From: a virus | Strand: one strand, 5' to 3' | IMG/VR virus record: IMGVR_UViG_3300047443_000115 | Location: 27,589 to 91,588 of that record | DNA length: 64,000 nucleotides | In this document: positions 1 through 64,000 of the stretch, one piece after another | How the letters are laid out: each line of letters starts with the position of its first letter | Numbering within the stretch: the stretch's first letter is position 1 | Translations under genes and position numbers: made by a program | The notes under the pieces: generated by a model | Databases searched by the model: none | What the model saw: only the letters and a program-made list of their open reading frames with translations | What the model was told of the DNA's origin: nothing

Positions 1-569
1 CCGTACTCACGTCCGGCGAGGACGATGCACCGACTGCACGCGGGCGGGTTGACCACCCGGATATAGCCGTTGATCGTGCGGTTCCCCGCGATCGACACCC
101 CGGTGGCCGCCCTCCCGGCGTCCGTGACCTCCGACGCCGCCATGCGCAGCAACTGCTGCAGGCCCGTCATCATCGCCTCGACCTCATCGACGCCTGCCGC
201 GATGGCCGTCTTCGACGTGATGAGCGGCAGATCCAGCAGCGTGTCCAGCGACCGACCATCAGCAGCAAGCCCAGCGAAGGCCTCTGGACGGACACGGCCC
301 GCGGGATCCGAACTCAGACCCCGTGCCGCGATGATGGACTCGACGTAGGCGTCTGCGGCTGCCGCCGTAGCCAACTGGCCGGCGGTCACCGTGCGGACCA
401 CCTCCGGGCCGATGTAGATGGCCCACGAACGGCTCAGATCGCGGCGGTCGATCTCCCGCCACAACTGCTGAACCCGGTCCGCCACCCGGCGGGCATGCGA
501 CTGCTGAGCCACATAGAAGGCGTTCGCGAGCTCCTCGGCCGACAAATCCCGCACCGACCCCGTGGCCAT
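1..569 (-). CDS. Head morphogenesis / minor capsid (MuF-like) protein, 3'-truncated by window edge
   Basis: ATG overlaps portal stop (TGATG); translation MATGSVRDLSAEELANAFY...GYIRVVNPPACSRCIVLAGREY; position immediately after portal. Confidence 0.75.
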   Translation of the reverse strand, partial: MATGSVRDLSAEELANAFYVAQQSHARRVADRVQQLWREIDRRDLSRSWAIYIGPEVVRTVTAGQLATAAAADAYVESIIAARGLSSDPAGRVRPEAFAGLAADGRSLDTLLDLPLITSKTAIAAGVDEVEAMMTGLQQLLRMAASEVTDAGRAATGVSIAGNRTINGYIRVVNPPACSRCIVLAGREY

Positions 570-2002
570 CAGGCCACCTCCGCGGGTTCGGGATCAGCCT
601 CAGGCATGACGGGATCGGGCGGAGGCTTCGGGCCCGCCTCCAGCGCCGAGAAGTCGCCCGCCATGATGCGCTGCATCGCGTCCTGCGCGGCGGCCTCGTC
701 CTCTTCCTCCATGCGCTCGATCTGCGCCTGCGTGTACCGCAGGTCTTCGCGCGTCTGCCGGAGAGGCACGATCTTCGCCTGGAACTTCTTCACCGAAGCG
801 TCCGCGACCTGCGCCACCGTCGGAGTTGAAGCGTCCCGCCAGATCGTCTCCAGTGACCGGGCCGCCGGATCCCACTCGCCATCCTTCACTCGCAGCACAA
901 GCCGCATGACGCGCTCCCACGAGCCGCCCCACGCCCGCTGCTTCCGCTCCGCGCGCTTCACCAGGCGGGTCTCGCTACTGCGGATCGCATCCGCCGAGGC
1001 CGGGTTCTGGGTGCTGTAGCCCAGGAACTGCGGAGGTAGACCGGACAGGCTGGAGACCAGCTGCGCGAGCTGATTCAGCGTGCTGTGGAAGTTGCTGAGC
1101 GACGCTTCCGGGAACTGGACGACATCCGCGCCATCCTGCTTGGAGCGCTCCGTCGCCCACATCCGGCCGATGATCCGGCTGAACGCCGACACCCGACGGC
1201 CGGACTCATCGACGAAGTCCTCCTCGCCGAAGCCGAACGCCACGCGCCGCGGCGTTGCGTGATACTCGGCGCTGACCATCATGTCCGTTGCGATCTTGCA
1301 GGCCGCGTCGGACAGTGGGATGACGTCCTGGAGCTCCGACACACCGCCCGGACACTTCAGGCGCGGCCGGTTCGGCAGCACCTCGACCAGAACCTCGCCC
1401 GTCTCGTGCTCATCCCTCGGATACTCCGGATCCTCGACCCAATGACCCGACTCCTTCACCCACCACACCGTGGCGTCCGGCAGGTACAGCGTCGCGTGAT
1501 CGACCTTCCGGCCCTCGTCGCCGTCCTCCTGCCAGCGCTTCACCGCAGCCGCCACCCGACGCGTCCGAGGATCGAACTCCGCGAACATGTCCAAGGCGCT
1601 CTCGACGGTGATCAGCGGCGTCGAGTCGTCATCCTCGTTCGCGCCCACCACGATGTACGAGCGCCGCATCGCCAGGGCATCCAGGTGCCCCATCTGCGAC
1701 TGCTCGTCCATGTCATTGGCCTGCCAGATCCGCCAGAGCTCGTCATCGGCGTCCGCCACGCCGGGGAAACGGAAGCCCTCCACGTCCAGGCGCTCCTCGA
1801 TGCTGTCGACGATCAGGCGCGGCCAGTTGATGACGACCTGGCGAACCGTCTCCTGCAACTCCACCTGAAGCTCCGGCGCCATGTACGACAGCGGCTGAGA
1901 GCCCTCGTAGTAGGAGTTCAGGCGCTTGAGCTCGTTCAACTCCTTGTCGTGGCACGAGATCAGGTGAGTCAGCCACTGCAGCTCGGAGCGCTCCACAGGC
2001 AC
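569..2002 (-). CDS. Phage portal protein (SPP1 gp6-like)
   Basis: 477 aa; motifs YYEG, NWPRLIVDSIEERL, NPASADAI; follows terminase. Confidence 0.93.
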   Translation of the reverse strand: MPVERSELQWLTHLISCHDKELNELKRLNSYYEGSQPLSYMAPELQVELQETVRQVVINWPRLIVDSIEERLDVEGFRFPGVADADDELWRIWQANDMDEQSQMGHLDALAMRRSYIVVGANEDDDSTPLITVESALDMFAEFDPRTRRVAAAVKRWQEDGDEGRKVDHATLYLPDATVWWVKESGHWVEDPEYPRDEHETGEVLVEVLPNRPRLKCPGGVSELQDVIPLSDAACKIATDMMVSAEYHATPRRVAFGFGEEDFVDESGRRVSAFSRIIGRMWATERSKQDGADVVQFPEASLSNFHSTLNQLAQLVSSLSGLPPQFLGYSTQNPASADAIRSSETRLVKRAERKQRAWGGSWERVMRLVLRVKDGEWDPAARSLETIWRDASTPTVAQVADASVKKFQAKIVPLRQTREDLRYTQAQIERMEEEDEAAAQDAMQRIMAGDFSALEAGPKPPPDPVMPEADPEPAEVA

Positions 2003-2006
2003 CCCC

Positions 2007-3626
2007 TCACCGCATGACGATCATCTTGGACTTCTTCTTGGGACGGGCCAGGCCGGCGGCCGTCGCATCCCCAGCGGCCTCATGGGCGAGGATGCTCGGG
2101 ATCGCAGCGTCGATCTTCTGAGACGGGCTCGCCTTGCCGAGCACATACCGGCCGCCGACACGGGCCGCCTTACGGGCGTTCCGGACGTGCGCGGCCGTGA
2201 TCACACAGCCGTCATGCCGGAACACCGACTCCGTCTTCGTGACGTCCGTTAGCAGTCGCTCCGCCGCCGCATGCATCTGCACCGTGCGGTACGTGTACCA
2301 GCGCACGACGCGCTTTTCGCCGTGTCGGTCCGCCCATCCGTCGACCTCCGACTCCCAGTACGGCGGATCGCAGTACATGCGCAGCACGTCGAAACGCGCG
2401 AACACCTCGTCGACCGCCGCGGCCACTTCAAGGCGAGGCACCTGGCCGCCGTAGTCCGCCGGATTCCAGATTGTCGGCAACTCATCCGGGCCGAATGTCG
2501 GCGTGAACTGGTAGCCGTCCAGCGTCTCCAGGCGGAGCGCTGTCCAGTCATCAACGTCCGAGCCGTCGAAGCCGGCCACGACCGTCGTGCCGTCCGGGAC
2601 CTCGCGGAACTCCGCGAGGGTGTCCCAGGCGTCGCCGTTCATCCAAGACCCGGCGCCGTACACGATGCGGTTCCCGAAGAATCGCTCCGCCTGCTCCGGA
2701 TCCTTCTCCAGTAGCTCGGCAGCCTCCGCCTCGATCGCATCCAGGTCGACGTGCGTCGAGCCCATGTAGACATGCCGGTGGATCTTCCGCCGGTCCGTCT
2801 TGTTCGTGTACTTCAGCGACGCCGGCGGCACCCGGTGGAACCGGAAGATGTCCTTGACCTTCGCCTCGGACGTGGCCTGCGCGACGCTGTTCTCCGACGG
2901 GTTCCACGCATTCGTGGTCTCCATCGTGCGGCCACCCATACCGGCGGCGCCGCGGCGCTGGGTCGTGGCAACCCGGTCCATCTTGTTCGCCGGAGTCCAC
3001 AGTTGGGTCTCATCCTGAAGGACGAACGTCACCGGGTTACCCAGGCGGGACTGCGCGCTGCTGGTGACGACGTCGATGCGGCCGTCATTCGGAAGGCGAA
3101 TGAACTGCTCCCCGACCCGCATCAGCTCACCCAACGGGCCGGTTCGGATCATCGCCTGCAGAGGCCGGTAGACGTTGTCGGTCTGCTCCTCCGAGAACGC
3201 CGTGATCTGCACCAGCGGCGTCGGCCACGGAATCGCCATCGGCTCTCCCGGTGAGTACTCGTACACCCACCCGCAGCCGCAACCATGATCGCGGCAGTCG
3301 TACACCTCGCCGCCAACCGCCCAGCCGTCAAAGACCGCTGGTCCAACGCCCTCATTCGCACAGACCGCCGCAGTCCACGGACCTTTCCCCGTCTTCTGAG
3401 GAGCAACACACTGGGACCGGCGGTAGAAGAACGCCGGCGCCAACTGGCCCACCGTCGCAGTTGGCTTCACGCGGTAGAAGTTCGCCGTGCACCACAACTG
3501 CCAGTCGTACATCTGGAACGGCTCACCCTTGCGGAAGCCATCCGGAATGCGGCAATGCTCCTCGATCCAGTCGCAAGCCACCCACAGCGTCGGAAAGTCG
3601 ACGACGAACTCGCTACTCTTCTCCAT
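2007..3626 (-). CDS. terL: Terminase large subunit
   Basis: 539 aa; Walker A PQKTGKG, Walker B VLQDE, nuclease GFDGS...DDWTAL, C-terminal KIDAAI. Confidence 0.93.
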   Translation of the reverse strand: MEKSSEFVVDFPTLWVACDWIEEHCRIPDGFRKGEPFQMYDWQLWCTANFYRVKPTATVGQLAPAFFYRRSQCVAPQKTGKGPWTAAVCANEGVGPAVFDGWAVGGEVYDCRDHGCGCGWVYEYSPGEPMAIPWPTPLVQITAFSEEQTDNVYRPLQAMIRTGPLGELMRVGEQFIRLPNDGRIDVVTSSAQSRLGNPVTFVLQDETQLWTPANKMDRVATTQRRGAAGMGGRTMETTNAWNPSENSVAQATSEAKVKDIFRFHRVPPASLKYTNKTDRRKIHRHVYMGSTHVDLDAIEAEAAELLEKDPEQAERFFGNRIVYGAGSWMNGDAWDTLAEFREVPDGTTVVAGFDGSDVDDWTALRLETLDGYQFTPTFGPDELPTIWNPADYGGQVPRLEVAAAVDEVFARFDVLRMYCDPPYWESEVDGWADRHGEKRVVRWYTYRTVQMHAAAERLLTDVTKTESVFRHDGCVITAAHVRNARKAARVGGRYVLGKASPSQKIDAAIPSILAHEAAGDATAAGLARPKKKSKMIVMR

Positions 3627-4080
3627 CGCCCGGGACGACCTTCAACCGCGACCGCGCCGACGACCGCACCGGCGCCGAACGGCCAGCAGCAGGCCGGGCC
3701 GGGGCCTCCTCCGCGGTGATGCGCCACCGGTTCGCCCGCATTCCCGGAGTCGTCAGGCCGAGAGAGTCGGCCATCTGCCGCACCAGCGTCGACAAGTTCA
3801 CCCGGGAATCCATCAGCTCAGCCTCCGAGAGCCGGCGCACGTACAGCGCCACCTCGATCTCCTGGCCGAACCGCTCCCACATCAGCGCCTGCGGCATCCG
3901 CCACAACCGCTCCCACAGCTCGTCCTCGCGGACACTCTGGTCTGTCAACGGCCATACGGGCATTGCACCCTGGCGGCCCTCCGCAGGCAGAATCGTCCAC
4001 TCGCCGGCATCCCGCTCACGCCGAAGCGCATTCGGATCAGGGGCAGGACCAGAACGTGCGCGTGCTCCACCCTTCGGCAT
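3613..4080 (-). CDS. terS: Terminase small subunit
   Basis: MPKGGARARSGPAPDP start, LGLTTPGM motif, overlaps terL start. Confidence 0.85.
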   Translation of the reverse strand: MPKGGARARSGPAPDPNALRRERDAGEWTILPAEGRQGAMPVWPLTDQSVREDELWERLWRMPQALMWERFGQEIEVALYVRRLSEAELMDSRVNLSTLVRQMADSLGLTTPGMRANRWRITAEEAPARPAAGRSAPVRSSARSRLKVVPGDGEE

Positions 4081-4134
4081 ATCGCTCTCCTCGGATCGCG
4101 CCATTGCGGCGCAAGCGACGGCCGGGCATTGCGC

Positions 4135-4920
4135 TCAGCCGATCAGGAGCAACTGCTCCCCACCGCCCCGATTCCCCTTGGCGCTGTTGCAGCCCAAGTG
4201 AGCGAGGCGGACGTTTGAAGGATCGTGCGCTCCGCCTTTCGACAAGGGCACGACGTGATCCAGGCTCGCGCTCCGCACATGGGGCCACGCGATCTTCTTG
4301 CCGACCCGGGTTTTACAGATGTGGCAGCGCCAGTGATCCCGATCAGCTATCCAAGCCAGAATCACAGGCTCGCCAGTAGAGGCGGCCACCTTCTGTGCCC
4401 GGCGGCGGTGGTACTGGTCGCGGCGGGCATCGGTCCACGGTCCAGGCTTCTGCCGGCCATCAGCGCGGGACTCACGGTTGTACAGCAGCTTGCCGTGCTT
4501 CTCCGAGCAGCAGCGCTGGCGCTCGCTCTTCGGCTGGAACTCCAGGCCGCAGCCGGGGAGGGCGCAGGCGCGAAGCGGAAGAGGGAGCGCACGGATTGCG
4601 CCGGAGTTGATCGCCCAGCACCGCGCAGAGCAAAACTCCGACTTCCGAGGCTCGCACAGATCCACCGAGCACGTTCTACAACTGACGGGGCGCTCGGGGA
4701 GTCGATGCCGATCGCGGCATTCCACCGAGCAGAACAGCGACTTCAGCGACAGCTGATCAATCTCAACCTGGCAGTACCGGCACCATCGGAAGAGCCTGAC
4801 GAAGTCATTCGGGTGCAGCCTGGCGAAGTTCTTGCAACTCCGACTGCACCAGTCGTAGCGCCCGAAGGGGAGTGGGGCTACGCACCCACGGCAAGAAGCT
4901 TTGAGGTAGGAAAGATCCAT
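4135..4920 (-). CDS. HNH endonuclease with several N-terminal CxxC...(F/W)CSxxC zinc-binding repeats
   Basis: C-terminal RDHWRCHIC...SLDHVVPLSKGGAHDPSNVRLAHLGCN; four Cys-rich repeats upstream. Confidence 0.85.
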   Translation of the reverse strand: MDLSYLKASCRGCVAPLPFGRYDWCSRSCKNFARLHPNDFVRLFRWCRYCQVEIDQLSLKSLFCSVECRDRHRLPERPVSCRTCSVDLCEPRKSEFCSARCWAINSGAIRALPLPLRACALPGCGLEFQPKSERQRCCSEKHGKLLYNRESRADGRQKPGPWTDARRDQYHRRRAQKVAASTGEPVILAWIADRDHWRCHICKTRVGKKIAWPHVRSASLDHVVPLSKGGAHDPSNVRLAHLGCNSAKGNRGGGEQLLLIG

Positions 4921-5059
4921 CAGATCTCCAGATGAGCGAGGCCCCTCGGCGTCTGGAGTCGCCAGCGGGGCCTCTGACCCAAGGGAGCTACCCTCGGGAT
5001 GGTTACGGATGGTAGCAGTCTACCGGATCCGCAAGTTGATCATGAAGTTTAGAACCCTC

Positions 5060-5135
5060 CTGACCTGGCAGCCACCTCCCCGGCGGTCCTTCGGCCGCCG
5101 GCCTGCAGGGCATAGCCCCGCCCCCTCAGCCGCCC
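5060..5135 (-). other. Candidate cos/packaging-site region
   Basis: G-rich non-coding stretch (minus strand GGACCGCCGGGGAGGTGGCTGCCAGG) between the packaging-type HNH cluster and terS; positional inference only. Confidence 0.35.
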
Positions 5136-5139
5136 GCCG

Positions 5140-5448
5140 TCACCCTTGGTGACCGTCGGCGCCGCTGTTCGTCTCGGCCGGCGGGAGCTTGAGCTCGACC
5201 ACCAGCGGCACGGTCCGCTCTTCGCTCCACGCCTGACCGTCGTGGTCGGGGTCGACGAGCCGGCTGCCATCTTCGGTGGTCTTGTACTGCTGGTATCGGA
5301 TGACGGTCTGGTCGTCGTCTCGTTCGATGCTGAGCCAGTGGTCGACGACGTGCTTGGGGTCGACGTCGTTGGCCTGGAGCCAGTCGCAGAGGGCTTCGCG
5401 GTGCTGTTCGATCTCAGCTTTGCGAATGAGCCGGAGGACGACGGTCAC
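5140..5448 (-). CDS. Hypothetical phage protein
   Basis: Protein-like C-terminal part of the track ORF; GTG just after the upstream stop. Confidence 0.6.
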   Translation of the reverse strand: MTVVLRLIRKAEIEQHREALCDWLQANDVDPKHVVDHWLSIERDDDQTVIRYQQYKTTEDGSRLVDPDHDGQAWSEERTVPLVVELKLPPAETNSGADGHQG

Positions 5449-5450
5449 GG

Positions 5451-5681
5451 TCAGCGCCAGACGTAGAGCGCGTCGCCGTCCTGGTGCTGGTGCTCGTGGC
5501 CAGCCTCGCCGGGCTCCAGTTCCTGAGCGTCGAGCTGGCAGGTGACGTGTCCGGCGAGGACGGGCAGGAAGTGCGGTGCGCCGCAGCGCGGGCCTTCGAC
5601 GACTGTCTGCTCGTCGGCCTTCGGCTCGGGCTGGGCTGCCTGCTCGTCGACTGCGGGCTCCGGTTTGGCCTTGGCGGTCAT
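5451..5681 (-). CDS. Hypothetical protein
   Basis: 76 aa, ATGA-coupled to upstream gene. Confidence 0.6.
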   Translation of the reverse strand: MTAKAKPEPAVDEQAAQPEPKADEQTVVEGPRCGAPHFLPVLAGHVTCQLDAQELEPGEAGHEHQHQDGDALYVWR

Positions 5682-5947
5682 GCTGCCTCCTCGGGTGGTG
5701 TCCAGCCGAGTGCGATGAGGGCCTTGGCTGCGTGGTCGTTGACGATGACGCGGGCGGGCTGGAGTTCGGTGGCGTCGAGTTCGTGGATGACCGGGTCGAT
5801 CGCGAGCGTGGGTAGTTCACCAGGCGCGATGGTGAGGGTGGCGCCTCTCAGTCCGTGCGATAGGTCCACGCCGTCCACGATGACCTTGTGCCGGGTGTCG
5901 TTGCTGTTGATCTGCACGGCGTGGGTGCGGTGGCCGTCCTTGCTCAT
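5678..5947 (-). CDS. Hypothetical phage protein
   Basis: MSKDGHRTHAVQI...VIVDGVDLS; coupled junctions at both ends. Confidence 0.65.
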   Translation of the reverse strand: MSKDGHRTHAVQINSNDTRHKVIVDGVDLSHGLRGATLTIAPGELPTLAIDPVIHELDATELQPARVIVNDHAAKALIALGWTPPEEAA

Positions 5948-6183
5948 GCGCGAAGGCCTCCGGGCCTGGGTCGATGGTCGGGTCTTCCTCGGCATGAGGC
6001 GTTGTGGCGGCCGAGGAATCGGCAGGCGATGCGGCCGGTGTACGAGTAGGCGGCGTCGCGGGGTTCGGCGAGGATGTAGCGAACGGTGTAGGCGAAGGCC
6101 GATCGGCATTCGCTGCGACTCCGGTAGCGCGGTCGAAGGCGCCGCGTCTTTGCCGCCGCTCGTCGGGGCCGCGTCACGCTCAT
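5944..6183 (-). CDS. Hypothetical basic protein
   Basis: Fills the gap with ATGA overlaps at both ends. Confidence 0.5.
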   Translation of the reverse strand: MSVTRPRRAAAKTRRLRPRYRSRSECRSAFAYTVRYILAEPRDAAYSYTGRIACRFLGRHNASCRGRPDHRPRPGGLRA

Positions 6184-6575
6184 CGCCGGTTCCAGCCGCC
6201 GGCTTGTTCCGGGTTGGCCGCCGTCTCCTTGGAGTGGCAGGGACCGCACAGGCCGCGTCCGTACTGCGGGTCGTGTTCGTCGAGCCCGCGCGCCCGTAGC
6301 TCCCGCTTGTCGAGCGGCCAGTGGTCGGCGTGCTTGCTGGGCTGGCCACACGGCTCCGGGTGTCCGTGGCCTTCCTCGGCGCAGACGCACGTCGGGTCCT
6401 TGGCGAGGACGCCGGGGCGGAAGCGGGTGAGGTGTTGGCCGCCGTACCCGCGCTGCTTGGCGGTGCCGCGTTTGGCTTCGGCTTCGCGCCGGTGGTCTTC
6501 GCAGCGCCCACCCTGATCGGTGAACTCGGGGCAGCCTGGGGTCGAGCAGACTCGCCAGCCTGTTCGTCGGGTCAT
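6180..6575 (-). CDS. Packaging-associated HNH endonuclease
   Basis: CSTPGC...RGY...DPTCVC...ADHWP...LCGPCHSKET; typical HNH found upstream of terminase in cos phages. Confidence 0.8.
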   Translation of the reverse strand: MTRRTGWRVCSTPGCPEFTDQGGRCEDHRREAEAKRGTAKQRGYGGQHLTRFRPGVLAKDPTCVCAEEGHGHPEPCGQPSKHADHWPLDKRELRARGLDEHDPQYGRGLCGPCHSKETAANPEQAGGWNRR

Positions 6576-6772
6576 CGTCGTCGCTCCCGGTGCGTGGCGA
6601 TCGCTATGGCCGTGAAGAGCGCCCCGATGAGGCTGAAGGTGATGACGCCGGTCGGGGCCGTGGGATTGCCGCGAGCCCAGTCGATGGCGGCGACGATCGC
6701 CGTGGCCCAGGAGGCGGCGGCCAACAGTGCGATGACCTTGATCTCGCGGCTGTCGTTGCGCTCTCTGGCCAT
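6572..6772 (-). CDS. Small two-TM membrane protein
   Basis: Two hydrophobic segments; coupled to HNH start. Confidence 0.6.
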   Translation of the reverse strand: MARERNDSREIKVIALLAAASWATAIVAAIDWARGNPTAPTGVITFSLIGALFTAIAIATHRERRR

Positions 6773-6821
6773 CGCCTTCCCCTGTCCGTACCGTGTGCCA
6801 TTCGATGCGAGGGGGTTGGCT

Positions 6822-7046
6822 ATGCGGAGCGATGCTGCGCTGGGCGTGTTCGTGGTGGGTCTGGCTGTGCTGATGTTCGGCGTGATCACCGAGTTCACGG
6901 TCGTCTGGCTGGTGATCGGCGGCCTGTTGATGCTGGGCGCGGTGGCGGCGACGGCGCGGCAGCGGCGGACGGGGCCGGATCCGGAGGTGACGCTGCGGCC
7001 GGGCGGGAAGGATCGGCCGTGGCGGCGGGGGGGTGAGGACCGGTAG
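6822..7046 (+). CDS. Small membrane protein on the opposite strand
   Basis: MRSDAALGVFVVGLAVLMFG...; two TM segments. Confidence 0.6.
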   Translation: MRSDAALGVFVVGLAVLMFGVITEFTVVWLVIGGLLMLGAVAATARQRRTGPDPEVTLRPGGKDRPWRRGGEDR

Positions 7047-7047
7047 T

Positions 7048-7629
7048 TCAGGCTTGCTGCGCGAGCCACCGTCGGACGGTCTGGTTGTGCTTGGCGTCGG
7101 CGAGCGCGTTGTGCACGCCGTCCATCTGCTGCGGCAGATCGGCCAGGTCGACGCCGAGGCGTTCGATCTCCTGTTGCAGGTCGTGCGTCCACATAGGTAC
7201 TCCGACCGGGAGCCGCATCATCGAGCCCCAGAGTTGGCACAGGGCCACGTGGTCGTAGGCGCCGTAGTCGGCCCAGAGTTGCGGCGTGACGGCGTCCGTG
7301 GCCTGGATGAAGTCGCGTACCTCGTTCGCGATCACGAATCGGGGCTTGACCCGGCTGTCGGTGAGATCGGGGCCGAGCAGGTTGAGGGGCGGTCGAGGAT
7401 GGACGTTCGGGCTCTTCGCCAGGTACGTGTCCAGGGCCGCTCTGCCCGTGACCGGCAGGTGCGGCACGACGTTGCGCACAAGCCAGTCATTCTCCTTGAT
7501 GCGGTCCCAGGGGGCCTCGCTATTGACGGCGTAGTACTCGCGGCCGTCGTCGCACACCATGCCGATCGAGATCACCTCGATCGTGCGGCCGTCCTCCAGG
7601 AATTCCAGGTCGTAGTCGATGGCGGGCAA
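7048..7629 (-). CDS. DEDD 3'-5' exoribonuclease, RNase AS (Rv2179c)-like
   Basis: YDLEFLEDGRTIEVISIGMV, AYDHVALCQLWG, HNALADA motifs. Confidence 0.85.
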   Translation of the reverse strand: MPAIDYDLEFLEDGRTIEVISIGMVCDDGREYYAVNSEAPWDRIKENDWLVRNVVPHLPVTGRAALDTYLAKSPNVHPRPPLNLLGPDLTDSRVKPRFVIANEVRDFIQATDAVTPQLWADYGAYDHVALCQLWGSMMRLPVGVPMWTHDLQQEIERLGVDLADLPQQMDGVHNALADAKHNQTVRRWLAQQA

Positions 7630-7687
7630 GGTGCGGGCCCTCCATTCAGATCGCGTCGAGGACGCCTTCGGTGATGAGGATGGCGCG

Positions 7688-7867
7688 CTACTCCGCAGTC
7701 GACTGATCGTCGTTGGTCCAGGTGGGGTCGTCGCCCATGGCGGGCGACGTGTGGACGAGGTGGTCGCCTTGGTGGCGGCCGTTGGGGTCGTCGCTCCAGT
7801 GGACGCAGCGGAGTTCGAGCAGCTCTTCGTCGATGGTGACGGTGGTGGTGGCGGGGCAGCGGTTCAT
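7688..7867 (-). CDS. Hypothetical Cys/His protein
   Basis: GGAGG RBS before MNRCPA. Confidence 0.5.
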   Translation of the reverse strand: MNRCPATTTVTIDEELLELRCVHWSDDPNGRHQGDHLVHTSPAMGDDPTWTNDDQSTAE

Positions 7868-7887
7868 GGGCGGGACCTCCTCCGGTC

Positions 7888-9561
7888 TCATACGGCGACC
7901 CAGCCCCAGGCGGACCCGTCGAACATCGCTTCCAGGCGCAGTATCCCGCCGGAGGCCACATTCACGCTGGTGGCTCCGGGCAGCGCCGCCACGGTGATGG
8001 TCTGCGCCGTGCCGGTCGCGACGGCCAGCACGTTGGCGCCCATGTTGTGGAAGACGTACCGCACCGGGTTGAAGTCGGCGGCGGGCAGCGTGGCGGTGAA
8101 TCCTGCGCTGGTCGTGTCGCAGATCAGGGTTCGGTCGATCGGGGACGCAGTGAACGCCCCGGTCTTTCGCTTGATGGCCCGGGGCACCTGGCCGTTGCGC
8201 AGTTCGATCCCGCAGGGTCCGGATGTGCTCACCCCTGCCTCGGTGAACAGGCCAGTCAGGACGGCGTATCCCAGGGCGAACTTCACCGCGTTGGCGGAGT
8301 TACCGTCGATGTTCGGGGTGCTGGACTCCGTTGACAGCTGGTCCACGTGGATGGTCGGGCCCACGCCTTCCGACCCGGCACCGATGATGTACAGCTCATG
8401 GACGCATGCCTCCACCGAGGCGGAGATCACCTTCATTGCGTGTACGGAGCCGACGCTGCCGAAGTAGGTGCCCACGGCGCAGATGGCTGCCCAGCAGTAC
8501 AGCACCATGAGCCGGAGCATCACCCCGTGCTCAGTGAAGGCGATCGCGTAGGTGTAGCCGCCTCCGCACGAGATGTCCTCGGCGATGGAGTGGTCGTTGT
8601 TCCCCGGCGCCGGCATCAGTGCGCCGAAGCTCAGTCCGGTGCCGAACAGTCCTGGGGAGGTGTAGTCGGTGGACGGGGATGCCACGGTGCCCGCTGTGCC
8701 ATATCCGACGTGGGCGACGCGGGCGTTGGCGATCCCGTAGAAGTTGAACGCCCCGTAGGTGAGGCCGAAGGAGGAGTGCGTGGTGAGGATCGCCAGGTTC
8801 TCCAGCACGGCCATGGTGTTGCTGTAGGCGGCGGCCACGCCGTACCCGCTGCCCTCGTTGGGCCCGCAGATCACGCCGGGGTTCCCGGCTGCGTTGATGC
8901 TCGTAATCTGTGCGGCGGTGGACGCGTACACGCCGAAGCTGATGATGCAGGACCCGGCGAACTGGGGCACCACCTGCTGCCAGTGGCGGACGGCGGCCGC
9001 GCCGCTGCTCTGGCCCCGGAATTCCAGGATGCGCTTCACGCCCGTGGTGGCCTGGGGCCCGAAGACGATCTGCCCGTTGCCGGATTTGCTCGCGTTCAGT
9101 GCTCCGGCGACGATGAACGGCCGCGGGGGGAAGTAGACCTGCGCGTAGGTGTGGCCGGCGGCCAGGTAGGCCTCGGCGGCGTCGACCGCGGCCTGAATCG
9201 CGGCCTGGTCGTTGGTGCCCCAGATGACGACGGCATTGGACACGGCGCCGGCGGAGGCGTTCACCGCGTTGAGCGTGATCTGCGTGGAGCTCTGCCGGCT
9301 CGCGACGGTCGTGACGAGCGTGGTGACGCCGTTCGCTGCGGCGCCTTTCACCGAGATGGACTTGCCGACGATGTTCGTGGGCCAGTTGGCGGTTGCGCTG
9401 GTGAGGACCGCGACGCCGGACGACATTGCTCCGTCGCCGACGACTTGGGCGTCACCGACTGCCCCGTATGCCGGGGCGGTGACGTCGAACACCCAGGGCG
9501 TGCTCCGGCTGCCGCTGCTTCCGCCGCCGAGGAAGACCCGCTGCTGGGTCGCGGCCGTCAC
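7888..9561 (-). CDS. Tailspike-like / pectate-lyase-3-like beta-helix protein (possible depolymerase)
   Basis: FDVTAPAYGAVGD...NDQAAIQAAVDAA...VYFPP motif, Gly/Ala/Ser/Thr-rich body, C-terminal DTTSAGFTATLPAA fibre-type domain. Confidence 0.7.
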   Translation of the reverse strand: MTAATQQRVFLGGGSSGSRSTPWVFDVTAPAYGAVGDAQVVGDGAMSSGVAVLTSATANWPTNIVGKSISVKGAAANGVTTLVTTVASRQSSTQITLNAVNASAGAVSNAVVIWGTNDQAAIQAAVDAAEAYLAAGHTYAQVYFPPRPFIVAGALNASKSGNGQIVFGPQATTGVKRILEFRGQSSGAAAVRHWQQVVPQFAGSCIISFGVYASTAAQITSINAAGNPGVICGPNEGSGYGVAAAYSNTMAVLENLAILTTHSSFGLTYGAFNFYGIANARVAHVGYGTAGTVASPSTDYTSPGLFGTGLSFGALMPAPGNNDHSIAEDISCGGGYTYAIAFTEHGVMLRLMVLYCWAAICAVGTYFGSVGSVHAMKVISASVEACVHELYIIGAGSEGVGPTIHVDQLSTESSTPNIDGNSANAVKFALGYAVLTGLFTEAGVSTSGPCGIELRNGQVPRAIKRKTGAFTASPIDRTLICDTTSAGFTATLPAADFNPVRYVFHNMGANVLAVATGTAQTITVAALPGATSVNVASGGILRLEAMFDGSAWGWVAV

Positions 9562-9854
9562 AGCAGGCCCTTGACGGTGTAGGCGGGGGTCCCGGCGCTG
9601 ATGAGTTTGATGCTGGTGGGCGAGCCGTAGCCGCTGGCGTTGACGATGAGCGAACTCATGCCCGCGGGGAGGACGTCGCAGCCTGCGCCGCCGACGGTGG
9701 GGGTGATGCCGCTGTCGACGGTGGCGTAGATCTCTGCCGCCCCGTCACGGTTGACGATCTCGACGTAGGTGTAGTCGGCGTCGAAGGTGACCGTGTCGAC
9801 GGTGGAGGCGGTGAGGGTCTGGTGCTGGATACGGCTGCCGGTATAGGTCGCCAT
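9558..9854 (-). CDS. Small beta-rich putative virion protein
   Basis: 98 aa, coupled to the tailspike-like gene, GGAGG RBS. Confidence 0.65.
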   Translation of the reverse strand: MATYTGSRIQHQTLTASTVDTVTFDADYTYVEIVNRDGAAEIYATVDSGITPTVGGAGCDVLPAGMSSLIVNASGYGSPTSIKLISAGTPAYTVKGLL

Positions 9855-9904
9855 GCCGGATCACCTCCGTGTGAGGGTTGCGGTCCGGCTGGGGCTGTGG
9901 GGCG

Positions 9905-10159
9905 TCAGCCGCTGGGCGGCCCGGAGACGATGCCGGCGGAGTCGCTCGGGTCCGGGGCGTCGCTCGTGGACGGACTGGGCGCGCTCGGCGACGGGCTTGA
10001 AGACCTGCTCGGGCTGGTGCTGCGGCTGGGGCTGACGGTCGGCCACACTGTGGTCGGCGTCCCGGAAGGTCCCGGCTCGGGGTGCTTGTCACCGCAGCCA
10101 GCGAGGCCGCCGAGGGCGAGCACGGTCACGGCTGCGGCGGTGAGGGCGCGGATGCGCAC
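9905..10159 (-). CDS. Small lipoprotein
   Basis: Signal peptide with LAGC lipobox, Ser/Pro-rich tail. Confidence 0.7.
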   Translation of the reverse strand: MRIRALTAAAVTVLALGGLAGCGDKHPEPGPSGTPTTVWPTVSPSRSTSPSRSSSPSPSAPSPSTSDAPDPSDSAGIVSGPPSG

Positions 10160-10172
10160 TGGGTCTCCAGGG

Positions 10173-10331
10173 TCAGAGGTGCTGGCCGGCGTGGACCAGG
10201 AACGGGAGCACGAATGCGGCGAGTCCGGCGTAGGCGATGCGGTCGCGGTACGGGACGGCCTGCGGTAGGAGCGTGGCGAGCAGCAGCAGGATGAACGCGA
10301 GGAGGTAGCAGACGAGTTCGAGCACGGTCAC
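10173..10331 (-). CDS. Small two-TM membrane protein
   Basis: VTVLELVCYLLAFILLLLATLL...; coupled to upstream gene. Confidence 0.6.
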   Translation of the reverse strand: MTVLELVCYLLAFILLLLATLLPQAVPYRDRIAYAGLAAFVLPFLVHAGQHL

Positions 10332-10510
10332 TCCCGTTCGGCGACGGTGCGGGCGATGGCGATCCATGAGTCGGCGAGGCGTTCGAGGCGTTCCATCAGC
10401 GCGAGGTCGGTGATCATCTTGGCGTTCTGGAGGAGTCTCGCCGCATTACCGATGGCGCCGTCGACGGTGACCGGTGCTGTGGTTGCGGCGATGGGCATCT
10501 CGTCGTCCAT
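10328..10510 (-). CDS. Hypothetical protein
   Basis: 60 aa, GGAGG RBS. Confidence 0.6.
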   Translation of the reverse strand: MDDEMPIAATTAPVTVDGAIGNAARLLQNAKMITDLALMERLERLADSWIAIARTVAERE

Positions 10511-10534
10511 GCCACCTCCCGCCTAGCGTGGGGG

Positions 10535-10662
10535 CCCGCTGCCCGGCGGGCGTAGTGATGACCGGGCAGCGGGGTTCCGGCGCGCCCTTGGGGGGATGCG
10601 AGCGCCGGGGTTGTGTCCTCGCGGCCGGGAGCGCCCCGCAAGCGCTCAACCGGACCGCGAGG
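10535..10662 (-). ncRNA. Candidate structured RNA (three consecutive stem-loops)
   Basis: Inverted repeats 10535-46/10562-73, 10577-83/10602-08 and 10617-28/10650-62 fill the intergenic gap. Confidence 0.45.
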
Positions 10663-10672
10663 AGTGCAGGGG

Positions 10673-10912
10673 TTACGCGGCCTGTAAGGCGACGCGTTCG
10701 CGGCCCTTGACGGGCGGCGCGGGGGTTGCGGTGACGACGCGCCCGTCCTCATCGCGCACGGCCGGGTCGATCTCCATGAGGTCGTATCGGGCCTGCTTGC
10801 CGTGGCCGTAGACGGTGATGCGGCCTTCGGATGCCCAGCGCCAGATGGTGCCGACGGGGCGCCCCGTCCAGTAGGCGACGTCGGAGGCTGTGGCGAGCGC
10901 GGTGGAGGGCAT
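10673..10912 (-). CDS. MerR/BldC-like HTH DNA-binding protein
   Basis: ASDVAYWTGRPVGTIWRWASEGRI...ARYDL. Confidence 0.75.
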   Translation of the reverse strand: MPSTALATASDVAYWTGRPVGTIWRWASEGRITVYGHGKQARYDLMEIDPAVRDEDGRVVTATPAPPVKGRERVALQAA

Positions 10913-10929
10913 GGTCACCTCCGGGTACG

Positions 10930-10957
10930 ACAAAGGCCACCCAGCGTGGGTGGCCTT
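10930..10957 (-). terminator. Intrinsic terminator/attenuator just downstream of the late promoter
   Basis: 11-bp stem AAGGCCACCCA/TGGGTGGCCTT with a short T run. Confidence 0.65.
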
Positions 10958-10984
10958 AGCGCGGACGAACTGCGATCTAAGCAG

Positions 10985-11014
10985 ATGATCGCTTCGCTCT
11001 TGGCCGTTTGTCAA
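10985..11014 (-). promoter_or_regulatory. Putative late promoter
   Basis: TTGACA-N18-GATCAT; a second TTGACA at 11032-11037. Confidence 0.6.
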
Positions 11015-11033
11015 GTGACTGATGTGCCGGTTG

Positions 11034-11675
11034 TCAAGACCCTGGAGCCCACTCCGCCTTGTAGCCGGGCCAGTCGGCGAACGGCGCGGCGATGAGCCGG
11101 AGCGTTGGACACGGATACTCGTCGCCGCACTGCGCGCACTCGAAGCCCGCTTGGTCTGGGCGGTCCCAGTCTGGCGCTCGGCGCCGATAGTGGCGCTTGA
11201 CGATCGCTCGCTTGGCCTCGACTTCGACGAGAACACGGGAGGGATTGTGCCGGGCGATGTGGGTGGCGGTCGCACGTAGCTGGCGGTTGCTGAGCGCGAA
11301 TGCCTCGGCCACGGTGATGTCGTCCACGGCCAGGACTTCGTCGGCTTCGGCGTTCAGGCGCCACGGGCCAGGGCTTGCCGCCAACGCGGCTTCTTCGTCT
11401 TCAAGGAGTCGGGCGTCAATGAATCGACGGAACGCCATGGTCACCTGCGGGTCGATGGGGTCAGCGAGTGGCGCCCAGTGCTGCTGGCTCGGGCCCGACT
11501 CGCCGCCGTCGAATGTCAGCACGATCTTCGGGTCGGTGGGCTCGAACACCGGGAGCCGGTTCCATTCCAGGAGTCCGGCATTGAACCCGTCCACCCACGC
11601 CTGAACATCGTCAGGCAAGGGCTTCGTGGACTGATCTGCCCACCGGGCAGACACCTTCGCGCTGGACATTGTCAA
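11034..11675 (-). CDS. DUF6221-like phage protein
   Basis: FIDARLLEDEEAA...HIARHNPSRVLVEVEAKRAIV...YPCPTLRLIAAPFADWPGY. Confidence 0.75.
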   Translation of the reverse strand: MTMSSAKVSARWADQSTKPLPDDVQAWVDGFNAGLLEWNRLPVFEPTDPKIVLTFDGGESGPSQQHWAPLADPIDPQVTMAFRRFIDARLLEDEEAALAASPGPWRLNAEADEVLAVDDITVAEAFALSNRQLRATATHIARHNPSRVLVEVEAKRAIVKRHYRRRAPDWDRPDQAGFECAQCGDEYPCPTLRLIAAPFADWPGYKAEWAPGS

Positions 11676-11965
11676 CTCTCCTTGCTGGCCATGTAGTCCG
11701 GGGGTGACGCGTCTTCGGGCTGCTTGCGGTGCGGGTGGTCTTCGCCCAGCAGCAGCGCGGCGGCGAGGTCCATGACGCCTCGGTAGTCCGGGTACGTGCG
11801 CAGCATCTCAGCGCCAGCCCGCAGAATGTCCATACGCGCCTCTTCGGCGAGCTGCCGGTTGTCGGCCTTGCAGGCGGCCAGACCTGGCTCGCAGTAGACA
11901 GTGGCGCAGTGAGTGTCGGCACGGCGGATCAGTTGCTCCATTGCGGTCTCGGCCGGGCCGGTCAC
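11672..11965 (-). CDS. Hypothetical protein
   Basis: Coupled ORF. Confidence 0.55.
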   Translation of the reverse strand: MTGPAETAMEQLIRRADTHCATVYCEPGLAACKADNRQLAEEARMDILRAGAEMLRTYPDYRGVMDLAAALLLGEDHPHRKQPEDASPPDYMASKES

Positions 11966-12294
11966 GCCCCACTCCTCGGGTCCGGGTCCCGCTCGGGCTG
12001 ACCATTCTCGCCTCGGTACTCAGCGAGGGCTTCCCGGACGCCGTCCTCGCTGCCGTCGTTGGAGTCCCACCACTCGACGGCCTCCCAGACGTCGGTGAGC
12101 CGCTGCATGCGGACCTGCGCCCGGGTCTGCCACTGCTGGAGCATGACCAGCAGCTCCTCGGTCTCGGCTGCTGCGTCTTGCGCGTACCCGAGTCCGGCGA
12201 GGCGGTCGGCCATCTCCCGGAGGGCGCCGCGCTTGCCGTTGATCTCTTCGAGGTCTTCCGCCCAGCACAGGTAGTTGTAGCTGCCGCCGCTCAT
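11962..12294 (-). CDS. Conserved-looking phage protein (MSGGSYNYL)
   Basis: Coupled ORF, protein-like composition. Confidence 0.65.
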   Translation of the reverse strand: MSGGSYNYLCWAEDLEEINGKRGALREMADRLAGLGYAQDAAAETEELLVMLQQWQTRAQVRMQRLTDVWEAVEWWDSNDGSEDGVREALAEYRGENGQPERDPDPRSGA

Positions 12295-12986
12295 GCCGCC
12301 ATCACCCCCTCGGCCGCTTCCTGCGCCCGCCGCAACTCCCGCCACGCCCCGAGGTCGGGCCATTCGGTGAGGCACTTCGGGCAGCGGACCTTGTGATTGG
12401 CGGTGGTCGCGGTGAGCTGGGCCGCGCACCGTCCGGAGTCGAACACGACGGGGCACAGGCCGATACGGACCCGCCCCGGCTTCGAGTCCGGTGACAGCGC
12501 GCCTGTGCACTCCGCGTGCAGCCGTCGCACCTCCTCAATGTCCTGCCCGACTTCTTCGTACCGCTCGCACGCCCAGCCGAGGTTGTTGGTCAGAAACTCG
12601 ATCTGCTTGGGCAGGGATTGGCCGGCGTTGCCGCGCCACGGGGTGACCGTCCAGCCGAGGGTCTGCCGCCACGCGTCCTCGATGACCTGCAGGCGGGTTG
12701 CGACTCCTCCGGCTGCGGCGAGGTTGAGGACTTCGGCGTTGGCGGGGATCGGCGGGACCCGTGACCCGGTGGGCATGCCGGTGCCGCGCCGGGAGCCGCG
12801 CACGAGGGCGGCAGTGGAGTTCACGCGGGCGAACAGGCCGGGGAGTTCGGCGAGCCGTTTCCCCGTCCGGTCCTGACAGGGCCTGCACGCCCAACGGTTC
12901 GTCTCGTCGGCCCACAGGTCTTTGCTGCAGGCCACGCAGCGCGGCCACTCGTAGCTCTGGTCTTCGGCGGTAGCAAGGTCATGCAC
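12291..12986 (-). CDS. Zinc-finger protein, candidate late-gene regulator
   Basis: CxxC pairs at N and C termini; lies shortly upstream of the late promoter. Confidence 0.6.
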   Translation of the reverse strand: MHDLATAEDQSYEWPRCVACSKDLWADETNRWACRPCQDRTGKRLAELPGLFARVNSTAALVRGSRRGTGMPTGSRVPPIPANAEVLNLAAAGGVATRLQVIEDAWRQTLGWTVTPWRGNAGQSLPKQIEFLTNNLGWACERYEEVGQDIEEVRRLHAECTGALSPDSKPGRVRIGLCPVVFDSGRCAAQLTATTANHKVRCPKCLTEWPDLGAWRELRRAQEAAEGVMAA

Positions 12987-13017
12987 GGCGGGTCTCCTTG
13001 CGGGCGGGGCGGGCGGC

Positions 13018-13356
13018 TCAGTGGCTGATGTAGATGGTCGCCTTGGTGTGGGCGGCGCAGGCATCACGGAGGCGACGCAGATAGTCGAGGGCGCCGTCGT
13101 AGTCACCCCAGCCGTTGGCGGGGTTCATGGCCTCGCACTTGACCGGGTTGGCTTCCATATCCGCAACGGCGCGGATGAGGTCGTCGACGTAGTCGCCGGC
13201 CGTCTCGTCCTTCAACTCGGCAAGCCGGTAGCCGAGAGCTTCGGCCCACATGCCGGAGACGTTGGCGGTGTAGTTGCCGATGTCGGCAGGGCAGAACTCG
13301 TGGGGCTCGGGGCCGCCCGTATCGACTGTGACGTAGAGGGCGATGTCGTAGCTCAC
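13018..13356 (-). CDS. Hypothetical phage protein
   Basis: NYTANVSGMW...MNPANGWGDYDGAL. Confidence 0.65.
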   Translation of the reverse strand: MSYDIALYVTVDTGGPEPHEFCPADIGNYTANVSGMWAEALGYRLAELKDETAGDYVDDLIRAVADMEANPVKCEAMNPANGWGDYDGALDYLRRLRDACAAHTKATIYISH

Positions 13357-13592
13357 GGGCGGGTTTTCCCTGCGATGGCGTCGTCGATCCGGTCGGCGTA
13401 GTCGACGGCGATGCCGTAGGGCGAACACCAGGTCCGCATGTCGATGGCGAGAGCCTGGACGCGTTCGACAGCGTCCTGCGCCTTCTGCGTTGCGGTCTCG
13501 TTGCTAGCGCAGATTTCGGCGATGGTCAGCTCGTCGAAGTTCTCCATGTACCAGCGGGCGCGATCGCTGAGCTCGTCGTAAGGGTTGGCCAC
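13353..13592 (-). CDS. Hypothetical protein
   Basis: 79 aa, GAGGAG RBS. Confidence 0.6.
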   Translation of the reverse strand: MANPYDELSDRARWYMENFDELTIAEICASNETATQKAQDAVERVQALAIDMRTWCSPYGIAVDYADRIDDAIAGKTRP

Positions 13593-13661
13593 AGGCGGGT
13601 GCTCCTCGGGTGCGGGCGGTACGAGGTGCTCAGTCTCTGACTGTAATCATGCACACCCTGG

Positions 13662-13910
13662 GTGACATCCGGGCCAACGACTGCGCAGATTGCACAATCT
13701 CCCCACCGTGCGCCGGTTCAGCCCGCCACACTCAACTCCATGGCGGTCGCGTTGTGGGCGTTGGGTGATGACGAGGCGGAGTTGGCCGAGTGGCTGGCTG
13801 CTCACGACATGCTGCCGGTGGGGCAGCCGGTGCACGGGGTCACGGCGCGGGCCCGGCTGATGCAGCGCTGCGAGCCGCGGGGCGTCGAGGCTGAGCCCGA
13901 GCACGGCTGA
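13662..13910 (+). CDS. Possible small protein (start uncertain)
   Basis: Ends at a hairpin terminator; divergent from 13592. Confidence 0.35.
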   Translation: MTSGPTTAQIAQSPHRAPVQPATLNSMAVALWALGDDEAELAEWLAAHDMLPVGQPVHGVTARARLMQRCEPRGVEAEPEHG

Positions 13911-13935
13911 GGCCCCCGCTTTCGGCGGGGGCCTC
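13909..13935. terminator. Bidirectional hairpin ending the transfer operon
   Basis: GAGGCCCCCGC-tttcg-GCGGGGGCCTC between convergent genes. Confidence 0.7.
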
Positions 13936-13955
13936 GTGGGGCGGGGTGGCGGTCA

Positions 13956-14414
13956 TCACCCTCGGATGTTGGTCCGGTTGTCGATGCGGACGTTGACGTT
14001 GACCTTGCCGGATCCTCCCCCGCCGCCCATGCGCATCAGGTAGACGATGGCGAGGCACACGCCGGTGCCGACGATCGCGCCGGTGGCTTCGGCCATGGCG
14101 TGGAACATCAGGCCGGCGCCCCCTCCGACTCCCACCGCGCAGATACCTCCGGCGACGAGGCGCTTGGGCCACGGGTCGGGCTGGAAGGTAGCGGGGATGG
14201 CGGGTGGTGAGGCTGCGGTCTGTGCCGGCGGGTGGGCGTACAGGCCGACGGGCCCGTTCGGTGTGTCCATGAACGCGTCCGGCGCCGGGCCGGGCATGAG
14301 GCGCCCGTCGGCGGTGCGGGGCGGCGACCAGGCGGGGCGGATGAACGGGCCTTCGGCTTCGTCGATGGTGGGCCACCCGGCAGGCGGGGACGGCGTGGGC
14401 TGCTGTCGGTACAT
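13956..14414 (-). CDS. Pro-rich two-TM protein, Spd-like transfer accessory
   Basis: Directly after traB; Pro-rich N terminus, two TM helices. Confidence 0.6.
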   Translation of the reverse strand: MYRQQPTPSPPAGWPTIDEAEGPFIRPAWSPPRTADGRLMPGPAPDAFMDTPNGPVGLYAHPPAQTAASPPAIPATFQPDPWPKRLVAGGICAVGVGGGAGLMFHAMAEATGAIVGTGVCLAIVYLMRMGGGGGSGKVNVNVRIDNRTNIRG

Positions 14415-14434
14415 GGCGGGCTCCTTGGGTGGGG

Positions 14435-16438
14435 TTAGGCGACGGCTTCTGCGGGGGTCTTGGCGGTAGCCCAGCTACCGCGCTTGATGTTCTGGACGAG
14501 GCCTTCTTCGGCAAGGCGAGCGAGCGTGGTGGACGCGGTGGACAGGGGCGCGTCGACGGCGAGAGCGATGGCACCGGTGTAGGCGTATTCGACGGTGTCG
14601 AGGTGAGCGAGGATCGCCGCCTTGTATGTGGTGCGTGCGGCCTTGGCGGCGGCGGGGGTCTGCGCCGGCATCTTCTGGGGGCTGAAGGTCCTGGCGACGA
14701 CCTGCTGCGGGGTTCGGGCGCCGTCCTTGAGGATCGCCGCCCACTTGGCGTAAGACAGTTCAGCGACCGCGCGGTCTTCGGGGCCGAGGTGCCAGGTCTC
14801 GCCCTTGGTGGCCCACCCGAACACGTCATCGATCAGCGAGGTTCGCATCACTGACGGGCGGGCCTGAGGACCGAGCGCGTAGCCGAGACCAGAGGTCGTG
14901 GTCTTGTCCGGCCACAGCCGCGGCAACTTGTTCGGCGAAACGTCGAACGACGACTGGAACGCAACCTGCCCGGACAGACCCGAGCTGGTACGCAGCACGA
15001 TGACATTGCCCGACGCGACCGAGTCCCGCAGCGGACTGGAGTTGCCGAGCTGGGACAGCAGTGGCATCTGCGTGACCAGGCGCAATTTGCAGCCGCACTT
15101 GCGGCCCATGAGTGCAATGTCCTCGGCGGCTTCGACGGCTAGCGGGTGGCAGGAGAACACGTCGTGGGCTTCGTCGATGGTCAGGGAGTACAGCGGGTCC
15201 CTGCCGTCAGCGACACGGCCGGGCTCGAAGGACCCCTTGCCCTTGCGGGTACGCCCCAGGTGATCGGTCCAGATCATTGAGGCGTACCGCTCGTTGCGGC
15301 CCAGCATCACGTCGCGCATCACCAGCAGTTCGATGACGCCCTCGGTGGCCGAGTCGGCGAAGTGGTCGACGTTGTCCTGCCAGTCGGGCAGGGACTGGCC
15401 GCGCTGCGGGTCGACGACGCGCGACACGATGAGGCCGTCGGCGTGCCGTTCGGTGGCCAGTAGTTCGTCAAGGAGCCGGGACTTGCCGGAGTCGGAGCTT
15501 CCGGAGATGAGGCTATGAACGGCGCCGGAGCCTGGCTTGTAGTGCTGGTACTCGACCGGGATGGCGTCGGCGTAGACGCCGATCATCGAGATCCCCGTCT
15601 CGGGGTTGAATGCGGACGGGCCGGGCCAGTAGTTGAGCTGCTGCAGCGGATTCCGGGGGTACACCGACAGGTGGGCGCGGCGTTCGGAGCCGGTCTCGGT
15701 GCGCTCGATCACAACCGATGAGAGCGGCACGTCGTAGGCGCCCGCGATCTTCACGGCGGCAGAAATCGCGTCGTCGACCGTGAGTAGGCCCGGGGGGAGG
15801 TCGATCAGTGCCTTCCATGCCCCAGGGACGCCCTCGATGCCCTCAGGTGCGATGAGCGCGGAGTCGGGAAGCCGGCGGCCCGGAGCGGCGATGCTCTCGC
15901 GCCAGATCCGCACCCACTCGTCTTCGGTTTCCGCCTCCGTCTCGGCGATGGGGCGGATGCGGTGGTGCCACCACCACGGGCCGCCGAGGACGGCGAGGAA
16001 CCACAGGAAAGTGAAGCCGGGAACGGGCGGCGCCCACGGGCCCACCAGCGTCATCGTCATCAGCAGCGCTAGAGCGGCACCGGTGTTGACGAGGGCGTAG
16101 AACAGCTCGCGGCGCGACAGGCCACGGCCGTTGCGGGTGCGGCGGCGAATCCACCAGGCCAGCGCGATGGCCGCGGCCACGTCGGCGGTCGCGGCGCTGC
16201 GTACACCGCCAGGCGCCAGGTGCATGGCACCCCCGGCGATGTCGACGAGAGCCGCGGCGTAGGCGGGGGCGAGACGCCGACGGTGCTTGATGCCAAACCG
16301 GGCAGCGCGGTGCAGGCCCTGAACGGTCCGCACGGTGCGCTCCAGCCGGATGCGGCGCGCCCTGAAGGGCACGACGGACACCGGGAGCGTCGGAACCTTA
16401 CGGACTCCGGTGAGCAGCTGGGGTGTGGTGTGGTCCAT
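14435..16438 (-). CDS. traB: FtsK/SpoIIIE-like conjugative DNA translocase (TraB type)
   Basis: N-terminal TM segments, Walker A ISGSSDSGKS, Walker B LTIDEAH, GRKCG..LRLVTQ, C-terminal winged HTH. Confidence 0.85.
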   Translation of the reverse strand: MDHTTPQLLTGVRKVPTLPVSVVPFRARRIRLERTVRTVQGLHRAARFGIKHRRRLAPAYAAALVDIAGGAMHLAPGGVRSAATADVAAAIALAWWIRRRTRNGRGLSRRELFYALVNTGAALALLMTMTLVGPWAPPVPGFTFLWFLAVLGGPWWWHHRIRPIAETEAETEDEWVRIWRESIAAPGRRLPDSALIAPEGIEGVPGAWKALIDLPPGLLTVDDAISAAVKIAGAYDVPLSSVVIERTETGSERRAHLSVYPRNPLQQLNYWPGPSAFNPETGISMIGVYADAIPVEYQHYKPGSGAVHSLISGSSDSGKSRLLDELLATERHADGLIVSRVVDPQRGQSLPDWQDNVDHFADSATEGVIELLVMRDVMLGRNERYASMIWTDHLGRTRKGKGSFEPGRVADGRDPLYSLTIDEAHDVFSCHPLAVEAAEDIALMGRKCGCKLRLVTQMPLLSQLGNSSPLRDSVASGNVIVLRTSSGLSGQVAFQSSFDVSPNKLPRLWPDKTTTSGLGYALGPQARPSVMRTSLIDDVFGWATKGETWHLGPEDRAVAELSYAKWAAILKDGARTPQQVVARTFSPQKMPAQTPAAAKAARTTYKAAILAHLDTVEYAYTGAIALAVDAPLSTASTTLARLAEEGLVQNIKRGSWATAKTPAEAVA

Positions 16439-16506
16439 CGGTTCGGGTCTCCTCGCGGTGATTGGCGGCCCGGCCGCAGATGGTGCGGCCGGGCCGGGGC
16501 GGGCTG

Positions 16507-17637
16507 CTAGTCGCCGGTGTAGAAAGCCTTCTCGGCGGCCTGCGGGGTGGAGTCGTGGGCTTCCTTCATCAGGCTGTGCTTGCGGATCACCAGCTCGCGG
16601 GCGTGGCCGGCCTGGCCGCGCAGGAATTCGGCGGCCTGCAGGCGGGTCCGGGCGGCGTCGGAGCGGGACTTGAACGGCTCGATGAGGGAGTTGATGGCGC
16701 CGAGGGATTCGCCGTCCAGGCCGAGGGAGGCGAGGTTCGAGACGAGGCTCTCGATGTTGGCAACTTCGGCTTCGGAGCGCTGCACGTCGGCGGTGGCGTC
16801 GTCGATGTTCGCGGTCGCTTCGACGGCGATTGCTTCGAGTCCAGCAATGACGCCGGTGAAGTTCGCAGCGTCGGCGGTGGTGGTGGTGATAGGCACGGTC
16901 AGGGGGGTCCTTCCGTTTTTGACGGCCGGGATGGCCGTCCTTTTGTGGGATGCGATGTCGAGAACCGGGGCGAGTCCCGGCTCGGTGCTGTCGGGGCTTG
17001 GTTTGTCGTCGCGGGTGGCGGCCGGGCACAGGGGTGTGCCGTCGGCGTGAGAGAACGGGGCTTCCATCGCCGTGGAGCCGGCGCCGGGTACGACTCGGGT
17101 GGGCTTCTTCTTCACGACGGACTTGTTGCACACCGAGCAGGCGAAGTCGGGCGCCGGGTCTTCGCCGACGGTGATGACGGGGATGGCCTTCTTGACGAAG
17201 TCCGGCACGTCAAGGTCGTCTTTCAGGGGCGCTGCGGCGTTCTTGTTGTCGAGGGCGGTGATGACGACCTCGACTGTGGCTGCAGGCGCCGGGGCGTCCT
17301 CGACCTTGGGGGTCTTGGTCGCATCAACCTTGGGGTCGTCGACCGGGCGGCCGAGCTTCTTCGACGTCCAGTCCCACCCGCGGCTCCAACCGGCCTTGGT
17401 GCCGCGGCCGAAACCGCGGGTTGCCGTCCCCAGACTGCGAGCGGTAACGACACCGACGGCCGCACTGGTGGCGCCGAACCCGATCCCGGCGATCTCGCTG
17501 CCGGACCGCTCCCGCGCTTCTTCCTCCTTTCGGGTCTTCAGTTCCTGGTAGTGGGCATAGGGGGCGATGGCGGCACTCTTGGCGCCTTGGTAGGCGCCGG
17601 TGAAGAACGCCACGAGGATGATCAGTAGGAGTTCCAT
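16507..17637 (-). CDS. Membrane-anchored transfer-region protein
   Basis: N-terminal TM, low-complexity middle, helical C terminus; upstream of traB. Confidence 0.6.
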   Translation of the reverse strand: MELLLIILVAFFTGAYQGAKSAAIAPYAHYQELKTRKEEEARERSGSEIAGIGFGATSAAVGVVTARSLGTATRGFGRGTKAGWSRGWDWTSKKLGRPVDDPKVDATKTPKVEDAPAPAATVEVVITALDNKNAAAPLKDDLDVPDFVKKAIPVITVGEDPAPDFACSVCNKSVVKKKPTRVVPGAGSTAMEAPFSHADGTPLCPAATRDDKPSPDSTEPGLAPVLDIASHKRTAIPAVKNGRTPLTVPITTTTADAANFTGVIAGLEAIAVEATANIDDATADVQRSEAEVANIESLVSNLASLGLDGESLGAINSLIEPFKSRSDAARTRLQAAEFLRGQAGHARELVIRKHSLMKEAHDSTPQAAEKAFYTGD

Positions 17638-17638
17638 G

Positions 17639-18163
17639 TCAGCGCGCCCCAAACATCCACGCGAGGGGCCAGCTGATGATGCTGGCCCAGATGGCGCAGA
17701 CGCCCATGACGATGGCCCCGGCGGTGCCCGGGATCGTGGCGCCGGCGAGAGGGGTGGCGGCGGCGTAGGCCAGGGTGCGGTTAGTGACCTTGTGGCCGTG
17801 ACCGCCTCCGCCATTACCGCGTCCGGCGCCCTTTGCGCCTGCGCCCTTGGTGCCTGCGGATGCGCCGCCCTTGTGGGGCCACAGGTCGGCGATGAGTACG
17901 GCGACGACGACCAGGCCGGTGATGCCGAGCACGACGGTGCCGGTCCACTGGCCGATGAATCCGCCGAGCCACCCGTCGGCCGTTGAAATCATGGCTCGCA
18001 CGGATCGGCCGAGCGGCGTCCCGATGATCGCCGTGACTCCGGCGATCACCAGGCCCACTGTGAGTCGCGGCCACGCCTTGCGGCCGACCGTGCGGAGCAG
18101 AGCAGCGATAACGAGGGCGATCACGCCTACGCCGACGCTGATCCCTGCATGGAGCAGGTTCAT
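17639..18163 (-). CDS. Multi-TM membrane protein (Spd-like)
   Basis: About four hydrophobic segments; AAAGGAGG RBS. Confidence 0.65.
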   Translation of the reverse strand: MNLLHAGISVGVGVIALVIAALLRTVGRKAWPRLTVGLVIAGVTAIIGTPLGRSVRAMISTADGWLGGFIGQWTGTVVLGITGLVVVAVLIADLWPHKGGASAGTKGAGAKGAGRGNGGGGHGHKVTNRTLAYAAATPLAGATIPGTAGAIVMGVCAIWASIISWPLAWMFGAR

Positions 18164-18293
18164 GAGCGTCCTCCTTTGGATGTTGTTGCAGTTACGGACA
18201 GTTGCGGTATCCTCGCGCGCGCCCGCAGGCGCGTCGCCTGACGCGTAGGAACTGGGGACTTCACTTCCGGCAGCGAATGTGAATTGTGAAGAG

Positions 18294-18902
18294 TCACGGA
18301 GAGCCACCATTCGACGGGCCCGCAACCGCCCACAAGCCGGGGCCGATCCTCGCTACGGCCCCCCTGTTCGCGAGCCGGTTCAAGACCGTGGAGACCGACG
18401 ACTTGTTCAGACGAAGGGCATCCGCCAGTGCGGTGGTCGTCTCGGGAGACGGTGCTTGAGCGAGGTGGGCCAGAACCGATGCCGTGACCGCAGGCCTGGC
18501 GGGGGGCGTCACGCAGGCGGCTGCGCTGATCACCTTCGCTTGCGTTCGCATCTTCGGCGGCGGCGTGGCCCTGACCAGGCGTTTCGGCGTCGATCGCGCC
18601 GGGAGTGGCCACTGCAGGTGACCGGCCCGAACGACTTCGCGCTCGACGATCTCCACAGCGTCTCGATCGCCGAAGTCGAACCACTCGCCGCGGGTTCGGA
18701 ATCGGCGCAGAATGCTATGGAGCTTCTGCTCCAGATCCCTTCCGCCTGCGGTTTTCCACATCACGCACAGAGGGACGGGGCAGCCGCCCTGAAGGGATAC
18801 GAGTCGGCGATCGATCTTCGTCGTTGTTCCGATCTTCACATACCGGAAGTCCGGAGACCCAATGACGTAGACCACCGAGCCCGCTTGCCCTGCCCCGGTC
18901 AC
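18294..18902 (-). CDS. GIY-YIG (T5orf172/MUG113-like) nuclease fused to C-terminal HTH
   Basis: VYVIG...VKIGTT...RRL..LQ...LEQKLH...RGEWF; C-terminal LADALRLNKSSVSTVLNRL. Confidence 0.8.
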   Translation of the reverse strand: MTGAGQAGSVVYVIGSPDFRYVKIGTTTKIDRRLVSLQGGCPVPLCVMWKTAGGRDLEQKLHSILRRFRTRGEWFDFGDRDAVEIVEREVVRAGHLQWPLPARSTPKRLVRATPPPKMRTQAKVISAAACVTPPARPAVTASVLAHLAQAPSPETTTALADALRLNKSSVSTVLNRLANRGAVARIGPGLWAVAGPSNGGSP

Positions 18903-19150
18903 AGCCCGTCCTCCCTGCTCACGGCGCCCTGCAGTCCGACCAGCGTGGTTGCCAACTGCATCCACGCCTCGCCCTGCTGCTGGGGCGGGAGGTCGTTGAT
19001 GATGCGGCGCAGGTGATCCCAGGAGGCAATGGCCTTCTCTTCCGGCGTGATGGCCGCGTCGTACTTGGCCTGCCAGAACACGGTGAGGTTGTCTCGCCGG
19101 CGCTGGGCTCGGGTCTTCTTGCCCGCGCGAGTCGTCTTGATCATTTCCAT
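18899..19150 (-). CDS. Hypothetical protein
   Basis: 83 aa, coupled. Confidence 0.6.
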   Translation of the reverse strand: MEMIKTTRAGKKTRAQRRRDNLTVFWQAKYDAAITPEEKAIASWDHLRRIINDLPPQQQGEAWMQLATTLVGLQGAVSREDGL

Positions 19151-19158
19151 GTCTCCCG

Positions 19159-20277
19159 TCAGCTACCGGTGATGGAGCGGACGTTGGGCGATCCGAGCGC
19201 GGCGAGCTCGGGGTGGTCGGCTTCGATGGCGTCGCGGATCCGCTGGCACGACGAGCGGGAGATCGTCTTGTCGGCGAGCTTCCCGGCGACAAGCGCGTCC
19301 CGGATCTCGGTCCACTCCGGGCGCTTGCCAAGATCGGCGTACAGGGCGCGGACGCGCTCACGGCGCCGGTCGGCGACCGACTTCACGGCGCTCTTCTTGG
19401 GCTTGCCCTGAGCGCGCTCGCGGCGCTCGGTCGCGGGCTTCGGCGGGCGCCCATCCTGGGCGCGCTCAACGCGCTCGGGTTGAGCGCTCACCGGGCGCTC
19501 GATCTGGGCGCGCTCAACCACGGCTTCGGTGAGCGCCGGGCGCTCGGGTTCGGCGCTCACGATCGGGCGCTCAACCTCGACGACTGTGGGCGCATGGACG
19601 GGCGCCTCGGCGGTCGTCGCAACACGCTCGCGCCGCCGCGCCTTCTGCTCTCGCGGCGGCGCGATCATGAGGTGCATTCGCCACAGGATGAGAGACGCGA
19701 TCGACGCCACCACCGCGATCAACCACCACTGCGGCTTACCGCCCGCCGTGAGACCGAACAGGCCCACCGCAGCCAGGTGATAGATCACGTTCGCGGCGAT
19801 GGTGAGACCGATCGCCTGCAGGATGTCGCGGTGCCGGCGGAACGCCTGGATGACGTACACGTCGATGACGAGCGGCAGCAGCCACGCCACGCCGCCGCCG
19901 AAGCCGACCATCCTCGCGAGCGAGTACTCACCCGACGCGGTGAGACCGACGGCGCCGGCGATGACGACACGGGCGGCCCATACGTCGAGCTGGGCGGCGG
20001 TCTTCTTCTTCTGATCCGTCTCGGCGGCGGCCTCGTCCCGGATCCGCTGGGCTTCGGCACGCGCCCGGTCGAGCTCCGCCTTGGCGGTGTCGCGGACCCG
20101 GTCGGCATCCTTGCCGGCCTTCTCGTGCATCTCGTTGGCCTTGGCGAGCAGGGCCGCGGCATCGGCGCGGTCTGCTTCGGCTTGCGGGTCGGGCTGGGGC
20201 GGCGTGACGGGCCATACTTCGCCGAACACGGGCATGGCAAGCGGCTTGGGGGTGCCGTTCACCTGGTTGGCGGTCAC
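19159..20277 (-). CDS. SpdB-like (DUF2637-type) membrane protein with C-terminal HTH
   Basis: Coiled coil, four TM helices (LTASGEYSLARMVGFGGGVAWLLPLVIDVY), repeat linker, helical C terminus. Confidence 0.7.
   Translation of the reverse strand: MTANQVNGTPKPLAMPVFGEVWPVTPPQPDPQAEADRADAAALLAKANEMHEKAGKDADRVRDTAKAELDRARAEAQRIRDEAAAETDQKKKTAAQLDVWAARVVIAGAVGLTASGEYSLARMVGFGGGVAWLLPLVIDVYVIQAFRRHRDILQAIGLTIAANVIYHLAAVGLFGLTAGGKPQWWLIAVVASIASLILWRMHLMIAPPREQKARRRERVATTAEAPVHAPTVVEVERPIVSAEPERPALTEAVVERAQIERPVSAQPERVERAQDGRPPKPATERRERAQGKPKKSAVKSVADRRRERVRALYADLGKRPEWTEIRDALVAGKLADKTISRSSCQRIRDAIEADHPELAALGSPNVRSITGS
19354..19572 (-). repeat. Cluster of GAGCGC short repeats
   Basis: 12 copies of GCGCTC on + strand plus 3 in the opposite orientation in ~220 bp. 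Confidence 0.8.
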
Positions 20278-20312
20278 GTCGTTCTCCTTCATGGGGTGGG
20301 GGTGTGGGTGGG

Positions 20313-20543
20313 TCAGTGCTCGGCGCTCTGGTCCTCGGCGACGGTGAACTTCGCCTGCCGCCAGGCGCCCCAAAAGTAGGCGAGGCTGTTGAAGACACCG
20401 AGGAAGGCGGACCCCACCGCGAACACACCCACGGCGAACGGCAGGTGGTGGATGTACAGCTCGCGGGCGAGGAGCAGGGCGAAGACGAGAGCGATGGCGG
20501 CGAAGATCCCGTAGGCGATGGCGGGCTTGTCGGTGGCGGTCAC
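20313..20543 (-). CDS. Small two-TM membrane protein
   Basis: 76 aa, hydrophobic. Confidence 0.65.
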   Translation of the reverse strand: MTATDKPAIAYGIFAAIALVFALLLARELYIHHLPFAVGVFAVGSAFLGVFNSLAYFWGAWRQAKFTVAEDQSAEH

Positions 20544-20632
20544 GGGGTTCCTTCCGGGATTCGGGTCGGGTTCGGGGTCGCTGGCCGTTCTCCTTGGTGC
20601 TCACCCCGGGGGTTGAGCACCGCGGTCAGCAG

Positions 20633-20863
20633 TCAGCGGGTGCGGACTCGCCGCGAGTCGGTGATGGAGTCGGCAAGGAGTCGGGTGGCGTCGATACCGC
20701 GCGGCACCTCGAAGTCGTGGCGGCGGGGGCACCGGAGACGGGCCTTGCCGCCAGCGCGGCCGTAGACAGTGAGGCCCGTGCGGGCCCTGCATGACGGGCA
20801 GACGGCAGCGACGCCGCCACCGGTGATCTCTCCTGCGTATGTGGTCTCGTACTGCTCGGCCAT
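20633..20863 (-). CDS. Small zinc-ribbon protein
   Basis: CPSC...CPRRH. Confidence 0.6.
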   Translation of the reverse strand: MAEQYETTYAGEITGGGVAAVCPSCRARTGLTVYGRAGGKARLRCPRRHDFEVPRGIDATRLLADSITDSRRVRTR

Positions 20864-20887
20864 GGGGTTCCTTCCGGATGGAGTGAG

Positions 20888-21343
20888 TCAGCGGTTGTGG
20901 ATGTGCCGGGCCCCGGTTTCCCGGAGTGCGGTGTGTGCCTGCCGGGCGTGCAGTCCGGCGGTGTCGAGGTGGTCGGGGGTGGCGTCGCCGAGAGCCATGG
21001 CCGCATCGACGGCGCTCTGCGCGAGGGCGATGAGCCGGGTGTCGTCGGTGGCCATGTGGAGGGTGTCCATGGCGCTGGTGACGGCGGACCGGGCCGCGTA
21101 CCGGGCGGTGCGGGCCTCGGCGGTGTCGGGCTGCTGCTCCCGGCGGGCGACGTGCTTCAGGTACTGCTGCTCCCGATGCCGGACCAGTGCGGCCAGCAGT
21201 GCGGGGATCGCGTCGGCCACGGCCTGACGGCGCCGCTCGGCCTTCGCCGCCTCGGTGGTGCGGGTGGAGGTGAGGTGCTGCAGTCCGCCGGCCACGACGC
21301 CACCCAGCAGGGTGCCGATGACGGCAACGATCGTGGCGAGCAT
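20888..21343 (-). CDS. kilB: KilB-like protein
   Basis: MLATIVAVIGTLLGGVVAGGLQH...AVADAIPALLAALVRHREQQY resembles pIJ101 KilB (recognised from memory). Confidence 0.75.
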   Translation of the reverse strand: MLATIVAVIGTLLGGVVAGGLQHLTSTRTTEAAKAERRRQAVADAIPALLAALVRHREQQYLKHVARREQQPDTAEARTARYAARSAVTSAMDTLHMATDDTRLIALAQSAVDAAMALGDATPDHLDTAGLHARQAHTALRETGARHIHNR

Positions 21344-21483
21344 GTGGGGCTCCTTTCGGGTTCGATTGCGGGTCGGGTCGTGCACCGGGGTCCTGGGCCG
21401 GGGGGAGCGTTCACCCAGGACCCCGGCGGTCTTTGCCGGGCTTGGCAGGTCGTCGGAGCGGTGGTCCGTGCAAGCCCGGCGGA

Positions 21484-23595
21484 TCAAGGGGTGCGGCGGG
21501 TGATGCGGAACCCGGTGCCGTCCTCGGTCGTGTTGCCTCGGACTTCGCGCACCGTGTGGCCGTCCAGGCCGTCGTAGGCGTTCTGGAAGCCGGGCAGCAC
21601 GATCGAGGTGGATCCGTCCGGGCGGGTGAGCTCGTAGGCGGTCACTTCGTGGGACTGGCGGTCGGCGGGCATGGGGTCAGTCGCCGTAGTTCTCGGGGAG
21701 TCCGTGGCGTCGGAGCCACTCGCTCTCCATGGAGTTGGAGCCCTGTGAGTCGTAGTAGGCGCGGGCGTCGTTGACCTCGTCGTCGGTCATCTCGCCGGAG
21801 GTCTTCGGGTACCAGGACTGCTGGGTGTGGTCGGTGCTCATGGGGTTCCTCTCGGGTGTGGCGGATGGTCGGACTGGTCAGACGAGCTGCAGGTCTTCGT
21901 TGGCGTCGTACAGCAGCCGGTCCGCCTGGGTGAGCAGCCGCTTCCGGGTCTTGGTGTCCTTCGGCCCGAGGTGCTGCACGGCGCGGAGGACGTCGGCGGC
22001 CTGGGTAAGGCATTCGCGTTCGTAGCCGAGCGGGCTGAGCCGGTTGAGGACCGCGTCGAGGAAGCCGGTGAACCCGGCCTCGGTGCAGTCGGCGGCGTCG
22101 AGGGTGATACCGACGGCGTCGGCGATGGTTACGGCGTAGTCGGTGATCAGGGAGTCGACGGTGATGGGCTTGGTCTTCACGGGGGTCCTCTCGGGATCAG
22201 TAGGCGGGGCCGTCGACCTGGCGGACGTACAGCCGCACGCCGGGGTGTTCGGCCTGGGTGCGCAGTACGTCCTGGACGATGCTGTTGAGCGATCCCGGGC
22301 CGCCGACACCGCCGAAGCTGAGGAGCTCGCCGGTGGCGTCGTTGTAGACCCGGTAGTTCATGTCGACGTCGGAGGTGTCCTTGCGGTCCGGGAGGGGCTT
22401 GCCGTTCCAGTGGTCGCTCATCGTCCGGTCCCTCCCCGGCGCTCTCGGGTGGGTGCGATGAGCGGCTTGCCGGGAATGCAGGGGCGTCCGGCGAGGTCGT
22501 CACGGGCGCGTTCGGCATCCGCCTTGTCGTGGGCCGTTCCGAGTTCGATGAGACCGTCCTTCGTCCACGTGTAGACCGACCACGCCATCACTGGCCTCCC
22601 TGCTGGCGTCGGGCTTCGTCGATCTTGCGCTGGGCCTCGGCGATCGCGGCCTGACGCTGCCGGACCTGCTCGGCCAGCGCGCGGGCAGCGGCGCCCTGAT
22701 CGGATGCGGTGGACATGGTCACCACCGCCACTGCTGGATCGCCCGGCGACGCGCGGCGGAGCGCCTCGTCAGCCTGCGAGAGCTGGCCACCACCCGGGCG
22801 GGGCAGCGGAGGCAGGGCGGGGACGTCGTCGCGGTGGTCGGCGGCGCTCACGACTGCCCCCTCAGCGTCTCGCGCAGGCTGACGTTCGCCCGGTGGGTCT
22901 CCGCCAGCTCGTACCGGCGGTCGAAGGGCAGGTGCGTGGTGGCCAGCAGGTGCCCCGTCTCGCGGACCGCCTCGTCGGCGGCGGCAAACGTCGTGGCCGT
23001 GGACGGCTGCGGGAGGTCGATGCGGGCGCTCATCGCACACCCCGCTTCGGCTTCCGTCGGCACCCGGCGGCGTGCTCCTCAGCGTCCCGGCGGGCGAACG
23101 GCAGACCCGCATAGGCAGCTGGGCTGTCGCTGCGGTGACCGGCACTGCACTCCCACCGGTACGGGCTGTACGCGCGCTGCTCCGCCAGCACCTGGGCCGT
23201 GGCGCCGGAGCGCGTCGGGTAGGCCATGCCGTCGATCGGGGTCGCGGTCACAGGTCGGCCCCCACAAGCTCCAGCTCGGCCTCGACACGCAGGTGCTCGT
23301 CGGCCTCCCACTTGGCGAGGGCCGCTTCGGCGTCGTCCATCGCGGCGGCGAGCACCGGCGTCGGGATGCGGCGGGCGGTCAGCGCGAACGACTCGTACAC
23401 CTCGAAGTCAGCGGCCTGCCAGTCGGCGACCGGAACCTCGGCGGTCAGTACGCCGGCGTCGGCAGTGTGGAACACGATCGGCGCGAACACCTGCGCGGAC
23501 GGCTTCGGCGGGTTCGAGGCACCGGGAGTGCGCTTCGGGAGCGGCGCGGCGGACATGGCGGGGGCGGTCGGGCGGAGGGCGGTGGCGGTGGTCAT
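21484..23595 (-). CDS. Run of small hypothetical genes (21484-21672, 21677-21841, 21878-22180, 22197-22421, 22418-22588, 22588-22716, 22848-23033, 23030-23251, 23248-23595)
   Basis: Tightly packed ORFs, coupled or preceded by AGGA RBS; no recognisable motifs. Confidence 0.55.
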
Positions 23596-23834
23596 GATGC
23601 GAGCTCCTCTACGGCGGCGGGGACACCCAGGAATTCGAGGACTGCGGAGGGCGGGATCTTCGTCAGGGTCTGGCGAACCTGACCGCTGCCACGACTGGTG
23701 GAGCGCAGGCGGCCGGACTTGACGGCCCGGTAGACCGTGGCCTGGTGGACGCCGATCAACTCGGCGACCTCGGGAACGGTGAGGGAATCCCTCAGCTCGG
23801 CGAGCACTGCGTCGAGTGCGGCTCGGCCAGTCAT
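23592..23834 (-). CDS. Excisionase-like HTH_17 DNA-binding protein; first gene of the transfer operon
   Basis: LTVPEVAELIGVHQATVYRAVKSGRL. Confidence 0.8.
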   Translation of the reverse strand: MTGRAALDAVLAELRDSLTVPEVAELIGVHQATVYRAVKSGRLRSTSRGSGQVRQTLTKIPPSAVLEFLGVPAAVEELAS

Positions 23835-23890
23835 GCGCAGTCCTCCAGATGGGTGCGGAAAGGTGAAGCTGCAGGTGAAGACCACCTGTG

Positions 23891-23957
23891 CAGCTTGGGT
23901 ATCCAAGTGCGATAGGACGACCATAGAGCGCCCGCCTTGGGTATGCAAGTATTGCGA
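23891..23957 (-). promoter_or_regulatory. Leftward promoter with two operators
   Basis: TTGCAT-N17-TATGGT; near-palindromes CTTGGGTATGCAAG (23936) and CTTGGGTATCCAAG (23894). Confidence 0.75.
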
Positions 23958-24034
23958 GTGGGTCACCTTGGAGCGACCTCAAGTCATTGGCGAGGAGGTG
24001 TGGCCTGAGGGGCAGGGAAGGACGTTCGTAGTTC

Positions 24035-24083
24035 GTCTAGTCGCGTTTGACTTGACCTGTCTACCGAACTTAGACTTAGACTC
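24035..24083 (+). promoter_or_regulatory. Leaderless hicAB promoter with operators
   Basis: TTGACT-N18-TAGACT, 7 nt before ATG; GTCTA-N7-T(A/T)GAC twice. Confidence 0.65.
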
Positions 24084-24299
24084 ATGAAGTACCGGGATCT
24101 GATCAGCAAGATCAGGAAAGCCGCGAAGCAGCTAGACATCCCCTTCGTCAAACAGCGACAGAAGGGGAGCCATCAGGTGTGGCTTTGCGGCACGACGCCC
24201 GTCGTCATCCCGAAGCACGGCGGTGAGATCAACGAGATCACTGCGATCAGCATCTGCAAGACCCTGGAAGAACCGCTCGGAGAGGGGTGGTGGAAGTGA
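24084..24299 (+). CDS. hicA: HicA toxin (mRNA interferase)
   Basis: 71 aa, KGSHQ motif, VVIPKH. Confidence 0.9.
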   Translation: MKYRDLISKIRKAAKQLDIPFVKQRQKGSHQVWLCGTTPVVIPKHGGEINEITAISICKTLEEPLGEGWWK

Positions 24300-24691
24300 A
24301 GACCTACCGCGTCAAGGCCCGCCGTGTCGGCAATTGGTGGGCACTCGAAGTGCCCGACCTGCCTGGCGTCTTCAGCCAGACGAAGCGGCTTGATCGGGCC
24401 GACAAGGAAGCGCGCGAGGCCATCGCGGTCATGCTCAACGTTGAACCGGACACGATCGGCGTCGACATCGATGTAGACCTTCCAAGGGAAGCGCGGGACG
24501 TCTTGCTGATGGCCCGACGCGCCCGCCAGGCCGCAAAGGAAGCCGCCGACGCGGAGCGGAAGGCGATGCAGGAAGCCGCCGCAGTTCTCACGCGCGATCT
24601 CAGCCAGCGCGATGCGGGGCGCGTCATGGGCGTCTCGTTCCAGCGCATCTCGCAGCTGCTCAACCCGATGCATGGCAAGCACGCCGGCTAG
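24296..24691 (+). CDS. hicB: HicB antitoxin with C-terminal HTH
   Basis: WWALEVPDLPGVFSQ...AREAI; SQRDAGRVMGVSFQRISQL. Confidence 0.9.
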   Translation: MKTYRVKARRVGNWWALEVPDLPGVFSQTKRLDRADKEAREAIAVMLNVEPDTIGVDIDVDLPREARDVLLMARRARQAAKEAADAERKAMQEAAAVLTRDLSQRDAGRVMGVSFQRISQLLNPMHGKHAG

Positions 24692-24698
24692 CCACTAC

Positions 24699-24744
24699 AC
24701 GCACTGAAGGCCCCCGCTCGCTTGAGCGGGGGCCTTCAGTGCGT
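24699..24744. terminator. Bidirectional terminator
   Basis: 21-bp perfect inverted repeat between convergent hicB and gntR. Confidence 0.85.
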
Positions 24745-24757
24745 TCGGAGAGTGGGG

Positions 24758-25531
24758 CTATACGTCGATCACGTATCGAAAGACATGGCGGTCAGTCGGC
24801 ACGCGGGAGTCGAGCACCTCCAACGGCTTGCCGCTGGAGTCGTAGGCCGTCCGCAGGATCCGCGCGATGGGAACGCCGGCCGGGATGTCCAACTGCTCGG
24901 TCTCAAAGGGCTGGGGCATGCGGATGTCGAGGTCTTCGACGAACTGGACGATACGGCGGCCGATCGGGCCGTCGGGGTTCTCTATTACCGCATTGACGCC
25001 GCCCTTGATCGGGCGAGGCTCTGCGATCGGAGTCCCGGCCACGAGGTCGCGATCGTAGTAGCCGTCCACCAGTTGCATGGGGCTGTCGTCCACAGCGAAG
25101 AGGCGGCGGCGAACCAGGACGGGCGTGCCGGTCTCGACGCCAAGCCTGCTGGCGATCTCCTCCGGGGCCGGAACCTCGGACACTTCCGTAATGGTCTGCT
25201 TGGCCCGCTGGCCCTGCGCTGCAGCCTCGGCGTTGTAGTTCGAGACGCCGGTGGCTCTGCGCTCGCGGTAGATACTGCCGACCTGGAGCATGCTGACGTG
25301 CGGTCGTTCGCGGACGAACGCGCCCTTGCCTTGGTGCGTGGTCACGAGCCCCTCCATTCGGAGGAGGGCAATGCCCTTGCGTACCGTCGCCCGGGTCACA
25401 CCGAAGCGTTCCGCCAGTTGGTGCTCCGAAGTGAGCTTGTCCCCGGGGGCCAGATCGCCCCGAAGGATCTCCGCACGCAGCTCGTTGGCGACCCGCTTGA
25501 ACGGGTGCTCCTGGTTCGGGTTGGGTGACAT
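24758..25531 (-). CDS. GntR/HutC (UTRA) repressor, KorSA/TraR-like
   Basis: LAPGDKLTSEHQLAERFGVTRATVRKG...GKGAFV plus UTRA domain. Confidence 0.9.
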   Translation of the reverse strand: MSPNPNQEHPFKRVANELRAEILRGDLAPGDKLTSEHQLAERFGVTRATVRKGIALLRMEGLVTTHQGKGAFVRERPHVSMLQVGSIYRERRATGVSNYNAEAAAQGQRAKQTITEVSEVPAPEEIASRLGVETGTPVLVRRRLFAVDDSPMQLVDGYYDRDLVAGTPIAEPRPIKGGVNAVIENPDGPIGRRIVQFVEDLDIRMPQPFETEQLDIPAGVPIARILRTAYDSSGKPLEVLDSRVPTDRHVFRYVIDV

Positions 25532-25589
25532 CGCGCTCCTGATGGCCTGGATATACAAGCCAGAGTAGCCGCATCGGGAGCGAATGGGA

Positions 25590-26009
25590 CTACTCCTGTG
25601 CGGCGCACCATCCTGACCAGCGGGTTACCGTGATTTCAATGACGGGGCCGCTCGGTCGAGTCTCGCGATATTGCTCGTACTTGTATATCAAAGCGCTGAC
25701 AAGTTCAGCCGCATCCTCATTCGCCAGCACGCGTGCGTGGCCATCGGCGCGCACCCACCACAGCCGATCCCAGTCGTCCTTGTAGCGGTCCACTAGGAGA
25801 GCCACGGCAGGGTTCTCCTCAATGTTCCGGAGGCGCTTCAGATCCGTGTGGCGCTTCGGCTTGTGGTCGACAGCGATGGTGACCGTGTCGCCGTCGACAG
25901 CGAAGGTCGCGGGGACGAGGTGAGGCCGGCCAGCCGCGTCGACGGTGGCCAAGCGGAGGACTCGCGCGTCGGCAAAGCGGGCTCTGCACTGCTCCTCGGT
26001 CATCTGCAT
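25590..26009 (-). CDS. PPOX-class putative F420-dependent split-barrel protein (TIGR03668/Rv0121-like)
   Basis: LATVDAAGRPHLVP...AVDHKPK...LKRLRNIEENP...DDWDRLWWVRADG. Confidence 0.88.
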   Translation of the reverse strand: MQMTEEQCRARFADARVLRLATVDAAGRPHLVPATFAVDGDTVTIAVDHKPKRHTDLKRLRNIEENPAVALLVDRYKDDWDRLWWVRADGHARVLANEDAAELVSALIYKYEQYRETRPSGPVIEITVTRWSGWCAAQE

Positions 26010-26044
26010 ACCGAGACGGTACCCAGCCGCCCGGATTGCTTCAT

Positions 26045-26109
26045 TCGCAGTACTTGCATACCCATGCTGCGCAGGCTACGGTCATCGAGTCAGCTTGGGT
26101 ATCCAAGTG
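26045..26109 (+). promoter_or_regulatory. Rightward promoter with two operators (mirror of 23891-23957)
   Basis: TTGCAT-N17-TACGGT; 19-bp exact and 19/20-bp inverted matches to the leftward promoter. Confidence 0.75.
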
Positions 26110-26227
26110 ATTCCCGGCGCTAGGCATGCAAAAGGCCGGACGGTTGCCACCGTCCGGCCGAAGATCAAGGCGGGGTGCAACCCGCCGATCAGTTGAGGTC
26201 CAACCTGCCTGGAAGGAGCGCTCTTCT

Positions 26228-26557
26228 GTGAGCGTACAACAGAGCACGTCCGTTCGACCCACCGAAACCTCTGAGGCCTCCGTCACCCCTCCCGCCGTCA
26301 CGCTTCTGGCGAAGCTGTGGCAGTCGGCACCCCTCTCCCTGCTCCTCGAAGCGGCGAACGCCCGCGTCCTGGACTCGGAGATCGACGACGACTACTTCTT
26401 CGGCAGTGCGGTGCAGCGCAAGGACGGGCGTCTGTTCCTCGTCATGCCGACCGGCCGGCCCGAGGCGGAGCGGGACACGATCGTCCGCGACCTCATGGCG
26501 CGGATGCTCCGCGTACCGCTGCCGGGCATGACGCCGACCAGGCGAGTGGCCGCATGA
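26228..26557 (+). CDS. Hypothetical protein
   Basis: AAGGAG RBS, GTG start. Confidence 0.6.
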   Translation: MSVQQSTSVRPTETSEASVTPPAVTLLAKLWQSAPLSLLLEAANARVLDSEIDDDYFFGSAVQRKDGRLFLVMPTGRPEAERDTIVRDLMARMLRVPLPGMTPTRRVAA

Positions 26558-26889
26558 CCGACGGCAACATCCCCGACTACTACATGGAGCGCGCGCGCTT
26601 CCTCGCCACCGTCAAGGACATTGGCGAGGGGACCGAGGTGGCCGACGCGGCGCTCGACCTGATGATCAGGCTGGAGAGTTCCATCCAGTCACCCTGGGCA
26701 GTCACAGACCCGTTCGCCGCCGAGCGCTACCTCGTGGCACGCGGAGCCGACCCGGACGTCGCATCCGAGGAGGGTGTCGTCTTTGAGATCCAGATGCGCG
26801 CCCTCGTCAGCATCGGCCTCGGACGCCCCGTCCAGTCGTTCAGCGAGATCGCCGGCTGGATCGCCGAACACGTCGACACCACCCCGTAG
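26554..26889 (+). CDS. Hypothetical acidic protein
   Basis: ATGA-coupled. Confidence 0.6.
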   Translation: MTDGNIPDYYMERARFLATVKDIGEGTEVADAALDLMIRLESSIQSPWAVTDPFAAERYLVARGADPDVASEEGVVFEIQMRALVSIGLGRPVQSFSEIAGWIAEHVDTTP

Positions 26890-26981
26890 TTGTCCGTCCC
26901 TGCCCGTACAGTCGCATGACCGCCCCCGACTGGATTCACGTCCAATCGGGGGCGGTTCGCGGACCGGTAAGGAGTCCACGC

Positions 26982-28061
26982 ATGACAACCGCATCGCGGC
27001 GGTCAGTTCGTTCGCTTGCCTGTGAGGCTGAGTTTCGGGCCCGCGTAGAAGAACTGGGGGGCTGCGTCCTCGAACCTGAATGGCTTGGGGTGCTGAATCG
27101 CCATCGCATCCGGTGCGCCCAAGGCCATGAATATGCACCGAGACCACGGTACGTCCTTCAAGGCGGCGGCATCTGTCGCACTTGCTCCGGCCTTGACCCG
27201 CGCGCAGTTGAGGCCGCCTTCCGGGCCCGCATAGCAGGGCTCGGCGGCACCATCCTGGAACCCAAATGGCTCGGGGCTGATCGGCCTCACCGCGTCCTTT
27301 GTGTCGCTGGACACGAGAGCGCGCCTCGCCCGAGCGATGTCCGCCAGGGGGATGGGATATGCAAGACGTGCGCAGGAACGGACCCACGTGCGGCCGAAGC
27401 TGCGTTCCGAGCCCGCGTCGAGGAGCTAGGCGGCACTGTCCTTGAGCCCGTATGGCTTGGGGCGCAGAAGCCTCACCGCATCCGGTGTGCCGCTGGGCAC
27501 GAAGTAATGCAGCGGCCCAACAGCATTCAGCAAGGGAGAGGCCTTTGCCGCACTTGCGCCGGGAATGATCCGAAGGTTGCCGAGGCGGAATTCCGGGCGC
27601 GCGTGGAAGAGTTGGGAGGCGTTGTTCTCGAACCCGTGTGGCTTGGAGTCAAGACGCCTCATCGAATCAGATGCTCCGCCGGGCACGAAAGCACGCCGCG
27701 ACCGTCAGCTGTGCAGCAGGGTGGAGGTATCTGCAGGCTCTGTATGGGACAGGTCTGGGATGCGTTCTACGTCCTCCTCGACGAGGAGGAGCAGATGGTG
27801 AAGTTCGGGATCACATCTGGTAACGCTCGGCCCCGCCTTGCCGGCCATGCACGGGACGGATACTGCACCCGCGTGCGGCTCATGACGGACCTGCCACTGG
27901 GTGCCGCACGGGGGCTAGAGAAGACAGTGCTCGCCACCCTGGACCTCGCCGGCGTTGAGCCGGTCCGTGGTCGCGAGTATTTCCATGTGTCGGCACTGCC
28001 CGTCATCCTTGATATCGCCGACAACTACCCGATCCCGGCGTCTAAGCCCCGACCCGCCTGA
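26982..28061 (+). CDS. Four zinc-ribbon repeats plus C-terminal GIY-YIG-like domain (putative endonuclease)
   Basis: 4 x ~60 aa FRARV..LGG.VLEP.WLG...HRIRC..GHE...RP....QG.GIC..C; YVL...VKFGIT...RL..H. Confidence 0.75.
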   Translation: MTTASRRSVRSLACEAEFRARVEELGGCVLEPEWLGVLNRHRIRCAQGHEYAPRPRYVLQGGGICRTCSGLDPRAVEAAFRARIAGLGGTILEPKWLGADRPHRVLCVAGHESAPRPSDVRQGDGICKTCAGTDPRAAEAAFRARVEELGGTVLEPVWLGAQKPHRIRCAAGHEVMQRPNSIQQGRGLCRTCAGNDPKVAEAEFRARVEELGGVVLEPVWLGVKTPHRIRCSAGHESTPRPSAVQQGGGICRLCMGQVWDAFYVLLDEEEQMVKFGITSGNARPRLAGHARDGYCTRVRLMTDLPLGAARGLEKTVLATLDLAGVEPVRGREYFHVSALPVILDIADNYPIPASKPRPA

Positions 28062-28293
28062 ACATGAGCAGCCACACGTCCCGGATCGGCGAGTCCTGCC
28101 CGGCTGGCCGTGCCCATTCCAACCGCCAGCCGTAGTGCTCGACCGCTTCGATGGTGTCGGCGAGGTCGGTCAGTTCGGGTCTCTGGGTGGCTTTTACGAG
28201 CGCCCGCCACACGAACACGGTCCCGCCGGCCTCGGCTCGGTCGCGGGCGGCGGTGGCGTAGGGCATCTTCGACTGCTTGTCGCTGATCGTCAT
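28042..28293 (-). CDS. Hypothetical protein
   Basis: 83 aa, protein-like composition. Confidence 0.5.
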   Translation of the reverse strand: MTISDKQSKMPYATAARDRAEAGGTVFVWRALVKATQRPELTDLADTIEAVEHYGWRLEWARPAGQDSPIRDVWLLMFRRVGA

Positions 28294-28433
28294 CGCGGCA
28301 GCCTAGTGGCCCCGCCCCGAACACCCGCGCGCGTGACCGCTATCACCCGGTCGACCTGCACCGATGCCGTCAACAGGGGTGCGGTCGCGGGCGGTTCGCG
28401 GGATACTGGAAGTACCACAAACCTGGAGAAATC

Positions 28434-29000
28434 ATGAGGAAGATTCCAACGCTCTTCAAGCGGGACCCGGACGACCGCCGTCATGTGCTGCCGGAGGTGA
28501 ACGAGGGCTGTGAGTGGGTCCTCGCTGGCGAGGGTGTCGCGACCCGCAAGTTCGATGGCACGTGCGTCATGCTCCGCGAGGACGGCTCGTGGTGGGCGCG
28601 CCGCGAGGTGAAGCCGGGGAAGACGCCGCCGCCCAACTTCGTGCCGCTGTCCACCGACGAGGTGACGGGGAAGACGGTGGGCTGGGAGCCAGTCGAGCAG
28701 TCCGGGTTCGCGAAGTGGCACGCCGAGGCGGTCGAGAACTGCGGGCCCCCCGAGGGCGCTACGGGCACGTTCGAGCTGATCGGGCCAAAGGTCAACGGGA
28801 ACCCGGAGCAGAGCCCGATGCACCTGCTCGTCGAGCACGCGCACGCCGTCAATGTCGAGGTGCCGGTGCTGACGTTCGAGGGTATCCGGAAGACCGTACT
28901 GGCCCTGGCTGAGTCCGACGACTGCGAGGGCATCGTGTGGCACCACAAGGGCGGCCGCATGGTGAAGATCAAGGCACGCGACTTCCCGAAGGGAGTCTGA
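28434..29000 (+). CDS. RNA ligase, DUF5565/RLIG1-like
   Basis: Nucleotidyltransferase motifs I RKFDGT, III FELIG, IV EGIVW, V KIK. Confidence 0.8.
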   Translation: MRKIPTLFKRDPDDRRHVLPEVNEGCEWVLAGEGVATRKFDGTCVMLREDGSWWARREVKPGKTPPPNFVPLSTDEVTGKTVGWEPVEQSGFAKWHAEAVENCGPPEGATGTFELIGPKVNGNPEQSPMHLLVEHAHAVNVEVPVLTFEGIRKTVLALAESDDCEGIVWHHKGGRMVKIKARDFPKGV

Positions 29001-29002
29001 CC

Positions 29003-30601
29003 ATGACGCTTGAGGAGCTGATCACCGCTCTCGAAGTCGAGGACCCGGCGAAGGTTGTCCGTCACGGCTTCACCAACCCGCACTCCTACCGGGGCTACTA
29101 CGTTGAGCTCGCCTTCGAGCCGGCCAGCAACGTCACGGTTGGCGCGATGCTGGCCGATGCCCGGTCGGCCCTCGGTGCGGTCTACCAGGGCTGGAAGGGC
29201 GGAGACTTCGAGATGAACGGCCACACGGACTGCTGGCTGTCGCTGGAGGGCTGCGCGTCCGGGGAGACGATCGGCCCGACGCTGCTGCGGCTGATGCTCG
29301 CCGACGCGGTCCCGGCCGCCGAGGTGACGCCCGACCGGCAGAAGCGCCCACCCATGGACCCCGTGCACATCCTCGGCATCGGAGCCCCCGCCGCCGTGGC
29401 GACGACGTGACTGCCGCCCTGCATCTCGCGCACGTCCACCAGCCCCCGCCGGGCCCGAAGCGCAAGCGGAAGCGGGGCGGCCCAGGTGACGGCGACGGCC
29501 CGTTCCTGATCGTCCCGCGCGACGCCTGCGAGGCCTGCCTGGCCCACTGGCACCACAAATGCTGGGGCGCCGACCTGCTGCTGCCTGACGACGAGCGCCC
29601 CGACTGCCCGTGCCCGTGCGGTGATCCCGCCGACCCGACGGGTGAGCGGATGAGCGCTGCGGCGTGGGCGGATCTGGCGCAGCACTGCCCCGCGGCCGTG
29701 TGGCGGGCGGTTGAGGGGCAGCGGATCCGGGACGGAGTTGGCGTCCACCTGTGCGTGGCGGGCGAGGATGACCGGCATCAGGCATTCAAGGAGCGGCGAT
29801 GACCACCACCGTCCTGCCCCACGCCCCGCAGGTCCGCTCAGCCTCCCTGCTGGTGGCCGTGGACCCGGTGGAGGATGCCCGCCGTCGCACGGCCGGACTG
29901 GGCGCCGTGACGGACATGGCCGCGCTGGAGCTGCTGCTCACCCTCCCGGAGGGTTTCCCGGTCCCCGTGGCGTCCCTCCCGGACCGCGACCGCCGGGCTC
30001 TCAAGCGGCTTCCTGCGGGCGTGGTGGAGGCGTCCGGGGGTGAGGTGGTCCGGCTGGCCGTGAAGCCGCTGCGGGCGGTCCTGGCGACCGTGCGGGGTAC
30101 TTGCTCCGAGACGGCCCTCGGGAAGGCGTCGAGCTTCGCCCCGTTCTGCGCCCGCCGCGTCCTCACCCGCGTCCGGCCGGAGTTCCCGGAGACCCTCATC
30201 GAGTTCGGCTTCTACGGTGTTGGCGTCACCTACCGCGCGGCCGATGGCGCTGAGGAGACGCTCGTCGAGCCACGACCGTGGCGGCCGATGCGGCACACGC
30301 CGGCTGGCTGGCGGTTCATCGAGCAGGCATACGAGCAGTACCGCCAGGAAGCGCCGTGACCCCCGACCACACCCCCACTCCCCGCCTCCTCTCGTCCCGC
30401 GTCGCCGAGGCCCTGTACCTGGCGACGGTCGGCCCGCTGACGGCCATCGCGAGCGCCCTCGCCTGCGCGGCAACGGGCGGCCACCTGGCCGCGTACTTCG
30501 GCACACTGGTGGTGCTTGCGTTCGCGGCCGGCTGGTGGCATGAGCGGCCCGTCGCCTGGATCCAGCGGTGGCTCGCGCGGAAGCCGACGCCTGGCGAGTA
30601 G
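29003..30601 (+). CDS. Four coupled hypothetical genes (29003-29410, 29407-29802 Cys-rich, 29799-30359, 30356-30601 membrane)
   Basis: Coupled junctions following the ligase. Confidence 0.6.
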
Positions 30602-30615
30602 CCGCGCGCAGCAAT

Positions 30616-30644
30616 CAGCCCCCGGTCCGTGGACTCGGGGGTTG
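30616..30644. terminator. Hairpin between convergent operons
   Basis: CAGCCCCCG...CGGGGGTTG stem. Confidence 0.55.
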
Positions 30645-30646
30645 TG

Positions 30647-30853
30647 TCACGTCTCGGGCAGCGTCTCCTGCGGCACCTCGAACCGCCCGACGCCCGGCCC
30701 GACCCTGATCCCGAGCTTCTGCCGGCACCGCGGCCCAAGCCTGTACAGCCGCGAGATGCGGTCGTGCAACTCCTCGTCGCACTCGTCGCACGGAACGACG
30801 ACGCGCCCCGTCGCCAGCTCGTTGGAGCGGGCGAGGAGCGCGTCAGGGGTCAT
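30647..30853 (-). CDS. DUF6011-like zinc-binding protein
   Basis: CDEC...L.D..S....LGPRC. Confidence 0.6.
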   Translation of the reverse strand: MTPDALLARSNELATGRVVVPCDECDEELHDRISRLYRLGPRCRQKLGIRVGPGVGRFEVPQETLPET

Positions 30854-30868
30854 GGGTCCAGTGTGCGG

Positions 30869-32218
30869 CTACGCGGCACTCTCGCGGCCGGGGAGGCGCA
30901 TCTCCAGCGTATGGCCGCCGTCGACGTCCAGGAGCTTCACCAGCGGCACCGTGACGGCCTCGTGGCGCGGGATGGGCAGGGTCGGCGCCTGCTGCGGAAT
31001 GCGCCCGGTAGTGGCCTGCCTCGTCCCCCACCCATTGCGCCGCAGTGTCGCCAGCGCGTACAGGCGGAGCGGGATGAGGAGCGTCAGGTTCATCAGCGCG
31101 TACAGCGGCGCCGCGGCGAACGTGAGGATCCGGTCGGTACGCGGCACCTGGCCGGCCGAACGCAGGTAGTGCAGCGACCGGAACCATGCGGCGGCCGAGA
31201 CGTACACGGCGTACCAGGCGAACACGGTCCAGGCGTGCGGGTTGCTGGCGAACACCGCGAGGGCGACCAGCAGGGCCGAGGTGAACGCGATCCACGTGGC
31301 GAGCTCGACGAGGTTCAGCCACCAGTAGGCGCGGCCCATGGAACGGACCCTGAGCGCCAGGAGGACGCCCTCGCGGATGAAGGACTTGGTCCAACGGGTC
31401 TGCTGGCGCAGGTAGCCAGAAAGCCGGTGCGGCACGTCGGTCCAGGCGACCGCGGTGGGCACGATCAGCGACTGGCCCTCCAGCAGGCAGTAGTAGGTGA
31501 GCCTGCGGTCGTCGCCGAACGTGCACTCCTTGCCGAGGAAGCGCTGCCCGAGGAAGTCGTCCAGGTACTTCCGGACGGTTGTGCCGCGGTAGAGGGCGAG
31601 CGATCCGCAGGCGCACAGGACGGAGCCGAGGCGGGAGTAGGCGACGCGTTCGCCCAGGAAGGCGTTCTGGTAGCGCATGTCGATCAGGCGGGTCAGCAGA
31701 TTCCGGCTACGGTTCGCAGCCAGGACGAGGCCTGTCACGGCGTGGACGCGGCGGCGGGCGAACGGCCGGGCGGCCTCCTCGACGGCGTGCGCGTCCAGCA
31801 CGGTGTCGGAGTCGACGCACAGGTAGATGGCGGCGTCCTGGCGGGCGTTGAACCCCGTGGCGAGCCCGTGGCGCTTGCCTCTGTTGACGGGGAACCGGAT
31901 GAAGTCCAGACGGATCCCCGCGGCAGCGAACGCCGGGCGCAGATGGTCGATGACTCCAGCGGCCGAGCGGTCCTTCGAGCAGTCGTCGATGACCGTCAGA
32001 CTGTCGGGCCGGCGAGTCTGATCGAGGATCGACTCCAGGCAGCGGCGGAGCGCGGCAGGGTCCTCGTTGAAGGTCGTGACAACTCCGTGGATGACGTGGC
32101 CGGTCGGCCCTGCCGGCTGCTGCGCGGTGGGTCTGCGGCGCCGCTTCAGCGACGCGAGGAGCTTGATGGCGAGCAGGCTGCCCACGGCTATGCCGTACCA
32201 GCCCAGGTGATTGTGCAC
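30869..32218 (-). CDS. Processive GT2 glycosyltransferase, hyaluronan synthase (HasA)/NodC-like
   Basis: FNED, IDDCS, NRGKR, DSDT, FLGKECTFGDDRRLT, QQTRWTKSFIRE, C-terminal TMs and GWGTR. Confidence 0.88.
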   Translation of the reverse strand: MHNHLGWYGIAVGSLLAIKLLASLKRRRRPTAQQPAGPTGHVIHGVVTTFNEDPAALRRCLESILDQTRRPDSLTVIDDCSKDRSAAGVIDHLRPAFAAAGIRLDFIRFPVNRGKRHGLATGFNARQDAAIYLCVDSDTVLDAHAVEEAARPFARRRVHAVTGLVLAANRSRNLLTRLIDMRYQNAFLGERVAYSRLGSVLCACGSLALYRGTTVRKYLDDFLGQRFLGKECTFGDDRRLTYYCLLEGQSLIVPTAVAWTDVPHRLSGYLRQQTRWTKSFIREGVLLALRVRSMGRAYWWLNLVELATWIAFTSALLVALAVFASNPHAWTVFAWYAVYVSAAAWFRSLHYLRSAGQVPRTDRILTFAAAPLYALMNLTLLIPLRLYALATLRRNGWGTRQATTGRIPQQAPTLPIPRHEAVTVPLVKLLDVDGGHTLEMRLPGRESAA

Positions 32219-32255
32219 AGGGGTCCCCCGTGAGTGTGGGTCGAGTGGTGGTTGG

Positions 32256-34387
32256 TCAGCCGCGGCGGGTCTTGGCGACGACAACGTCTACGCACGCCGC
32301 GGGCAGGTCCACGACGCCGTTGAGGTCCCCGAGCCCAATCCCGTGCTGGGCTGCGACGGCAAGCAGGTCCCGGAGTAGCTCCAACGCCGAGGCCCGCACC
32401 TCCGGGCTGATGGCGGGCCCGTGGCGGTGGACGGCGGCGATGGCCTCGGCCGGGGTGCGGGCGGTCACTGCTCAGCCTCCACGTCGAGTCGCGAAGCGGC
32501 CCACTCCACACCCTCGGCGAACCCGGGGCCGCGGTCGGGGTGGGTGTCCCGGAGCCGCTGCCCGAGGCTCCGCAGGTAGTTCGCGAGCAGCGGCTCCATG
32601 ACCTCGTCGAGGTGAGCGTCGCCGGCGAGGTTGATGATGTCGTTGCGGGTGGTCATCGGGTTGCTCCGTTCGGGTTCGGGTGGCAGTCGGCCCCGCCGTC
32701 GTGCCCGCAGTCGCACGGGCTGCCGGTCGGGCCGTGGACGGGGCAGGCGTCGGCGGGGGTGTCGAGGCCCTCGGTGGGGCCGAACCGGACGCGCGACCCG
32801 GTGGGCCACCCCGCGACCACGTCGGCGAAGAAGTGCCCAGCCTGCCGGGCACGGTCGTCGCCGTCGGGGAAGTTCGCGGCCTCCCGCAACCGGGCCTCGT
32901 AGCGGGCCTCTACGGCGGCCGCGAGGGCGTCGGCTCGGCGCTCGGCTCCCGCGAAGCCAGACTCGTTCGGCAGGGCGACGAGGGCGAACCCGATCAGCTC
33001 GTCTCGCGCCTCGGTGACGGCCTGCTCGGCACGGGACAGGGGGGTGGTCGGGTCGGTCATCAGAACCGCCACCACGAGTCGTAGCCCTCAGGGGGCGCCG
33101 GGTACGCGGCGAGCATCGGCCGCAGGATGGCCAGGTGCCCGGCCTGGACGTCGAGGTCTTCGGCGCCCCAGTAGCCGGTGCCGTCCCAGCGGCCGTGGCA
33201 GGTGCCGCCGTAGCGGCCGTCCAGGTCGGCGGACAGAACCGCGTTCGGGTCGTCGAGGTCCAGACGCTCCGGCAGGTAGTGGCTGAACAGCATCAGCGTT
33301 CCGATGCAGGCCCGGGTGACGCCGTTCTGGCGGCGGTACCAGACGGCGTTGGCTCTGCCGCTGAAGGCGATCAGGTTGCCGCGCTCGTGTTGGTCGCCGG
33401 TGACGGTGGTGAGGTCGATGGCGAAGGGCTTGCGGGAGATCAGGAACCGGTCCTCGCGGATCACGCGGGGCCTCCTTCGGTGAAAGCGCCGGTTACGCGG
33501 TCGGCGCGGATCATGCGCCAGGCGGCCTGGCGGCCCTGCTCGCGCATCAGCGCCAGGTTCGCGGCGGCCAGCACCTGGACCTCGGCCAGCGCCTGGTCGT
33601 CACCGGCCAGGGCACGGTCGCACAGGTCCAGGAGTTGACGGATCTCGCGGCGCATCGCGGCGCCCTGGGCGGGAGTCACGACGGGTCCTTCCGCAGCCAT
33701 ACGGGCTCGCCGTCGACAGCCGCGCCGATCAGGTCGCCGGAGCGGAGGAAGTGGCTGACGCGGCGGAACTTGATGCCGAGGCCGGCCAGCCTCAGGCGTG
33801 CCCAGATCGGCAACTCCTCGGGCGGCTGGCCCATCGCGGTTGCGGTTGCGGTTGCGGTCATGTCGCGCTCCGACCGGCGGGCGTGGCCCACTCCAGCAGC
33901 CGGTGCAGGGTGTCACCGGCCACGCTGATGTCGCCGCCCCAGATGCCGCCCAGATCCTTGCGGACGGCGGAGGCTTCGGCGGCGGTCATACGGACGGTGA
34001 TCGCGCCGTCCGGCTCGATACGGATGGATTCCACGTGCGGGCCCTCCTCGGGCTGTCGTCGGCGCCCGTCCTTCGCGGCCGGGCAGGGGGGCGCTAGTGG
34101 GCGGCGTCGCCGTGGAAGTTGAGGGCGTCCCGGGTGGCATTGGGCGCGCCGCAAGTCGGGCAGGTGAACGCCTCGGTGAGGGCTGTGCGGAGGTCGCGGA
34201 GGTCGCGCATGAGGAGGCCGGTGCGGACGCCATCGCCGTAGATGCCGTCGGTGGCCTTGACGACCAGGGTGAGGTCGGGCTGGTCCGCGAATACGGCCAG
34301 CACGTGGTCCAGTGCCTCGATCGCATTGGCCGGGGCGTCGCCGTACTGCTCGATGGTCTCGCGGCGGATGCGGTCCATGCTGCTCAT
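32256..34387 (-). CDS. Run of small hypothetical early genes (32256-32468, 32465-32656, 32653-33060, 33060-33464, 33461-33679, 33676-33861, 33858-34034, 34094-34387)
   Basis: Coupled stop/start overlaps. Confidence 0.6.
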
Positions 34388-34414
34388 TGCGGGCTCCCCT
34401 GCGGTTAGTTCCGG

Positions 34415-34500
34415 TGTCTATCTCGTAGACAAGTTCCACTGTGTCAGAGCTTCGCCGTCGCGTCTAGCCGGTAGACACGATTCATGGCTAGCAATTAGAC
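34415..34500. promoter_or_regulatory. Divergent promoter region with three operators
   Basis: GTCTA-N5-TAGAC at 34416 and 34462, one-mismatch copy at 34486. Confidence 0.7.
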
Positions 34501-34524
34501 GGTGATCATGGGACGATGGGCGGC

Positions 34525-34749
34525 ATGACCGACTGGGAGAAGCAACTCCGCCGCCGAGTAGCGGTCGACAAGAGGCGTGCCCGCGAGCTGAAGCAGGACA
34601 TTGCCGCCGCACGCCTGGCCGGTCACACCTTCCGCAAGATCGGTGAGTGGGCAGAGGTCAACCACGAGACCGTGCGCAACATCTGCATGGAGATCAGCGG
34701 GCACACCCGCACCCAAGCCGAACTCGACGCCGCCCCTGCTGACGCCTGA
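34525..34749 (+). CDS. Small HTH regulator
   Basis: GHTFRKIGEWAEVNHETVRNI. Confidence 0.7.
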   Translation: MTDWEKQLRRRVAVDKRRARELKQDIAAARLAGHTFRKIGEWAEVNHETVRNICMEISGHTRTQAELDAAPADA

Positions 34750-34751
34750 CC

Positions 34752-36058
34752 TCACCGCCCGCCTCCCTGGTGGCAGGCGCAGATGCAACTCACCATGTCC
34801 TGCTTGCGAGTCCGGCGGCACGACGCGTGCATGCGCTGCGCCCACCCGTCCAGTTCACCCGCGGGGTCGCCGTCGCGGCTGATGGCGCGGTAGATCGCGT
34901 GGGCCGTCTCGCACCCGGTGGACAGGTAGACGTCGATCCAGGGTGTGATCGCGGCCAGCACGTGATCCGGCAGCTTGTCGCGGCCGGATCCGGGCGGCGG
35001 GGGCACATACCGGGACTGGATGGCGGCGAGTGCGATGTCGGCGATGGCGCCCACTTCGCCGTCGATGTGTGTGCGTCCGCCGGCCATGCCGGACCAGACA
35101 ATCGGGTGGGCTTCGTAGCAGCCGGCATCGGTCAGGCCACAGATGCCGTCGCAGCGGGTCGCGGCTGCTGTGAGGGCTTCGGCGATGGCGGTTCGCAGGT
35201 CGTCGGTCATCGGCCGGCCTCCTCAGGCTGGTCGGTCCACGTGTGCCACACGTCCGTGCCGGGGATCCGACCGCGGTGGGCGCCGTTGGGGCGGTGCTGG
35301 GTGCAGCGGATGAGGGTGTCGGCCAGGTGGTGGGTGGCGGGGCAGGCGGAGGGCGCTTCGGCCGGCGGGGTGGTGTCGGCCGGGCCGTCGAGGGCGCGCA
35401 CGGTGGCGCAGGGGTGGGCGGTGAGCAGCCCGAGGTAGTGGTGTCCGTTCCAGCCGGAGCAGGTGCGGCAGATGACCAGGCCGTTGTGGGTGGTGGGTTG
35501 GTGGAGGGCGCGGACGGCGGTGAGCTTGGCCTCGGCGGTCTCGGCGCGGCGAATAGCAGCAACGCGGTCGGTCTCGTTGTCGGCAAGTTCGTCATGCCAC
35601 CGGTCGCGGTCTGCTTCGGCGTCCAGGGCGCGGGCGGTGACGGTTCGGCACCAGTCTCCGAGGCGCTCCACTTCGGCGGCGAGTTGCTGCATGCGGCGGT
35701 CGCGGACGGCCATCACCGCGTCGGCGTTGTCGAGGTAGGAGCCTTGGGTCTCCGTGCAGAGGGTGTTCCAGGGGTGGCCGTCGTCAGCGGCGATGGCCGC
35801 CGCGTACTGGTCGCGTAGTCCGCTGTCCGGCTCCTTGTTGCTGGCCGCCGGGTTGTCCGGGGTTGTCCGGGCGGCACCGGTGAGCATGGCGGCCAGCACC
35901 GGGGCGTCCTCGCGGAACACCCAGACCGACCCGGTTTCGATGCCGTCCACGTCGAGCCAGGGGATGCGGATCGTGCGCCCGCCGTCGGCGCTGTCGATGG
36001 TTTGGGCCCACGGGTACGAGTACTCGTCGATGGCGCGGGGCTCGGGCTGGTCGGTCAC
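34752..36058 (-). CDS. Two hypothetical genes (34752-35210; 35207-36058 coiled-coil/Zn-motif mosaic)
   Basis: Coupled ORFs. Confidence 0.6.
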
Positions 36059-36432
36059 TGGCCGTTCCTGTCGTGGATGCCGAGGGCGAGGCGTGGCCCG
36101 TCGAAGCGGTCGTTGGCGAGGGTCGCGCACTGGATCTGGAAGTCGACCGGGAGCCCGGTGCGCTGCCGGGCGAGTTCGGAGATGGCGGCGCAGAGCAGGC
36201 CCCAGCGGCCGTCATGCCGGGACGGGTAGGTGTGGTCCGGGAACAGGGCGTCGAACTCGGGGTCGGGCAGGATGAGGCGCACGTCCACGTCCCGCCACTG
36301 CTTGCCGACTGCGGCTGAGCCGACGAGGTACGGGAGGTGTCCGAACGCGTCGTTGATCTCGCGGCCGAACGCTTCGAGGTGGAGGGCGGCGGGCATGCCG
36401 ACGCCGAACATGGGGGTGGGCTGGTCGGTCAC
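36055..36432 (-). CDS. Minimal Pol-beta-type nucleotidyltransferase
   Basis: YLVGSA...RDVDVR (GS...DxD) motif. Confidence 0.7.
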   Translation of the reverse strand: MTDQPTPMFGVGMPAALHLEAFGREINDAFGHLPYLVGSAAVGKQWRDVDVRLILPDPEFDALFPDHTYPSRHDGRWGLLCAAISELARQRTGLPVDFQIQCATLANDRFDGPRLALGIHDRNGQ

Positions 36433-36952
36433 TTGCCCCTCCGAACTTGGCGGACGCAGCCGCACCGTGGCGGGCAAGCCCACCGCACATGCCGGTTGCG
36501 GTGCTTGCCCCACCGGTGCCGCCCCCGACCGCAGGCGATCTCGTGCAGCAGCCCGTCCGGGGTGCACACCTCGCCGCGTGACCAGCAGGACGTGGAGTTG
36601 CGGGGGTCGGAGACGGAGGGGTGTGCGCGGTCGATGTGTTCGTCGAACTGGCTGCTGGGGATGTGCGGTCGGTCGGGGCACCAGATGCAGATGTCGGCGG
36701 GCTCGGGCTGGTCGGTCACTGGGTCGACTCCTCGGAGGTGGTGCCGCGCGGAGACCCGTAGCGGCCGGTGAGCTGAACGGCGATGTCGGCCTCTGTCCGG
36801 CCGCCGATGATGACGATCCGCTGCGCCGGAAGTCCCAGGTCGGCGAGGTTGAGCACGATCGGCTCGTCGGCCATGAGGCGGGTCATGTTCTCGCCGGACA
36901 GGCCAAGGATGACGATGGGCCCGGTGGCGTCACGGGCTACGGCTTTGATCAC
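36429..36952 (-). CDS. Two hypothetical genes (36429-36719 Cys/His-rich; 36716-36952)
   Basis: Coupled ORFs. Confidence 0.5.
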
Positions 36953-37299
36953 TTCCGCTGCTCCTTCAGCGCGACGAGCGTCTGCTCCCAGGACTCGAAG
37001 CGCAGGGCCCGGTCGTCGACGTACACCGTGGCGGCGAGCTTCCGGTTCGTGATCAGCAGCACCCCGCGCTCGTTCCAGAACGTCCCGTCGTAGCCAGTCC
37101 GACAGCTGAATCGGTGGTTGATCAGCCACTCGGCGACCTGGCCGACATCGCGGGTGGTGAAGACGAACACGGCGTCCTGCTCCATGAGAGCGCGTAGGCC
37201 GTCGAGAGCGCCGGGCAGGGGCGGGTCGTAGATCGTGCCGTCCTGCCAGCCCTTGCTGTAGGCGTGAATGACGCCATCAAAGTCGATCGCGAGAGTCAT
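36949..37299 (-). CDS. HAD-family phosphatase (capless)
   Basis: IDFDGVI motif I, FTTR motif II, K, YVDDRA motif IV. Confidence 0.8.
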   Translation of the reverse strand: MTLAIDFDGVIHAYSKGWQDGTIYDPPLPGALDGLRALMEQDAVFVFTTRDVGQVAEWLINHRFSCRTGYDGTFWNERGVLLITNRKLAATVYVDDRALRFESWEQTLVALKEQRK

Positions 37300-37360
37300 G
37301 GTGGTGGCCTTTCGGTTGGGCCCGGCCGGTCGTCCCGGCCGGGCAACGAGGCGGGGGTGG

Positions 37361-38152
37361 TCAGGCGGCTTCGATCAGGTCGGCGATCTTCTCTGCGGCT
37401 ATGACGCGCTGGACAGCGAGCTCGGCATTGGTCCGATCGATCTCGACAAGGAAGCACCGGCGGCCTTCGAGGATCGCGGCGACGCCCGTGGACCCGGACC
37501 CGGCGCACGGGTCGACAACGAGGTCACCGCGCACCGTGGACGATTCGATGAGCTGCGCCATCACCTGCCACGGCTTTTCCGTCGGATGCCGCAGCGTGCC
37601 GTTCGGCCGTGGCCAGCGGATGACAGACCCACGCCGCAGACGCGCAGTCAGTGCCCCCCGCCCGTCCTTCCGGTCGCTGGGGCGTTTGAAGTGCACTCCG
37701 AACGTGATCGGTTCGTGGCTGGTGGCCCACGCCGAGGCCACGTCACCGGCCCCCGGGATGACCTTGTCCCAGATGAGTTCGGTGGTAGCGCTGAGCCGGA
37801 GCGGCTTTGCCAGGGCAGAGGCGTCGTATCCGAAGACCATGACGTGCCGCTTGTCGGCCATACCGACGCTGCGGGTGCCGTCGGGTCCAACCCACTCGCC
37901 GAGCACTGCCGGCCAGTCCACGGAGCCGTCGTCGCCGGTGAGCTGTTCGAACTGCTTGGACCAGTTGGAGCGGTAGCCGATGCCGTAGGGCGGGTCGGTG
38001 GCCAGCAGCCCGTACTCACGCGGAACCCGGGCGATGATCTGCGGGTCGCGGCAGTCGCCCCAGGTGACCGTGGCGCGCGGGGACTGGTGGAGGATCTGGC
38101 CGCCGGGTGGCGGGGTGAGCGGGAGGTCGAGGGTGTCGGTGGTGAGGGTCAT
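37361..38152 (-). CDS. N6-adenine/N4-cytosine DNA methyltransferase (beta class)
   Basis: TDPPYG, HPTEKP, DPCAGSGST. Confidence 0.9.
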   Translation of the reverse strand: MTLTTDTLDLPLTPPPGGQILHQSPRATVTWGDCRDPQIIARVPREYGLLATDPPYGIGYRSNWSKQFEQLTGDDGSVDWPAVLGEWVGPDGTRSVGMADKRHVMVFGYDASALAKPLRLSATTELIWDKVIPGAGDVASAWATSHEPITFGVHFKRPSDRKDGRGALTARLRRGSVIRWPRPNGTLRHPTEKPWQVMAQLIESSTVRGDLVVDPCAGSGSTGVAAILEGRRCFLVEIDRTNAELAVQRVIAAEKIADLIEAA

Positions 38153-38264
38153 GGTCTTGGCCTTCCGGGTGGTGTCGGGTGTGTCGAGGAGCCGGGCACA
38201 GGCCCGGGGCTACGGGCGTTCCCCCCGCCGCCAGCCGGCGATGGCGCAGGCGGCGGCGAGGACG

Positions 38265-38450
38265 GACAGGGCGAGCTGGGGGAAGTTGACGTCCTCCCCG
38301 ACTAAATGCCGGGGATCCCCGCCTGCTCCCACCGCATGGGGGAGGGCTTCGGGTGGGTTGCTGCTTCGTCGCGCGGTGCCGGCACGAGTACCGGTCTTAC
38401 CTGCGCTCCACGGCCGTTTACGGTCTCCGCCCGTCCGGCGGCGACCTTTC
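38265..38450 (-). ncRNA. Predicted omega/reRNA (scaffold overlapping tnpB 3' end plus flanking guide); 5' end approximate
   Basis: Established TnpB architecture; right end ...GGACGTCAAC followed by TTCCCCCAGCTCGCCCTGTC. Confidence 0.6.
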
Positions 38451-39555
38451 GTCCTTCGGTTCGGATGTTGCGTGCCGCGTTGATGTCGCGGTCGTGCGTC
38501 ATGTCGCAGCCTTGGCACGTCCATGTGCGGACGTTGAGGGGCTTTGGGCCGTCCTTGAACCCGCACGCTGAGCAGAGCTGCGACGACGGGAAGAATCGGT
38601 CCACGCGGGCAAAGGTGCGCCCGTAGCGTGTGGCTTTGTACTCCAACATGGTCACGAACGCAGACCATCCGGCGTCGTTGACGGACCTGGAGAGGCGCGT
38701 GCGGGCAAGGCCGTTCACCGCGAGGTCTTCCACGTACACCGCTTGGTTCTCGCGGATGATCGTGGTCGACAGCTTGTGGTGAAAGTCCCGGCGCGCGTCC
38801 TTCACCTGGGCGTGAACCTTGGCGACCTTGATGACGGCCCTCTTGCGATTCGCGGAGCCCTTCGTCTTCCGGCTGAGAGCCCGCTGCGCCTTCTTCAGCT
38901 TGCGTTCGGCGCGGCGGAGGAACTTCGGTGATGCCACCTTGCGGCCGTCCGACAGCACCGCGAAGTGGGTGAGGCCAAGGTCGATGCCCACCTCGGGCGT
39001 GGTCTCCGGCAGCACCTCGGAGCCGTCTGTCATCACGACGAAGGAGGCGAAGTACCGGCCGGCCGCATCCTTGACCACAGTCACTGATGACGGAGTCGAG
39101 GGCAGGGCGCGGGACCACTTCACCCGCAGCTCGCCGACCTTGGCCACGTACAGGTGACCATTGGGGCGGATTGAGAAGCCGTTGCGGGTGAGGCGGATTG
39201 CCTGCCGGTTGTCCCGCCTGGACCGGAACCGGGGCGGGGCCACTTTCGGGCCCTTGCGCTTGCCCGTGGCCGAGGTGAAGAAATTTCGGTAGGCGGTGTG
39301 CAGGTCGGCGAGCGCCTGAACCAGAACGACCGAGGACACCTCTGCCAACCATGCCCGCTCGGGGGTCTGTTTCGCGGCGGTGATGACCTGCTTCTGGAGG
39401 TCGGTGTCCTTGAGGTACGGCAGCCCCGCCGCACGGGCGTCCTGTCGGGCCCTCAGGGCGTCGTTGAAGACCGCGCGGGCGCAGCCGAAGGCGCGGGCGA
39501 GTTGCTGTTCCTGGCTGGGGGTGGGGTAGAGCCGGAAGTTGTACCTGAGCTGCAC
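38302..39555 (-). CDS. tnpB: RNA-guided nuclease TnpB, RuvC triad intact
   Basis: YNFRLYPT N terminus; GIDLG, YVEDL, CSAC/CQGC, DRDINAARNI. Confidence 0.95.
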   Translation of the reverse strand: MQLRYNFRLYPTPSQEQQLARAFGCARAVFNDALRARQDARAAGLPYLKDTDLQKQVITAAKQTPERAWLAEVSSVVLVQALADLHTAYRNFFTSATGKRKGPKVAPPRFRSRRDNRQAIRLTRNGFSIRPNGHLYVAKVGELRVKWSRALPSTPSSVTVVKDAAGRYFASFVVMTDGSEVLPETTPEVGIDLGLTHFAVLSDGRKVASPKFLRRAERKLKKAQRALSRKTKGSANRKRAVIKVAKVHAQVKDARRDFHHKLSTTIIRENQAVYVEDLAVNGLARTRLSRSVNDAGWSAFVTMLEYKATRYGRTFARVDRFFPSSQLCSACGFKDGPKPLNVRTWTCQGCDMTHDRDINAARNIRTEGRKVAAGRAETVNGRGAQVRPVLVPAPRDEAATHPKPSPMRWEQAGIPGI

Positions 39556-39634
39556 CCCGCACCCCCTGATCAAGTAGTTGAACTACTCCAAGCATAGCAG
39601 TAGCCGACCTATCGCATGCCGGTATCGTGAACCC

Positions 39635-39841
39635 ATGGAGATCCCCGGCTACCTGACGACCGAGCAGGCCGCGAAGCGCCTCGGCATCAACCCGCAGAGC
39701 GTCTACAACCTCGCCAACCGGGCCTCCGACTTCCCCAAGCCCGTCAAGGTCGGCCGCGCATCCCTCTGGCCCGAGGCCGGGATCGATGCCTGGCGAGCCG
39801 CACACCCTGCGCGACGGCGGCGGCAGCCCCCGACTGCCTGA
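39635..39841 (+). CDS. AlpA/excisionase-like HTH protein
   Basis: YLTTEQAAKRLGINPQSVYNL...FPKPVKVGRASLW; leaderless -10 TATCGT. Confidence 0.8.
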   Translation: MEIPGYLTTEQAAKRLGINPQSVYNLANRASDFPKPVKVGRASLWPEAGIDAWRAAHPARRRRQPPTA

Positions 39842-39858
39842 CGGTTGAAGGTCGGCAT

Positions 39859-40377
39859 TCAGTTCGGGCATGACGGGGCCTCACGGTCGATCGGGTGGCT
39901 TGCGGCTGTCGCTGGCGCCCTGGGGCTCGAAGCTGGCCCAGGACCGTCGGAGGCTGCGAGGCCGGGAGAACCCCCGTGGAGCGCGTTCTCAGCCTCGCTA
40001 GGGGTGGAGTCGCCGGAGCGCCCGGCGCGCGGCGCCCTCCCGTCCCCGTTGAAGCCCGCCCCGTCGTCACCAGAGCGCCCCGCAGCATCCCGGCGGGGCT
40101 CGGGAGCCTCCGCGCAGCCTGAGAGCCCCTGAGGGCCGCCCCTGGGATTCCGGCGGGCAGCCTTCGCGGCAGCACGGCGGGCCGCTCGGTTCGCCCGTGG
40201 CGGCTGCGGCAGGTTCATCCCGGGCGTCGCCGTCTCCGACGCGAAGCCCTCCGCCCACCCGAACGGCGATCCGTCGTCATCCGGGACCACCACCTCGCCC
40301 AGCGACCTGAGCTCGGTCTCCCACGTGGCGCCCGGTTTCCCCGCACGCTCACCGCGAGGCGACGACGGGCCGGTCAC
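39859..40377 (-). CDS. Hypothetical low-complexity protein
   Basis: Coupled at both ends. Confidence 0.45.
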   Translation of the reverse strand: MTGPSSPRGERAGKPGATWETELRSLGEVVVPDDDGSPFGWAEGFASETATPGMNLPQPPRANRAARRAAAKAARRNPRGGPQGLSGCAEAPEPRRDAAGRSGDDGAGFNGDGRAPRAGRSGDSTPSEAENALHGGSPGLAASDGPGPASSPRAPATAASHPIDREAPSCPN

Positions 40378-40805
40378 TGGGCGTCCCGCCGTGGCTCAAC
40401 GTCCGACGGGGCGGCGAACGCTGCCTCCTTGGGCGTGGTGTCGACGAACGACTCCAGCGGCAGCGGCGAGTTTGCGACGAGCAGCAGCCAGTCGCCATGG
40501 CACGGGTCGCCGACCTTGCACCAGCACATGAGCGTCTTGCCTGCCAGCTGCTCCCGGATTCGGCGCAGGTACTCGACGTCGTGGGTGCGGGCGTTGCGGT
40601 AGCTGTCGACGGCCTGCTGCTGGGTGAGCGGCTCGTGCGGTCGGCGGTCGATCCAGCCGCCCGGCAGGACCGTGTGGCCGGTGTCGCCGACCCTCCACGA
40701 GTTCGACCAGACCGAGGGGCGGCCTACGTAGAGCGCACCTTCAGGGGCGGACCATCCGGCCGTGCGGCGGCGTTGGATGCGGGCGGGCTTGCTGGGTTCG
40801 GACAT
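40374..40805 (-). CDS. DUF4326 domain protein
   Basis: YVGRPSVWSN...LAGKTLMCWC....CHGDWL. Confidence 0.85.
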   Translation of the reverse strand: MSEPSKPARIQRRRTAGWSAPEGALYVGRPSVWSNSWRVGDTGHTVLPGGWIDRRPHEPLTQQQAVDSYRNARTHDVEYLRRIREQLAGKTLMCWCKVGDPCHGDWLLLVANSPLPLESFVDTTPKEAAFAAPSDVEPRRDAQ

Positions 40806-40887
40806 CAGATGTCTCCGGTCTGTCCTGGTATCACCCGGTTGGCGTACCTGGCGGGATGGCGGGCGGGGATGTCTGGATGGGAGGGAG

Positions 40888-42693
40888 TCAGGCGGCGGCA
40901 CTGAAGGCGGGGGCTGCGGCGGCGTATCGGTCCAGCTCCTCGCCGGCCACGGCTTCGACGAGGGCGCAGACGATGACCTCGGCGGCGTTCGGGGTAACGG
41001 CGTTGCCATATTGTCTGACTTTTTCCCGCTTTGACCCGATCACGATGTACTGGTCGGCGAAGCTCATCGCCCGGCCGATCTCGTGGGGTTCGAGCATCCG
41101 GAACAGCACGTCCTCGATGTCGACCTCGCCCTTGACCAGGGCGTAGTGATCGCGCGTCATCATCGTGCCGACCGGCTCAGCGACCGTCCTGGCCACACCC
41201 TTGCCGTAGTACGGCACCAGCAGGTGCTCCCAGGTGACGAGCGACTGGTGGCCGGCGGTGGTCAGCGACCGGAGCGGCTCGTTGACGGGGGTGCTGAGGT
41301 ATCCGGAGTCGCCGCGCGCCGAGTTGTTGCGCATGACCATGGCGGCCGTGTCCGGCATGACGAGCCCGTGGTGGTTCCCGGACGCGGTGACCGTCGCGAG
41401 GGCGTCACCCACGGACCGGGCCACGGAACCGCCGCCGCGCAGCTCCGCGACGAACGGCAGCCAGGCGAGCCCGGTCTCGTTGCGGGCAGTCTGGGTACGC
41501 AGCGGCAGGTTGGCGCTCGACGGCTCCTTGCCGTCGCGGCCCTCGACGGGGATCAGCAGCGGCGGGATCGCTATGCCGTCGTTCTCCCGCGTCGTCCTCG
41601 TCGACATCGGCTCCGACACCGGGCTCGGGGCGTCGCGCCAGGTTCCGCCGGCCGGGACCATGAACGGCTCGTAGGCCATGGCCTTCGTCGCCGTCGTGGT
41701 CTGGGTGGTGAGCGGCGCGTCGATCGGCCAGGTGCGGACGCCCGGGCGCCGCTCGAACGTGTTGCCCGCGGCCTCCAGCGAGATTGGCCGGGCGAACTTC
41801 TTCAGCCCGGCCTGGATGCGGGCGAGCGTCTTGTCGGCGAGGGGCTTGGCCCGGTCGCCGATCCGCTGGCCCGGCAGGCTCCAGTCGATCGCCACGGCGG
41901 CCGGGAGCGTCTCGGGCTCGACGACCTGGTTGCGGCACTTCACCTGCGGGCAGCGGTACACGTACTGCTGCCGGTAGCGGCCCATGTCGCGGGCCGGGTC
42001 CTTGAACGCCTGGACCGCCTGGACCCACTCCTCGCAGCCCGTGCACCAGGCGCGCGGCCGGAGCCACTTGTTCCAGTCCGGGGTCCGGCCCAGCGACTCG
42101 TGCCAGTACGCCACGTAAAGGCGATCGCGGCTCTGAGGCGCACGGTGGACCGCACGCGGGTCGGCGTGCATCGAGTTCAGGGCGATCACGCGGGTCAGAT
42201 AGCCGAGCTTCTTGATCTCCCCGATCCAACGGTCCCACTGATCCCAGGCCCGCACGTCCACGACGTTCTCGACGACGCCGGCCTTCACCAGGCCGCCGCG
42301 CTCCTGAACGCCCCGCAGGTACAGCGGCACTTCCTCCATCAGCGCCCGGGACCGCTCGACCTCCTCCGACGGGGCCGTCTCGCCGAACAGGTCGTCCTGC
42401 AGCGAGTTGGCGAAGTCCCGCTTCTTGCCTCGGGCGTTCGACCACTGCGGGCACTCGGGGCTGGCCCAGAAGATGTCCGTGACGGGCCACTTCTCGACCG
42501 GGGCCTCACGGATGTCGCCGCGGTAGTGGTCGACCTCGGGGAAGTTCGCGGCGTGCGACTCGATCGCGCGGGCCCAGTGGTTCGCGGCGCGCTCTACCCG
42601 GACGCCGGGGATGGAGTGCATGCCCTGCGAGCTGCCTCCCGCGCCACAGAACCAGTCCATAACGGTCAGGGCGTCGTTGTCGTATCGGGTCAT
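40888..42693 (-). CDS. C5-cytosine DNA methyltransferase
   Basis: DWFCGAGG, WASPEC, ENV, QSRDR, QYGNAV. Confidence 0.92.
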   Translation of the reverse strand: MTRYDNDALTVMDWFCGAGGSSQGMHSIPGVRVERAANHWARAIESHAANFPEVDHYRGDIREAPVEKWPVTDIFWASPECPQWSNARGKKRDFANSLQDDLFGETAPSEEVERSRALMEEVPLYLRGVQERGGLVKAGVVENVVDVRAWDQWDRWIGEIKKLGYLTRVIALNSMHADPRAVHRAPQSRDRLYVAYWHESLGRTPDWNKWLRPRAWCTGCEEWVQAVQAFKDPARDMGRYRQQYVYRCPQVKCRNQVVEPETLPAAVAIDWSLPGQRIGDRAKPLADKTLARIQAGLKKFARPISLEAAGNTFERRPGVRTWPIDAPLTTQTTTATKAMAYEPFMVPAGGTWRDAPSPVSEPMSTRTTRENDGIAIPPLLIPVEGRDGKEPSSANLPLRTQTARNETGLAWLPFVAELRGGGSVARSVGDALATVTASGNHHGLVMPDTAAMVMRNNSARGDSGYLSTPVNEPLRSLTTAGHQSLVTWEHLLVPYYGKGVARTVAEPVGTMMTRDHYALVKGEVDIEDVLFRMLEPHEIGRAMSFADQYIVIGSKREKVRQYGNAVTPNAAEVIVCALVEAVAGEELDRYAAAAPAFSAAA

Positions 42694-43028
42694 CAGCTGG
42701 CCTTCCTGGCGTCGCGTGCGGGCTGGCAAACGGGCTGGTCGGGGGCCCGTCGCACGGTGAGGTGCGGGGGGTGGTTGCGGTACACGGCGGCCGCGAGCAG
42801 TTCCCGGTTGGCGGTCTTCTGCTCGGCGCTGAGCGGCTCCCGGTAGCGGTTCCGTATCGGGACCGGCGCCTCTTCGGCGGTCAGCCGGTCGAGGACGCGA
42901 ACCGACGGCATGCCCAGGGCCTGCCGGGTGCGGTGGACGGTGGTGCGGTCGCAGCCCAGCTCGTGGGCGATGCGGGTGTCGGTGTGGCCCGCGCGGATGC
43001 CGTCAGCGATGTCGTCACGGATCTTCAC
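42693..43028 (-). CDS. HTH DNA-binding protein
   Basis: TDTRIAHELGCDRTTVHRTR. Confidence 0.65.
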   Translation of the reverse strand: MKIRDDIADGIRAGHTDTRIAHELGCDRTTVHRTRQALGMPSVRVLDRLTAEEAPVPIRNRYREPLSAEQKTANRELLAAAVYRNHPPHLTVRRAPDQPVCQPARDARKAS

Positions 43029-43336
43029 GCGGCGGTCTCCTCGGCCTCGGTCTGCCGCCGCGGGTGAACGTCGCCGCCGTGGAGCGGCTGGCCGGCCTCG
43101 TGGCAGTCGACGCCCGGCGCGACCTGGCAGACGGGGCACACGGCGGTGGCGCGCACCCAGGCGGAGATGCGGGCCGGGTGGGGCTGCGGCATCTGGCGGC
43201 GCTTCGAGATCGTCGTGCACGGCCGGTGCTCATGCGCCAGGCAGTGCGGGCAGGCAACCGCGCGGGCCGGGTGGGCCTTGGCGCGGAGGAAGTGGCGGAC
43301 CGAGTCGGGCATCTCGGCGGCAGGACGGCGGGTCAT
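43025..43336 (-). CDS. Tandem phage zinc-finger protein
   Basis: Two CPxC...C...HPxR units. Confidence 0.7.
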   Translation of the reverse strand: MTRRPAAEMPDSVRHFLRAKAHPARAVACPHCLAHEHRPCTTISKRRQMPQPHPARISAWVRATAVCPVCQVAPGVDCHEAGQPLHGGDVHPRRQTEAEETAA

Positions 43337-43656
43337 CGGGTGCTCCTCGGGTCTTCGGTGGGTGGCGTGCATCCGCACTCGCAGCGGTACTGGCCGGGCG
43401 GACTGCCGGCGCGAAGCCAGGCGCGGTGCTCCTCGGTAGCCGCGGCCCACGCTTCGGGCGGCTGGGGTGGGACTGGACCAGGTGGGCTGGTGCCGGTTGG
43501 CCAGGCGCCGGGCCGGTGGCCGGGAATCGGGGGCGCGACCTTCACGGGTTTCGCGGTGCGGCGGGCGAGGCCCTCGCGGATCTGCTGGCGCATGAAGGCC
43601 GACAGGTCCTTCTGCTGGCGCATTTCGTGGATGTCGGCCTCGTCGAAGTCGGTCAT
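43333..43656 (-). CDS. Hypothetical protein
   Basis: Coupled ORF. Confidence 0.6.
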   Translation of the reverse strand: MTDFDEADIHEMRQQKDLSAFMRQQIREGLARRTAKPVKVAPPIPGHRPGAWPTGTSPPGPVPPQPPEAWAAATEEHRAWLRAGSPPGQYRCECGCTPPTEDPRSTR

Positions 43657-44393
43657 GACGCATCGACCCCCGCGGCGGATGCGGGCTGTTCGCCGAAGCC
43701 GTCGGCCGGCTCAGGCTTCGCATCGGACGGCAGCGCGGCCAGGTAGGCACGGGAAGCGGCCTTGCGGCGCGCGATCTCCGCACTCGCCTCCGAGTCATCC
43801 GGCGACAGTCCAGGCACCTCGCCGCCAGAAGCCAGTACGCGCGCGGGGTGCACCGGGCGCTCCTTGCCGCTCCCGAACCGGCACGGCCGGCCGATAACCG
43901 CATGGCACTTCGGGCACTCCACTCCGAGCGGGCCCGGGCGCTTGACCTTCTCGACCTCGCCGTCCTCGCCCGGCACCTCCCGGAACGCGCCCTTGAGCTC
44001 CTTCGCCACCGACGGATGCGGACCACCCGTCAGCGCCGGAGCGTCCGACGGGCCCACAGCCCGACCGCTGCCTATCGCGTCCAACTGGCCGCGAAGCCGG
44101 GCGAGGTACAGGGGGTCGCGGTCGCCGGATGGCGGCTCGTAGATGAAGTTCTCCAGCCGCTCCGAACGGATGATCTTGCGGTGGGTGCGGACATCGTGCG
44201 GCTGGATCCACAGGCGCTGACCGGCCTCCTTCGGCGGGGTGCCGTAGAACCGGGCGACGGCATCGAAGGCGTCCTGGTCGAGCGGAACGTCCCTGAGGGC
44301 GGTCGCCCACGCACGCTTGGCGATCTGGCTCGGCTGGCGGTTGTCGAAAGCGGCGCAGGCAGCGAGGAGGCGCTGAGCCTCGTCGGGGGTCAT
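43653..44393 (-). CDS. Putative helicase loader/inhibitor with C-terminal zinc finger
   Basis: LLAACAAFDNR...AW...L; directly follows the initiator. Confidence 0.6.
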   Translation of the reverse strand: MTPDEAQRLLAACAAFDNRQPSQIAKRAWATALRDVPLDQDAFDAVARFYGTPPKEAGQRLWIQPHDVRTHRKIIRSERLENFIYEPPSGDRDPLYLARLRGQLDAIGSGRAVGPSDAPALTGGPHPSVAKELKGAFREVPGEDGEVEKVKRPGPLGVECPKCHAVIGRPCRFGSGKERPVHPARVLASGGEVPGLSPDDSEASAEIARRKAASRAYLAALPSDAKPEPADGFGEQPASAAGVDAS

Positions 44394-45586
44394 GAACTCT
44401 CCTCAGAGGGCAGGGCGAGCCAGCCGGCGACCTTCGCGTCGGTGCCGACGAGGGTCTGGCCGGTGGGCAGTTGGATGACGTTGCTGGCAGATGTGGCCTT
44501 GCGGATGTCAGCGAAGGCGAACTGGAGGGTTCCGGCGCTGACCGGCTTGCTGGTCTCGCCGAGGCGGAGGAGTGCGCGCCCCAACTCCTCGGGCTCGACG
44601 CCGTTGGCGAGGGAGTCGACGATCACCTGGCGCACCTGGCGGCGCTTGTAGGTGTTGCCCCGACTGAAGCGGTCGAGGAAGTCGTCGACCATCCGGTCAG
44701 GAAGGGCCCTGCCCGTCTGCACGATGGCGGGCGCGTGGGCGTGATCACCGGAAGGGGGTAGGGGGGTTCCCTTCCCTTCCCTGTTCCCTTCCCTTCCCTT
44801 CCCTTCCAGCAGTGAATGGTTCAGTGAGTCATTCACTGAATGGTTCACTGAGTGGTTCAGTGAATGAATCTCACCGTGCGTATATGACTCGTAGCCTTCG
44901 GATCCACTCTCGTCACGGTGCGCGGTCGCGCTCTCGTGATCCCGGTTCACAGGTCCGTTCACTGAACGATTCACTGAGTGATTCAGTGAATCGTTCAGAC
45001 CGTCGAGTTCCATGGGCGGAATGAACTCTTCGTCCGGTCCGCCCCGGGGGCTGTTGCCACACGCCTGGTGGAGCGCGCGGACGTTGGACGGGTGCTCCGT
45101 CCCACCGGCGCTCTGCGGCCGGATGTAGCCGATCGTCAGGTTGTGCGCCTCGTTCCGCACGGGGCGATCGGGGATGCCGCCGCCGCACAGCTGGCACGTC
45201 CACGCGTCCCGACGGCCGTACATCCGCCGCGTCTCGCCGTTCTGCAGAGACGGCGGAGGCAGCTTGCTCTTCTGCGGCCGGTTGATCCTCTGGTGCTTCC
45301 GGAAGTTGACCACCACGGCCATCTGCTGACGGGCCACGCCGGCGATGTACGGGAAGACGAGGCCGGCGTCGGCCAGGCAGTGCATGAGCTTGCCGACGTC
45401 GGACACGGCGAGGTCGTCGTCGTACATGAACGCCGACGCCTTCAAGTACGAGGGCGTCCAGCGCAGGAGGCCTTCGTCGTCGGCCAGGTTGAAGGTTGCG
45501 ATGAAGAGGAGGCGGGCGTCCCGCGGGAGGACGCCGAGGAGCTCATCCTCCCAAAACTCCGGTTTCACAGTTCGGATGCGAGCCAT
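44390..45586 (-). CDS. Phage replication initiator with inserted degenerate HNH domain
   Basis: MARIRTVKPEFW.D...ARLLFI...ADDEG, NFRKHQ; internal iterons. Confidence 0.8.
   Translation of the reverse strand: MARIRTVKPEFWEDELLGVLPRDARLLFIATFNLADDEGLLRWTPSYLKASAFMYDDDLAVSDVGKLMHCLADAGLVFPYIAGVARQQMAVVVNFRKHQRINRPQKSKLPPPSLQNGETRRMYGRRDAWTCQLCGGGIPDRPVRNEAHNLTIGYIRPQSAGGTEHPSNVRALHQACGNSPRGGPDEEFIPPMELDGLNDSLNHSVNRSVNGPVNRDHESATAHRDESGSEGYESYTHGEIHSLNHSVNHSVNDSLNHSLLEGKGREGNREGKGTPLPPSGDHAHAPAIVQTGRALPDRMVDDFLDRFSRGNTYKRRQVRQVIVDSLANGVEPEELGRALLRLGETSKPVSAGTLQFAFADIRKATSASNVIQLPTGQTLVGTDAKVAGWLALPSEESS
44770..44998. repeat. Putative replication origin: TTCA(G/C)TGA iterons plus CCCTT run
   Basis: Two clusters of 12-bp-period repeats (44811-44872, 44945-44998) in an AT-richer patch; (CCCTT)n at 44770-44806. 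Confidence 0.75.
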
Positions 45587-46926
45587 CAGGCTTCACCGCC
45601 CGGCAGCGGGAAGCCAGCAACCTCAAGAACGGACTGTTTGCACAGCAGATGGGGACCTAGATCACAGTCCCCGTAGGAGCCGGCGGTGATCGCGGCTGAG
45701 TCGACGTCCAGGTACCAGTGCCGATGGGTGTCGCGGATCCGGCCGAGGCATGAGCGGAAGGCCTCACGCTCATCCTCGGTAGGCCAGGATCGACCCGATG
45801 TTCCGTGCCGCCACGCCAGGGCCCACAAGTCTTCGGCTCGCTGCCAGGCCGGGATGACCTGGATGGCATTGAGCATGTCGCAATCCATCAGGCCGTAGTG
45901 CATGTGCGTGGTCATACGACTGCCGGCGATTGCTGCGGCGACGGATACCTGCACAGGGTGTGCGCCCGCTTCGTAAAGGGCTACACAGTCGTCCCAGAAC
46001 TTCTTGGTGACTTCATCTGAGGGCATCTCGCGGGCGGCGTGATACCAGGCGTGAGTGAAGACCTCATGGGCGATGTACTGCCGGTTGAATTCATTGCTTC
46101 GGTCGAGGTGCGCGAGTCCTTCCTTGGCACTGACCTCGCCGAACCAGACGGCGTACTCAGCCGCTTCGAGCACCTCATGCGGCTTGCGCCCCGCGATCAG
46201 CGCTTCGCGCGCGCTGGTCTTGAACTGTTCAACCTGCTCTGGGGTGGGGCCGGACTTGAATGTGTAGGCCCATTCCTGTCCCCAGACGAGGTGAGCGGCT
46301 CCTACCGCAAGGGCGTCAATGTCGTCGATGTCAAGTTCGGCGCCCTCTGGGGCGGTTTCTCTCAGGATCCGTCGCGCTTCCTGCTGGATGACGGTGACCT
46401 GATTCCAGGCGATGCCGCAGCAGTACTTGAACTTGCCCTCGTTCTTGACTTTCTTGTTGCCCATGGACGCGTCGACGATCTCGGCCCAGGCCCAGTCGGG
46501 AAGACCGGCGACTCGGAAGCGTTCGAGGCTGGCTTTCCAATCGCCGGGGAGTTCGATCTTTTTTCGGCTGTCGCCCTCTCCGTACCCCCAGCGATTCCAC
46601 TCGCGGACGAAAGTCTCGCGGTAGGCGAGCTTCGGTTTGTCCTGGCGGAGCAGTACGTCAGCGGCCTGCTCCATGGCGGCGGCCCAACGGAGTGCATCGT
46701 CGGCAACGTCGGCGACGGTGGCTGCATCGGCGGGCATGCTGCTCTTGCCGTTGTTGCAGTCCTCGCACGACGTGGCCAGGTTCGCCGGCTCGTCGCCACC
46801 ACCGAGCGCTACCGGCGTCACATGGTCAACGCGCAGCGGGACATCAGGTGCCTTTGCGCCGCAGTAGCGGCAGGTATGCGAGTCCCGCCGCAAGATCTCG
46901 TAGCGGAGGCGCTTGGAGACGGCCAT
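45586..46926 (-). CDS. HNH endonuclease with long repetitive C-terminal region
   Basis: RYEILRRDSHTCRYCG...VDHVTPVALGG...NL..SCEDCNNGKS. Confidence 0.85.
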   Translation of the reverse strand: MAVSKRLRYEILRRDSHTCRYCGAKAPDVPLRVDHVTPVALGGGDEPANLATSCEDCNNGKSSMPADAATVADVADDALRWAAAMEQAADVLLRQDKPKLAYRETFVREWNRWGYGEGDSRKKIELPGDWKASLERFRVAGLPDWAWAEIVDASMGNKKVKNEGKFKYCCGIAWNQVTVIQQEARRILRETAPEGAELDIDDIDALAVGAAHLVWGQEWAYTFKSGPTPEQVEQFKTSAREALIAGRKPHEVLEAAEYAVWFGEVSAKEGLAHLDRSNEFNRQYIAHEVFTHAWYHAAREMPSDEVTKKFWDDCVALYEAGAHPVQVSVAAAIAGSRMTTHMHYGLMDCDMLNAIQVIPAWQRAEDLWALAWRHGTSGRSWPTEDEREAFRSCLGRIRDTHRHWYLDVDSAAITAGSYGDCDLGPHLLCKQSVLEVAGFPLPGGEA

Positions 46927-47026
46927 TGGTCGGTGCTTCCTTCGTTAGTGCTGGTCAGGGGCTTTCGGGCACGTGGAACCAAGCCCTTAGGGCGGCATGG
47001 CGCGATTGGCCTTGACGTGACTATCA

Positions 47027-47065
47027 TAGCTAAGAAGTGCACGTTCGTAGCTAAGAAAGCTAAGA
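47027..47065. promoter_or_regulatory. Direct-repeat operator in a divergent promoter
   Basis: TAGCTAAGAA x2 plus AGCTAAGA; leftward -10 TATGAT adjacent. Confidence 0.6.
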
Positions 47066-47106
47066 GAGTCGAGGAAGGCATGGAGTGCGTCAGTTACGCT
47101 TTGCAC

Positions 47107-47307
47107 ATGAGCGATCAGCCGAAGGAGCACAGGGCCCAGATCGCCGAGGCGCGCAACGTCCTCGGCGAAGTCATCGCGCGCGCCCGCTTCGCCGGCGAAC
47201 CGACGATCCTCATCAACCGCACCAAGGAGGCGGCGGTCATCGTCTCCATGGCCTTCTACCGGCAGGCCCTTGAAGACCGCGCCCGCCTTGAGGGCCTGGA
47301 GAAGTAG
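47107..47307 (+). CDS. Orphan Phd/YefM-family protein
   Basis: IAEARNVLGEVI.RA...GEPTILI.R.K.AAVIVS. Confidence 0.85.
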   Translation: MSDQPKEHRAQIAEARNVLGEVIARARFAGEPTILINRTKEAAVIVSMAFYRQALEDRARLEGLEK

Positions 47308-47387
47308 CCCCCGCCCCCCGTTCGCCCCGCCCCCGCGGCGGGGCGTCGTCGTGTCGGGTCGGCCGGCTTCGGGTCCGCGCCGCCCGC

Positions 47388-47651
47388 TCACGCCGCACCT
47401 CCCCGCGCGATCTCGGCCCGCTCTTTGGCGTCGAGCGCTGCGATGACCCCGTCATGGGTAGCTCCGGTGATGCCGGTCTCAGCCCCGGTGATCCAGGTCC
47501 GGCAGGCGGTGAGCGCCGGGCATCGCCGGCAGACGTTCTTGGCGTCGGCGGTCCACTTCTTCCGCGGCATCCGGGCGGGCTTCTCGCCGGTGAACAGCGG
47601 CCGGTAGGCGGACACCTGGCAGAGTCCGTCACGCATCCAGTCGGCGGTCAT
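47388..47651 (-). CDS. whiB: WhiB-family regulator (divergent)
   Basis: W...GLC...AKNVCRRCP....C; GVWGG replaced by GVIAA. Confidence 0.75.
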   Translation of the reverse strand: MTADWMRDGLCQVSAYRPLFTGEKPARMPRKKWTADAKNVCRRCPALTACRTWITGAETGITGATHDGVIAALDAKERAEIARGGAA

Positions 47652-48493
47652 GCGCTCACCTGCTGCTGGCTGCGCTTGCGTTCTTGCTGGCGCCATTCGG
47701 TGAGCCGGTCTTTGACGTCGGCGGCGCGGGCGAGTCCGACGCGGCGGGCGATTTCGTCGGCGGGGATGCCGTAGCTGGCGAGGTGCCGAATCTCGTCGTT
47801 GCGGTGCTTGTCGCGCTTCTGTTCGAGCCCCGATGGGGTTTCGAGGGTGTCGGGCTGGCATGTCGGGTCGTCGAGGTCGGCCCAGGCGATGGGGGGTGCC
47901 CAGCCAAGGCGGCCGGCCCGTCGGCGGGTCATGTCGCTGGCGCCGGGTGTTGTGGCGAGGAGCCGGTAGGCGAGGCGCACGGCTGCATCGGTCGCGCCGT
48001 CGATTTTTGCGTAGCGGCCGTTGGCGAGGCTGCTGATGGTGGCGATGTGGAGGCCACTGGCTTGGGCGATGGCCTGCCGGTCGTGGCCGATGGCGCTGAG
48101 GGCTTGGAGGCGTCGGGTTGCGCCGAGGGCGGGGCGTTCGGCTGTGGCGTCGAACTGTCCGGGCTGGACGGCGAGGATGCGGAGGGCTTGTTCGCGGCGG
48201 CAGGTCTTGCTGCGCCCGGAGACGAGGTAGCTGATGGTGGCCTGGGCAACGCCGGCCTGGCGGGCGACGAGGAGGTGGCTCATGCCGCTGGCGACCAGTT
48301 GCTGGATGTGGGGCAGGACTGTTTCGCGGGGGAGGCGGGCGATGATGCCGCTGTTGCGTGCGCGGGCGCGGCGGATTCCGGCGAGGCAGTTGCCGCGGGT
48401 GCATTTGGGGCAGCGGCAGGCGGGGCGGGTTTTGCAGCCCTTGTAGCGGGCTTCGGTGCCGTGTGCGGGCAGCTTCTTCGTGGTGGCGCTCAC
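47648..48493 (-). CDS. Multi-HTH DNA-binding protein with N-terminal Zn motif
   Basis: HGTEARY..C...CRCPKC; several HTH-like segments. Confidence 0.7.
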   Translation of the reverse strand: MSATTKKLPAHGTEARYKGCKTRPACRCPKCTRGNCLAGIRRARARNSGIIARLPRETVLPHIQQLVASGMSHLLVARQAGVAQATISYLVSGRSKTCRREQALRILAVQPGQFDATAERPALGATRRLQALSAIGHDRQAIAQASGLHIATISSLANGRYAKIDGATDAAVRLAYRLLATTPGASDMTRRRAGRLGWAPPIAWADLDDPTCQPDTLETPSGLEQKRDKHRNDEIRHLASYGIPADEIARRVGLARAADVKDRLTEWRQQERKRSQQQVSA

Positions 48494-48879
48494 CGCGGGT
48501 CCTCCTCGCCGATGAAGTCGTAGGCGGGCATCGCCCACAGCAGTTCGCACAGGTCGAGGCGTTCGGCTGCGTCGATGTGCGCGTAGAGGGCGGCCTGTGC
48601 GTCGAGGTCGACGGGCCATCCGTCTCCGCCGCCGGCGTTGGCCTGCCAGCAGATGCCCTGCCGTTCGTCGGCGATGGCGTAGCGGCGGGCGTACAGCCGG
48701 TGCCTGGCGGCGCGTCGCACGGCCCGATTGCGGTAGTGGCGTGCGATCCGCCACGCGCCCCACCCGGCGCCCGCGACGACGCTGGTGGCCCCGGCGGCGA
48801 GGAGGGCGGCGTACAGCCACCAGGCGGCGTTGGCGATCCGCGTGTACAGGTCGAGGAGTGACGAGAGGTCGGCGGTCAT
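48490..48879 (-). CDS. Membrane-anchored hypothetical protein
   Basis: One TM, coupled. Confidence 0.55.
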   Translation of the reverse strand: MTADLSSLLDLYTRIANAAWWLYAALLAAGATSVVAGAGWGAWRIARHYRNRAVRRAARHRLYARRYAIADERQGICWQANAGGGDGWPVDLDAQAALYAHIDAAERLDLCELLWAMPAYDFIGEEDPR

Positions 48880-50249
48880 GCCGTCACCTCGCCGAAGAGG
48901 ACGGGTGCGATGGGCTTGCTCAGGCGGGCGACACACAGGTCGGCGCCGTCTTGCTCCCGTTCGACGCCGATCGCCTGGAACCCTTCGATGGCGGCGGCCT
49001 CCAACGTGGTGCCGGTCCCGGCGCACCAGTCCAGGACCAGGCCGCCGGGCGGGGTGACGAGGCGGACCAGCCAGCGCATCAGTGCGAGGGGCTTGACCGT
49101 GGGCCAGGCCGTGCCGTCGGCGAGCCGGGGACGTTCGAACGCCGGGGCCTTCGCCTCATATCTGAAGACGGGGAAGAAGCGGGACGCGCCACCGGAATCG
49201 ACAACCCCGCGGGGTCCAGCCGGACCGGACGGGCCGTGGCCGCCGCCGTACACGGAGCCGTGGCGCTCGCCCTTGTTGGCGCGGGCGTTGCTCGGCGTGA
49301 CCCCGCTCTGCCGGTCCATCTCCGCGACAGGGCAACCTGCCTGGCAAGGCCCGTCCTCGACGCACTCCGGTCCGTGGCCGAGAAGGACGTTCGTCGGCCA
49401 GCGGCCCGAGGGGTCGCCGCCGCGACGGCCCGGCAGCGCGGCGAAGTTTGTCCCGCCCTGCTCGGTGTAACGCCGCGCCTGTGATGCTTCACCGACACGC
49501 TCCCGGCTCTCCCCGGTCGAGGCCACGCGGGATCCGTCGATGTTGAGTGCCCCTGTGCCGTGCTCCAGAACGTTGGCTGCTACGGTCCCGGCGGGCGGCT
49601 TCCTGGCCACCACGATCGGCTCATGGGCGGGCTTGAGCGCGGTGCCCCAGCCCTCCCAGCAGGCGGCGTCTGGGGTCGTTGGCGCCCACTCCTGGGCCAC
49701 GGCGCCCATGGCCGATCCAGCGCCGTGGTCGTAGTTGACCCGCCCCCTTCCGGAGGGCGAGTAGTCGGCTCCCATCTGCATGCGCCGGATGTCCTCGGGC
49801 CGCCCGCCACCAGCCTCGATGGCCTTGGCGACGTTCAGTGACTTGGGGAAACCTGATCCGCTTACCCACATGATCGAGTCGCGAATTTCAAATCCGGCGA
49901 GGCGGATGGCCATGCCCATCAGGTCGGCGGTGCGCGGCGCCGCGAAGGCGACCAGGTGGCCGCCGGGCTTCAGGACCCGCAGGCATTCGTCCCACGCGGC
50001 GGGCGGGGGAACGAACCGGTCCCAGGCGCGGCCCATGAAGCCACCCTGCCCGTCGGTCGGGACGTAGGCGCGGTCGCCAGACAGCCACGCGGCCAGCACC
50101 TCGGCAATGACCCGCGGGTGGTGGTTGGCGAGGCCGTAGGGCGGGTCACAGACCACGGCGTCGACCGACGCGTCGGGCAGCGTGGGCAGCACGTCGAGCA
50201 TTTCGCCGAGGTGCAGCGTGACCGTGTCGTCGGAGTAGTAGACGCTCAC
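48876..50249 (-). CDS. N6-adenine/N4-cytosine DNA methyltransferase (beta class)
   Basis: CDPPYGL, GSGFPKS, ALKPAHEP, PTVKPLALMRWLVRL, DWCAGTGTT. Confidence 0.9.
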   Translation of the reverse strand: MSVYYSDDTVTLHLGEMLDVLPTLPDASVDAVVCDPPYGLANHHPRVIAEVLAAWLSGDRAYVPTDGQGGFMGRAWDRFVPPPAAWDECLRVLKPGGHLVAFAAPRTADLMGMAIRLAGFEIRDSIMWVSGSGFPKSLNVAKAIEAGGGRPEDIRRMQMGADYSPSGRGRVNYDHGAGSAMGAVAQEWAPTTPDAACWEGWGTALKPAHEPIVVARKPPAGTVAANVLEHGTGALNIDGSRVASTGESRERVGEASQARRYTEQGGTNFAALPGRRGGDPSGRWPTNVLLGHGPECVEDGPCQAGCPVAEMDRQSGVTPSNARANKGERHGSVYGGGHGPSGPAGPRGVVDSGGASRFFPVFRYEAKAPAFERPRLADGTAWPTVKPLALMRWLVRLVTPPGGLVLDWCAGTGTTLEAAAIEGFQAIGVEREQDGADLCVARLSKPIAPVLFGEVTA

Positions 50250-51255
50250 GCCGCGTCCACCTCCGTCTGGTGGAACCTCTGCGCGGCCTCGCGGTGGCCC
50301 TTGCCGGTCAGCATCCAGACGGTGAGGCGGTGCCCGTGGGTGGCCGGGGAGGTGGAGGGGACGCCGTCGACGGGGACGCGCCGGATGATTCCGGCGGAGC
50401 GCAGTCCGTTGATGGCGGCACCCAGGTAGCCGACGCCCATGTCGGGCAGGAGTGTCCGGATGTCGTTGGCCGACCAGGTGTCATGGCTGGAGCCGTACAG
50501 GAGGACGACCTGTCCGACGACGTACCGGTCCCATGCGGAGCGCTGGACGATTTCGGCGAGGGTCTCGTCCCGGCGGGCGGCGGCCAGGCGCTCGGCGAAG
50601 TTCAGGCGGCGGGTCATCGGGCACCCCCGGCGGGGGCGAGCTGCAGCGCGCGGTCGTGCTGTGCGTTGAGTGCCATCACGGCGCTGATCGGTCGCGGGTC
50701 CTGTTCGGCGGCGGCGCGCAGGATTGGCATGCCGGAGTTGATCGAGGCGAGCACCTCGTCCCGGGTGGCGGCGCGGCCCTCGGCGAACCACAGGGTCTCG
50801 GCGGGCTCGCCGACATCGAACAGGCGATGGGCTGGCATCTGTTGCCAGGCGCGGGTGACCCAGACGAGGGCGACGCCGGGGTTGCGGCAGATCATGTCGC
50901 CATCCGGCTCGGATGCATCGTCGGGCAGGTCGCTGTCGCGGCGCCGCATGTTCGGGGTAGTGAGGAACGGGCAGGCGGTCGCGGCGTAGATGGCGCAGTC
51001 GCGGTGTGACGGGGGCTCCGAGCTGACCCGGTTGACGGCGCACATGGGGCCGATGACGAATGCGACGTTCGCGCCGAGTCGGCCGCCGCACAGCCAGCAC
51101 TGACCGAAGCGGACGGCGTCGTCCAGCTTGTTGAGGCCGACGACGCGGAAGTCGGGCTGGCCGTCGATCCAGGCCACGAACCATGGCACGGGGTATCCGA
51201 CGGCGTTCGTGGGCAGCTTGGCGATACGGGGCGGCGGGGTGGGTAGTGAGCGCAT
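50246..51255 (-). CDS. Two hypothetical genes (50246-50617 wHTH-like; 50614-51255 Cys/His-rich)
   Basis: Coupled ORFs; CWLCG...EPPSH..CA.YA...CPFL. Confidence 0.65.
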
Positions 51256-51325
51256 GGGAGACTCCTGGTGGTCTGCCGTGGCCGCGCTGTTTCGGTCAGC
51301 GCGGCCACGGCGAAGCGGGGTGGGG

Positions 51326-52204
51326 TTAAGCGGCGGGCGGTGCGGCCGTCGTGTTGGCCCACGGGTCATCGGCCGGCGGCGGCGCGGACTGCTGCTTGCC
51401 CCCGTTGGCCTTGATTTCGGCGGCGGTGATGCGGGCCTGCGGGAACGCCTCGTCGACGGCGATCTCACGGCGGTCGATCGACTTGTGCGTGATGAGCAGC
51501 TGCGCGATGTCGGCGCCGGTCCACTGGGTGCGCGGCCGGCCGAGCTTCTGCTCCAGCCGGTCGGCGTTGATGCCGAGCTTCTGGAAGACCGCGACGGCGC
51601 CATCGACGCGCTGCTCAAGCGGCTTGCCGTCGCCCTTGTTGAGGGTCTCCCTGCACAGGTCTTCGGCCTCGCCGATGAAGAAGTCCGGGATGACCGCGAA
51701 GATCGCCTCGCGCAGTCGGCGGGCGCCGCTGTTGGCGTTGTTCTCGTAGATGTCGCGCAGGTCGACCAGCGGTGAGACCTTGCCGCCGGCGAACTTGGCG
51801 TGGGGGACGATGAAGGTGAGGACGTGCCGGGTGTTGGCTTCGATGTCCCAGGCGAAGGCCTGCATTTCGGACTGGCGGTAGCTGTCGTCGCGGCGCATCT
51901 CGGAGACGCCGTACTGGATGTTTCCCCAGGCCTGGGCGAGGGTCTTGGCGAGGTGGATGGTCGGGCCCTGGACCTTGCCGCCGGATCGCGGGAACTCGTA
52001 GAACGCCTTCTCTGCGAGGGCCATGGATCCGCAGGCGGACTGCATGCTGTTGCGGGCGCGGCCGATGTCGCGGGGGAACTGGCGGGCCACGTAGATCGCG
52101 GCCTGGACTTCGGCGACCGCGCGGGACTGTTCGACGGCAGTGCTCTGGCCGATGCGATCGGGTGTCGGGGCGGCTTGCATCTGCTGCTTGGCGGGGTAGT
52201 TCAC
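51326..52204 (-). CDS. Putative single-strand annealing recombinase
   Basis: AEVQAA..VARQFPRD, GPTIHLA..LA..WGN; coupled to the RecE-like gene. Confidence 0.7.
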   Translation of the reverse strand: MNYPAKQQMQAAPTPDRIGQSTAVEQSRAVAEVQAAIYVARQFPRDIGRARNSMQSACGSMALAEKAFYEFPRSGGKVQGPTIHLAKTLAQAWGNIQYGVSEMRRDDSYRQSEMQAFAWDIEANTRHVLTFIVPHAKFAGGKVSPLVDLRDIYENNANSGARRLREAIFAVIPDFFIGEAEDLCRETLNKGDGKPLEQRVDGAVAVFQKLGINADRLEQKLGRPRTQWTGADIAQLLITHKSIDRREIAVDEAFPQARITAAEIKANGGKQQSAPPPADDPWANTTAAPPAA

Positions 52205-53088
52205 AGGTAGATCTCCTTGTCGCGGGTCTCTGCCCATCCGGGCAGGGCGAGGTAGTTGGGGTCGTCGCCGTATCCGGGCCAGTTGCCGGTGGCGGTGCAG
52301 TCGGCGAAGGTTTCGATGGCGGCGCGGTTCTTGGCGCGGCCGATCTCGCGGGACATGAACTCGATGCCGACGATGTTGATCAGGTACGGGGCGGTCTTCT
52401 CCTGGACGATGAGGAGGAGTTCGACGTCGCGTTCGCCGAGGTCGAGGGCTTCGGCGCCTTCCTCGTACCAGGCGGCCTGGCAGTTGTAGCCGTACTTCTC
52501 GATGGCCTTTTCCATGGCCCGGTTGCTGGCGTCGACCGCGGTCTTGTAGTCGGGGATGATCAGGCGGCCAGAGGCGGCGGTGAAGTCGGGCAGCCAGTCG
52601 AAGCGCACCCGGCGGCGGATGCCTGTGGGGCCGTCGATCCAGAACCCGGACTGCTCGGGCTTGCCGTGGGCGGGGTCGAGGAGGGGGCCGGCGAGGGGGT
52701 GGCGGCGGATGGCGTCGGCCATCGCTTTGACCATGTCGATCTCGTGCCGCTTGAGGGGGATTCCGCCCTGCGCGCGGGCCTCGGCGACTTCCGCCTTGGC
52801 TTCCTTCGTGGTCCACGCCGGGTGGTCGACGAGGATCAGCTTCGAGCCGCGGCCGAGGACTTCCTTGTGGGCGGCGTTGCCGTAGTCGAAGGTCTTCGTC
52901 GGGGCCGGCGGGTTGTCCTGCTCGTAGCGGAACTTCGCCGGGGTCGACGGCGGGAGAAGCTTGCGGGCGCCGCTGGACGACAGGGAGGTGTGGTCGGCGT
53001 GGTAGTCCTCGTTCGACAGGTCGTGGTGCAGGCCCAGCGCGGGCGGCTCGGTGGCGGTCTCCGTAGGCGCCTCGATGGTGGTGGTCAT
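52201..53088 (-). CDS. RecE/ExoVIII-like PD-(D/E)XK exonuclease (DUF3799-type)
   Basis: NEDYHA..SLSSSG, G.AAH..VL, EQS, RFDW, DYKT, Y..QAAWY. Confidence 0.88.
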   Translation of the reverse strand: MTTTIEAPTETATEPPALGLHHDLSNEDYHADHTSLSSSGARKLLPPSTPAKFRYEQDNPPAPTKTFDYGNAAHKEVLGRGSKLILVDHPAWTTKEAKAEVAEARAQGGIPLKRHEIDMVKAMADAIRRHPLAGPLLDPAHGKPEQSGFWIDGPTGIRRRVRFDWLPDFTAASGRLIIPDYKTAVDASNRAMEKAIEKYGYNCQAAWYEEGAEALDLGERDVELLLIVQEKTAPYLINIVGIEFMSREIGRAKNRAAIETFADCTATGNWPGYGDDPNYLALPGWAETRDKEIYL

Positions 53089-53875
53089 GCGGCGCTGCCT
53101 TCCTGGCGGGGCGTGTAGTAGCGGCGCGGGGTGCCGTCGCCGTGGAGGTCGAGGTGGCCGTCGCGGTGCAGGGCGGCGAGGTAGCGGCGTGCGGCCATGC
53201 GGAGGACATGCGTGCCGAGGAGCTGGTGCCACGTGCGCCTGATGCGGCCGGTGGTCCACTCGCCGCCCTCCGCTTGGATCGCCTCCAGGAGGAGCTTCCG
53301 GCTGCCGCGCCCCGGGTGGGCAGGGCTGGGGTCGCTACCGAGCCGGTAGAAGCGGACCCCGCGGTGCTCGGCGGGTACGAGGTACGCGCGCCGGGCGAGG
53401 TCCCGCAGGTCGCGGCGTGCGGTGTTCCTGCCTGTCGTGGCCCACTGGCCTGACTTGGCGTAGATGTTCAGTGCTCGCTTGGTGGTGACCGGGCCGCCGA
53501 AGTTCCTGAGGACGGCGAGCAGGTACGTGCGACGGGTCTGGGTGTCGGTCACTGGCCACCGCCTGCGAGCGCGATCGTGCGTCCCTTGTGGGCGGGCTCG
53601 AAGACCCAGTGCGTACCGGTCCCGGTCAGCGGCACGTCGACGAGCTGCGGCCCGAGCTCAGTGAGGCCGAGGCGGATGGCCTCGTCGGTGGTGGTCCGAC
53701 GGAAGGTCCGCAGGTATTCGTAGGGCCCGTCGGGGCCGGTGGACAGCGACGGCACGATGAGGGCGGCGTTGGTGCTGTTGCGCTTGAGGTAGCAGGGGCG
53801 GCCGTAGGAGGCGCGGAACTTGATCAGCGTCAGGAGGTTCTGGACGGCGGGGGGAACGATCTGGGTGTCGGTCAT
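53085..53875 (-). CDS. Two hypothetical genes (53085-53552 tandem wHTH-like; 53549-53875)
   Basis: Coupled; both begin (M/V)TDTQ. Confidence 0.6.
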
Positions 53876-54597
53876 GCGACACCGCCGTGGAGGTCGCGCA
53901 GCGCCTCGCCAGCCATGCTGGCGAGTTGGGTGTCGCTCATGGTGTAGAAGCCGTCGGGGATGGTGATGGCGTCGTACAGGTCGCGGGCCCAGCGGGCGTC
54001 ACCAAGGGCGGTGTGCGCGGCCTCGCCGTCGGGCCGGGGTACGCCGACGGTCTCGGAGGCCTGGTAGGACTTCCATGGCCAGCCGATCCGCTCGGCGACC
54101 TTGCTGTACCAGTGGGCGTCGCAGTCCCGCTGCGTCATCCGCTCGGCCTGCCCGTAAAGGTATCCGGCGGCGAGGGTGGCGACGCAGGTCGGGCGGTAGT
54201 ACCAGGGGGCGCCGTCGAGGAGGTCGCGCAGGAACCGGTCGTCGAAGCCGGGGTTGCTGCCGACCAGGACGGCGCCCTTGAGGACGCGGCCGATGGCAAC
54301 AGCTACGTCATCGCGGGTACTGCCGAGGATGTGCGGCGCGTTTCCGGTGAACGCTGCCGTGAAGCCGTTCGGGACGACGAACCGCTCCTCGAATCGGCCG
54401 ATGCGCAGCGCTTCCGGGTCGGCGCGCTCGGGTACGGCGGGGCGGATCTGCCACACGTACTCGGTGTCGACGCCGTCCTCGTCGCGGAGGATCACGGCGA
54501 CCTCCCAGATCTCGCCCTGGGTGGCGTCGAGGTGCGTCGTCTCGGTGTCGATGAACGCGAGTGGCGGCGGTGTCTTCGTCGGGCTGTCGGTGCTCAT
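53872..54597 (-). CDS. DnaQ-like 3'-5' exonuclease
   Basis: FIDTETT, NPGFDDRFL, HTALGDA. Confidence 0.85.
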   Translation of the reverse strand: MSTDSPTKTPPPLAFIDTETTHLDATQGEIWEVAVILRDEDGVDTEYVWQIRPAVPERADPEALRIGRFEERFVVPNGFTAAFTGNAPHILGSTRDDVAVAIGRVLKGAVLVGSNPGFDDRFLRDLLDGAPWYYRPTCVATLAAGYLYGQAERMTQRDCDAHWYSKVAERIGWPWKSYQASETVGVPRPDGEAAHTALGDARWARDLYDAITIPDGFYTMSDTQLASMAGEALRDLHGGVA

Positions 54598-54752
54598 GAG
54601 GTGCTCCAAATGGCGTCGGCGATTGGGGCGGCCCACGCCCGTCAGGGGGTTGGGCGTGGGCCGCCTGTGGCCCGGAACCGTTGGGGGGAGGTCGGTCCGG
54701 GCCTGTGGCGCCGTCTACTGGCGGGGGAGCCAGGAGGCGCCGGTCGGGGTGG

Positions 54753-57205
54753 TCAGAGGTGGGCGGCGAGCGCGTCGCTGAGCCCGGTGACGAGCGCGGT
54801 GCGCATGTCGTCGGCCATGTCCGGGTCGAACGCGAAGTGGACGCGGGCGATGACCTTGTCTCCGGCGTTGACCTCGAACTGCCGCTCGTCGGGCTCCAGG
54901 CCGTCGGCGCCGAGGTTGACGGCCCATGCGGAGGTGTCGGCGGCGTCGCGGACGTACTGGTCGATGGCTTCGTGGGCGGTGAGGAAACCGGGGCCGTCGA
55001 GGCTGGCGCCCCACTGCTTGCCGCTGCTGGGGATGGCGGCGGTTTCCATTGATTCGCCGACGCCCATGAAGTCGTGGTCGCGGGTGAGGTCGTTGTGCTG
55101 GCGTGCGGCTTCGTGGCGGAGGTCGGCGTCGGTGTACGGGAGGTCGGGCACGGGGTTCCCTCTCTGGGATGCTGGTGGTGGGTGCCCCCGCTCGCTTCGA
55201 TCGAGCGGGGGTGCTGCACGTTCAGGCGGTGGCGGGTCGGGGTCCGCCGGAGACGGTGACCTTGCTGGCGCCGGCCGCGAACTGGAGCTTCATCGGCGGC
55301 GGACCCTCGGCCGGCTCGGATGCGGCGGCTGCGAACGGCGCGTCCCACAGGGCGCGGACGGCCATCGGGTCGCCGTACTCGGGCACGGGGATCGGGGTGA
55401 CGAGGGTGTCCTCGCCGGTGGTGTCGCGCTCCATGGGCGGGGCGGTGACGGCGGTGACATTGGCCTTGAACTGGCGGAGGGCGATGAGCTCTTCGTGCTC
55501 CGCGTCCCGCAGGCGCTCGGCTTCGGCGGCGCGCGCCTCGAACTCCATGCCCTCGGCGACGGCCGTGCCGAGTTCGCTGGCGGTCTGCCGCAGTTCGGCT
55601 TCCCGCCCTTCGATGTGCGCGTCGGTGTCCCGAAGCTGGCCATTCAGCGACTCGATGAGGTGTCCGGCTCCGGCGTGGCGGTGTGCGAGGTCGCGGAGTT
55701 CGGTGCGGAGGCGGGCGTTCTCGGCGGCGAGCCGCGGGTTGGGTTCGGCTTGCCGACGGCCAGTGCCGGGCTTCCTGATGGCGAGCATGGTCACTGCTCC
55801 TCCTGGATGAAGTAGCCGTTGGGGTCGATGTGCTGGAGGGGCAGGCCTCGGGCGGCGGCGAGTGCGATGCGGCAGTCGGCGAGGCTGGTCTCCTGGTCGG
55901 CGAGGTCCACGGGGTCGGCGCCGAGCGGGGTCGCGGTGAACGCGAGGCGGAGGCGGGCCGTCTGGAGGAGGGTCACGGCTGTTCCTTGCGGATCTGGCTG
56001 GGGATGCCGAGCGAGCGGCGGAGGTCGTAGTCGGCGAGCCCCTCGACGTAGCCCGCCGCCTGGCTGGCCCTGAAGTCGCGGTCGGCCTGCTGCGGGTCGA
56101 GAGCGGCGATACGGGCGCCCGGGGCCTTCGGGTCGTCGAGCCACGGGAGGGCGGTGCGCGCAGTGTCGGGCGCCATCCCGGCGGGGCCGGTGGGCTTGGC
56201 GCCGGTGATGACGTCCGGGCCGGGGGTCTGGCCGGCCCAGAGGGCGAAGAACATGCAGGCGGCGGCGAACAGGAGGATGGCCAGCGATGCGGCGGCCAGG
56301 GTGCTCACGCGGCACCGCCTGCGGTTTCGCAGCCGTTGCACTCGGCGCGCATCAGGTCGTCGGTCAGAGCCAGCACCGGGCCACCGTGAACGGTGGCGGG
56401 CAGGTACTCGCGGAACCGGGCGATGACGGCGGGGGCCTGGCTGTCCGCGCTGGTGGCGGCGTCGTGCAGCAGCTCGGCCACGGCCTTGCGGAGCGCGGCC
56501 AACTCGGCGGCGGGCTCCTCCGGGGCGCTGATGGCCAGGGTCGCGAAGACCTGCGCCTCGGCGATCCTGCGGTCCGCCATCGGGTTGTGACCCTCGAAGG
56601 TGGTCTCCGGACTAGCGTCGGCATCGACGAGCCGCTGCTCGGCCTTGAGGCGGTATTCGGCGGCGTTCATCAGCCCTCCTCGGGCGGGTTGGGGATGAGG
56701 CCGAGTGCGGCCATGAGTTCGAGGTCCGCCAGTGACAGCGGCTCAAGCTGCCGTCCGGCTAGGCCGAGCGCGTGGAGCAGCTCCGCGCCCACCGCGTTCC
56801 GCACCCTGGGCGGTGCGTCCGGGAGTTCCAGCAGGGTTTCCGCCAGAGCGGCGGTCGCGGAGGTCATGCCGCACCACTCAGGACCAGCGCCTCGCGGTGC
56901 TCCGCCAGCGCCACCCGGACCGCCGTGACACCCAGCGCGTAACCCAGGGCCTCCAGTTCGTCCCGCCGCCACACCTCCGCCTCGTACTGGTCGCGGGGCT
57001 CGACGTCGTGGTCGGCGAACTCGCGGAGTTCCTCCGCGCGCTCGTCGAGGGTCTCCATGTCCCGGCCCCACGCCGCATCCATGACGGCCTGCTGGTGGGC
57101 GTTCCGCAGCGCCGGGAAGCCGTCGGGGTCGAACTCGGCCACGCGGTGCAGGGCGTCGAACGCCGGGTCCGTGGTGGGGAGGGTCATCAGCCAGAAGGTG
57201 CTCAC
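54753..57205 (-). CDS. Run of small hypothetical early genes (54753-55151, 55222-55794, 55791-55976, 55973-56308, 56305-56670, 56670-56867, 56864-57205)
   Basis: Coupled ORFs. Confidence 0.6.
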
Positions 57206-58011
57206 GCCGCACCGCCCTCGACCGCGTCGGCGAGGACAGCGCCCGCCAGCTGGGCGTCGGCGAGTTCCAGCACCGGCTGAGGCGTGGCGAGTTTCCGCAG
57301 GCCGTAGCGGGTGACCTTGTCGTAGCGGCGGATGCCCCAGAGGATCGCGTGGCAGGCCCACAGGAATGACCGCTCGTAGTCGCGGAAGCCGAACTCCCAC
57401 GTCTCGCCGAAATCGAAGCCCTTGAAGTCGAAGGACTCCAGCAGGTCGCGGGCCTCGCGCTCGTCCGGCAGTTCCCTGTTGAGGATCTCCGCGCGGACCG
57501 CCTTGCCCAGCCCCCGGGGGGCGTCGCCACACTGGACTGCACTCACGAACAATTCGGTGACGATCTGCTTGAACAAGTCCTCGGAGTACTCCTTCGCGGA
57601 GTCCCGGTGGCCGTCGAGCTTCTGCACCCAGTAGTACGGGTTGATCCCCCACTGACGGTCGGCCCGGAAGAACGGGAGCATGTCCCGCTCGCGGGTGAAG
57701 GTGTAGGCGTCGCCGTAGTCCCCACGGATGGTGAGGCAGCCGGGCCAGGTGATCAGGTCGAACCAGTACTCGCCGTAGCCGCGCGGGTTGCTGGTGAACC
57801 GCAGATGCCGGTACAGATCGTCGTCGTGCAGGACCGTCATCGCATGCTTGGCGGTGTCGTCGGCGAACCGCTTGGCGATGCGCTGCTCACGGTCCTCGGC
57901 CGTGATGAACGACGCGGGCTTGGCGGGCGACGTGGCGGGGGCGAAGCTCCGCGGGCGGCCGATCAGCGCCGCGCCCTCGGCCGCTGTCAGCAGCGTGGTG
58001 TTCTCGGTCAT
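57202..58011 (-). CDS. Hypothetical phage protein, paralog 1
   Basis: LHDDDLYRHL...FDLITWPG...INPYYW. Confidence 0.75.
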   Translation of the reverse strand: MTENTTLLTAAEGAALIGRPRSFAPATSPAKPASFITAEDREQRIAKRFADDTAKHAMTVLHDDDLYRHLRFTSNPRGYGEYWFDLITWPGCLTIRGDYGDAYTFTRERDMLPFFRADRQWGINPYYWVQKLDGHRDSAKEYSEDLFKQIVTELFVSAVQCGDAPRGLGKAVRAEILNRELPDEREARDLLESFDFKGFDFGETWEFGFRDYERSFLWACHAILWGIRRYDKVTRYGLRKLATPQPVLELADAQLAGAVLADAVEGGAA

Positions 58012-58652
58012 GAGGCCACCGCCTCAGCCGACGCAGACGCGGCCTTCACGGCGTTGTACTGGTCGACGCCCCACGCGATGGCGTGGCAGGCGAAGAGGAA
58101 CTCCCACGAGTAGTCGATCAGCCGCCACTCGTCCGTGTAGCGGAAGGACCACGCCTCACCGAACTGCCCCTCGGGCAGGTACTCGAAGTCAGCCAGCGCT
58201 TCGCGGGCGGTCTCCTCGTACTCGGTGTTGTACTTGGCGTAGAAGCCTTCGACACTTTCCTGCCAGGCAGCGGTGACGCCGGGAAAGAACTCCTCGGCCG
58301 CCTTGAGCTCCTTGGCGACCCGCTCCTTGAACAACTCCTCGGAGTAGCCCTTGATGTCACCCCGACCGGCAGTGACCTTCTCCTGCCAGTAGCCGGGGTT
58401 GATGCCTTCACTGCCGGTCTCGCGGAACAGATCGAACATGTCCCGCGTCGGGTGGATGGCGAACGCGAAGCTGAAGCCGTCGCCGCGCAGCATCAGGTTG
58501 TGCGGCCACGTGATCAGGTCGAAGCGGTAGAAGCTGCCATTCGGGTCCGTGCACGCGAGGTGCCGGTACAGGCCTTCGTCGTGGAGGATCACCATCTCGT
58601 GGCCGGGTGTCTCGCGCTTGAACCTGGCGGCGGATTCCGGGTACTCGGTCAT
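58008..58652 (-). CDS. Hypothetical phage protein, paralog 2
   Basis: LHDEGLYRHL...FDLITWPH...INPGYW. Confidence 0.75.
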   Translation of the reverse strand: MTEYPESAARFKRETPGHEMVILHDEGLYRHLACTDPNGSFYRFDLITWPHNLMLRGDGFSFAFAIHPTRDMFDLFRETGSEGINPGYWQEKVTAGRGDIKGYSEELFKERVAKELKAAEEFFPGVTAAWQESVEGFYAKYNTEYEETAREALADFEYLPEGQFGEAWSFRYTDEWRLIDYSWEFLFACHAIAWGVDQYNAVKAASASAEAVAS

Positions 58653-59271
58653 GCGGTCACCTCTTCGGTCTTGGGGTGGGCGACGCCCGGCAGCGGGAAG
58701 GCGGTGTCCGCGTCCGCGTCGAGGAAGGCGTGGGCGGTCTCCGGGTGGTGGTTGGCCAGGAGGGCCACCCGGAGCGCCTCCAGCTCGGCGGCCAGGCGCG
58801 TCGGGCGGGTCCGAATCGGGTGCAGCACCGGGTATGCGCGGCGGCGCAGAGACTCAATGACGGTCACGACGCACCACCCATCGCGTGCCGCAGGTTGGCG
58901 ATCATCAGGCGGGCGACGTTCGGGGTATTCGGGTCGTCCTTCGCGGCGTCCTCGAACTCCTCGACCTCCTCGGTCACGCGGCGCTCGAACTCGCGCAGGC
59001 GGTCGACCTCGGCCAGCAGCTCCGGGACGGCCTCATGCGCGTCGGCCAGGAACACCGCCACCGGGTCCGCCCAGTCGGGGAACGTCGCGATGACCGTTTC
59101 CTCGGCGGTCGCGTCCGGCAGGAACACCTCGGACCGATCCCGGCTGTCATCCGTCGATGTGACGTTCCGGACTCGCCAGCCACCGGCCAGCCAGTCACCC
59201 AGCAACGTGCTGCGGATCTCCGCCAGACGCTCCGGCGACAGGGGGACGGGGGTGAGGTCGGGGGCGGTCAT
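58649..59271 (-). CDS. Two hypothetical genes (58649-58867; 58864-59271)
   Basis: Coupled ORFs. Confidence 0.6.
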
Positions 59272-60173
59272 GCGAGGTCACCCCCGGCGGTACCGGTGGG
59301 GAACTGCACGATGTGCGCGCCAGGGATCGCCGGCCGGTTCCGCGACGGCAGACCGTCACGCTCCAGAGCGGCCACCAGGTCCAACTCGGCCTCGCCCGGG
59401 ATGACCAGCGTCTGCTGACGGCGCACCCCGCCCTTGTCGAGCTTCGGCGCGAGGTAGAAGTAACGCTTCCCCTTCGCCGTGGGGTGCGCGTGCTCCGAGC
59501 CGTCCTTCCACTCCTGCTTCCGCTCGTCCCAGCGGGTGTTGCGCTGGTCGATCAGATAGTCCTTGCGGTACAGGTGCTCGAAGAACCCGCGCTCGCTGAC
59601 CTGCGGGAAGTGCTGCTTGTGGAACACCGTGGGCGTGATCCCCGGGTTCGCCCCGTACTGGTCGGCGACGCGGGCCTTCGGCGACAGCTTCTGGTTCGTC
59701 GCCACGAGCTCGGTGTTCTCGGCCCGCACGTCCTCCAACTCCCGGGCCTGACGGGCCGCGAGCTCCAGAGCGCCGGCGAAGGTTGACGGGACCATGAACT
59801 GCTGGGACTGCATGACCTCGGCCTCACGGGTGCGCACCGCGAAGTAGGTGAGGGCGGCGGCGATCTCGGGCTTGTGAGAGTCTCCGCGCATCGCCACGAG
59901 GTAGGCCCCGTATCGGGACAGCTCGTAGTCGTTGCCCGTGCGCCCCTTCTGACCTGCGTTTTTCCTGGTAGCAGGAAAATTGGCGTCGATGTTGATGCCA
60001 GCAAAGCGGGCGGCGGTCATGGCCTGGTCGATGACGCGGGCGAAGTTCTCCCACTTGCTGTAGCCCAGGAAGGGCTGCAACTCGCGGGCGATCCAGTACT
60101 CGGAGCCGTCCTCGCGGAGTCGGCGGATGGTGTCGAACGGGGACTGCCCGTCCGGTGCGATCATGGGGAGCAC
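59268..60173 (-). CDS. Phage antirepressor (BRO/DinD-like N terminus, KilAC-like C terminus)
   Basis: EYWIARELQPFLGYSKWENF...LSRYGAYLVAM.GD..K; PSTFAGALELAA...PKA. Confidence 0.85.
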   Translation of the reverse strand: MLPMIAPDGQSPFDTIRRLREDGSEYWIARELQPFLGYSKWENFARVIDQAMTAARFAGINIDANFPATRKNAGQKGRTGNDYELSRYGAYLVAMRGDSHKPEIAAALTYFAVRTREAEVMQSQQFMVPSTFAGALELAARQARELEDVRAENTELVATNQKLSPKARVADQYGANPGITPTVFHKQHFPQVSERGFFEHLYRKDYLIDQRNTRWDERKQEWKDGSEHAHPTAKGKRYFYLAPKLDKGGVRRQQTLVIPGEAELDLVAALERDGLPSRNRPAIPGAHIVQFPTGTAGGDLA

Positions 60174-60267
60174 GTAGCCCCCTCCTTTCGCTTCACGGTG
60201 GTTCGGGAGGTGTTGCGTAGGCCCCTGCTGCCGGAGGTGAGATTCCGGCGGTGGGGGCCGAAGCCGT

Positions 60268-60567
60268 CTAGCGGCCGGCGGAAACGGGCTGGCGGCGGGC
60301 GCGGCGCTGCTGGGTGGGGACCAGTGGCTCGGGCTCGGGCTCGACGGGCTTCGGCGCCGTGGCGGCTGCGTAGCGCTCGTCGAGGTAGGCGTCGATGTCG
60401 GCGATGCGGTAGGCCAGCTTTCGGCCGAACTCGACGCCTATCGGGCCGACGCCCCTCTGGCGCCACTTGTAGAGGGTGGTCTTGCCCTGGCCGAGGCGGT
60501 TGGCGGCCTCCTCAAGCCACACGTAGCCGGCCGGGGGCGGCGGCTGGACCTTGGGCGTGCGGGGCAT
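60268..60567 (-). CDS. Excisionase-like HTH protein
   Basis: EEAANRLG...TLYKWRQRGVGP...LAYRIADIDAYL. Confidence 0.75.
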   Translation of the reverse strand: MPRTPKVQPPPPAGYVWLEEAANRLGQGKTTLYKWRQRGVGPIGVEFGRKLAYRIADIDAYLDERYAAATAPKPVEPEPEPLVPTQQRRARRQPVSAGR

Positions 60568-60572
60568 TTTGG

Positions 60573-60857
60573 TTACTCCTTGTCGGTGGGGGGTTGTCGT
60601 GTGGACGGATCGTCCCGTTCTGGAGACGACGGGGGCGCGAAAAGAGGGTTGATAGTGACCCCGAGCGTCTCCACGATGGCGATTACTTCGTCCACGTCAG
60701 CGGTTTTCTGTCGTCCACTGAGGAGTCCGCCGATGAGGCCGGGCTTGCAGCCGCTCGCTTCAGCCAGGGTTCGGACGGAGTAGGGGGCTCCCCTTCCGGG
60801 GTGGTCCATGACCCACCTGAGGATCTTTCGATCACGTAGGGCGTAGCGGCGGCTCAA
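60573..60857 (-). CDS. Cro-like XRE regulator
   Basis: SVRTLAEASGCKPGLIGGLLSG...LGV...LF; TTG start with GGAG RBS. Confidence 0.75.
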   Translation of the reverse strand: MSRRYALRDRKILRWVMDHPGRGAPYSVRTLAEASGCKPGLIGGLLSGRQKTADVDEVIAIVETLGVTINPLFAPPSSPERDDPSTRQPPTDKE

Positions 60858-60908
60858 TTGATCTCCAGTGATACAGAGTGCCTTTGACTGAGACCAGTTA
60901 AGCATGTC

Positions 60909-61001
60909 GTGGACGAATCGTCCACAGAACAGGACGGCCGAATCCTGAGTTTCGGCACGCTTCTCGGGTGGATAGCATGGATCTGTAGACGATCCGTCTA
61001 C
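60909..61001. promoter_or_regulatory. Immunity operators
   Basis: GTGGACG-aat-CGTCCAC (60909) and GTAGACG-atc-CGTCTAC (60985); partial copy at 60601. Confidence 0.75.
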
Positions 61002-61099
61002 GATCCAGGATGGTTGTACGGCCTGACGTGGGACTTTCCAGGATCTTGCGGGCATCGATAGAGACAGTCGGTATTGATGTGAACCGAGAGGAAGAGGAC

Positions 61100-61525
61100 A
61101 TGACGGCTCCGGCCCCCACCCCGGACCTCGCCGCGACCGAACCCTCCCCCGTGGGCGCACTGTCCGCGCTCATCCAAGCGGCGAACGACGCCGGGCTCTC
61201 CTATCAGCGCATGGCCGACCAGGCGATCGACCCGGAGACCCGCACGCAGGTGTCCAAGCAGTACCTGCAGAAGCTCGTCAAGACTCCCCCCTTCAATCCC
61301 CCGACCGCCCCGCAACTCAATGCGATCGCCGCCGCACTCCGCACGTCGGAGCGCCGAGTGAAGGCGGCTGCCGCCGCCCAGTGGCTGGAGTACGAGGCCA
61401 CGGAACTCGCGGGCTACGGAGAAGAAGTGCGCATCATCGTCGCCCATCTCGCCGGGAAGCCGCCGGCCGAGGTGCGCCGCTGGCGGAGGATGATCGAGGC
61501 GTCCGAACAGGACGACGACGAGTAG
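61100..61525 (+). CDS. Immunity repressor (XRE-like)
   Basis: GLSYQRMA...VSKQYLQKL...L.AIAAAL; divergent from cro, upstream of int. Confidence 0.75.
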   Translation: MTAPAPTPDLAATEPSPVGALSALIQAANDAGLSYQRMADQAIDPETRTQVSKQYLQKLVKTPPFNPPTAPQLNAIAAALRTSERRVKAAAAAQWLEYEATELAGYGEEVRIIVAHLAGKPPAEVRRWRRMIEASEQDDDE

Positions 61526-61708
61526 ACCGCTCCTGACATCAAGTGCACCTCGCGTGACGTGTTCTGACGCACTATCATCAGATTCCCCCAAATGGCCGGT
61601 TGTGACCCGGATGGGTGAGGAGTAAATTCCGCCATCACGCGCCGCGCACAAAACGTTCACCTGAGTGATCGTTCCTGCGGTGACTGGTTCATGCACAGGG
61701 GGCAACAC

Positions 61709-62287
61709 ATGCTTGAAGGTCTCTTCCAGTTGGCCGACCTCGACAGCGAGGAGCCCGTGCGTATGAGTGAGCGCCGAGGCAACATCACTGTCGATCTCGC
61801 CCGGACGCTCTACACCGCAAAGGGCAGGGACGGGCTGAACGGCGCCGTCAAGGAAATGCTGGAGAGCGGCAAGTGGTACCAGCTCTGGCGCGGCGAGATC
61901 GTCTCGATGCAGTCGTCCACGACGCCACGGCCTGCCAGCGCCCCCGAACTAGTTGCCGCGCAGGAGGGTCCCCGCGAGTTGCCCAAGGGCGAACCAAAGA
62001 TCATAGTGCGGTACGTCCTCGACGAACTCCTCGACGACGGAGAGGTCCGACTCGGGCAGGACCGCGGCCTCGTCGTCTTCTCACTGTCTCCGACCTGCTT
62101 CACGCCCGAGGGCCTGGCATGTGACGCTGTCGGTGCCCTCACGGCAGCCGCGCAGGGAATAGTGGAAGGCGGGCAGTGGATCCAGGTCTGGGACGGCGAA
62201 ATCATCACCATGTACGACGGCGAAGATGGGGGCGGCACGGATGGCCGGATACATCGAGGACCGCTGGTACCGGAAGGGTCCGCCTGA
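61709..62287 (+). CDS. Hypothetical protein with internal duplication
   Basis: ESGKWYQLWRGEIVSM and EGGQWIQVWDGEIITM. Confidence 0.65.
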   Translation: MLEGLFQLADLDSEEPVRMSERRGNITVDLARTLYTAKGRDGLNGAVKEMLESGKWYQLWRGEIVSMQSSTTPRPASAPELVAAQEGPRELPKGEPKIIVRYVLDELLDDGEVRLGQDRGLVVFSLSPTCFTPEGLACDAVGALTAAAQGIVEGGQWIQVWDGEIITMYDGEDGGGTDGRIHRGPLVPEGSA

Positions 62288-63536
62288 CCCCGAAACCGGT
62301 AAGCCCACCCGCGAAGAGACCGACCTGCACGGCGTAGGAATGCGGTACAAGGTCGCAGGCATCCCGGGCGTCCGTGCGCGGTCCTTCCCCGAGAAGCGGC
62401 TCAAGGACGCTCGGGCATGGCTTGCTGACGCACAGAGCAAGAGCCGCGCGGGAGAGTTCATCGATCCGCGCCGCGGGCAGATCCTGCTGGTCGACTACAT
62501 CGAGCAGCACTGGTGGCCGACGATGACCGGCGACCCGGCAACGCTGGAGACCATCGCGAACCGGGTTTGGGGTCACATCGTTCCGCGCCTGGGCCAGTTG
62601 TCGCTGAATGCCATCAAGGTGGAGCAGCTACGGCGGTGGCTCAAGGATGTTGAGGCGGACATCGGCCCGAGCACCATCAACGCCGTGTGGGGCTACCTGT
62701 CGGTGATCCTCACCGCCGCAGTTGAGGGCGAGCGCATTCCGCGCAACTACTGCAAGTCCTCCAGCGTGAAGCCACCTGCGGTGCCTGAGCGCAAGGCCCG
62801 CGCCTGGACCAGGGAGCGTGTGTTCGCGGTACGGGAGGCCATCGACCCGCGGTACCGCCTCATGGTCGACCTCGGAGTCGGCGCCGGCCTGCGCCAGGGG
62901 GAGATGCTCGGCCTGTCCGTCGATGACATCGACACCCACGCGGGTGTGATCCGTATCCGGCGCCAGGTCCGCAAGGTGGACAACAAGCTGGTCTTCGCTC
63001 CACCCAAGCGCGGCAAGAGCCGTGTTGTGCCCTTGTCGCAGCACCTTCACGCCCTTATCAGCGCGCACATGGAGGCGCGTCCGCCCAAGAAAGTGGAGTT
63101 GCCCTGGATCAACTCGGCGGACCCTGAGACGGACAAGCAGATCAAGGACTGGGCGCCGCAGACGCACGAGCTGATCCTCACCAGCCCGTGGGGGAAGGCG
63201 ATCCGGCGGGACAGCTGGAACCGGCTGGTGTGGAAGGAGGCATTGGTCGGGGCCGGCGTCATACCGCCGCCCATGACGCGCAAACAGCCCGTCAGGGGCA
63301 CGAACAAGTTCCGGACGGTGAAGAGTTATGCGGAGAGCCGCCAGGACGGTCTGCATGCCACCCGGCACACGTTCGTGAGCCAGCTGCTGGGCGCCGGGAC
63401 GTCGATCGTGGCAGTATCGAACTACGTGGGCCACAAGGATCCGTCGATCACGCTCCGGATCTACGCGCACATGATGCCCGAGTCGGATGAGCGCGGGCGG
63501 GCCGCGATTGATGCCTGGTTCGAAGGCGAATCCTAA
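62241..63536 (+). CDS. int: Tyrosine integrase
   Basis: GLRQGE, K, HATRH, GH, IYAH catalytic residues. Confidence 0.95.
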   Translation: MAGYIEDRWYRKGPPDPETGKPTREETDLHGVGMRYKVAGIPGVRARSFPEKRLKDARAWLADAQSKSRAGEFIDPRRGQILLVDYIEQHWWPTMTGDPATLETIANRVWGHIVPRLGQLSLNAIKVEQLRRWLKDVEADIGPSTINAVWGYLSVILTAAVEGERIPRNYCKSSSVKPPAVPERKARAWTRERVFAVREAIDPRYRLMVDLGVGAGLRQGEMLGLSVDDIDTHAGVIRIRRQVRKVDNKLVFAPPKRGKSRVVPLSQHLHALISAHMEARPPKKVELPWINSADPETDKQIKDWAPQTHELILTSPWGKAIRRDSWNRLVWKEALVGAGVIPPPMTRKQPVRGTNKFRTVKSYAESRQDGLHATRHTFVSQLLGAGTSIVAVSNYVGHKDPSITLRIYAHMMPESDERGRAAIDAWFEGES

Positions 63537-63580
63537 AAGATCTCCCCATCCGCTCCCTGGCTGTAATGGATCAAGCAAAT

Positions 63581-63613
63581 CGGGCCCCTTCCCGGCACTC
63601 CGGGAGGGGCCCG
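63581..63613. terminator. Terminator hairpin after int and after the opposite-strand gene fragment
   Basis: CGGGCCCCT-TCCCGG-cact-CCGGGA-GGGGCCCG. Confidence 0.7.
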
Positions 63614-63621
63614 CATCATGT

Positions 63622-63771
63622 TCAGCGAATGCCCAGCGAGGCCAGTACGCGGCTCTGACCTGGGCTTGGATGGGTCGGCCAGTACAGGTAGCAGACCCCG
63701 CCGGTGCCGCTGCGGATCTGGCCGGCGGCGTTGTAGCGCCTGGTCCTGAGCCAGATGGTCTCGAACTGGAT
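63622..63771 (-). pseudogene. Start-less 3' gene fragment, probable replacement end of the integration-target gene
   Basis: High-GC3 frame IQFETIWLRTRRYNAAGQIRSGTGGVCYLYWP...*, closed upstream by TGA, followed by a terminator. Confidence 0.5.
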
Positions 63772-64000
63772 TCATTGGATCCCGCATCAGGGGTGATATT
63801 CCGTCGCAGCCGCCTCAACCGTCTGACCTGCTAAGACTGACTGAGACTGAGTGAGATTGAATCGGCGCGAGTGAGCTATTTCCTGCCCCCCATCCGCTCC
63901 CCGGCGATGCGCCACTCCCCCACCACTCCCTGGAAACCGGCCACTAACTGGCTTCTGAGCAGCCATCGAGCAGTGCCGGGGCGCCGCCCCCCGGAATCCA

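Follow-up and report, generated by a model that had tools for sequence, protein, structure and literature searches.

A TraB-type DNA-transfer operon under putative repressor control in an exchangeable slot of a temperate phage with a Streptomyces-like putative host

Between its early and packaging genes, a ~92-kb temperate phage of siphovirus type with a Streptomyces-like putative host carries what is, judging from gene content and synteny, an exchangeable 'transfer slot', occupied here by an intact plasmid/AICE-type operon for transfer of double-stranded DNA. We consider it probable, though well short of certain, that this operon is controlled by a repressor and that its TraB protein pumps phage DNA between hyphae by a capsid-free route.

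The stretch analysed (the window, 64 kb; G000:C1:27589-91588) is the right-hand part of a 91,588-bp virus record with a CheckV completeness of 97%, and positions in it are prefixed with w. The phage frame in the window comprises the following genes:

w569-2002, minus strand: portal protein (PF05133, E 6e-59)
w2007-3626, minus strand: TerL (phrog_19179, E 2e-163; 62% identity to Streptomyces phage Kromp)
w62226-63536, plus strand: tyrosine integrase

The closest TerL lineage is that of phages Kromp, phiSASD1 and Dubu. A 1552-aa ORF of tape-measure size lies among head and tail ORFs at 8-28 kb of the record, the element encodes two tyrosine recombinases, and terminase, portal, tape measure and integrase are all intact. 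An initial annotation of this DNA had described a phage with intact-looking terminase and portal and a conjugation block between its early and late genes; the profile matches of portal and TerL confirm the former, and the location between early and packaging genes confirms the latter. A search of the element for ParA/ParB found neither, so that it is probably maintained in integrated form and not as a plasmid.

Comparison with two relatives, G001 and G035, placed the variable slot at DNA level at w13950-26130. The leftward operon of the initial annotation lies within it, while the extent then given to the block (w13956-28061) had to be revised. On the left flank, w13590/13600-13949 is homologous to G001 (95%) and G035 (91%), and homology ends at w13949; on the right, homology to G035 restarts at w26131. 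The operon and its left boundary consist of the following features, listed from the first gene to the last:

w23592-23834, minus strand: Xis/MerR-like HTH_17 protein, first gene of the tra operon (PF12728, E 3e-10, 40.5 bits)
w20313-23595, minus strand: ~11 small ORFs (GC3 frame analysis, hydropathy scan)
w19159-20292, minus strand: 377-aa DUF2637-like membrane protein in the Spd/DUF2637 position (DUF2637 E 3e-5, 20 bits versus a cut-off of 22.8; 3 TM)
w18899-19150, minus strand: conserved small protein of 83 aa, tra core (syntenic homologues in L003, L004, L007, L008, L010, L011, L013, L017 and L019)
w18294-~18890, minus strand: T5orf172/MUG113 (GIY-YIG-type) nuclease with MarR-type wHTH (PF13455 E 6e-11, PF10544 E 7e-8, PF12802 E 5e-7)
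w17639-18163, minus strand: 174-aa protein with 4 predicted TM, second conserved partner gene (hydropathy scan)
w16507-17652, minus strand: 381-aa protein with N-terminal TM, conserved partner directly upstream of traB
w14435-16438, minus strand: TraB-like dsDNA translocase of 667 aa (N-terminal helical/membrane region, FtsK-type motor, C-terminal winged helix)
w13956-14414, minus strand: Pro/Gly-rich protein of 152 aa with 2 predicted TM, last operon gene (hydropathy scan; DUF2076 sub-threshold only)
w13905-13940, no strand: GC-rich hairpin at the left slot boundary, between the operon end and a convergent 56-aa ORF (w13740-13910, plus strand; sequence read)

Three of these genes form a conserved core, the last of them encoding the TraB-like protein, and a core of four genes (83 aa, 4-TM, ~300-380 aa, TraB) shows synteny to AICE-like loci. 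All core ORFs are full length, and the GC content of the cassette equals that of the phage. No flanking direct repeats were found around the block in a repeat search, and Rep and Int genes were absent from it in Pfam, NCBIfam and PHROG scans; the block is therefore not a complete inserted AICE, in agreement with the earlier failure to see a RepSA/prim-pol, a second integrase or att repeats.

The reading of the central gene as an FtsK-like TraB with Walker motifs and a wHTH was borne out by several lines of evidence. Walker A residues G313, G318 and K319 and Walker B residue E423 (TIDEAH motif) are invariant across 26 homologues, the family profile matches the FtsK motor 2IUU (E 5e-11) and also gives wHTH matches, and the AlphaFold model (pLDDT 84) includes the C-terminal winged helix. 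In Foldseek searches, this model matched TcpA and FtsK with E-values of 1e-13 to 1e-14; HerA complexes were among the weaker matches. The protein matched NF041214 (plasmid_TraB) at E 1e-14, but with 54 bits versus a cut-off of 800, and this model matches chromosomal FtsK in control genomes as well; PF01580 gave 10.9 bits, below its cut-off of 24. Homologues with 36-52% identity were located on Streptomyces and Kitasatospora plasmids and in AICE-like loci, the closest (45-52%) being genes of AICE-like loci that adjoin Rep and Int; no homologue above 52% was found.

Syntenic homologues of the 381-aa partner (phmmer E-values 2e-51 to 2e-12) adjoin TraB in L005, L007, L008, L010, L011, L013 and L019, and the 4-TM protein has syntenic homologues (E 4e-32 to 5e-4) in loci of both AICE-like and plasmid type. 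The nuclease gene interrupts the tra core at a place where AICE relatives have no such gene, and could disturb operon expression; its wHTH is 38% identical to that of TraB. The 377-aa protein, first labelled SpdB-like, is indeed a membrane protein at the Spd position, where L004 and L011 have DUF2637 genes, but its family identity did not stand, DUF2637 being a near-threshold match only and the DUF2637/SpdB clusters to which the atlas leads all scoring below 0.9. The 3' half of this gene contains an array of ~11 copies of the 8-mer GGCGCTCA (w19319-19575), coding for a peptide repeat. It was the sole strong 8-mer array, and a convincing clt/TRS array was not found. Among the small ORFs are a 2-TM protein of 76 aa (w20313-20543) and a 1-TM protein (w20888-21487); none gave a family match in the Pfam, NCBIfam and PHROG scans, and w20541-21482 and w21878-22180 are partly conserved in G001 and G035, respectively. 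Atlas neighbours of the 152-aa protein are unnamed actinobacterial clusters. The KilB named in the initial annotation could not be verified; no ORF had a family match to it.

To the right of the operon lies a control region made up of two outward-facing twin promoters and a central island:

w23894-23950, minus strand: leftward promoter (TTGCAT at 23948-23943, 17-nt spacer, TATGGT at 23925-23920; sequence read)
w24084-24299, plus strand: HicA toxin (PF07927, 27.1 bits versus a cut-off of 27)
w24287-24691, plus strand: HicB antitoxin (PF15919, 26.6 bits versus a cut-off of 27)
w24699-24744, no strand: perfect hairpin with 21-nt arms between convergent hicB and gntR (inverted repeat I8, 100% complementary)
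w24758-25558, minus strand: GntR/HutC-type repressor with wHTH and UTRA (PF00392 E 1e-18, PF07702 E 4e-23; phrog_10724 E 9e-50)
w25590-26009, minus strand: PNPOx-like protein directly upstream of gntR, same strand (PF01243, E 4e-20)
w26052-26108, plus strand: rightward twin promoter (TTGCAT at 26054-26059, 17-nt spacer, TACGGT at 26077-26082; sequence read)
w26228-28061, plus strand: rightward operon under the twin promoter, with two function-unassigned proteins followed by a 381-aa Zn-ribbon-repeat protein (GC3 frame analysis)

Both promoters carry two copies of a 15-nt candidate operator palindrome, CTTGGGTATSCAAGT, at a spacing of 42 nt (23894 and 23936 in the leftward one). The palindrome matches four times in 64 kb, where 0.05 matches are expected, and only at these two promoters. 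In the repeat search, the leftward promoter came up in repeat family D13 and in inverted pair I1. Both the GntR and the UTRA domain exceed Pfam cut-offs, making the protein a candidate Kor/TraR analogue. A GntR-UTRA repressor had been placed next to the operon; its domains are as described, but a HicA/HicB pair on the opposite strand intervenes. The broader proposal that the module is under its own regulation is supported by this dedicated GntR-type control region. In the rightward operon, w26228-26889 is 85-96% identical in G035 at protein level, and the third gene (w26916-28061) encodes four 62-aa Zn-ribbon-like repeats (186-nt repeat family D1) and matches phrog_681 at E 9e-21 and phrog_559 at E 6e-15, families annotated as endonuclease and HNH endonuclease, respectively. 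This gene, originally counted in the block, belongs to a separate operon.

G001 (TerL 99%) and G035 share the slot flanks with the window phage. G035, an 80.7-kb genome bounded by terminal repeats, is 100% complete and encodes TerL, portal, major capsid, tape measure and integrase. In the slot, each has a 740-aa TraB-like ATPase (hhalign probability 97.6%). Of the 25 TerL relatives, 11 (7/14 among those at least 90% complete) have a TraB-like ORF that shares the strand of TerL and lies 1.7-13 kb upstream of it; two such ORFs pass the Pfam FtsK_SpoIIIE cut-off, and in G003 a true DUF2637 gene adjoins the ORF. The G001/G035-type ORFs (717-799 aa, uncultivated proviruses) share the slot and a TM - ATPase - C-terminal HTH-like architecture with the window TraB, but their kinship to it is at profile level only (24% identity in hhalign; no hmmsearch match with the A1 profile). 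TraB of the window type was found in none of the 25 TerL relatives. Since the flanks are kept, boundary repeats are absent and a TraB-like gene recurs in the lineage, the slot points to an exchangeable cassette retained by these phages and not to a one-off insertion. Domestication by the phage, as had been proposed, needs qualifying: the TraB core is nearer to AICE genes (45-52%) than to the TraB-like genes of the phage relatives, an indication that cassettes have been exchanged with AICEs or plasmids within a conserved slot.

In the AICE-like loci L008, L011 and L013, TraB is 45-47% identical to that of the window, the core order is the same (DUF2637 position, 83-aa, 4-TM, ~300-aa, TraB; in L011 a DUF2637 gene precedes the core), and a GntR-family regulator lies upstream, as in the window. 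L008 and L011, which read as textbook AICEs, continue after TraB with a Rep (DnaB_N+DUF3987) and a tyrosine integrase (by Pfam in L011, by a tblastn match in L008), neither of which follows in the window. Unlike AICEs of the pSAM2, SLP1 and pMEA300 type, the window module sits inside a phage genome with virion genes and without flanking direct repeats.

In conjugative Streptomyces plasmids such as pSVH1 (TraB/TraR/Spd), pIJ101 (Tra/KorA/Kil/Spd) and SCP2, a single FtsK-like protein that carries a wHTH at its C-terminus translocates dsDNA. Their tra-spd regions, like the window, also encode small membrane proteins, there assigned to 'spread', and a repressor of the GntR family, whose palindromic operators lie at the tra promoter. 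In plasmid relatives of the window operon, a GntR or wHTH regulator gene is divergent from the same operon type. Tra and clt of such plasmids are covered in PMC3583192. Sequence similarity of the window to these regions is weak, as the NF041214 score reflects, and neither their clt/TRS array nor KilB was found.

The plasmid-phages pZL12/phiZL12 and pFP4 were reportedly described by Zhong et al. in 2010 (J Bacteriol 192:3747) and by Chen et al. in 2012 (Plasmid 68:170), respectively. [quoted passage not shown] In pSLE1 (NZ_LN831788.1), a sequenced relative for which high homology and synteny to pZL12 are described, GntR, small ORFs/membrane proteins, Tra and terminase are laid out as in the window; all these elements, like ours, are ~86-92 kb with a full tailed-phage virion set and an FtsK-like Tra of 670-770 aa just upstream of terminase. 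The pSLE1 Tra is homologous to the window TraB family (HMM E 3e-44) at 24% identity. Further points of resemblance are that pSLE1, too, encodes integrases, DUF6221, a cytosine methylase, a GIY-YIG nuclease and a 3'-5' exonuclease. However, only 9 of 150 predicted proteins of the window element match pSLE1, and the TerL lineages differ. In contrast to the plasmid-phages, no ParA/ParB was found in the window element, and its gntR, which is not divergent from the operon, shares an island with hicAB and pnpox that is flanked by the twin promoters. The phage-conjugation hybrid is thus a concept known since pZL12 (2010), and the novelty first attached to this DNA was overstated.

In the mechanism that we propose, the GntR/HutC-type repressor of the central island would bind the 15-nt palindromes, the two at each promoter overlapping the putative -35 hexamer and early transcribed region, one promoter serving the tra operon and the other the rightward operon. 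Upon derepression, TraB would form an FtsK-like ring at the membrane, its winged helix would recognise a putative clt on excised or replicating phage DNA, and double-stranded phage DNA would be pumped into the neighbouring hypha, with membrane partners then aiding spread across septa.

A TraB/Spd-type cassette might instead serve the infection cycle, carrying replicating phage DNA across septa within one mycelium rather than between separate mating mycelia. Spread within and transfer between mycelia share machinery in pSVH1 and pIJ101, so the two readings overlap. We regard the purely intramycelial one as unlikely, if credible: in the relatives counted above and in pSLE1, the TraB-like ORF lies directly upstream of the packaging genes and shares their strand, resembling a middle/late programme, and FtsK/SpoIIIE-like proteins have been reported from cultured Streptomyces phages (PMC13587820); Gilgamesh has an 'FtsK-like DNA translocase'. 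On the other hand, the cassette is served by a repressor, operators and a promoter of its own, apart from the late operon, ends in a terminal hairpin, and has AICE conjugation genes as its nearest relatives.

It is rather doubtful that the cassette is passive cargo, an AICE or plasmid transfer fragment recently recombined into the slot and decaying without function for the phage. Its AICE kinship, the absence of window-type TraB from TerL relatives, the missing Rep and Int, the homing-type nuclease gene that landed inside and the strong mosaicism of the phage, with numerous HNH genes and one TnpB gene, would all fit such an origin. Full-length core ORFs, invariant catalytic residues, phage-like GC content and an intact twin operator/promoter architecture argue against decay, as does residence in the exact slot that holds an analogous TraB-like and GntR-like set in relatives.

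Prophage accessory slots commonly carry defence genes, and HerA/FtsK-type ATPases occur in defence systems; with HicAB in the same island and HerA among the weaker fold matches, the pump and its membrane partners could be imagined to exclude superinfecting phages or incoming plasmid DNA, but we find this very improbable, as FtsK and TcpA, a coupling protein of conjugation, head the fold and profile matches, and the synteny is with plasmid and AICE conjugative modules. Although prophages resemble AICEs in their integration sites and tandem arrangements of the two can occur, and TraB genes are distant from virion genes in some other IMG/VR records (e.g. G032), a mis-assembled or mis-drawn provirus fused to a neighbouring AICE is scarcely conceivable with the cassette between early genes and terminase and two independent relatives, one with terminal repeats and rated complete, collinear over both junctions.

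By analogy with these plasmids and plasmid-phages, the phage may also spread from hypha to hypha without virus particles. If TraB-driven transfer of phage DNA operates as proposed, it would provide a capsid-free transmission route alongside infection, as reported for pZL12 and pFP4.

Between the early genes and the terminase of this phage, a leftward tra-type operon and an adjoining hicAB-gntR-pnpox island were found at w13950-26130 (w denotes window positions). The tra operon starts at w23834 and is transcribed leftward, with the following gene content in order of transcription, apart from the small membrane proteins, which are listed without position:

Leftward, first in the operon: HTH_17 (Xis/MerR-like) protein
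After the HTH_17 gene: ~11 small ORFs with no family matches
Within the operon: small 1-TM and 2-TM proteins
w19159-20292: 377-aa membrane protein at the DUF2637 position
After the 377-aa membrane protein: 83-aa protein
w18294-18890 (-): T5orf172/MUG113 (GIY-YIG-type) nuclease with MarR-type wHTH
After the nuclease gene: 174-aa 4-TM protein
Directly before the TraB-like gene: 381-aa protein
w14435-16438 (-): TraB-like protein, 667 aa
Last in the operon: 152-aa 2-TM protein, followed by a GC-rich hairpin (~w13905-13940)

The product of w14435-16438 was read as a predicted TraB-type, FtsK-like dsDNA translocase on account of its invariant Walker motifs, FtsK and winged-helix profile matches and model fold, despite low scores against curated families. 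Residues G313, G318 and K319 of Walker A and E423 of the Walker B motif TIDEAH were invariant in an alignment of 26 homologues. A profile built from the homologue alignment matched the FtsK motor 2IUU (E = 5e-11) as well as EccC, and gave many winged-helix matches at the C-terminus (positions 564-641). In the AlphaFold model (pLDDT 84), an N-terminal helical bundle (helices 26-160) precedes an alpha/beta motor, and the C-terminal part is a wHTH (595-658). By Foldseek the model was most similar to TcpA, a conjugation coupling protein, and to FtsK motors (E = 1e-13 to 1e-14, TM-score by target 0.59-0.67). An ArsR-type HTH match (E = 5e-4) and one TM segment above the hydropathy threshold were also recorded. 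Alignment, profile and fold thus bear out the FtsK-like TraB with intact Walker motifs and wHTH proposed in the initial annotation. Membership of the narrow NCBIfam equivalog NF041214 (plasmid_TraB) was rejected at 54 bits (cut-off 800); this model also matches chromosomal FtsK in nine control genomes. The score against PF01580 (FtsK_SpoIIIE) was likewise below the cut-off (10.9 versus 24 bits), and some members of the family do carry this domain.

Identification of the accessory proteins was less clear-cut. The membrane protein at w19159-20292, previously described as SpdB-like, came near the threshold of PF10935 (DUF2637) and did not reach it (20 bits, cut-off 22.8; E = 3e-5; profile positions 24-129 of 161), and its pairwise similarity to the DUF2637 protein of the AICE-like locus L011 was weak (E = 0.01-0.04). 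Atlas matches for two membrane proteins of the block were below the level that counts, and no KilB family was present among the Pfam, NCBIfam and PHROG matches returned for the scanned block ORFs; the KilB of the initial annotation was not reproduced. The nuclease gene at w18294-18890 is an extra insertion that separates two core tra genes and has no counterpart at this place in the AICE relatives; the wHTH of its product shares 38% identity with the DNA-recognition wHTH of TraB, encoded nearby, and the product may be a homing-type nuclease with the DNA specificity of TraB. The hairpin ending the operon is located inside a conserved stretch (w13590-13949), which comprises a 56-aa rightward ORF (w13740-13910) with flanking non-coding DNA, is 91-95% identical in the related virus records G001 and G035 (neighbouring regions 77-88%), and probably holds divergent promoters for this ORF and the next leftward operon.

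Upstream of the operon, a 15-nt palindrome, CTTGGGTATSCAAGT, had four occurrences in the 64 kb, where 0.05 were expected. The sites form two pairs (w23894 and w23936; w26052(-) and w26094) with a spacing of 42 nt in either pair, and were present nowhere else in the window. By reading of the sequence, each pair brackets a promoter-like TTGCAT-N17-TA(T/C)GGT, with one putative operator over the -35 hexamer and the other ~12-15 nt downstream of the -10 hexamer. The predicted promoter at w23.9 kb points left into the tra operon, and the one at w26.06 kb points right towards w26228-28061. Between these twin promoters lie, in order, hicA/hicB, a perfect hairpin, gntR and a PNPOx-like gene. The domain make-up of the gntR product, earlier called a GntR-UTRA repressor, was upheld as GntR/HutC-type (PF00392 wHTH, 67 bits; PF07702 UTRA, 82 bits). 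Kor and TraR are repressors of Streptomyces plasmids, and by analogy with them we infer that the GntR protein would bind the four CTTGGGTATSCAAGT sites. No operator-like repeats were found in the corresponding slot of G035, and an Rfam search of w12000-30000 returned no match. The rightward twin-promoter operon includes a gene (w26916-28061(+)) for a 381-aa protein with four tandem 62-aa Zn-ribbon-like repeats (186-nt DNA period), matching PHROG families annotated as endonuclease and HNH endonuclease.

Exact and one-mismatch 8-mer clustering of the block for a clt/TRS turned up only a coding repeat, GGCGCTCA, with 11 copies (one mismatch allowed) within 250 bp (w19319-19575) in the 3' half of the DUF2637-like gene. 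With roughly double the copies seen in any other 8-mer cluster of the block, this array codes for an ERP/ERA peptide repeat; no matching array was found in the relatives. It is the sole candidate for a clt-like array.

The surrounding genome is that of a phage. The 91,588-bp IMG/VR virus record was classed as 'linear' and was rated 97% complete by CheckV; GC content in the window was 65-73%, and nearly all genes were oriented leftward. Its landmarks were as follows:

w569-2002: SPP1-type portal (PF05133, E = 6e-59)
w2007-3626: large terminase, TerL (phrog_19179, E = 2e-163)
w4135-4920: HNH endonuclease gene
w62226-63536: tyrosine integrase
Record 8-28 kb: tape-measure-sized ORF (1552 aa) and head/tail ORFs
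G000:C1:1022-1450 and 4963-5943 (left end of the record, left of the window): resolvase N-terminal-domain fragment and second, XerC-like tyrosine recombinase

The profile matches agree with the intact-looking terminase and portal of the initial annotation, and TerL was 62% identical to that of Streptomyces phage Kromp and 58% identical to those of phiSASD1 and Dubu. Since the complete relative G035 is collinear with the record across both of its ends, these ends lie next to each other when the element is circular. No ParB_N or AAA_31 match indicating ParA/ParB was obtained across the 91.6-kb record, and control genomes did give matches. Relatives of the XerC-like recombinase were seen a few kb downstream of TraB in the plasmid or AICE-like locus L019 (37% identity), more weakly in another such locus, L005 (31%, 135 aa), and in the Streptomyces plasmid pSLE1 (37%). 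The early region also contained an IS605-type OrfB/TnpB gene (w38302-39573(-); HTH_OrfB, OrfB_IS605, Cas12f1-like TNB). A dense 8-mer cluster (w44810-44990) made up of TTCACTGA, TTCAGTGA and CAGTGAAT (4, 3 and 3 copies) in a low-GC region with two HNH endonuclease genes may represent an origin or an array of binding sites. ARAGORN called a 100-nt tRNA-Arg(TCG) at w55158-55257(+), overlapping coding ORFs of both strands, which is doubtful because of its unusual length.

Nucleotide comparison of w13000-29000 by megablast gave no match in phages and a single 130-bp match in plasmids, located in a small ORF. At the protein level, tblastn of the window TraB (E cut-off 1e-5) had no match in 50,697 deposited phage genomes, and 92 matches with identity up to 38% on actinomycete plasmids; the closest relatives (45-52% identity) were chromosomal. 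As the TraB family profile was too diverse for a contig scan, a closer set was used in its place. In the plasmid loci inspected from Kitasatospora and Streptomyces, the gene divergent from a comparable operon encodes a regulator (GntR in L003, wHTH in L004); within that operon, small ORFs precede a large protein at the DUF2637 position (DUF2637 by annotation in L004), itself followed by TraB. Loci L008 and L011 shared the order of an 83-aa protein, a 4-TM protein, a ~300-aa protein and TraB, followed by a DnaB_N+DUF3987 replication protein. Pfam placed a true DUF2637 gene upstream of the L011 core and an Arm-type tyrosine integrase downstream of it; in L008 an integrase match was obtained by tblastn at the same position, and L013 gave the same tblastn pattern. 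No phage genes were present within 10 kb of these three cores, and L008, L011 and L013 are, judged by sequence, textbook AICEs.

Compared with the AICEs L008 and L011, the window keeps the transfer core and has neither Rep nor Int after TraB, nor flanking repeats. No ORF of w13950-28300 matched RepSA, prim-pol, DUF3987-type Rep or Int families, and no convincing att-like direct repeats or terminal inverted repeats flanked the block, which is in line with the earlier view that this is not a complete inserted AICE. A 21-bp repeat (record 1385 and w54550) was rejected as att, as the position of int does not fit. Window-type TraB (39-47% identity) was additionally seen in IMG/VR records G028, G030, G031, G032 and G033 (loci L117-L122; 56-152 kb). 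In G032 the gene lies 44 kb away from TerL, near the record end, and because of this distance some of these records may represent a prophage and a neighbouring AICE merged in one prediction.

Comparison with phage relatives revealed that the location, rather than the content, of the cassette is conserved. G001, with TerL 99% and late genes 93% identical (DNA), aligned at w13600-13949 (95%) and w20541-20978 (84-97%), with a different 7.3-kb core in between. Encoded in this core is a protein of 740 aa that has TM segments, Walker A/B motifs and an HTH-like tail at its C-terminus; it matched the TraB profile by hhalign only (probability 97.6%, E = 5e-12); a Pfam search of the G001 cassette ORFs gave no matches. 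Phage-type and AICE-type TraB proteins were alignable at profile level only. G035 (80.7 kb, direct terminal repeats, rated 100% complete) has its own TerL, portal, major head protein, tape measure and integrase; it has 36 of 150 proteins in common with the record, the virion module not among them, and its slot holds a G001-type gene (94%) with a different GntR-like gene (28%). DNA homology to G035 stops at w13949, returns at w21878-22180 and resumes from w26131.

Window-type TraB was present in none of 25 TerL relatives. A G001-type ORF (641-940 aa open frame) was present in 11 of the 25, including seven of the 14 that were at least 90% complete, in every case 1.7-13 kb upstream of TerL on the same strand; two of the 11 scored above the Pfam FtsK_SpoIIIE cut-off, and relative G003 had a true DUF2637 gene next to its TraB-like ORF. 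In the 50,697 phage records, tblastn of the G001-type TraB found no match, and queries of the G014 and G003 types found remote matches only (Gilgamesh and WXIN). Because relatives hold other TraB-like genes at the same place, the slot is a lineage feature with exchangeable content, and by sequence it is an AICE-like version of the cassette that this phage holds. A one-off decayed plasmid insertion with boundary repeats, named at the outset as the case against a phage-borne module, does not describe these data, with TraB-like ORFs in 11 of 25 relatives and no flanking repeats. That very different TraB-like cassettes occur in the same slot of related phages, at this frequency, points to a continuing exchange of modules between phages and conjugative elements.

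The concept of a phage/conjugative hybrid is already known from the Streptomyces plasmid-phages pZL12 (2010) and pFP4 (2012). Their sequenced relative pSLE1 (NZ_LN831788.1) was annotated from pZL12 given high homology and synteny (PMC4487206). In pSLE1, GntR, small ORFs, membrane proteins and a 774-aa Tra are directly followed by terminase, portal and capsid genes, and its Tra matched the window TraB family (E = 3e-44). Like this type, the record combines a virion gene set with a GntR-accompanied Tra module upstream of the terminase in one replicon. Unlike pSLE1, however, only nine of 150 proteins match, TraB is 24% identical, the TerL lineage differs and has no close plasmid relative, and the ParAB of pSLE1 is missing. 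Since the layout matches but few proteins do, with another TerL lineage and no ParAB, we consider the window to hold an independent, probably integrating variant of the known hybrid. The recent phage-plasmid reviews consulted do not discuss the concept, and it is not known from an integrating, ParAB-less phage.

Taken together, homology, synteny and conservation make a functional, GntR-controlled TraB transfer or spread module of the phage the reading we favour, with somewhat better than even confidence. A role mainly in intramycelial spread during infection would call on the same translocase and is considered unlikely; passive cargo, exclusion or artefact share the remaining probability. No close counterpart of the cassette was found among the 50,697 deposited phage genomes. 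Beyond the functional module itself, we propose tentatively, and at rather less than an even chance, that temperate actinophages of a wide, as yet uncultivated group retain a dedicated 'transfer slot' immediately upstream of their packaging genes, in which interchangeable TraB/Spd/GntR cassettes are swapped with AICEs and plasmids; regulated capsid-free spread of integrating prophages between and within mycelia would then constitute a third TraB-dependent conjugative class beside plasmids and AICEs. If the cassette works, this would be a chromosomally integrating phage with two transmission routes, virions and hyphal mating, which would blur the boundary between AICE and prophage and call for a rethinking of host range, receptor resistance and lysogen spread in Streptomyces.

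Follow-up and report, generated by a model that had tools for sequence, protein, structure and literature searches.

Does a temperate actinophage carry an enzyme that could coat its host with a polysaccharide, and, if so, of which kind and to what benefit? The question is raised by a gene at positions 30869..32218 on the minus strand of the window, the whole 64,000-nt stretch of DNA analyzed here, which belongs to the 91.6-kb record of a temperate siphophage of Streptomyces type encoding terminase, portal, protease, scaffold, major head protein, tape measure, Dit, endolysin, and integrase. The open reading frame translates without a stop from its first TTG to its stop codon (30869-32284), giving 471 aa from the TTG at 32284 and 449 aa from a GTG at 32218. 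The GTG is the likely start; an SD-like GGGGGA lies 6-7 nt upstream of it, and 449 aa is also the length of P0003, a relative with 94% identity. The coordinates in the preliminary description coincide exactly with this 449-aa gene, and all three motifs quoted there were found in the translation (FLGKECTFGDDRRLTYY, LRQQTRWTKSFIRE, and NGWGTRQ). The protein matched the Pfam GT2 families at E values of 1e-15 to 1e-22, with PF13641, PF00535, and PF13632 all above the Pfam cut-offs, and its best NCBIfam match was the NodC model (E 8.5e-63). In a sequence search of the PDB, chains of the chlorovirus and Xenopus hyaluronan synthases (HAS) were matched at E 2e-32 and E 8e-30, respectively. Given these E values, the motifs are part of a strong homology rather than chance. 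A search of PHROGs returned no family for the synthase, and the ESM Atlas returned merely generic GT2, HAS, and chitin-synthase cluster names. GC3 was 0.90 in the synthase frame and 0.84-0.92 in the neighboring genes, so that composition gives no signal of recent capture. At the level of sequence, these results confirm that the gene specifies an intact, phage-encoded, predicted processive synthase of the HAS/NodC superfamily.

In the numbering of the 471-aa form, which is used for all residue positions here, the catalytic motifs of the synthase are D100/D101, DSD (158-160), GDD(R) (257-260), QQTRW (294-298), and WGTR (419-422). The catalytic and gating motifs DSD, GDDR, QQxRW, and WGTR were invariant across 51 homologues. 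The variants GKRH, GDDRxLT, QQxRWxKS(F/Y)xRE, and WGTR are common to the synthase, HasA of Bacillus cereus bv. anthracis, and the chlorovirus HAS (CvHAS), whereas three NodC sequences carry GKRK, GEDR, QQLRWARSTFRD, and WLSR, differing from the synthase at all four sites. In tblastn comparisons, HasA scored 191 bits with 37.5% identity and NodC about 155 bits with 33-34% identity. The AF2 model of the synthase (pLDDT 79.8) gave as its top 13 Foldseek matches only Xenopus HAS1 or CvHAS (E 1e-16 to 1e-19, TM 0.64-0.69), in alignments of about 425 columns that include the membrane part. Chitin and cellulose synthases followed at E 1e-12 to 1e-9 and TM of about 0.5, four to seven orders of magnitude weaker. 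The model places an N-terminal transmembrane (TM) helix at 29-45 and further helices at 288-311, 319-347, 351-374, and 382-412, in agreement with hydropathy, and the predicted interface and TM helices that follow the GT domain align with the membrane parts of HAS in Foldseek. Scores against family models were low for neighboring enzyme types: 24.2 bits for Chitin_synth_2 (PF03142), below the Pfam gathering threshold of 27; 212.6 bits for NodC (TIGR04242), far below the equivalog cut-off of 550; and 56 bits for PgaC/IcaA (TIGR03937) against an equivalog cut-off of 422. Streptomyces MatB is a poly-beta-1,6-GlcNAc synthase of the PgaC/IcaA kind, which was covered here through the TIGR03937 model. 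The pattern had been described as that of class I HAS/NodC enzymes; the superfamily stands, and the assignment can be sharpened, since by its motif variants and predicted fold the synthase is HAS-type rather than NodC-type.

A HAS-type fold does not by itself name the product. In CvHAS, Lys177, Tyr299 (Phe in vertebrate HAS), Arg303, Arg341, Trp342, and Arg348 have been tied to the handling of UDP-GlcA and the primer (PMC12987647). These residues align with K137, F256, R260, R297, W298, and R304 of the synthase, K137 and R297 being the counterparts of the carboxylate-binding Lys177 and Arg341; both are also present in NodC. Because NodC keeps these residues too, they do not discriminate between hyaluronan and chitin synthesis. 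We know of no residue that separates the two activities, and HAS enzymes themselves make chitin-oligomer primers. The strongest alternative is accordingly an enzyme of the same fold and mechanism whose product would be a GlcNAc homopolymer (chitin-like) or another beta-glycan, that is, a phage-borne chitin-like synthase comparable to those of some chloroviruses. The weak Chitin_synth_2 match of the synthase and precomputed PF03142 or PF01644 matches in many homologues are in its favor, as is part of what we found in chromosomal relatives. These relatives form clades separate from the phage copies (support 100/100) and lie in operons that combine the GT gene with a gene for a CBM3 protein, with or without a UDP-glucose dehydrogenase gene, in Actinacidiphila, Streptacidiphilus, Actinospica, and some Streptomyces; our searches found no characterization of such operons. 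In 21 of them the next gene encodes a membrane-anchored CBM3 protein. The CBM3 family binds crystalline cellulose and chitin, and a chitin-like product would therefore suit this partner better than soluble hyaluronan. The C-terminal domain of the partner contains an invariant ExDxE, a GH16-like motif; since its AlphaFold model is poor (pLDDT 50.6) and a PDB profile search matched the CBM3 part only, the GH16-like reading is unproven. Six chromosomal relatives have a divergently oriented UDP-glucose 6-dehydrogenase-like gene immediately upstream, a pairing like that of hasA and hasB. That only 6 of 40 bacterial loci have the dehydrogenase adjoining the GT gene speaks for the chitin-like product, but its occurrence in two separate chromosomal subclades speaks against it, as do motif variants that are those of HasA and CvHAS and solved chitin synthases that are clearly poorer fold matches than HAS. 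We consider a chitin-like product a serious minority possibility.

The hyaluronan-type reading calls for a source of precursor. The preliminary description had noted the absence of sugar-nucleotide genes nearby, and this is true of the whole 91.6-kb record, in which no Pfam match to PF03721 (UDP-glucose dehydrogenase) or PF00483 (NTP-transferase) was found. A UDP-glucose dehydrogenase homologue was present in all 81 sampled Streptomyces genomes, and thus the host could supply the precursor. The gene was also rightly placed near the end of an operon: a leftward array ends with the synthase gene and a 68-aa open reading frame (ORF), and its junction with a rightward array falls at about 30.4-30.6 kb. 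The 68-aa ORF (30647..30853, minus strand), which starts 15 nt downstream of the synthase gene, is Cys-rich (CxxC...C) and DUF6011-like by a weak Pfam match (E 8.7e-5). Its family was found only in the window and in three other viral contigs (L003, L004, and L005), directly after the GT gene in all four. Just beyond its stop codon, a repeat search detected an inverted repeat with 9-nt arms and an 11-nt loop (30616..30644, minus strand). It has no T-run and was missed by the terminator scan, which gave a single terminator-like site unrelated to the synthase; it may be a terminator hairpin closing the leftward array. Directly upstream of the synthase gene, a 72-aa ORF (32256..32471, minus strand), seen in the ORF map, had no Pfam match and was absent by clustering from the other carriers of the synthase. 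The promoter scan found no sigma-70-like site for the synthase. An internal HTH-controlled promoter region had been proposed, but the plus-strand ORF at 34492-34749 is HTH-like by eye only, with no Pfam match, and no promoter-like site was found. Since the synthase gene points in the same direction as lytic-cycle genes and lacks a recognizable promoter of its own, expression in the lysogen is not indicated. A 618-aa protein elsewhere in the phage, 'pectin-lyase-like' by a PHROG match, suggested itself as the corresponding depolymerase but was set aside; it had no Pfam or PDB match and among the other GT-carrying contigs occurs only in G255.

The synthase is not unique to the window. Copies with 93-94% protein identity were found on the same three IMG/VR viral contigs, and copies with 60-67% identity in several Streptomyces prophages; the prophages of Streptomyces sp. 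NPDC046977 and S. echinoruber JCM 5016 (loci L009 and L039) are among the carriers. With L003, L004, and L005 the window shares by blastn, at 85-90% nucleotide identity, a mosaic module spanning 30602..32480 (no strand assigned), whose flanks are related only patchily on both sides; the module is the best-conserved block between these otherwise mosaic phages. Searches with the terminase protein of the window and with a single broad terminase family (phrog_9) detected nothing on the DTR-complete 80.7-kb contig and only a 31% match on a second one. In Streptomyces genomes, the synthase copies have terminase and portal genes from still other families at a distance of 4-7 kb, and a serine integrase adjoins one viral copy. 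In its carriage the gene resembles a phage accessory ('moron' or lysogenic-conversion) gene, located inside a temperate phage, with its module in phages that differ in terminase and have mosaic flanks. In sequencing data, fragments of about 90% similarity occurred in root and rhizosphere runs, and a rhizosphere metagenome, probably the source of the record, was the only one to contain the full sequence. A 151-nt contig from a metatranscriptome spans the 68-aa ORF alone. These data show neither transcription nor habitat.

Accessory genes of this kind may be passengers, and the synthase could be a host accessory gene that was acquired through mosaic exchange, has no role in the phage, and is drifting towards loss. 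The family is indeed rare: a close homologue was present in 2 of 251 sampled Streptomyces genomes, both seeded into the sample by loci of this analysis, and the family occurs in only five IMG/VR contigs, the record of the window included. Among 50,697 phage records, no close homologue was found in cultured phages, and a megablast of 20 kb around the synthase gave no match. Frameshifted relatives were also found, one (L010) at a locus that also has DNA polymerase and helicase genes of phage type and one chromosomal (L043), so the synthase appears dispensable at times. On the other hand, dN/dS was 0.12-0.26 at dS of 0.20-0.32 among the four phage copies, every catalytic residue is kept, the module outlasts its mosaic surroundings in conservation, and phage and prophage copies that differ by 33-40% in protein are still intact. 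These findings make a gene without a phage role unlikely. A sporadic recent capture of a host gene, which had been named as an outcome that would count against a phage function, does not describe these copies either; they are old, diverse, and under purifying selection. In a rooted tree, phage and prophage copies formed a basal grade, and NodC branched outside the family. An AU test did not reject the grouping of all phage and prophage copies from Streptomycetaceae in one clade (p 0.136), and therefore one or several origins in phages are both compatible with the data. It is conceivable, though we put it forward only tentatively, that the chromosomal GT-CBM3(-UGDH) operons of acidophilic Streptomycetaceae descend from phage-borne genes and that temperate actinophages have long carried and exchanged a hyaluronan-coat gene that acts as a superinfection or adsorption barrier.

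The position of NodC in this tree bears on a further alternative, in which the enzyme would be a NodC-like chito-oligosaccharide synthase whose oligomers would be short, would not be secreted, and could serve, for example, as a signal or a primer. The NodC model is the best NCBIfam match, and the size and single N-terminal TM helix of the synthase resemble those of NodC, but at 212 bits the score falls far short of the cut-off, the four diagnostic motif variants all differ from those of the three NodC sequences, and NodC lies outside the family. In addition, searches with Pfam, PHROG, and NCBIfam found no nodA- or nodB-type (acyltransferase or deacetylase) match in the neighbors of the phage or related loci examined. 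Together, these data make a NodC-like function very improbable. A GT that adds single sugars to virion proteins or to a polymer of the cell wall can be practically dismissed, for although phage enzymes of this sort are common (mycobacteriophage capsid glycosylation, prophage TarP or Gtr enzymes) and TarP and TarS are found far down among the fold matches, the synthase has the QxxRW and WGTR processivity and gating motifs and a C-terminal bundle of interface and TM helices aligning with the HAS channel, both of which non-processive GT2 enzymes lack.

The explanation that we favor, and regard as rather likely as a whole, is that the synthase is a functional, membrane-embedded, processive class I HAS-type GT and that it forms, together with the 68-aa ORF, a small mobile cargo module of temperate Streptomycetaceae siphophages. 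With regard to catalytic activity, polymer identity, expression timing, and benefit to the phage, we infer that the synthase, when expressed, would draw on host UDP-GlcNAc and, most probably, UDP-GlcA, polymerize a beta-linked glycan that contains GlcNAc and most likely resembles hyaluronan, and extrude it onto the surface of the hypha through a transmembrane channel of its own. Among the weak points of this explanation is that the phage has no UDP-glucose dehydrogenase and that most chromosomal relatives have none adjoining the GT gene. Since an intact HAS-type gene recurs under purifying selection in unrelated phages and prophages, phages carrying the synthase probably give their host a coat of polysaccharide, similar to what chloroviruses do in algae. 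The benefit would most likely be a changed cell surface; a glycan coat could make it harder for competing phages, or for progeny of the phage itself, to adsorb to infected or lysogenic hyphae, and the glycan could alter hyphal aggregation. Receptor masking, hyphal adhesion, and help to TraB transfer had been put forward; nothing found here supports them, and we treat them as hypotheses. The TraB-like gene gave only a weak match (52.9 bits, cut-off 800).

Chloroviruses are known to encode hyaluronan and chitin synthases, and what purpose the glycan coat induced by them serves is still debated. What is found here is a known kind of enzyme in an unusual carrier, a temperate actinophage, and our literature searches found no characterized equivalent in bacteriophages, in line with the preliminary description, which knew of none in actinophages. 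A selectively maintained homologue in temperate phages of a genetically tractable host would be a simple system for studying what a virus gains from a host surface polymer, be it the exclusion of rival phages, protection of the lysogen, or a change in how a multicellular bacterium aggregates. The finding also points to a family of actinobacterial HAS-type enzymes, accompanied by a CBM3 protein and in some cases by a UDP-glucose dehydrogenase, which may offer a new source of polymers resembling hyaluronan or chitin. If the enzyme were inactive or gave no phenotype, it would be merely another phage cargo gene.

The known systems closest to the synthase include an actinophage gene, the 'glycosyltransferase' gp79 of the cultured Streptomyces phage Kromp, a member of the same superfamily that ends in WGTR (37.5% identity, E 2e-55). 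It falls, however, in a distant clade with a Pseudonocardia plasmid gene, and its motifs are degenerate, GDDR being replaced by FSDDSLLT and QQxRW by RMYMRW; relatives of gp79 occur in 12 more IMG/VR viral contigs. The chromosomal GT-CBM3 operons encode enzymes of the same family as the synthase, with 60-67% identity and all motifs in common, but have a conserved downstream partner that the phage lacks. NodC (TIGR04242) shares the overall topology and 33-34% identity with the synthase and is its best NCBIfam match, yet it differs in GKRK, GEDR, RSTFRD, and WLSR, and the synthase has no linkage to nodA or nodB. Closer in type is HasA, encoded on pCI-XO1 of B. cereus bv. anthracis CI, which like the synthase has about 420-450 aa, N-terminal TM helices, a GT2 domain, and a C-terminal TM bundle, shares GKRH, DSD, GDDR, QQxRWxKSFxRE, and WGTR, and is 37.5% identical over 75% of the length; HasA of Streptococcus is a further bacterial class I hyaluronan synthase. 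Whereas hasA stands in an operon with galU and UGDH and is carried on a chromosome or virulence plasmid, the synthase is carried by a temperate phage whose genome has no precursor genes. CvHAS (PDB 7sp6-7spa, 8snc-8sne, and 9yq2-9yq5) is, like the synthase, a virus-encoded class I HAS-type enzyme (E 2e-32, TM 0.64-0.69) with conserved residues for the handling of UDP-GlcA and the primer, but with about 570 aa and additional TM helices it is the longer protein. Chloroviruses, which also encode UDP-glucose dehydrogenase and GFAT, are lytic giant viruses of eukaryotic algae, in contrast to the temperate siphophage described here. If our explanation is true, a hyaluronan-like coat made by an actinophage would be the bacterial-virus counterpart of the hyaluronan coat of chloroviruses.

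The synthase occupies a single open frame on the minus strand of the window (30869-32284; GC3 = 0.90). Inspection of the Shine-Dalgarno-like context showed GGGGGA preceding the GTG at 32218, which is the probable start and would yield a protein of 449 aa, as long as its nearest relative in the databases (94% identity). This frame matches the 30869-32218 of the preliminary description, and the three motifs quoted there were all found in the translation. Residue numbers used here count from an upstream TTG (471 aa); subtracting 22 gives the numbering of the 449-aa protein. Pfam GT2 families matched the synthase with a best E of 8.5e-22, and among PDB chains it matched the chlorovirus hyaluronan synthase (CvHAS; E 2e-32) and Xenopus HAS1 (E 8e-30). 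The NCBIfam NodC model matched at E 8.5e-63, yet its 212 bits fell short of the model's cut-off (550), and PHROGs contained no family for the protein. The synthase is a real, intact, phage-borne gene, as had been observed; it adds an uncharacterised protein to the class I HAS-type family and is not categorically new.

The synthase was aligned with its relatives, with HasA encoded on the B. cereus bv. anthracis plasmid pCI-XO1, and with three genes annotated as NodC. Four diagnostic stretches separated the phage family and HasA, and likewise CvHAS, from NodC: GKRH versus GKRK, GDDR versus GEDR, QQxRWxKSFxRE versus QQLRWARSTFRD, and WGTR versus WLSR. The tblastn scores agreed with this split, being higher against HasA (191 bits, 37.5% identity) than against NodC (about 155 bits, 33-34%). 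AlphaFold, run with 51 homologues, gave a model (pLDDT 79.8, pTM 0.77) with a single N-terminal TM helix, a GT-A domain, an interface helix and, at the C-terminus, a bundle of helices. Foldseek ranked Xenopus HAS1 and chlorovirus HAS at the top (E 1e-16 to 1e-19, TM 0.64-0.69, about 425 columns), followed by chitin and cellulose synthases (E 1e-12 to 1e-9, TM about 0.5). Of the original HAS/NodC-like reading, the HAS-type half is borne out by motifs, tblastn and fold, while the NodC-type half falls on the profile score and the four stretches. In CvHAS, uracil, carboxylate and primer handling involve Lys177, Tyr299, Arg303, Arg341, Trp342 and Arg348 (2026; PMC12987647), which align to synthase K137, F256, R260, R297, W298 and R304, respectively. 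Since NodC has these residues too, they leave the product undecided.

We found the synthase at 93-94% protein identity on three other IMG/VR contigs, and at 61% on a fourth, DTR-complete contig of 59.9 kb, where a serine integrase adjoins it. The longest DNA segment that the window shares with the three close contigs is a block at 30.6-32.5 kb (85-90% identity) containing the synthase and a small ORF, and the flanks of this block were mosaic. With the window terminase as a protein query, two DTR-complete carrier contigs gave zero matches and a third matched at only 31%; apart from the record to which the window belongs, this third contig was the only one hit by the broad terminase family phrog_9. 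No single backbone thus unites the carriers. Among the four close copies dN/dS was 0.12-0.26 and dS 0.20-0.32. A close homologue was absent from 50,697 deposited phage genomes, in which gp79 of Streptomyces phage Kromp is a distant cousin (37.5% identity) whose GDDR and QxxRW motifs are degenerate. Relatives of gp79 were present on 12 further IMG/VR viral contigs, several of them on records of Kromp's size range (about 55-60 kb); they form a second, distant HAS/NodC-superfamily GT2 clade that keeps WGTR with altered GDDR and QxxRW, and its closest non-phage relative lies on a Pseudonocardia plasmid. Full-text searches found no paper on a HAS-like gene in any bacteriophage, those of Streptomyces included, and the published actinobacterial NodC homologues, in nodABC clusters of Frankia and S. 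bottropensis, are a different lineage. The synthase recurs as cargo of temperate actinophages.

Scanning one genome per prokaryote species yielded 40 bacterial loci, whose 10-kb flanks, after our own ORF calling and clustering, fell into a chromosomal context and a small-ORF/mobile-element context. In 21 loci of the chromosomal context, the synthase is followed directly, on its own strand, by the gene for a CBM3 protein with a membrane anchor. This partner (11474-13069 (+) of locus L015, and 20 homologues) combines its N-terminal anchor and CBM3 module with a beta-rich C-terminal domain of about 280 aa that has an invariant, GH16-like ExDxE; the C-terminal domain had no Pfam or PDB match, and the AlphaFold model of the partner was poor (pLDDT 50.6). 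Six chromosomal loci (L015, L032, L033, L035, L036 and L043) carry a divergent UDP-glucose 6-dehydrogenase-like gene directly upstream, on the opposite strand about 400-500 bp from the synthase, with TuaD and AglM as best NCBIfam matches, and this hasA-hasB-like pairing was seen in two separate chromosomal subclades. In the mobile-element context, terminase and portal genes lay 4-7 kb downstream in two loci, and further loci had phage replication genes, DNA polymerase and helicase, an HNH endonuclease or an FtsK-like gene.

In the trees, the window synthase grouped with the three viral contigs (support 100/100), and these were joined next by the S. kaempferi copy, with an FtsK-like gene in its flank, and a frameshifted S. 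endocoffeicus copy. Phage and prophage copies formed a grade with the CBM3 clade and the dehydrogenase-linked clade (each 100/100) nested inside; backbone support was just 82-94, and under an AU test the data remained compatible with a single mobile clade (p 0.136). With either topology, the phage-borne lineages are diverse (60-67% identity among themselves) and stand apart from the chromosomal clades, so the sporadic recent capture of a host gene, named earlier as a refuting case, does not describe them. The family is rare overall: a close homologue occurred in 2 of 251 sampled Streptomyces genomes, both of them placed in the sample because of the loci already collected in this analysis. A paralogue about 43% identical was present in seven more, in much longer open frames (640-1096 aa) that may be fusions extended considerably at the C-terminus. 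Frameshifts split the synthase in S. endocoffeicus (L010, about 9751-11298), beside phage-type DNA polymerase and helicase genes, and in the chromosomal copy of Streptacidiphilus sp. N8-3 (L043, 9860-11457), suggesting that the gene is sometimes being lost.

The carrier record comprises 91,588 bp in IMG/VR (CheckV completeness 97%), of which the window is bases 27589-91588. Large terminase and portal genes (569-3641), DNA methyltransferases, HNH endonucleases, a RecE-like exonuclease and a tyrosine integrase (62163-63536 (+)) lie in the window; to its left the record encodes a head protease, scaffold, major head protein, 1553-aa tape measure, Dit, tail proteins and endolysin. These structural genes together with the integrase indicate a temperate siphophage. 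A second tyrosine integrase (record 4855-5943 (+)) places one near each record end; this means either that the left of the record takes in host flank or a portion of another element, or that the phage itself has two recombinases. The G+C content of about 69% and the homologue taxonomy point to a Streptomycetaceae host, and a rhizosphere metagenome, the sole sequencing run holding the whole stretch, is the probable source. A TraB-like gene (14435-17209 (-)), whose 924-aa product weakly matches Streptomyces plasmid TraB (NF041214, 52.9 bits versus a cut-off of 800) and gave no Pfam FtsK match, and a nearby GntR/UTRA regulator (24758-25624 (-)) are placed between DNA-metabolism genes and terminase. 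Such regulators control transfer genes on Streptomyces plasmids, and the two genes together resemble a conjugative-plasmid module carried by a tailed phage. A transposase gene (38302-39582 (-); phrog_506, E 1.5e-120) with a relative in one of the three close carriers lies within the putative early region.

The synthase and the small ORF (30647-30853 (-); 68 aa, Cys-rich, DUF6011-like) close a long leftward array, in keeping with the operon-end position first proposed; it converges with a rightward array at about 30.4-30.6 kb, with a hairpin past its last stop. The rightward array opens with an RNA ligase 1 match (28287-29000 (+); PF17720 RLIG1, E 1.4e-12). A promoter scan found none for the synthase, and a search of sequencing runs turned up no expression data. 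Because the gene is co-directional with lytic-cycle genes, it is no less likely to be expressed in infection or induction than from the prophage. UDP-glucose dehydrogenase, NTP-transferase and CBM3 had zero matches across the whole 91.6-kb record, which extends the earlier remark that sugar-nucleotide genes are missing nearby. A UDP-glucose 6-dehydrogenase homologue was present in all 81 sampled Streptomyces genomes, so that the host could supply UDP-GlcA as well as UDP-GlcNAc; the phage would not have to bring precursor genes along with its synthase.

Conserved catalytic, gating and channel elements and purifying selection argue for an active, processive, product-extruding enzyme. If it is active, we lean towards a GlcA-containing, hyaluronan-like polymer, in line with the HAS-type motifs, the HAS-like fold and the dehydrogenase linkage in two chromosomal subclades. 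A chitin-like polymer is the less likely alternative; in its favour, most copies have no adjoining dehydrogenase, and the chromosomal relatives have the CBM3 partner, from a family that binds crystalline cellulose and chitin. Some other polymer is more improbable still. We found no depolymerase matching the product when a 618-aa candidate was checked by Pfam, PDB and carrier contigs. The gene for this protein (7888-9744 (-)) lies apart from the tail module. The protein hit a PHROG whose annotation is 'pectin lyase activity' (E 2e-12) and may be a depolymerase; it had no Pfam or PDB match, and among synthase carriers only viral contig G255 has a copy (96% identical). Streptococcal HA capsules are a barrier to phages, which carry hyaluronidases to cross them. 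By analogy with this barrier and with the HA or chitin coats induced by chloroviruses, a surface polymer made by the synthase could benefit the phage.

Follow-up and report, generated by a model that had tools for sequence, protein, structure and literature searches.

TnpB nucleases are known for transposon maintenance ('restorative homing'). Their role as homing nucleases is recognised, with 'non-restorative homing' into co-infecting phages a stated category, and both 'intronless' and 'transposon non-restorative' homing have been reviewed (PMC13565253). The use of TnpB between co-infecting phages is thus a proposed category, and no demonstration of it was found in the literature searched. Regulation of IS605-family elements has also been described. 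The gene of Arc, a ribbon-helix-helix (RHH) repressor, lies within the element in divergent orientation to tnpB, and Arc represses the bidirectional intergenic promoter; relatives of Arc also lie beside homing endonuclease genes (Moon et al., bioRxiv 10.64898/2026.09.24.754181). A repressor within IS605 elements is therefore already known; at the locus described here the fold differs and tnpA is replaced.

We analysed a 64-kb window (the whole stretch of DNA studied, 64,000 nt) of a 91.6-kb viral genome. It holds a cassette which is probably an IS200/IS605 element of the ISDra2 type, with a small excisionase-like winged-helix gene, a putative repressor, in the place of tnpA. Its sequence features make it fairly likely that this is a stranded, repressor-gated, RNA-guided nuclease of a Streptomyces phage, with a predicted activity in homing or exclusion. 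tnpB, the omega-RNA region and the right end (RE) are on the minus strand, a divergent helix-turn-helix (HTH) gene is on the plus strand, and two AGTAG-N5-CTACT dyads lie between the genes (Table 1). The carrier is a phage or phage-plasmid genome in which the cassette is present as a single copy, inside a small phage ORF. A 553-aa ORF running through the whole cassette (38210-39871) was rejected as an open-frame artefact of high GC content.

Table 1. Features of the cassette and its flanks, with positions in the 64-kb window.
Feature	Position	Strand	Remarks
Small phage ORF, C-terminal part	38210-38284	-	...FPQLALSVLAAACAIAGWRRGERP, then stop
Predicted 16-nt guide/target	38270-38285	-	CTTCCCCCAGCTCGCC; phage flank directly 3' of RE; opens C-terminal part of interrupted ORF
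Predicted omega-RNA scaffold and RE	38286-38465	-	Overlaps tnpB 3' end; terminates ...GAGGACGTCAA at 38286
Subterminal RE hairpin	38295-38315	-	TCCCCGGC-ATTTA-GTCGGGGA, then 9 nt GGACGTCAA (38294-38286) ending TCAA
tnpB CDS	38302-39555	-	GTG start 39555; TAG stop 38304-38302; ISDra2-like
Predicted operator O2, tnpB-proximal	39573-39587		AGTAGTTGAACTACT; just downstream of TATGCT -10-like hexamer (39596-39591, minus strand)
Predicted operator O1, HTH-proximal	39599-39613		Degenerate: AGTAGCCGACCTATC; directly upstream of TATCGT -10-like hexamer (39623-39628)
68-aa excisionase/BldC-like winged-helix (HTH_17) gene	39635-39841	+	Predicted autorepressor and tnpB repressor
Non-canonical left junction	39842-39850	-	CTTCAAC+CG; canonical ~85-nt left end absent
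TAM position, left flank	39851-39855	-	CCGAC; empty alleles read GTGAC here
Small phage ORF, first four codons	39858-39847	-	ATG CCG ACC TTC

TnpB matched the Pfam families OrfB_IS605, Cas12f1-like_TNB and HTH_OrfB. The NCBIfam model NF040570 scored above its cut-off, and NF038281 reached 364 bits, below its 425 'exception' cut-off. Alignment with ISDra2 TnpB (8bf8/8exa) covered residues 5-388 at 267 bits. An earlier sequence-only reading of the locus had described the RuvC D/E/D residues as intact and the cassette as transposase-free, and both points were borne out. The motifs GIDLG, VEDL and DRDINAA align with the catalytic residues of ISDra2 TnpB, and the same alignment shows that the C-terminal zinc finger CxxC...CxxC is kept as CSAC...CQGC. 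As the RuvC residues are intact, a TldR-like nuclease-dead repressor was rejected. A search with PF01797 gave no match to a Y1 (HUH) TnpA in the 91.6-kb genome; the same profile rang in 6 of 14 control genomes. A divergent Y1 tnpA is present in about 50 of 80 relatives, whilst about 28 of the 80, all close relatives, are tnpA-less.

The cassette thus resembles the ISDra2 TnpB-omega-RNA complex (reRNA; Deinococcus radiodurans; PDB 8bf8/8exa/8h1j) in its conserved RuvC and zinc finger residues and in its predicted layout, with an omega-RNA region in the tnpB 3' end and right end and a guide derived from the flank. Unlike ISDra2, it has neither tnpA nor a left end, carries a winged-helix gene and dyads where tnpA would be, and resides in a phage or phage-plasmid genome within a small phage ORF. 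Having no transposase, it is comparable to tnpB-only (IS1341-type) and other non-autonomous IS200/IS605 derivatives. The tnpB-only relatives, however, retain both ends and are mobilisable in trans, and the phage copy adds a regulator.

The right end follows the family pattern. Around 60 actinobacterial relatives terminate in …AGGAyGTCAA with a variable next base, a form which the phage RE fits exactly, and their flanks diverge right after TCAA. The blastn homology of many relatives ends at 38286. The layout of the subterminal hairpin is common to ~60 relatives and its stem covaries between loci. In a 33-sequence alignment of the omega-RNA region, compensatory changes were found in 18 of the 26 predicted consensus pairs. 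A match to Rfam HgcC (38273-38408, minus strand; E 0.015, under the gathering score) is a weak pointer.

The closest relative, L057 from S. triticiradicis, shares 77% identity in TnpB and 85% in the HTH protein. It is a precise insertion of the form left end (LE)-HTH-TnpB-RE, in which the HTH gene lies inward of a canonical TAM and left-end hairpin. The canonical ~85-nt left end, comprising TAM-adjacent sequence and a hairpin, was seen in both L057 and L109. A sister genome has the exact empty site, reading TCCTGAC/TAGGCTGG against TCCTGAC/LE…RE-GTCAA/TAGGCTGG in L057. The L057 insertion is thus 3' of CTGAC with no target duplication, and other copies of the family show TTGAC or CTGAC as TAM. 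With the true empty site of the closest relative to fix it, CTGAC/TTGAC is the likely family TAM. This (T/C)TGAC motif resembles the TTGAT which ISDra2 reportedly uses.

Cassette-free alleles in related phages, which the sequence-only reading had anticipated, were found on contigs from three other studies (runs X2, X3 and X4). The contigs in X2 and X3 are identical to the phage over 38161-38285, and that in X4 to 38281, after which they continue as …CCGTGAC and leave the small ORF intact. The uninterrupted ORF reads MTFPQLALS... in X2 and X3, with an MTWPQ variant in X4. At the insertion point the empty alleles read GTGAC/CTTCCCCCAG, that is, a TGAC core followed by a perfect match to the predicted guide (X2, X3). 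As in homing endonuclease systems, the empty allele therefore holds the predicted target site, and the carrier reads GTCAA where the TAM would stand. The 16-mer itself occurs once in the 91.6-kb genome. Homology between this phage and the sampled empty-allele phages is limited to ~125 nt on the right side and ~7 nt on the left, making recombinational homing into these genomes unlikely. No recognisable homologue of the small ORF was found in L003, G403, L160, L161 or L162. The neighbouring methylase has one relative in IMG/VR, L003, which was rejected as an empty site because it is too mosaic. In the source run X1 no contig spanned the cassette; contigs cannot reveal rare variants.

An inert relic would be a dead-end transposon fragment tolerated by the phage, with TnpB and omega-RNA unexpressed or inactive and conservation reflecting recent arrival. 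We consider this unlikely. The left end and transposase are indeed lost, the cassette is single copy, and TnpB sits on a long terminal branch (0.3) in a quick IQ-TREE run, in which L057 clusters among tnpB-only elements. In addition, no same-lineage empty allele indicative of ongoing spread was found in INPHARED phages (DNA and protein), IMG/VR (degenerate patterns for the empty allele of the sequence-only reading and for the right flank) or JGI metagenome contigs (two patterns). Against a relic, every catalytic and zinc-finger residue is intact and TnpB has a dN/dS of 0.24-0.27 relative to L057, over ~0.65 synonymous changes per site. The omega-RNA region retains every helix of the family in the 33-locus alignment, and the operators and -10 elements are also retained. 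Furthermore, near-identical pieces of the cassette (~97% in tnpB) occur in other samples, with one contig crossing 38285 into the flank.

The sequence-only reading had placed the element at 39843-38285, taking ATGCCGACCTTCAAC/TTCCCCCAG as the ancestral sequence, TCAAC (or TCAA) as the motif 3' of which insertion occurred, and TCAAC as TAM. These boundaries are improbable. The direct repeat is real, with minus-strand copies at 39848-39844 and 38289-38285, and the proposal explains all bases without orphan nucleotides. The phage homology to L057 also does stop at 39842/39843, at the CG after the HTH stop, and TCAA might conceivably serve at both ends of an element whose only hairpin is of the RE type. 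However, TCAAC occurs 111 times in the window and five extra minus-strand copies lie inside the cassette, so that the 5-mer repeat is weak evidence alone. TCAA is the invariant 3' terminus of the element in ~60 relatives whilst the base after it varies, and the TAM indicated by the closest relative and other copies is CTGAC or TTGAC; neither TCAAC nor TCAA can thus be upheld as TAM. The proposed boundaries further imply an empty site containing TTCAACTTC, whereas the three natural empty alleles have neither AACTTC nor TCAA at the site. Deletion of the 1559 bp between the repeats does give an in-frame 29-aa ORF with its ATG directly after the upstream TGA, but this ORF requires the AACTTC that the natural alleles lack. 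As these read GTGAC and then the target without AACTTC, the length of the insertion is ~1565 nt and not 1559. The last base of the element is 38286 instead of 38285, and the guide hence starts at 38285. The proposal that the guide is the flank beside the right end holds, with a perfect match in the empty alleles, its start having been one base off. Overall, the natural boundaries differ from the predicted ones by a few bases only.

At the left junction, the carrier flank CCGAC is one base from CTGAC. CTTC duplicates the first 4 nt of the target, and the insert has a CTTC at either side. Beyond this CTTC, the 7-nt sequence CTTCAAC has no counterpart in L057 or in the empty allele, so that loss of the left end by precise internal deletion is an assumption. 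No left end-like sequence or hairpin was found in the 64-kb window, and 9 nt separate the HTH stop from the flank.

As seen in the relative, LE-HTH-operators-tnpB/omega-RNA-RE elements occur in Streptomyces chromosomes as precise insertions in the manner of TnpA. We propose that an element of this kind entered a phage ORF of 26-27 codons, 3' of a (C/T)GAC motif, and afterwards lost its ~85-nt left end. The resulting cassette would no longer be excisable or movable by host TnpA. The remaining unit would have two dyad operators straddling back-to-back promoters, with a leaderless HTH transcript running one way and tnpB with its 3' omega-RNA the other. Binding of the operators by the HTH protein may keep expression of both nuclease and regulator low. 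The omega-RNA would extend past the right end (…GTCAA) into flanking phage sequence, giving CTTCCCCCAGCTCGCC as guide. In the carrier phage GTCAA precedes this sequence and, since GTCAA differs from the TAM, the carrier should escape cutting by the usual IS605 logic. During co-infection TnpB-omega-RNA may cut cassette-free relatives. The competitor would then be excluded or, given homology on both flanks, would receive a copy of the cassette by recombination (non-restorative homing).

A cassette acting in this way would resemble the free-standing homing endonuclease genes Seg and Mob of T4. Like these it is a selfish nuclease gene between phage genes, its predicted target is the cassette-free allele, and marker exclusion or copying is expected at co-infection. 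Unlike in Seg/Mob, target recognition is predicted to be by RNA guide and TAM rather than by protein, and discrimination of self from non-self by the right end replacing the TAM. The locus thus provides a testable case: the guide and a candidate TAM are defined, target alleles occur naturally, and the carrier allele is predicted to be immune.

The putative regulator matched Pfam HTH_17 at 34.5 bits and TIGR01764 below threshold, in agreement with the divergent AlpA-like HTH gene of the sequence-only reading; its stop lies 2 nt from TCAAC. Its AF2 model (pLDDT 84) is a winged helix, with a strand-helix-helix arrangement, a two-strand wing and a C-terminal helix, and the top Foldseek matches were RdfS, BldC and Pukovnik Xis. 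The gene has a dN/dS of 0.17, against 0.24-0.27 for TnpB. Like Arc, it encodes a small predicted DNA-binding protein, divergent from tnpB and inside the element. Unlike Arc, the modelled fold is a MerR/excisionase-like winged helix and not RHH, and the regulator replaces tnpA instead of accompanying it. An IS607-type origin, as a transposase DNA-binding domain, was rejected since the relatives carry Y1 and not serine transposases.

The two dyads were as first described, one exact and one weaker. O2 is the sole exact AGTAG-N5-CTACT in the 64 kb, where 0.09 matches with up to one mismatch would be expected by chance. It is identical in L057, L151 and L160, with a one-base variant in L161, and O1 is a perfect AGTAG-N5-CTACT in all four. 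The TATCGT hexamer beside O1 ends 6 nt before the HTH ATG, and this arrangement (TAnnnT, 6 nt, ATG) is kept in 5 of 5 loci, between which the flanking genes differ. A scan for sigma-70 promoters and terminators found nothing; its consensus is of the E. coli type and uninformative for Streptomyces promoters. The two dyads over -10 regions in five loci suggest that the HTH protein represses both promoters. That it is instead an excisionase-like recombination-directionality (RDF) or architectural factor moving the cassette without TnpA, or a phage early regulator beside which tnpB landed, is improbable: its best structural matches are excisionases/RDFs (RdfS, Pukovnik Xis, GIsul2 Xis) and in pSAM1-like plasmids its homologues come first in a rightward operon of small genes near integrase genes, but the dyads lie exactly over the two divergent -10 regions and are kept with the HTH gene whether its partner is TnpB, HNH or endonuclease VII, the L057 HTH gene is inside the left-end and right-end limits of a precise insertion, and the gene is missing along with tnpB from the phage empty alleles.

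HTH contexts were taken from genome, plasmid and provirus searches, leaving out those of 45 close HTH homologues. The same HTH gene and operators were found at tnpB-free loci, in a provirus where they face an HNH gene and in a plasmid where they face one for endonuclease VII, so the module is not exclusive to tnpB as had been supposed. In adjoining such genes it again recalls phage homing endonucleases. These contexts extend the Arc finding to a structurally unrelated putative regulator in the equivalent position, which accompanies several nuclease genes unrelated to one another, and suggest that carriage of such nucleases generally requires tight transcriptional control. More tentatively, and with the balance somewhat against it, the HTH gene and dyad pair may be a portable safety switch which mobile elements of Streptomyces have repeatedly coupled to selfish nucleases: ISDra2-like TnpB (with at least two independent replacements of tnpA), TnpB of a distant clade, a Cas12f-TNB protein of 666 aa, HNH and endonuclease VII. 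In this phage the switch would gate a left-end-less, non-excisable TnpB, directed at cassette-free relatives as an RNA-guided weapon or homing device. The loss of the left end would then be adaptive: had it been kept, host TnpA could remove the element and so leave the phage open to its own nuclease. The compact HTH/operator/TnpB unit also represents a natural, predicted repressible TnpB expression cassette from Streptomyces. Homologues of the HTH gene further face two other TnpB-type clades.

The tnpB product aligned with ISDra2 TnpB over nearly its full length (267 bits), and both proteins have the zinc finger and all three acidic residues of RuvC. At 80 actinobacterial loci, TnpB proteins with 64-77% identity to the phage protein were found. 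Around 50 of these carry a divergent Y1 tnpA beside tnpB, so by sequence comparison the phage gene is of a classical IS605-type lineage. No Y1 transposase gene was found in the phage genome. The sequence features listed by the sequence-only reading were all present where it placed them, and those of the cassette are collected in the table together with related modules elsewhere.

Coordinates of the cassette features and of HTH modules facing other genes
Feature	Position	Strand	Location	Description
tnpB	39555-38302	minus	window	OrfB_IS605, Cas12f1-like TNB and HTH_OrfB_IS605 domains; NCBIfam TnpB models
HTH gene	39635-39841	plus	window	HTH_17/AlpA-type protein
Dyad AGTAG-N5-CTACT	39573		window	sole exact copy in the 64-kb window
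O2 (predicted operator)			adjoins tnpB	just downstream of TATGCT hexamer
O1 (predicted operator)			adjoins HTH gene	just upstream of TAnnnT hexamer ending 6 nt before ATG
L151 module	1868-2704		provirus G403, 55.6 kb	HNH_3 endonuclease gene divergent from HTH gene (70% identical); both AGTAG-N5-CTACT operators
L160 module	2644-3704		Streptomyces sp. NBC_01590 plasmid, 102 kb	endonuclease VII-domain gene divergent from HTH gene (78% identical); both operators
L161 module			pSAM1	HTH + operator module facing 206-aa protein of unknown kind

The limit of the right end was read from multi-copy genomes, among them that of Kitasatospora hibisci, as the point where copies cease to be alike. At about 60 loci a covarying hairpin followed by AGGAyGTCAA closes the element, and the base beyond is variable. 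The right end in the window, …TCCCCGGC-ATTTA-GTCGGGGA-GGACGTCAA, fits this pattern exactly, and the DNA homology of many relatives to the window ends at 38286. Thus TCAA is, on these alignments, the element's own terminus, analogous to the right cleavage site of IS608, and not a TAM. With the terminus at 38286, the flank and hence the predicted guide start at 38285. Within the terminal 180 nt, 18 of the 26 pairs of a conserved fold showed compensatory changes across 33 loci, as expected of an omega-RNA scaffold; an Rfam match to HgcC over this stretch fell below threshold. The Kitasatospora hibisci chromosome (L127-L136) held at least nine copies of an IS605-type element with tnpA and tnpB, 99.7-100% identical, indicating a recently active IS. 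In one copy (L131) part of the left end is duplicated in tandem, and two others (L130 and L132) have truncated ends.

Only two of the 80 loci, L057 and L109, have an HTH gene in place of tnpA. L057, in S. triticiradicis, is the closest relative (TnpB 77% and HTH 85% identical to the phage proteins), and the L109 HTH is only 45% identical. Both retain a canonical left end beyond the HTH stop codon, consisting of a target motif and, about 25 nt on, a right-end-like hairpin. The L057 empty site in a sister genome, …GGTCCTGAC|TAGGCTGGGG…, was compared with the filled site, …GTCCTGAC|CGGCTTC…(HTH, tnpB)…GACGTCAA|TAGGCTGGG…. Insertion occurred without target duplication and the TAM was CTGAC, with TTGAC or CTGAC at other copies; on this comparison the HTH gene is thus cargo of a precise IS605-style insertion. 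The TAM proposed by the sequence-only reading, TCAAC or TCAA, is not supported: TCAA is the right-end terminus at some 60 loci, and the TAM of L057 differs from the proposal. The TCAAC repeat behind that proposal was indeed present but carries little weight alone, because the window holds 111 copies, with five more inside the cassette.

In a quick TnpB tree, L109 was nested in a tnpA-bearing clade and L057 lay among tnpB-only elements, so that by this tree tnpA has been replaced by HTH at least twice. The phage branch of the tree was long. Comparison with L057 gave a dN/dS of 0.24-0.27 in tnpB and of 0.17 in the HTH gene (dS around 0.65-0.69). For most of this divergence purifying selection has acted on the two genes; the comparison does not separate out the long phage branch.

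The phage cassette departs from L057 at its left end. Homology ends two bases past the HTH stop codon; the left end of L057 type, about 85 nt, is absent from the cassette and nothing similar was found anywhere in the window. Lacking this end, the phage element would be neither excisable nor movable by Y1 transposases, those of the host included. The left junction holds 7 nt, CTTCAAC, the CTTC of which is identical to the target's first 4 nt. We assume that CTTCAAC is a stub of the deleted left end and matches the target by chance.

Contigs of three further studies on rhizospheres or roots (sequencing runs X2, X3 and X4) were aligned to the cassette region. Those of X2 and X3 were identical to window 38161-38285 and then continued into different sequence, a break that coincides exactly with the right-end boundary deduced from relatives. 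On the minus strand these empty alleles read …CAGCCGTGAC|CTTCCCCCAGCTC… and hold an uninterrupted small ORF, GTG ACC TTC CCC CAG… (MTFPQLALS…), whose GTG overlaps the TGA of a different upstream gene. The X4 contig has a variant small ORF, MTWPQ…. The sequence-only reading had placed the element at 39843-38285, between TCAAC repeats, and recovered a 29-aa ORF on deleting 1559 bp. That reconstruction needs AACTTC, which is absent from the natural empty alleles, and its boundaries are unlikely. The simplest ancestral site in the phage would instead be ATGCCGAC|CTTCCCCCAG (MPTFPQL…, 27 codons), making the putative insert 39850-38286, 1565 nt.

The carrier phage has CCGAC where the empty alleles have GTGAC 5' of the target. 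In the empty alleles a sequence matching the predicted guide perfectly comes right after the TGAC core. The carrier genome has the guide 16-mer only once, with GTCAA directly before it. This is the usual logic by which IS605 elements tell self from non-self, the element end and not a TAM standing before the carrier's target sequence.

A 553-aa open frame also runs across the whole cassette in a third frame (38210-39871, minus strand); it was rejected as a gene, being a high-GC artefact. From a GTG lying in frame some 45 nt before the right end, however, the C-terminal membrane-like part of the interrupted small ORF could be translated, joined to residues that the right end encodes. The X2 and X3 samples further contained a tnpB segment around 97% identical to window 38285-39084 and an HTH/operator segment 92% identical to 39525-39775, with a diverged middle (joint 39084>39520). 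One contig extends past 38285, which suggests a sister cassette in another genomic context.

The IMG/VR record containing the window is 91.6 kb long (CheckV completeness 97%, G+C 69%) and holds a single copy of the cassette. Its C5 (cytosine) methyltransferase gene (window 40888-42729) matches genes of many Streptomyces 'plasmids' (85-94 kb) at 77-80% nucleotide identity; these plasmids carry ERF/Rad52, WhiB, methylase, integrase and other phage-type genes. Streptomyces is thus the most likely host, and the genome is likely to be that of a temperate phage or phage-plasmid, probably one of a Streptomyces phage-plasmid family.

We propose that a TnpB-omega-RNA complex would be made and would cut TGAC+CTTCCCCCAGCTCGCC in cassette-free relatives. 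Cleavage could exclude these relatives or, given homology on both sides, lead to copying of the cassette, while the HTH protein would repress both promoters. The element may have been stabilised by losing its left end, perhaps because a host TnpA that excised it would leave the phage with a site for its own nuclease to cut. A self-regulated homing or competition element, as suggested from the sequence, finds partial support, and the observations behind it were confirmed in part. 'Transposon non-restorative homing' into co-infecting phages is a category in a review (PMC13565253).

An AlphaFold model of the HTH protein was a small winged helix (pLDDT 84), with RdfS excisionase, Streptomyces BldC and mycobacteriophage Pukovnik Xis as best structural matches. 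A TAnnnT hexamer so placed before the ATG is typical of leaderless Streptomyces transcripts. O1, O2 and the hexamer spacing were kept in L057 and in three loci with a different partner gene. A one-mismatch operator copy (AGTAGTTGAGCTGCT) lies far from the cassette at 15628-15642; it could be there by coincidence or serve the HTH protein as a second site.

The HTH gene is not private to this tnpB, contrary to what the sequence-only reading required: the same module also faces HNH_3, endonuclease VII and 206-aa genes (table). More distant homologues (40-62% identity) have dyads of their own and are divergent from either a distant TnpB clade (32% identical) or a protein of 666 aa that has a TNB domain of Cas12f type. 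A survey of 401 sampled Streptomyces genomes gave 13 loci, nine of them with a TnpB-superfamily gene adjoining the HTH homologue; three of the other four, at contig ends or with an IS insertion, were left unscored, and one was a weak match. With such different partners, the HTH gene is thus, judging from gene neighbourhoods, a portable module accompanying selfish nucleases. The variety of nucleases strengthens its reading as the likely repressor of a dangerous neighbour. No description of TnpB paired with an excisionase-like HTH was found in the literature searched. The closest published parallel is Arc, a ribbon-helix-helix protein whose fold is unrelated to the winged helix here; it was recently shown to repress the bidirectional promoter that IS605 elements carry, and also occurs beside homing endonuclease genes (10.64898/2026.09.24.754181).

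The L151 module has a comparable neighbourhood, with a homologue of the window gene at 36055-36681 some 2 kb away. In a set of Streptomyces chromosomal loci (L159, L140, L142, L143 and L148) the HTH homologue (52-59% identity) stands between the divergent 666-aa gene and an IS5-type HTH_Tnp_4/DDE transposase; in L159 these occupy about 4910-5100 (HTH), 2838-4838 on the minus strand (666-aa protein) and 5144-6156 (DDE genes). The control region of such loci has a related half-site (GAGTAGTTCAGCTATGA). The 666-aa protein, whose sole Pfam match is the Cas12f1-like TNB domain, could be a large nuclease like TnpB or Cas12 and the cargo of a DDE transposon.
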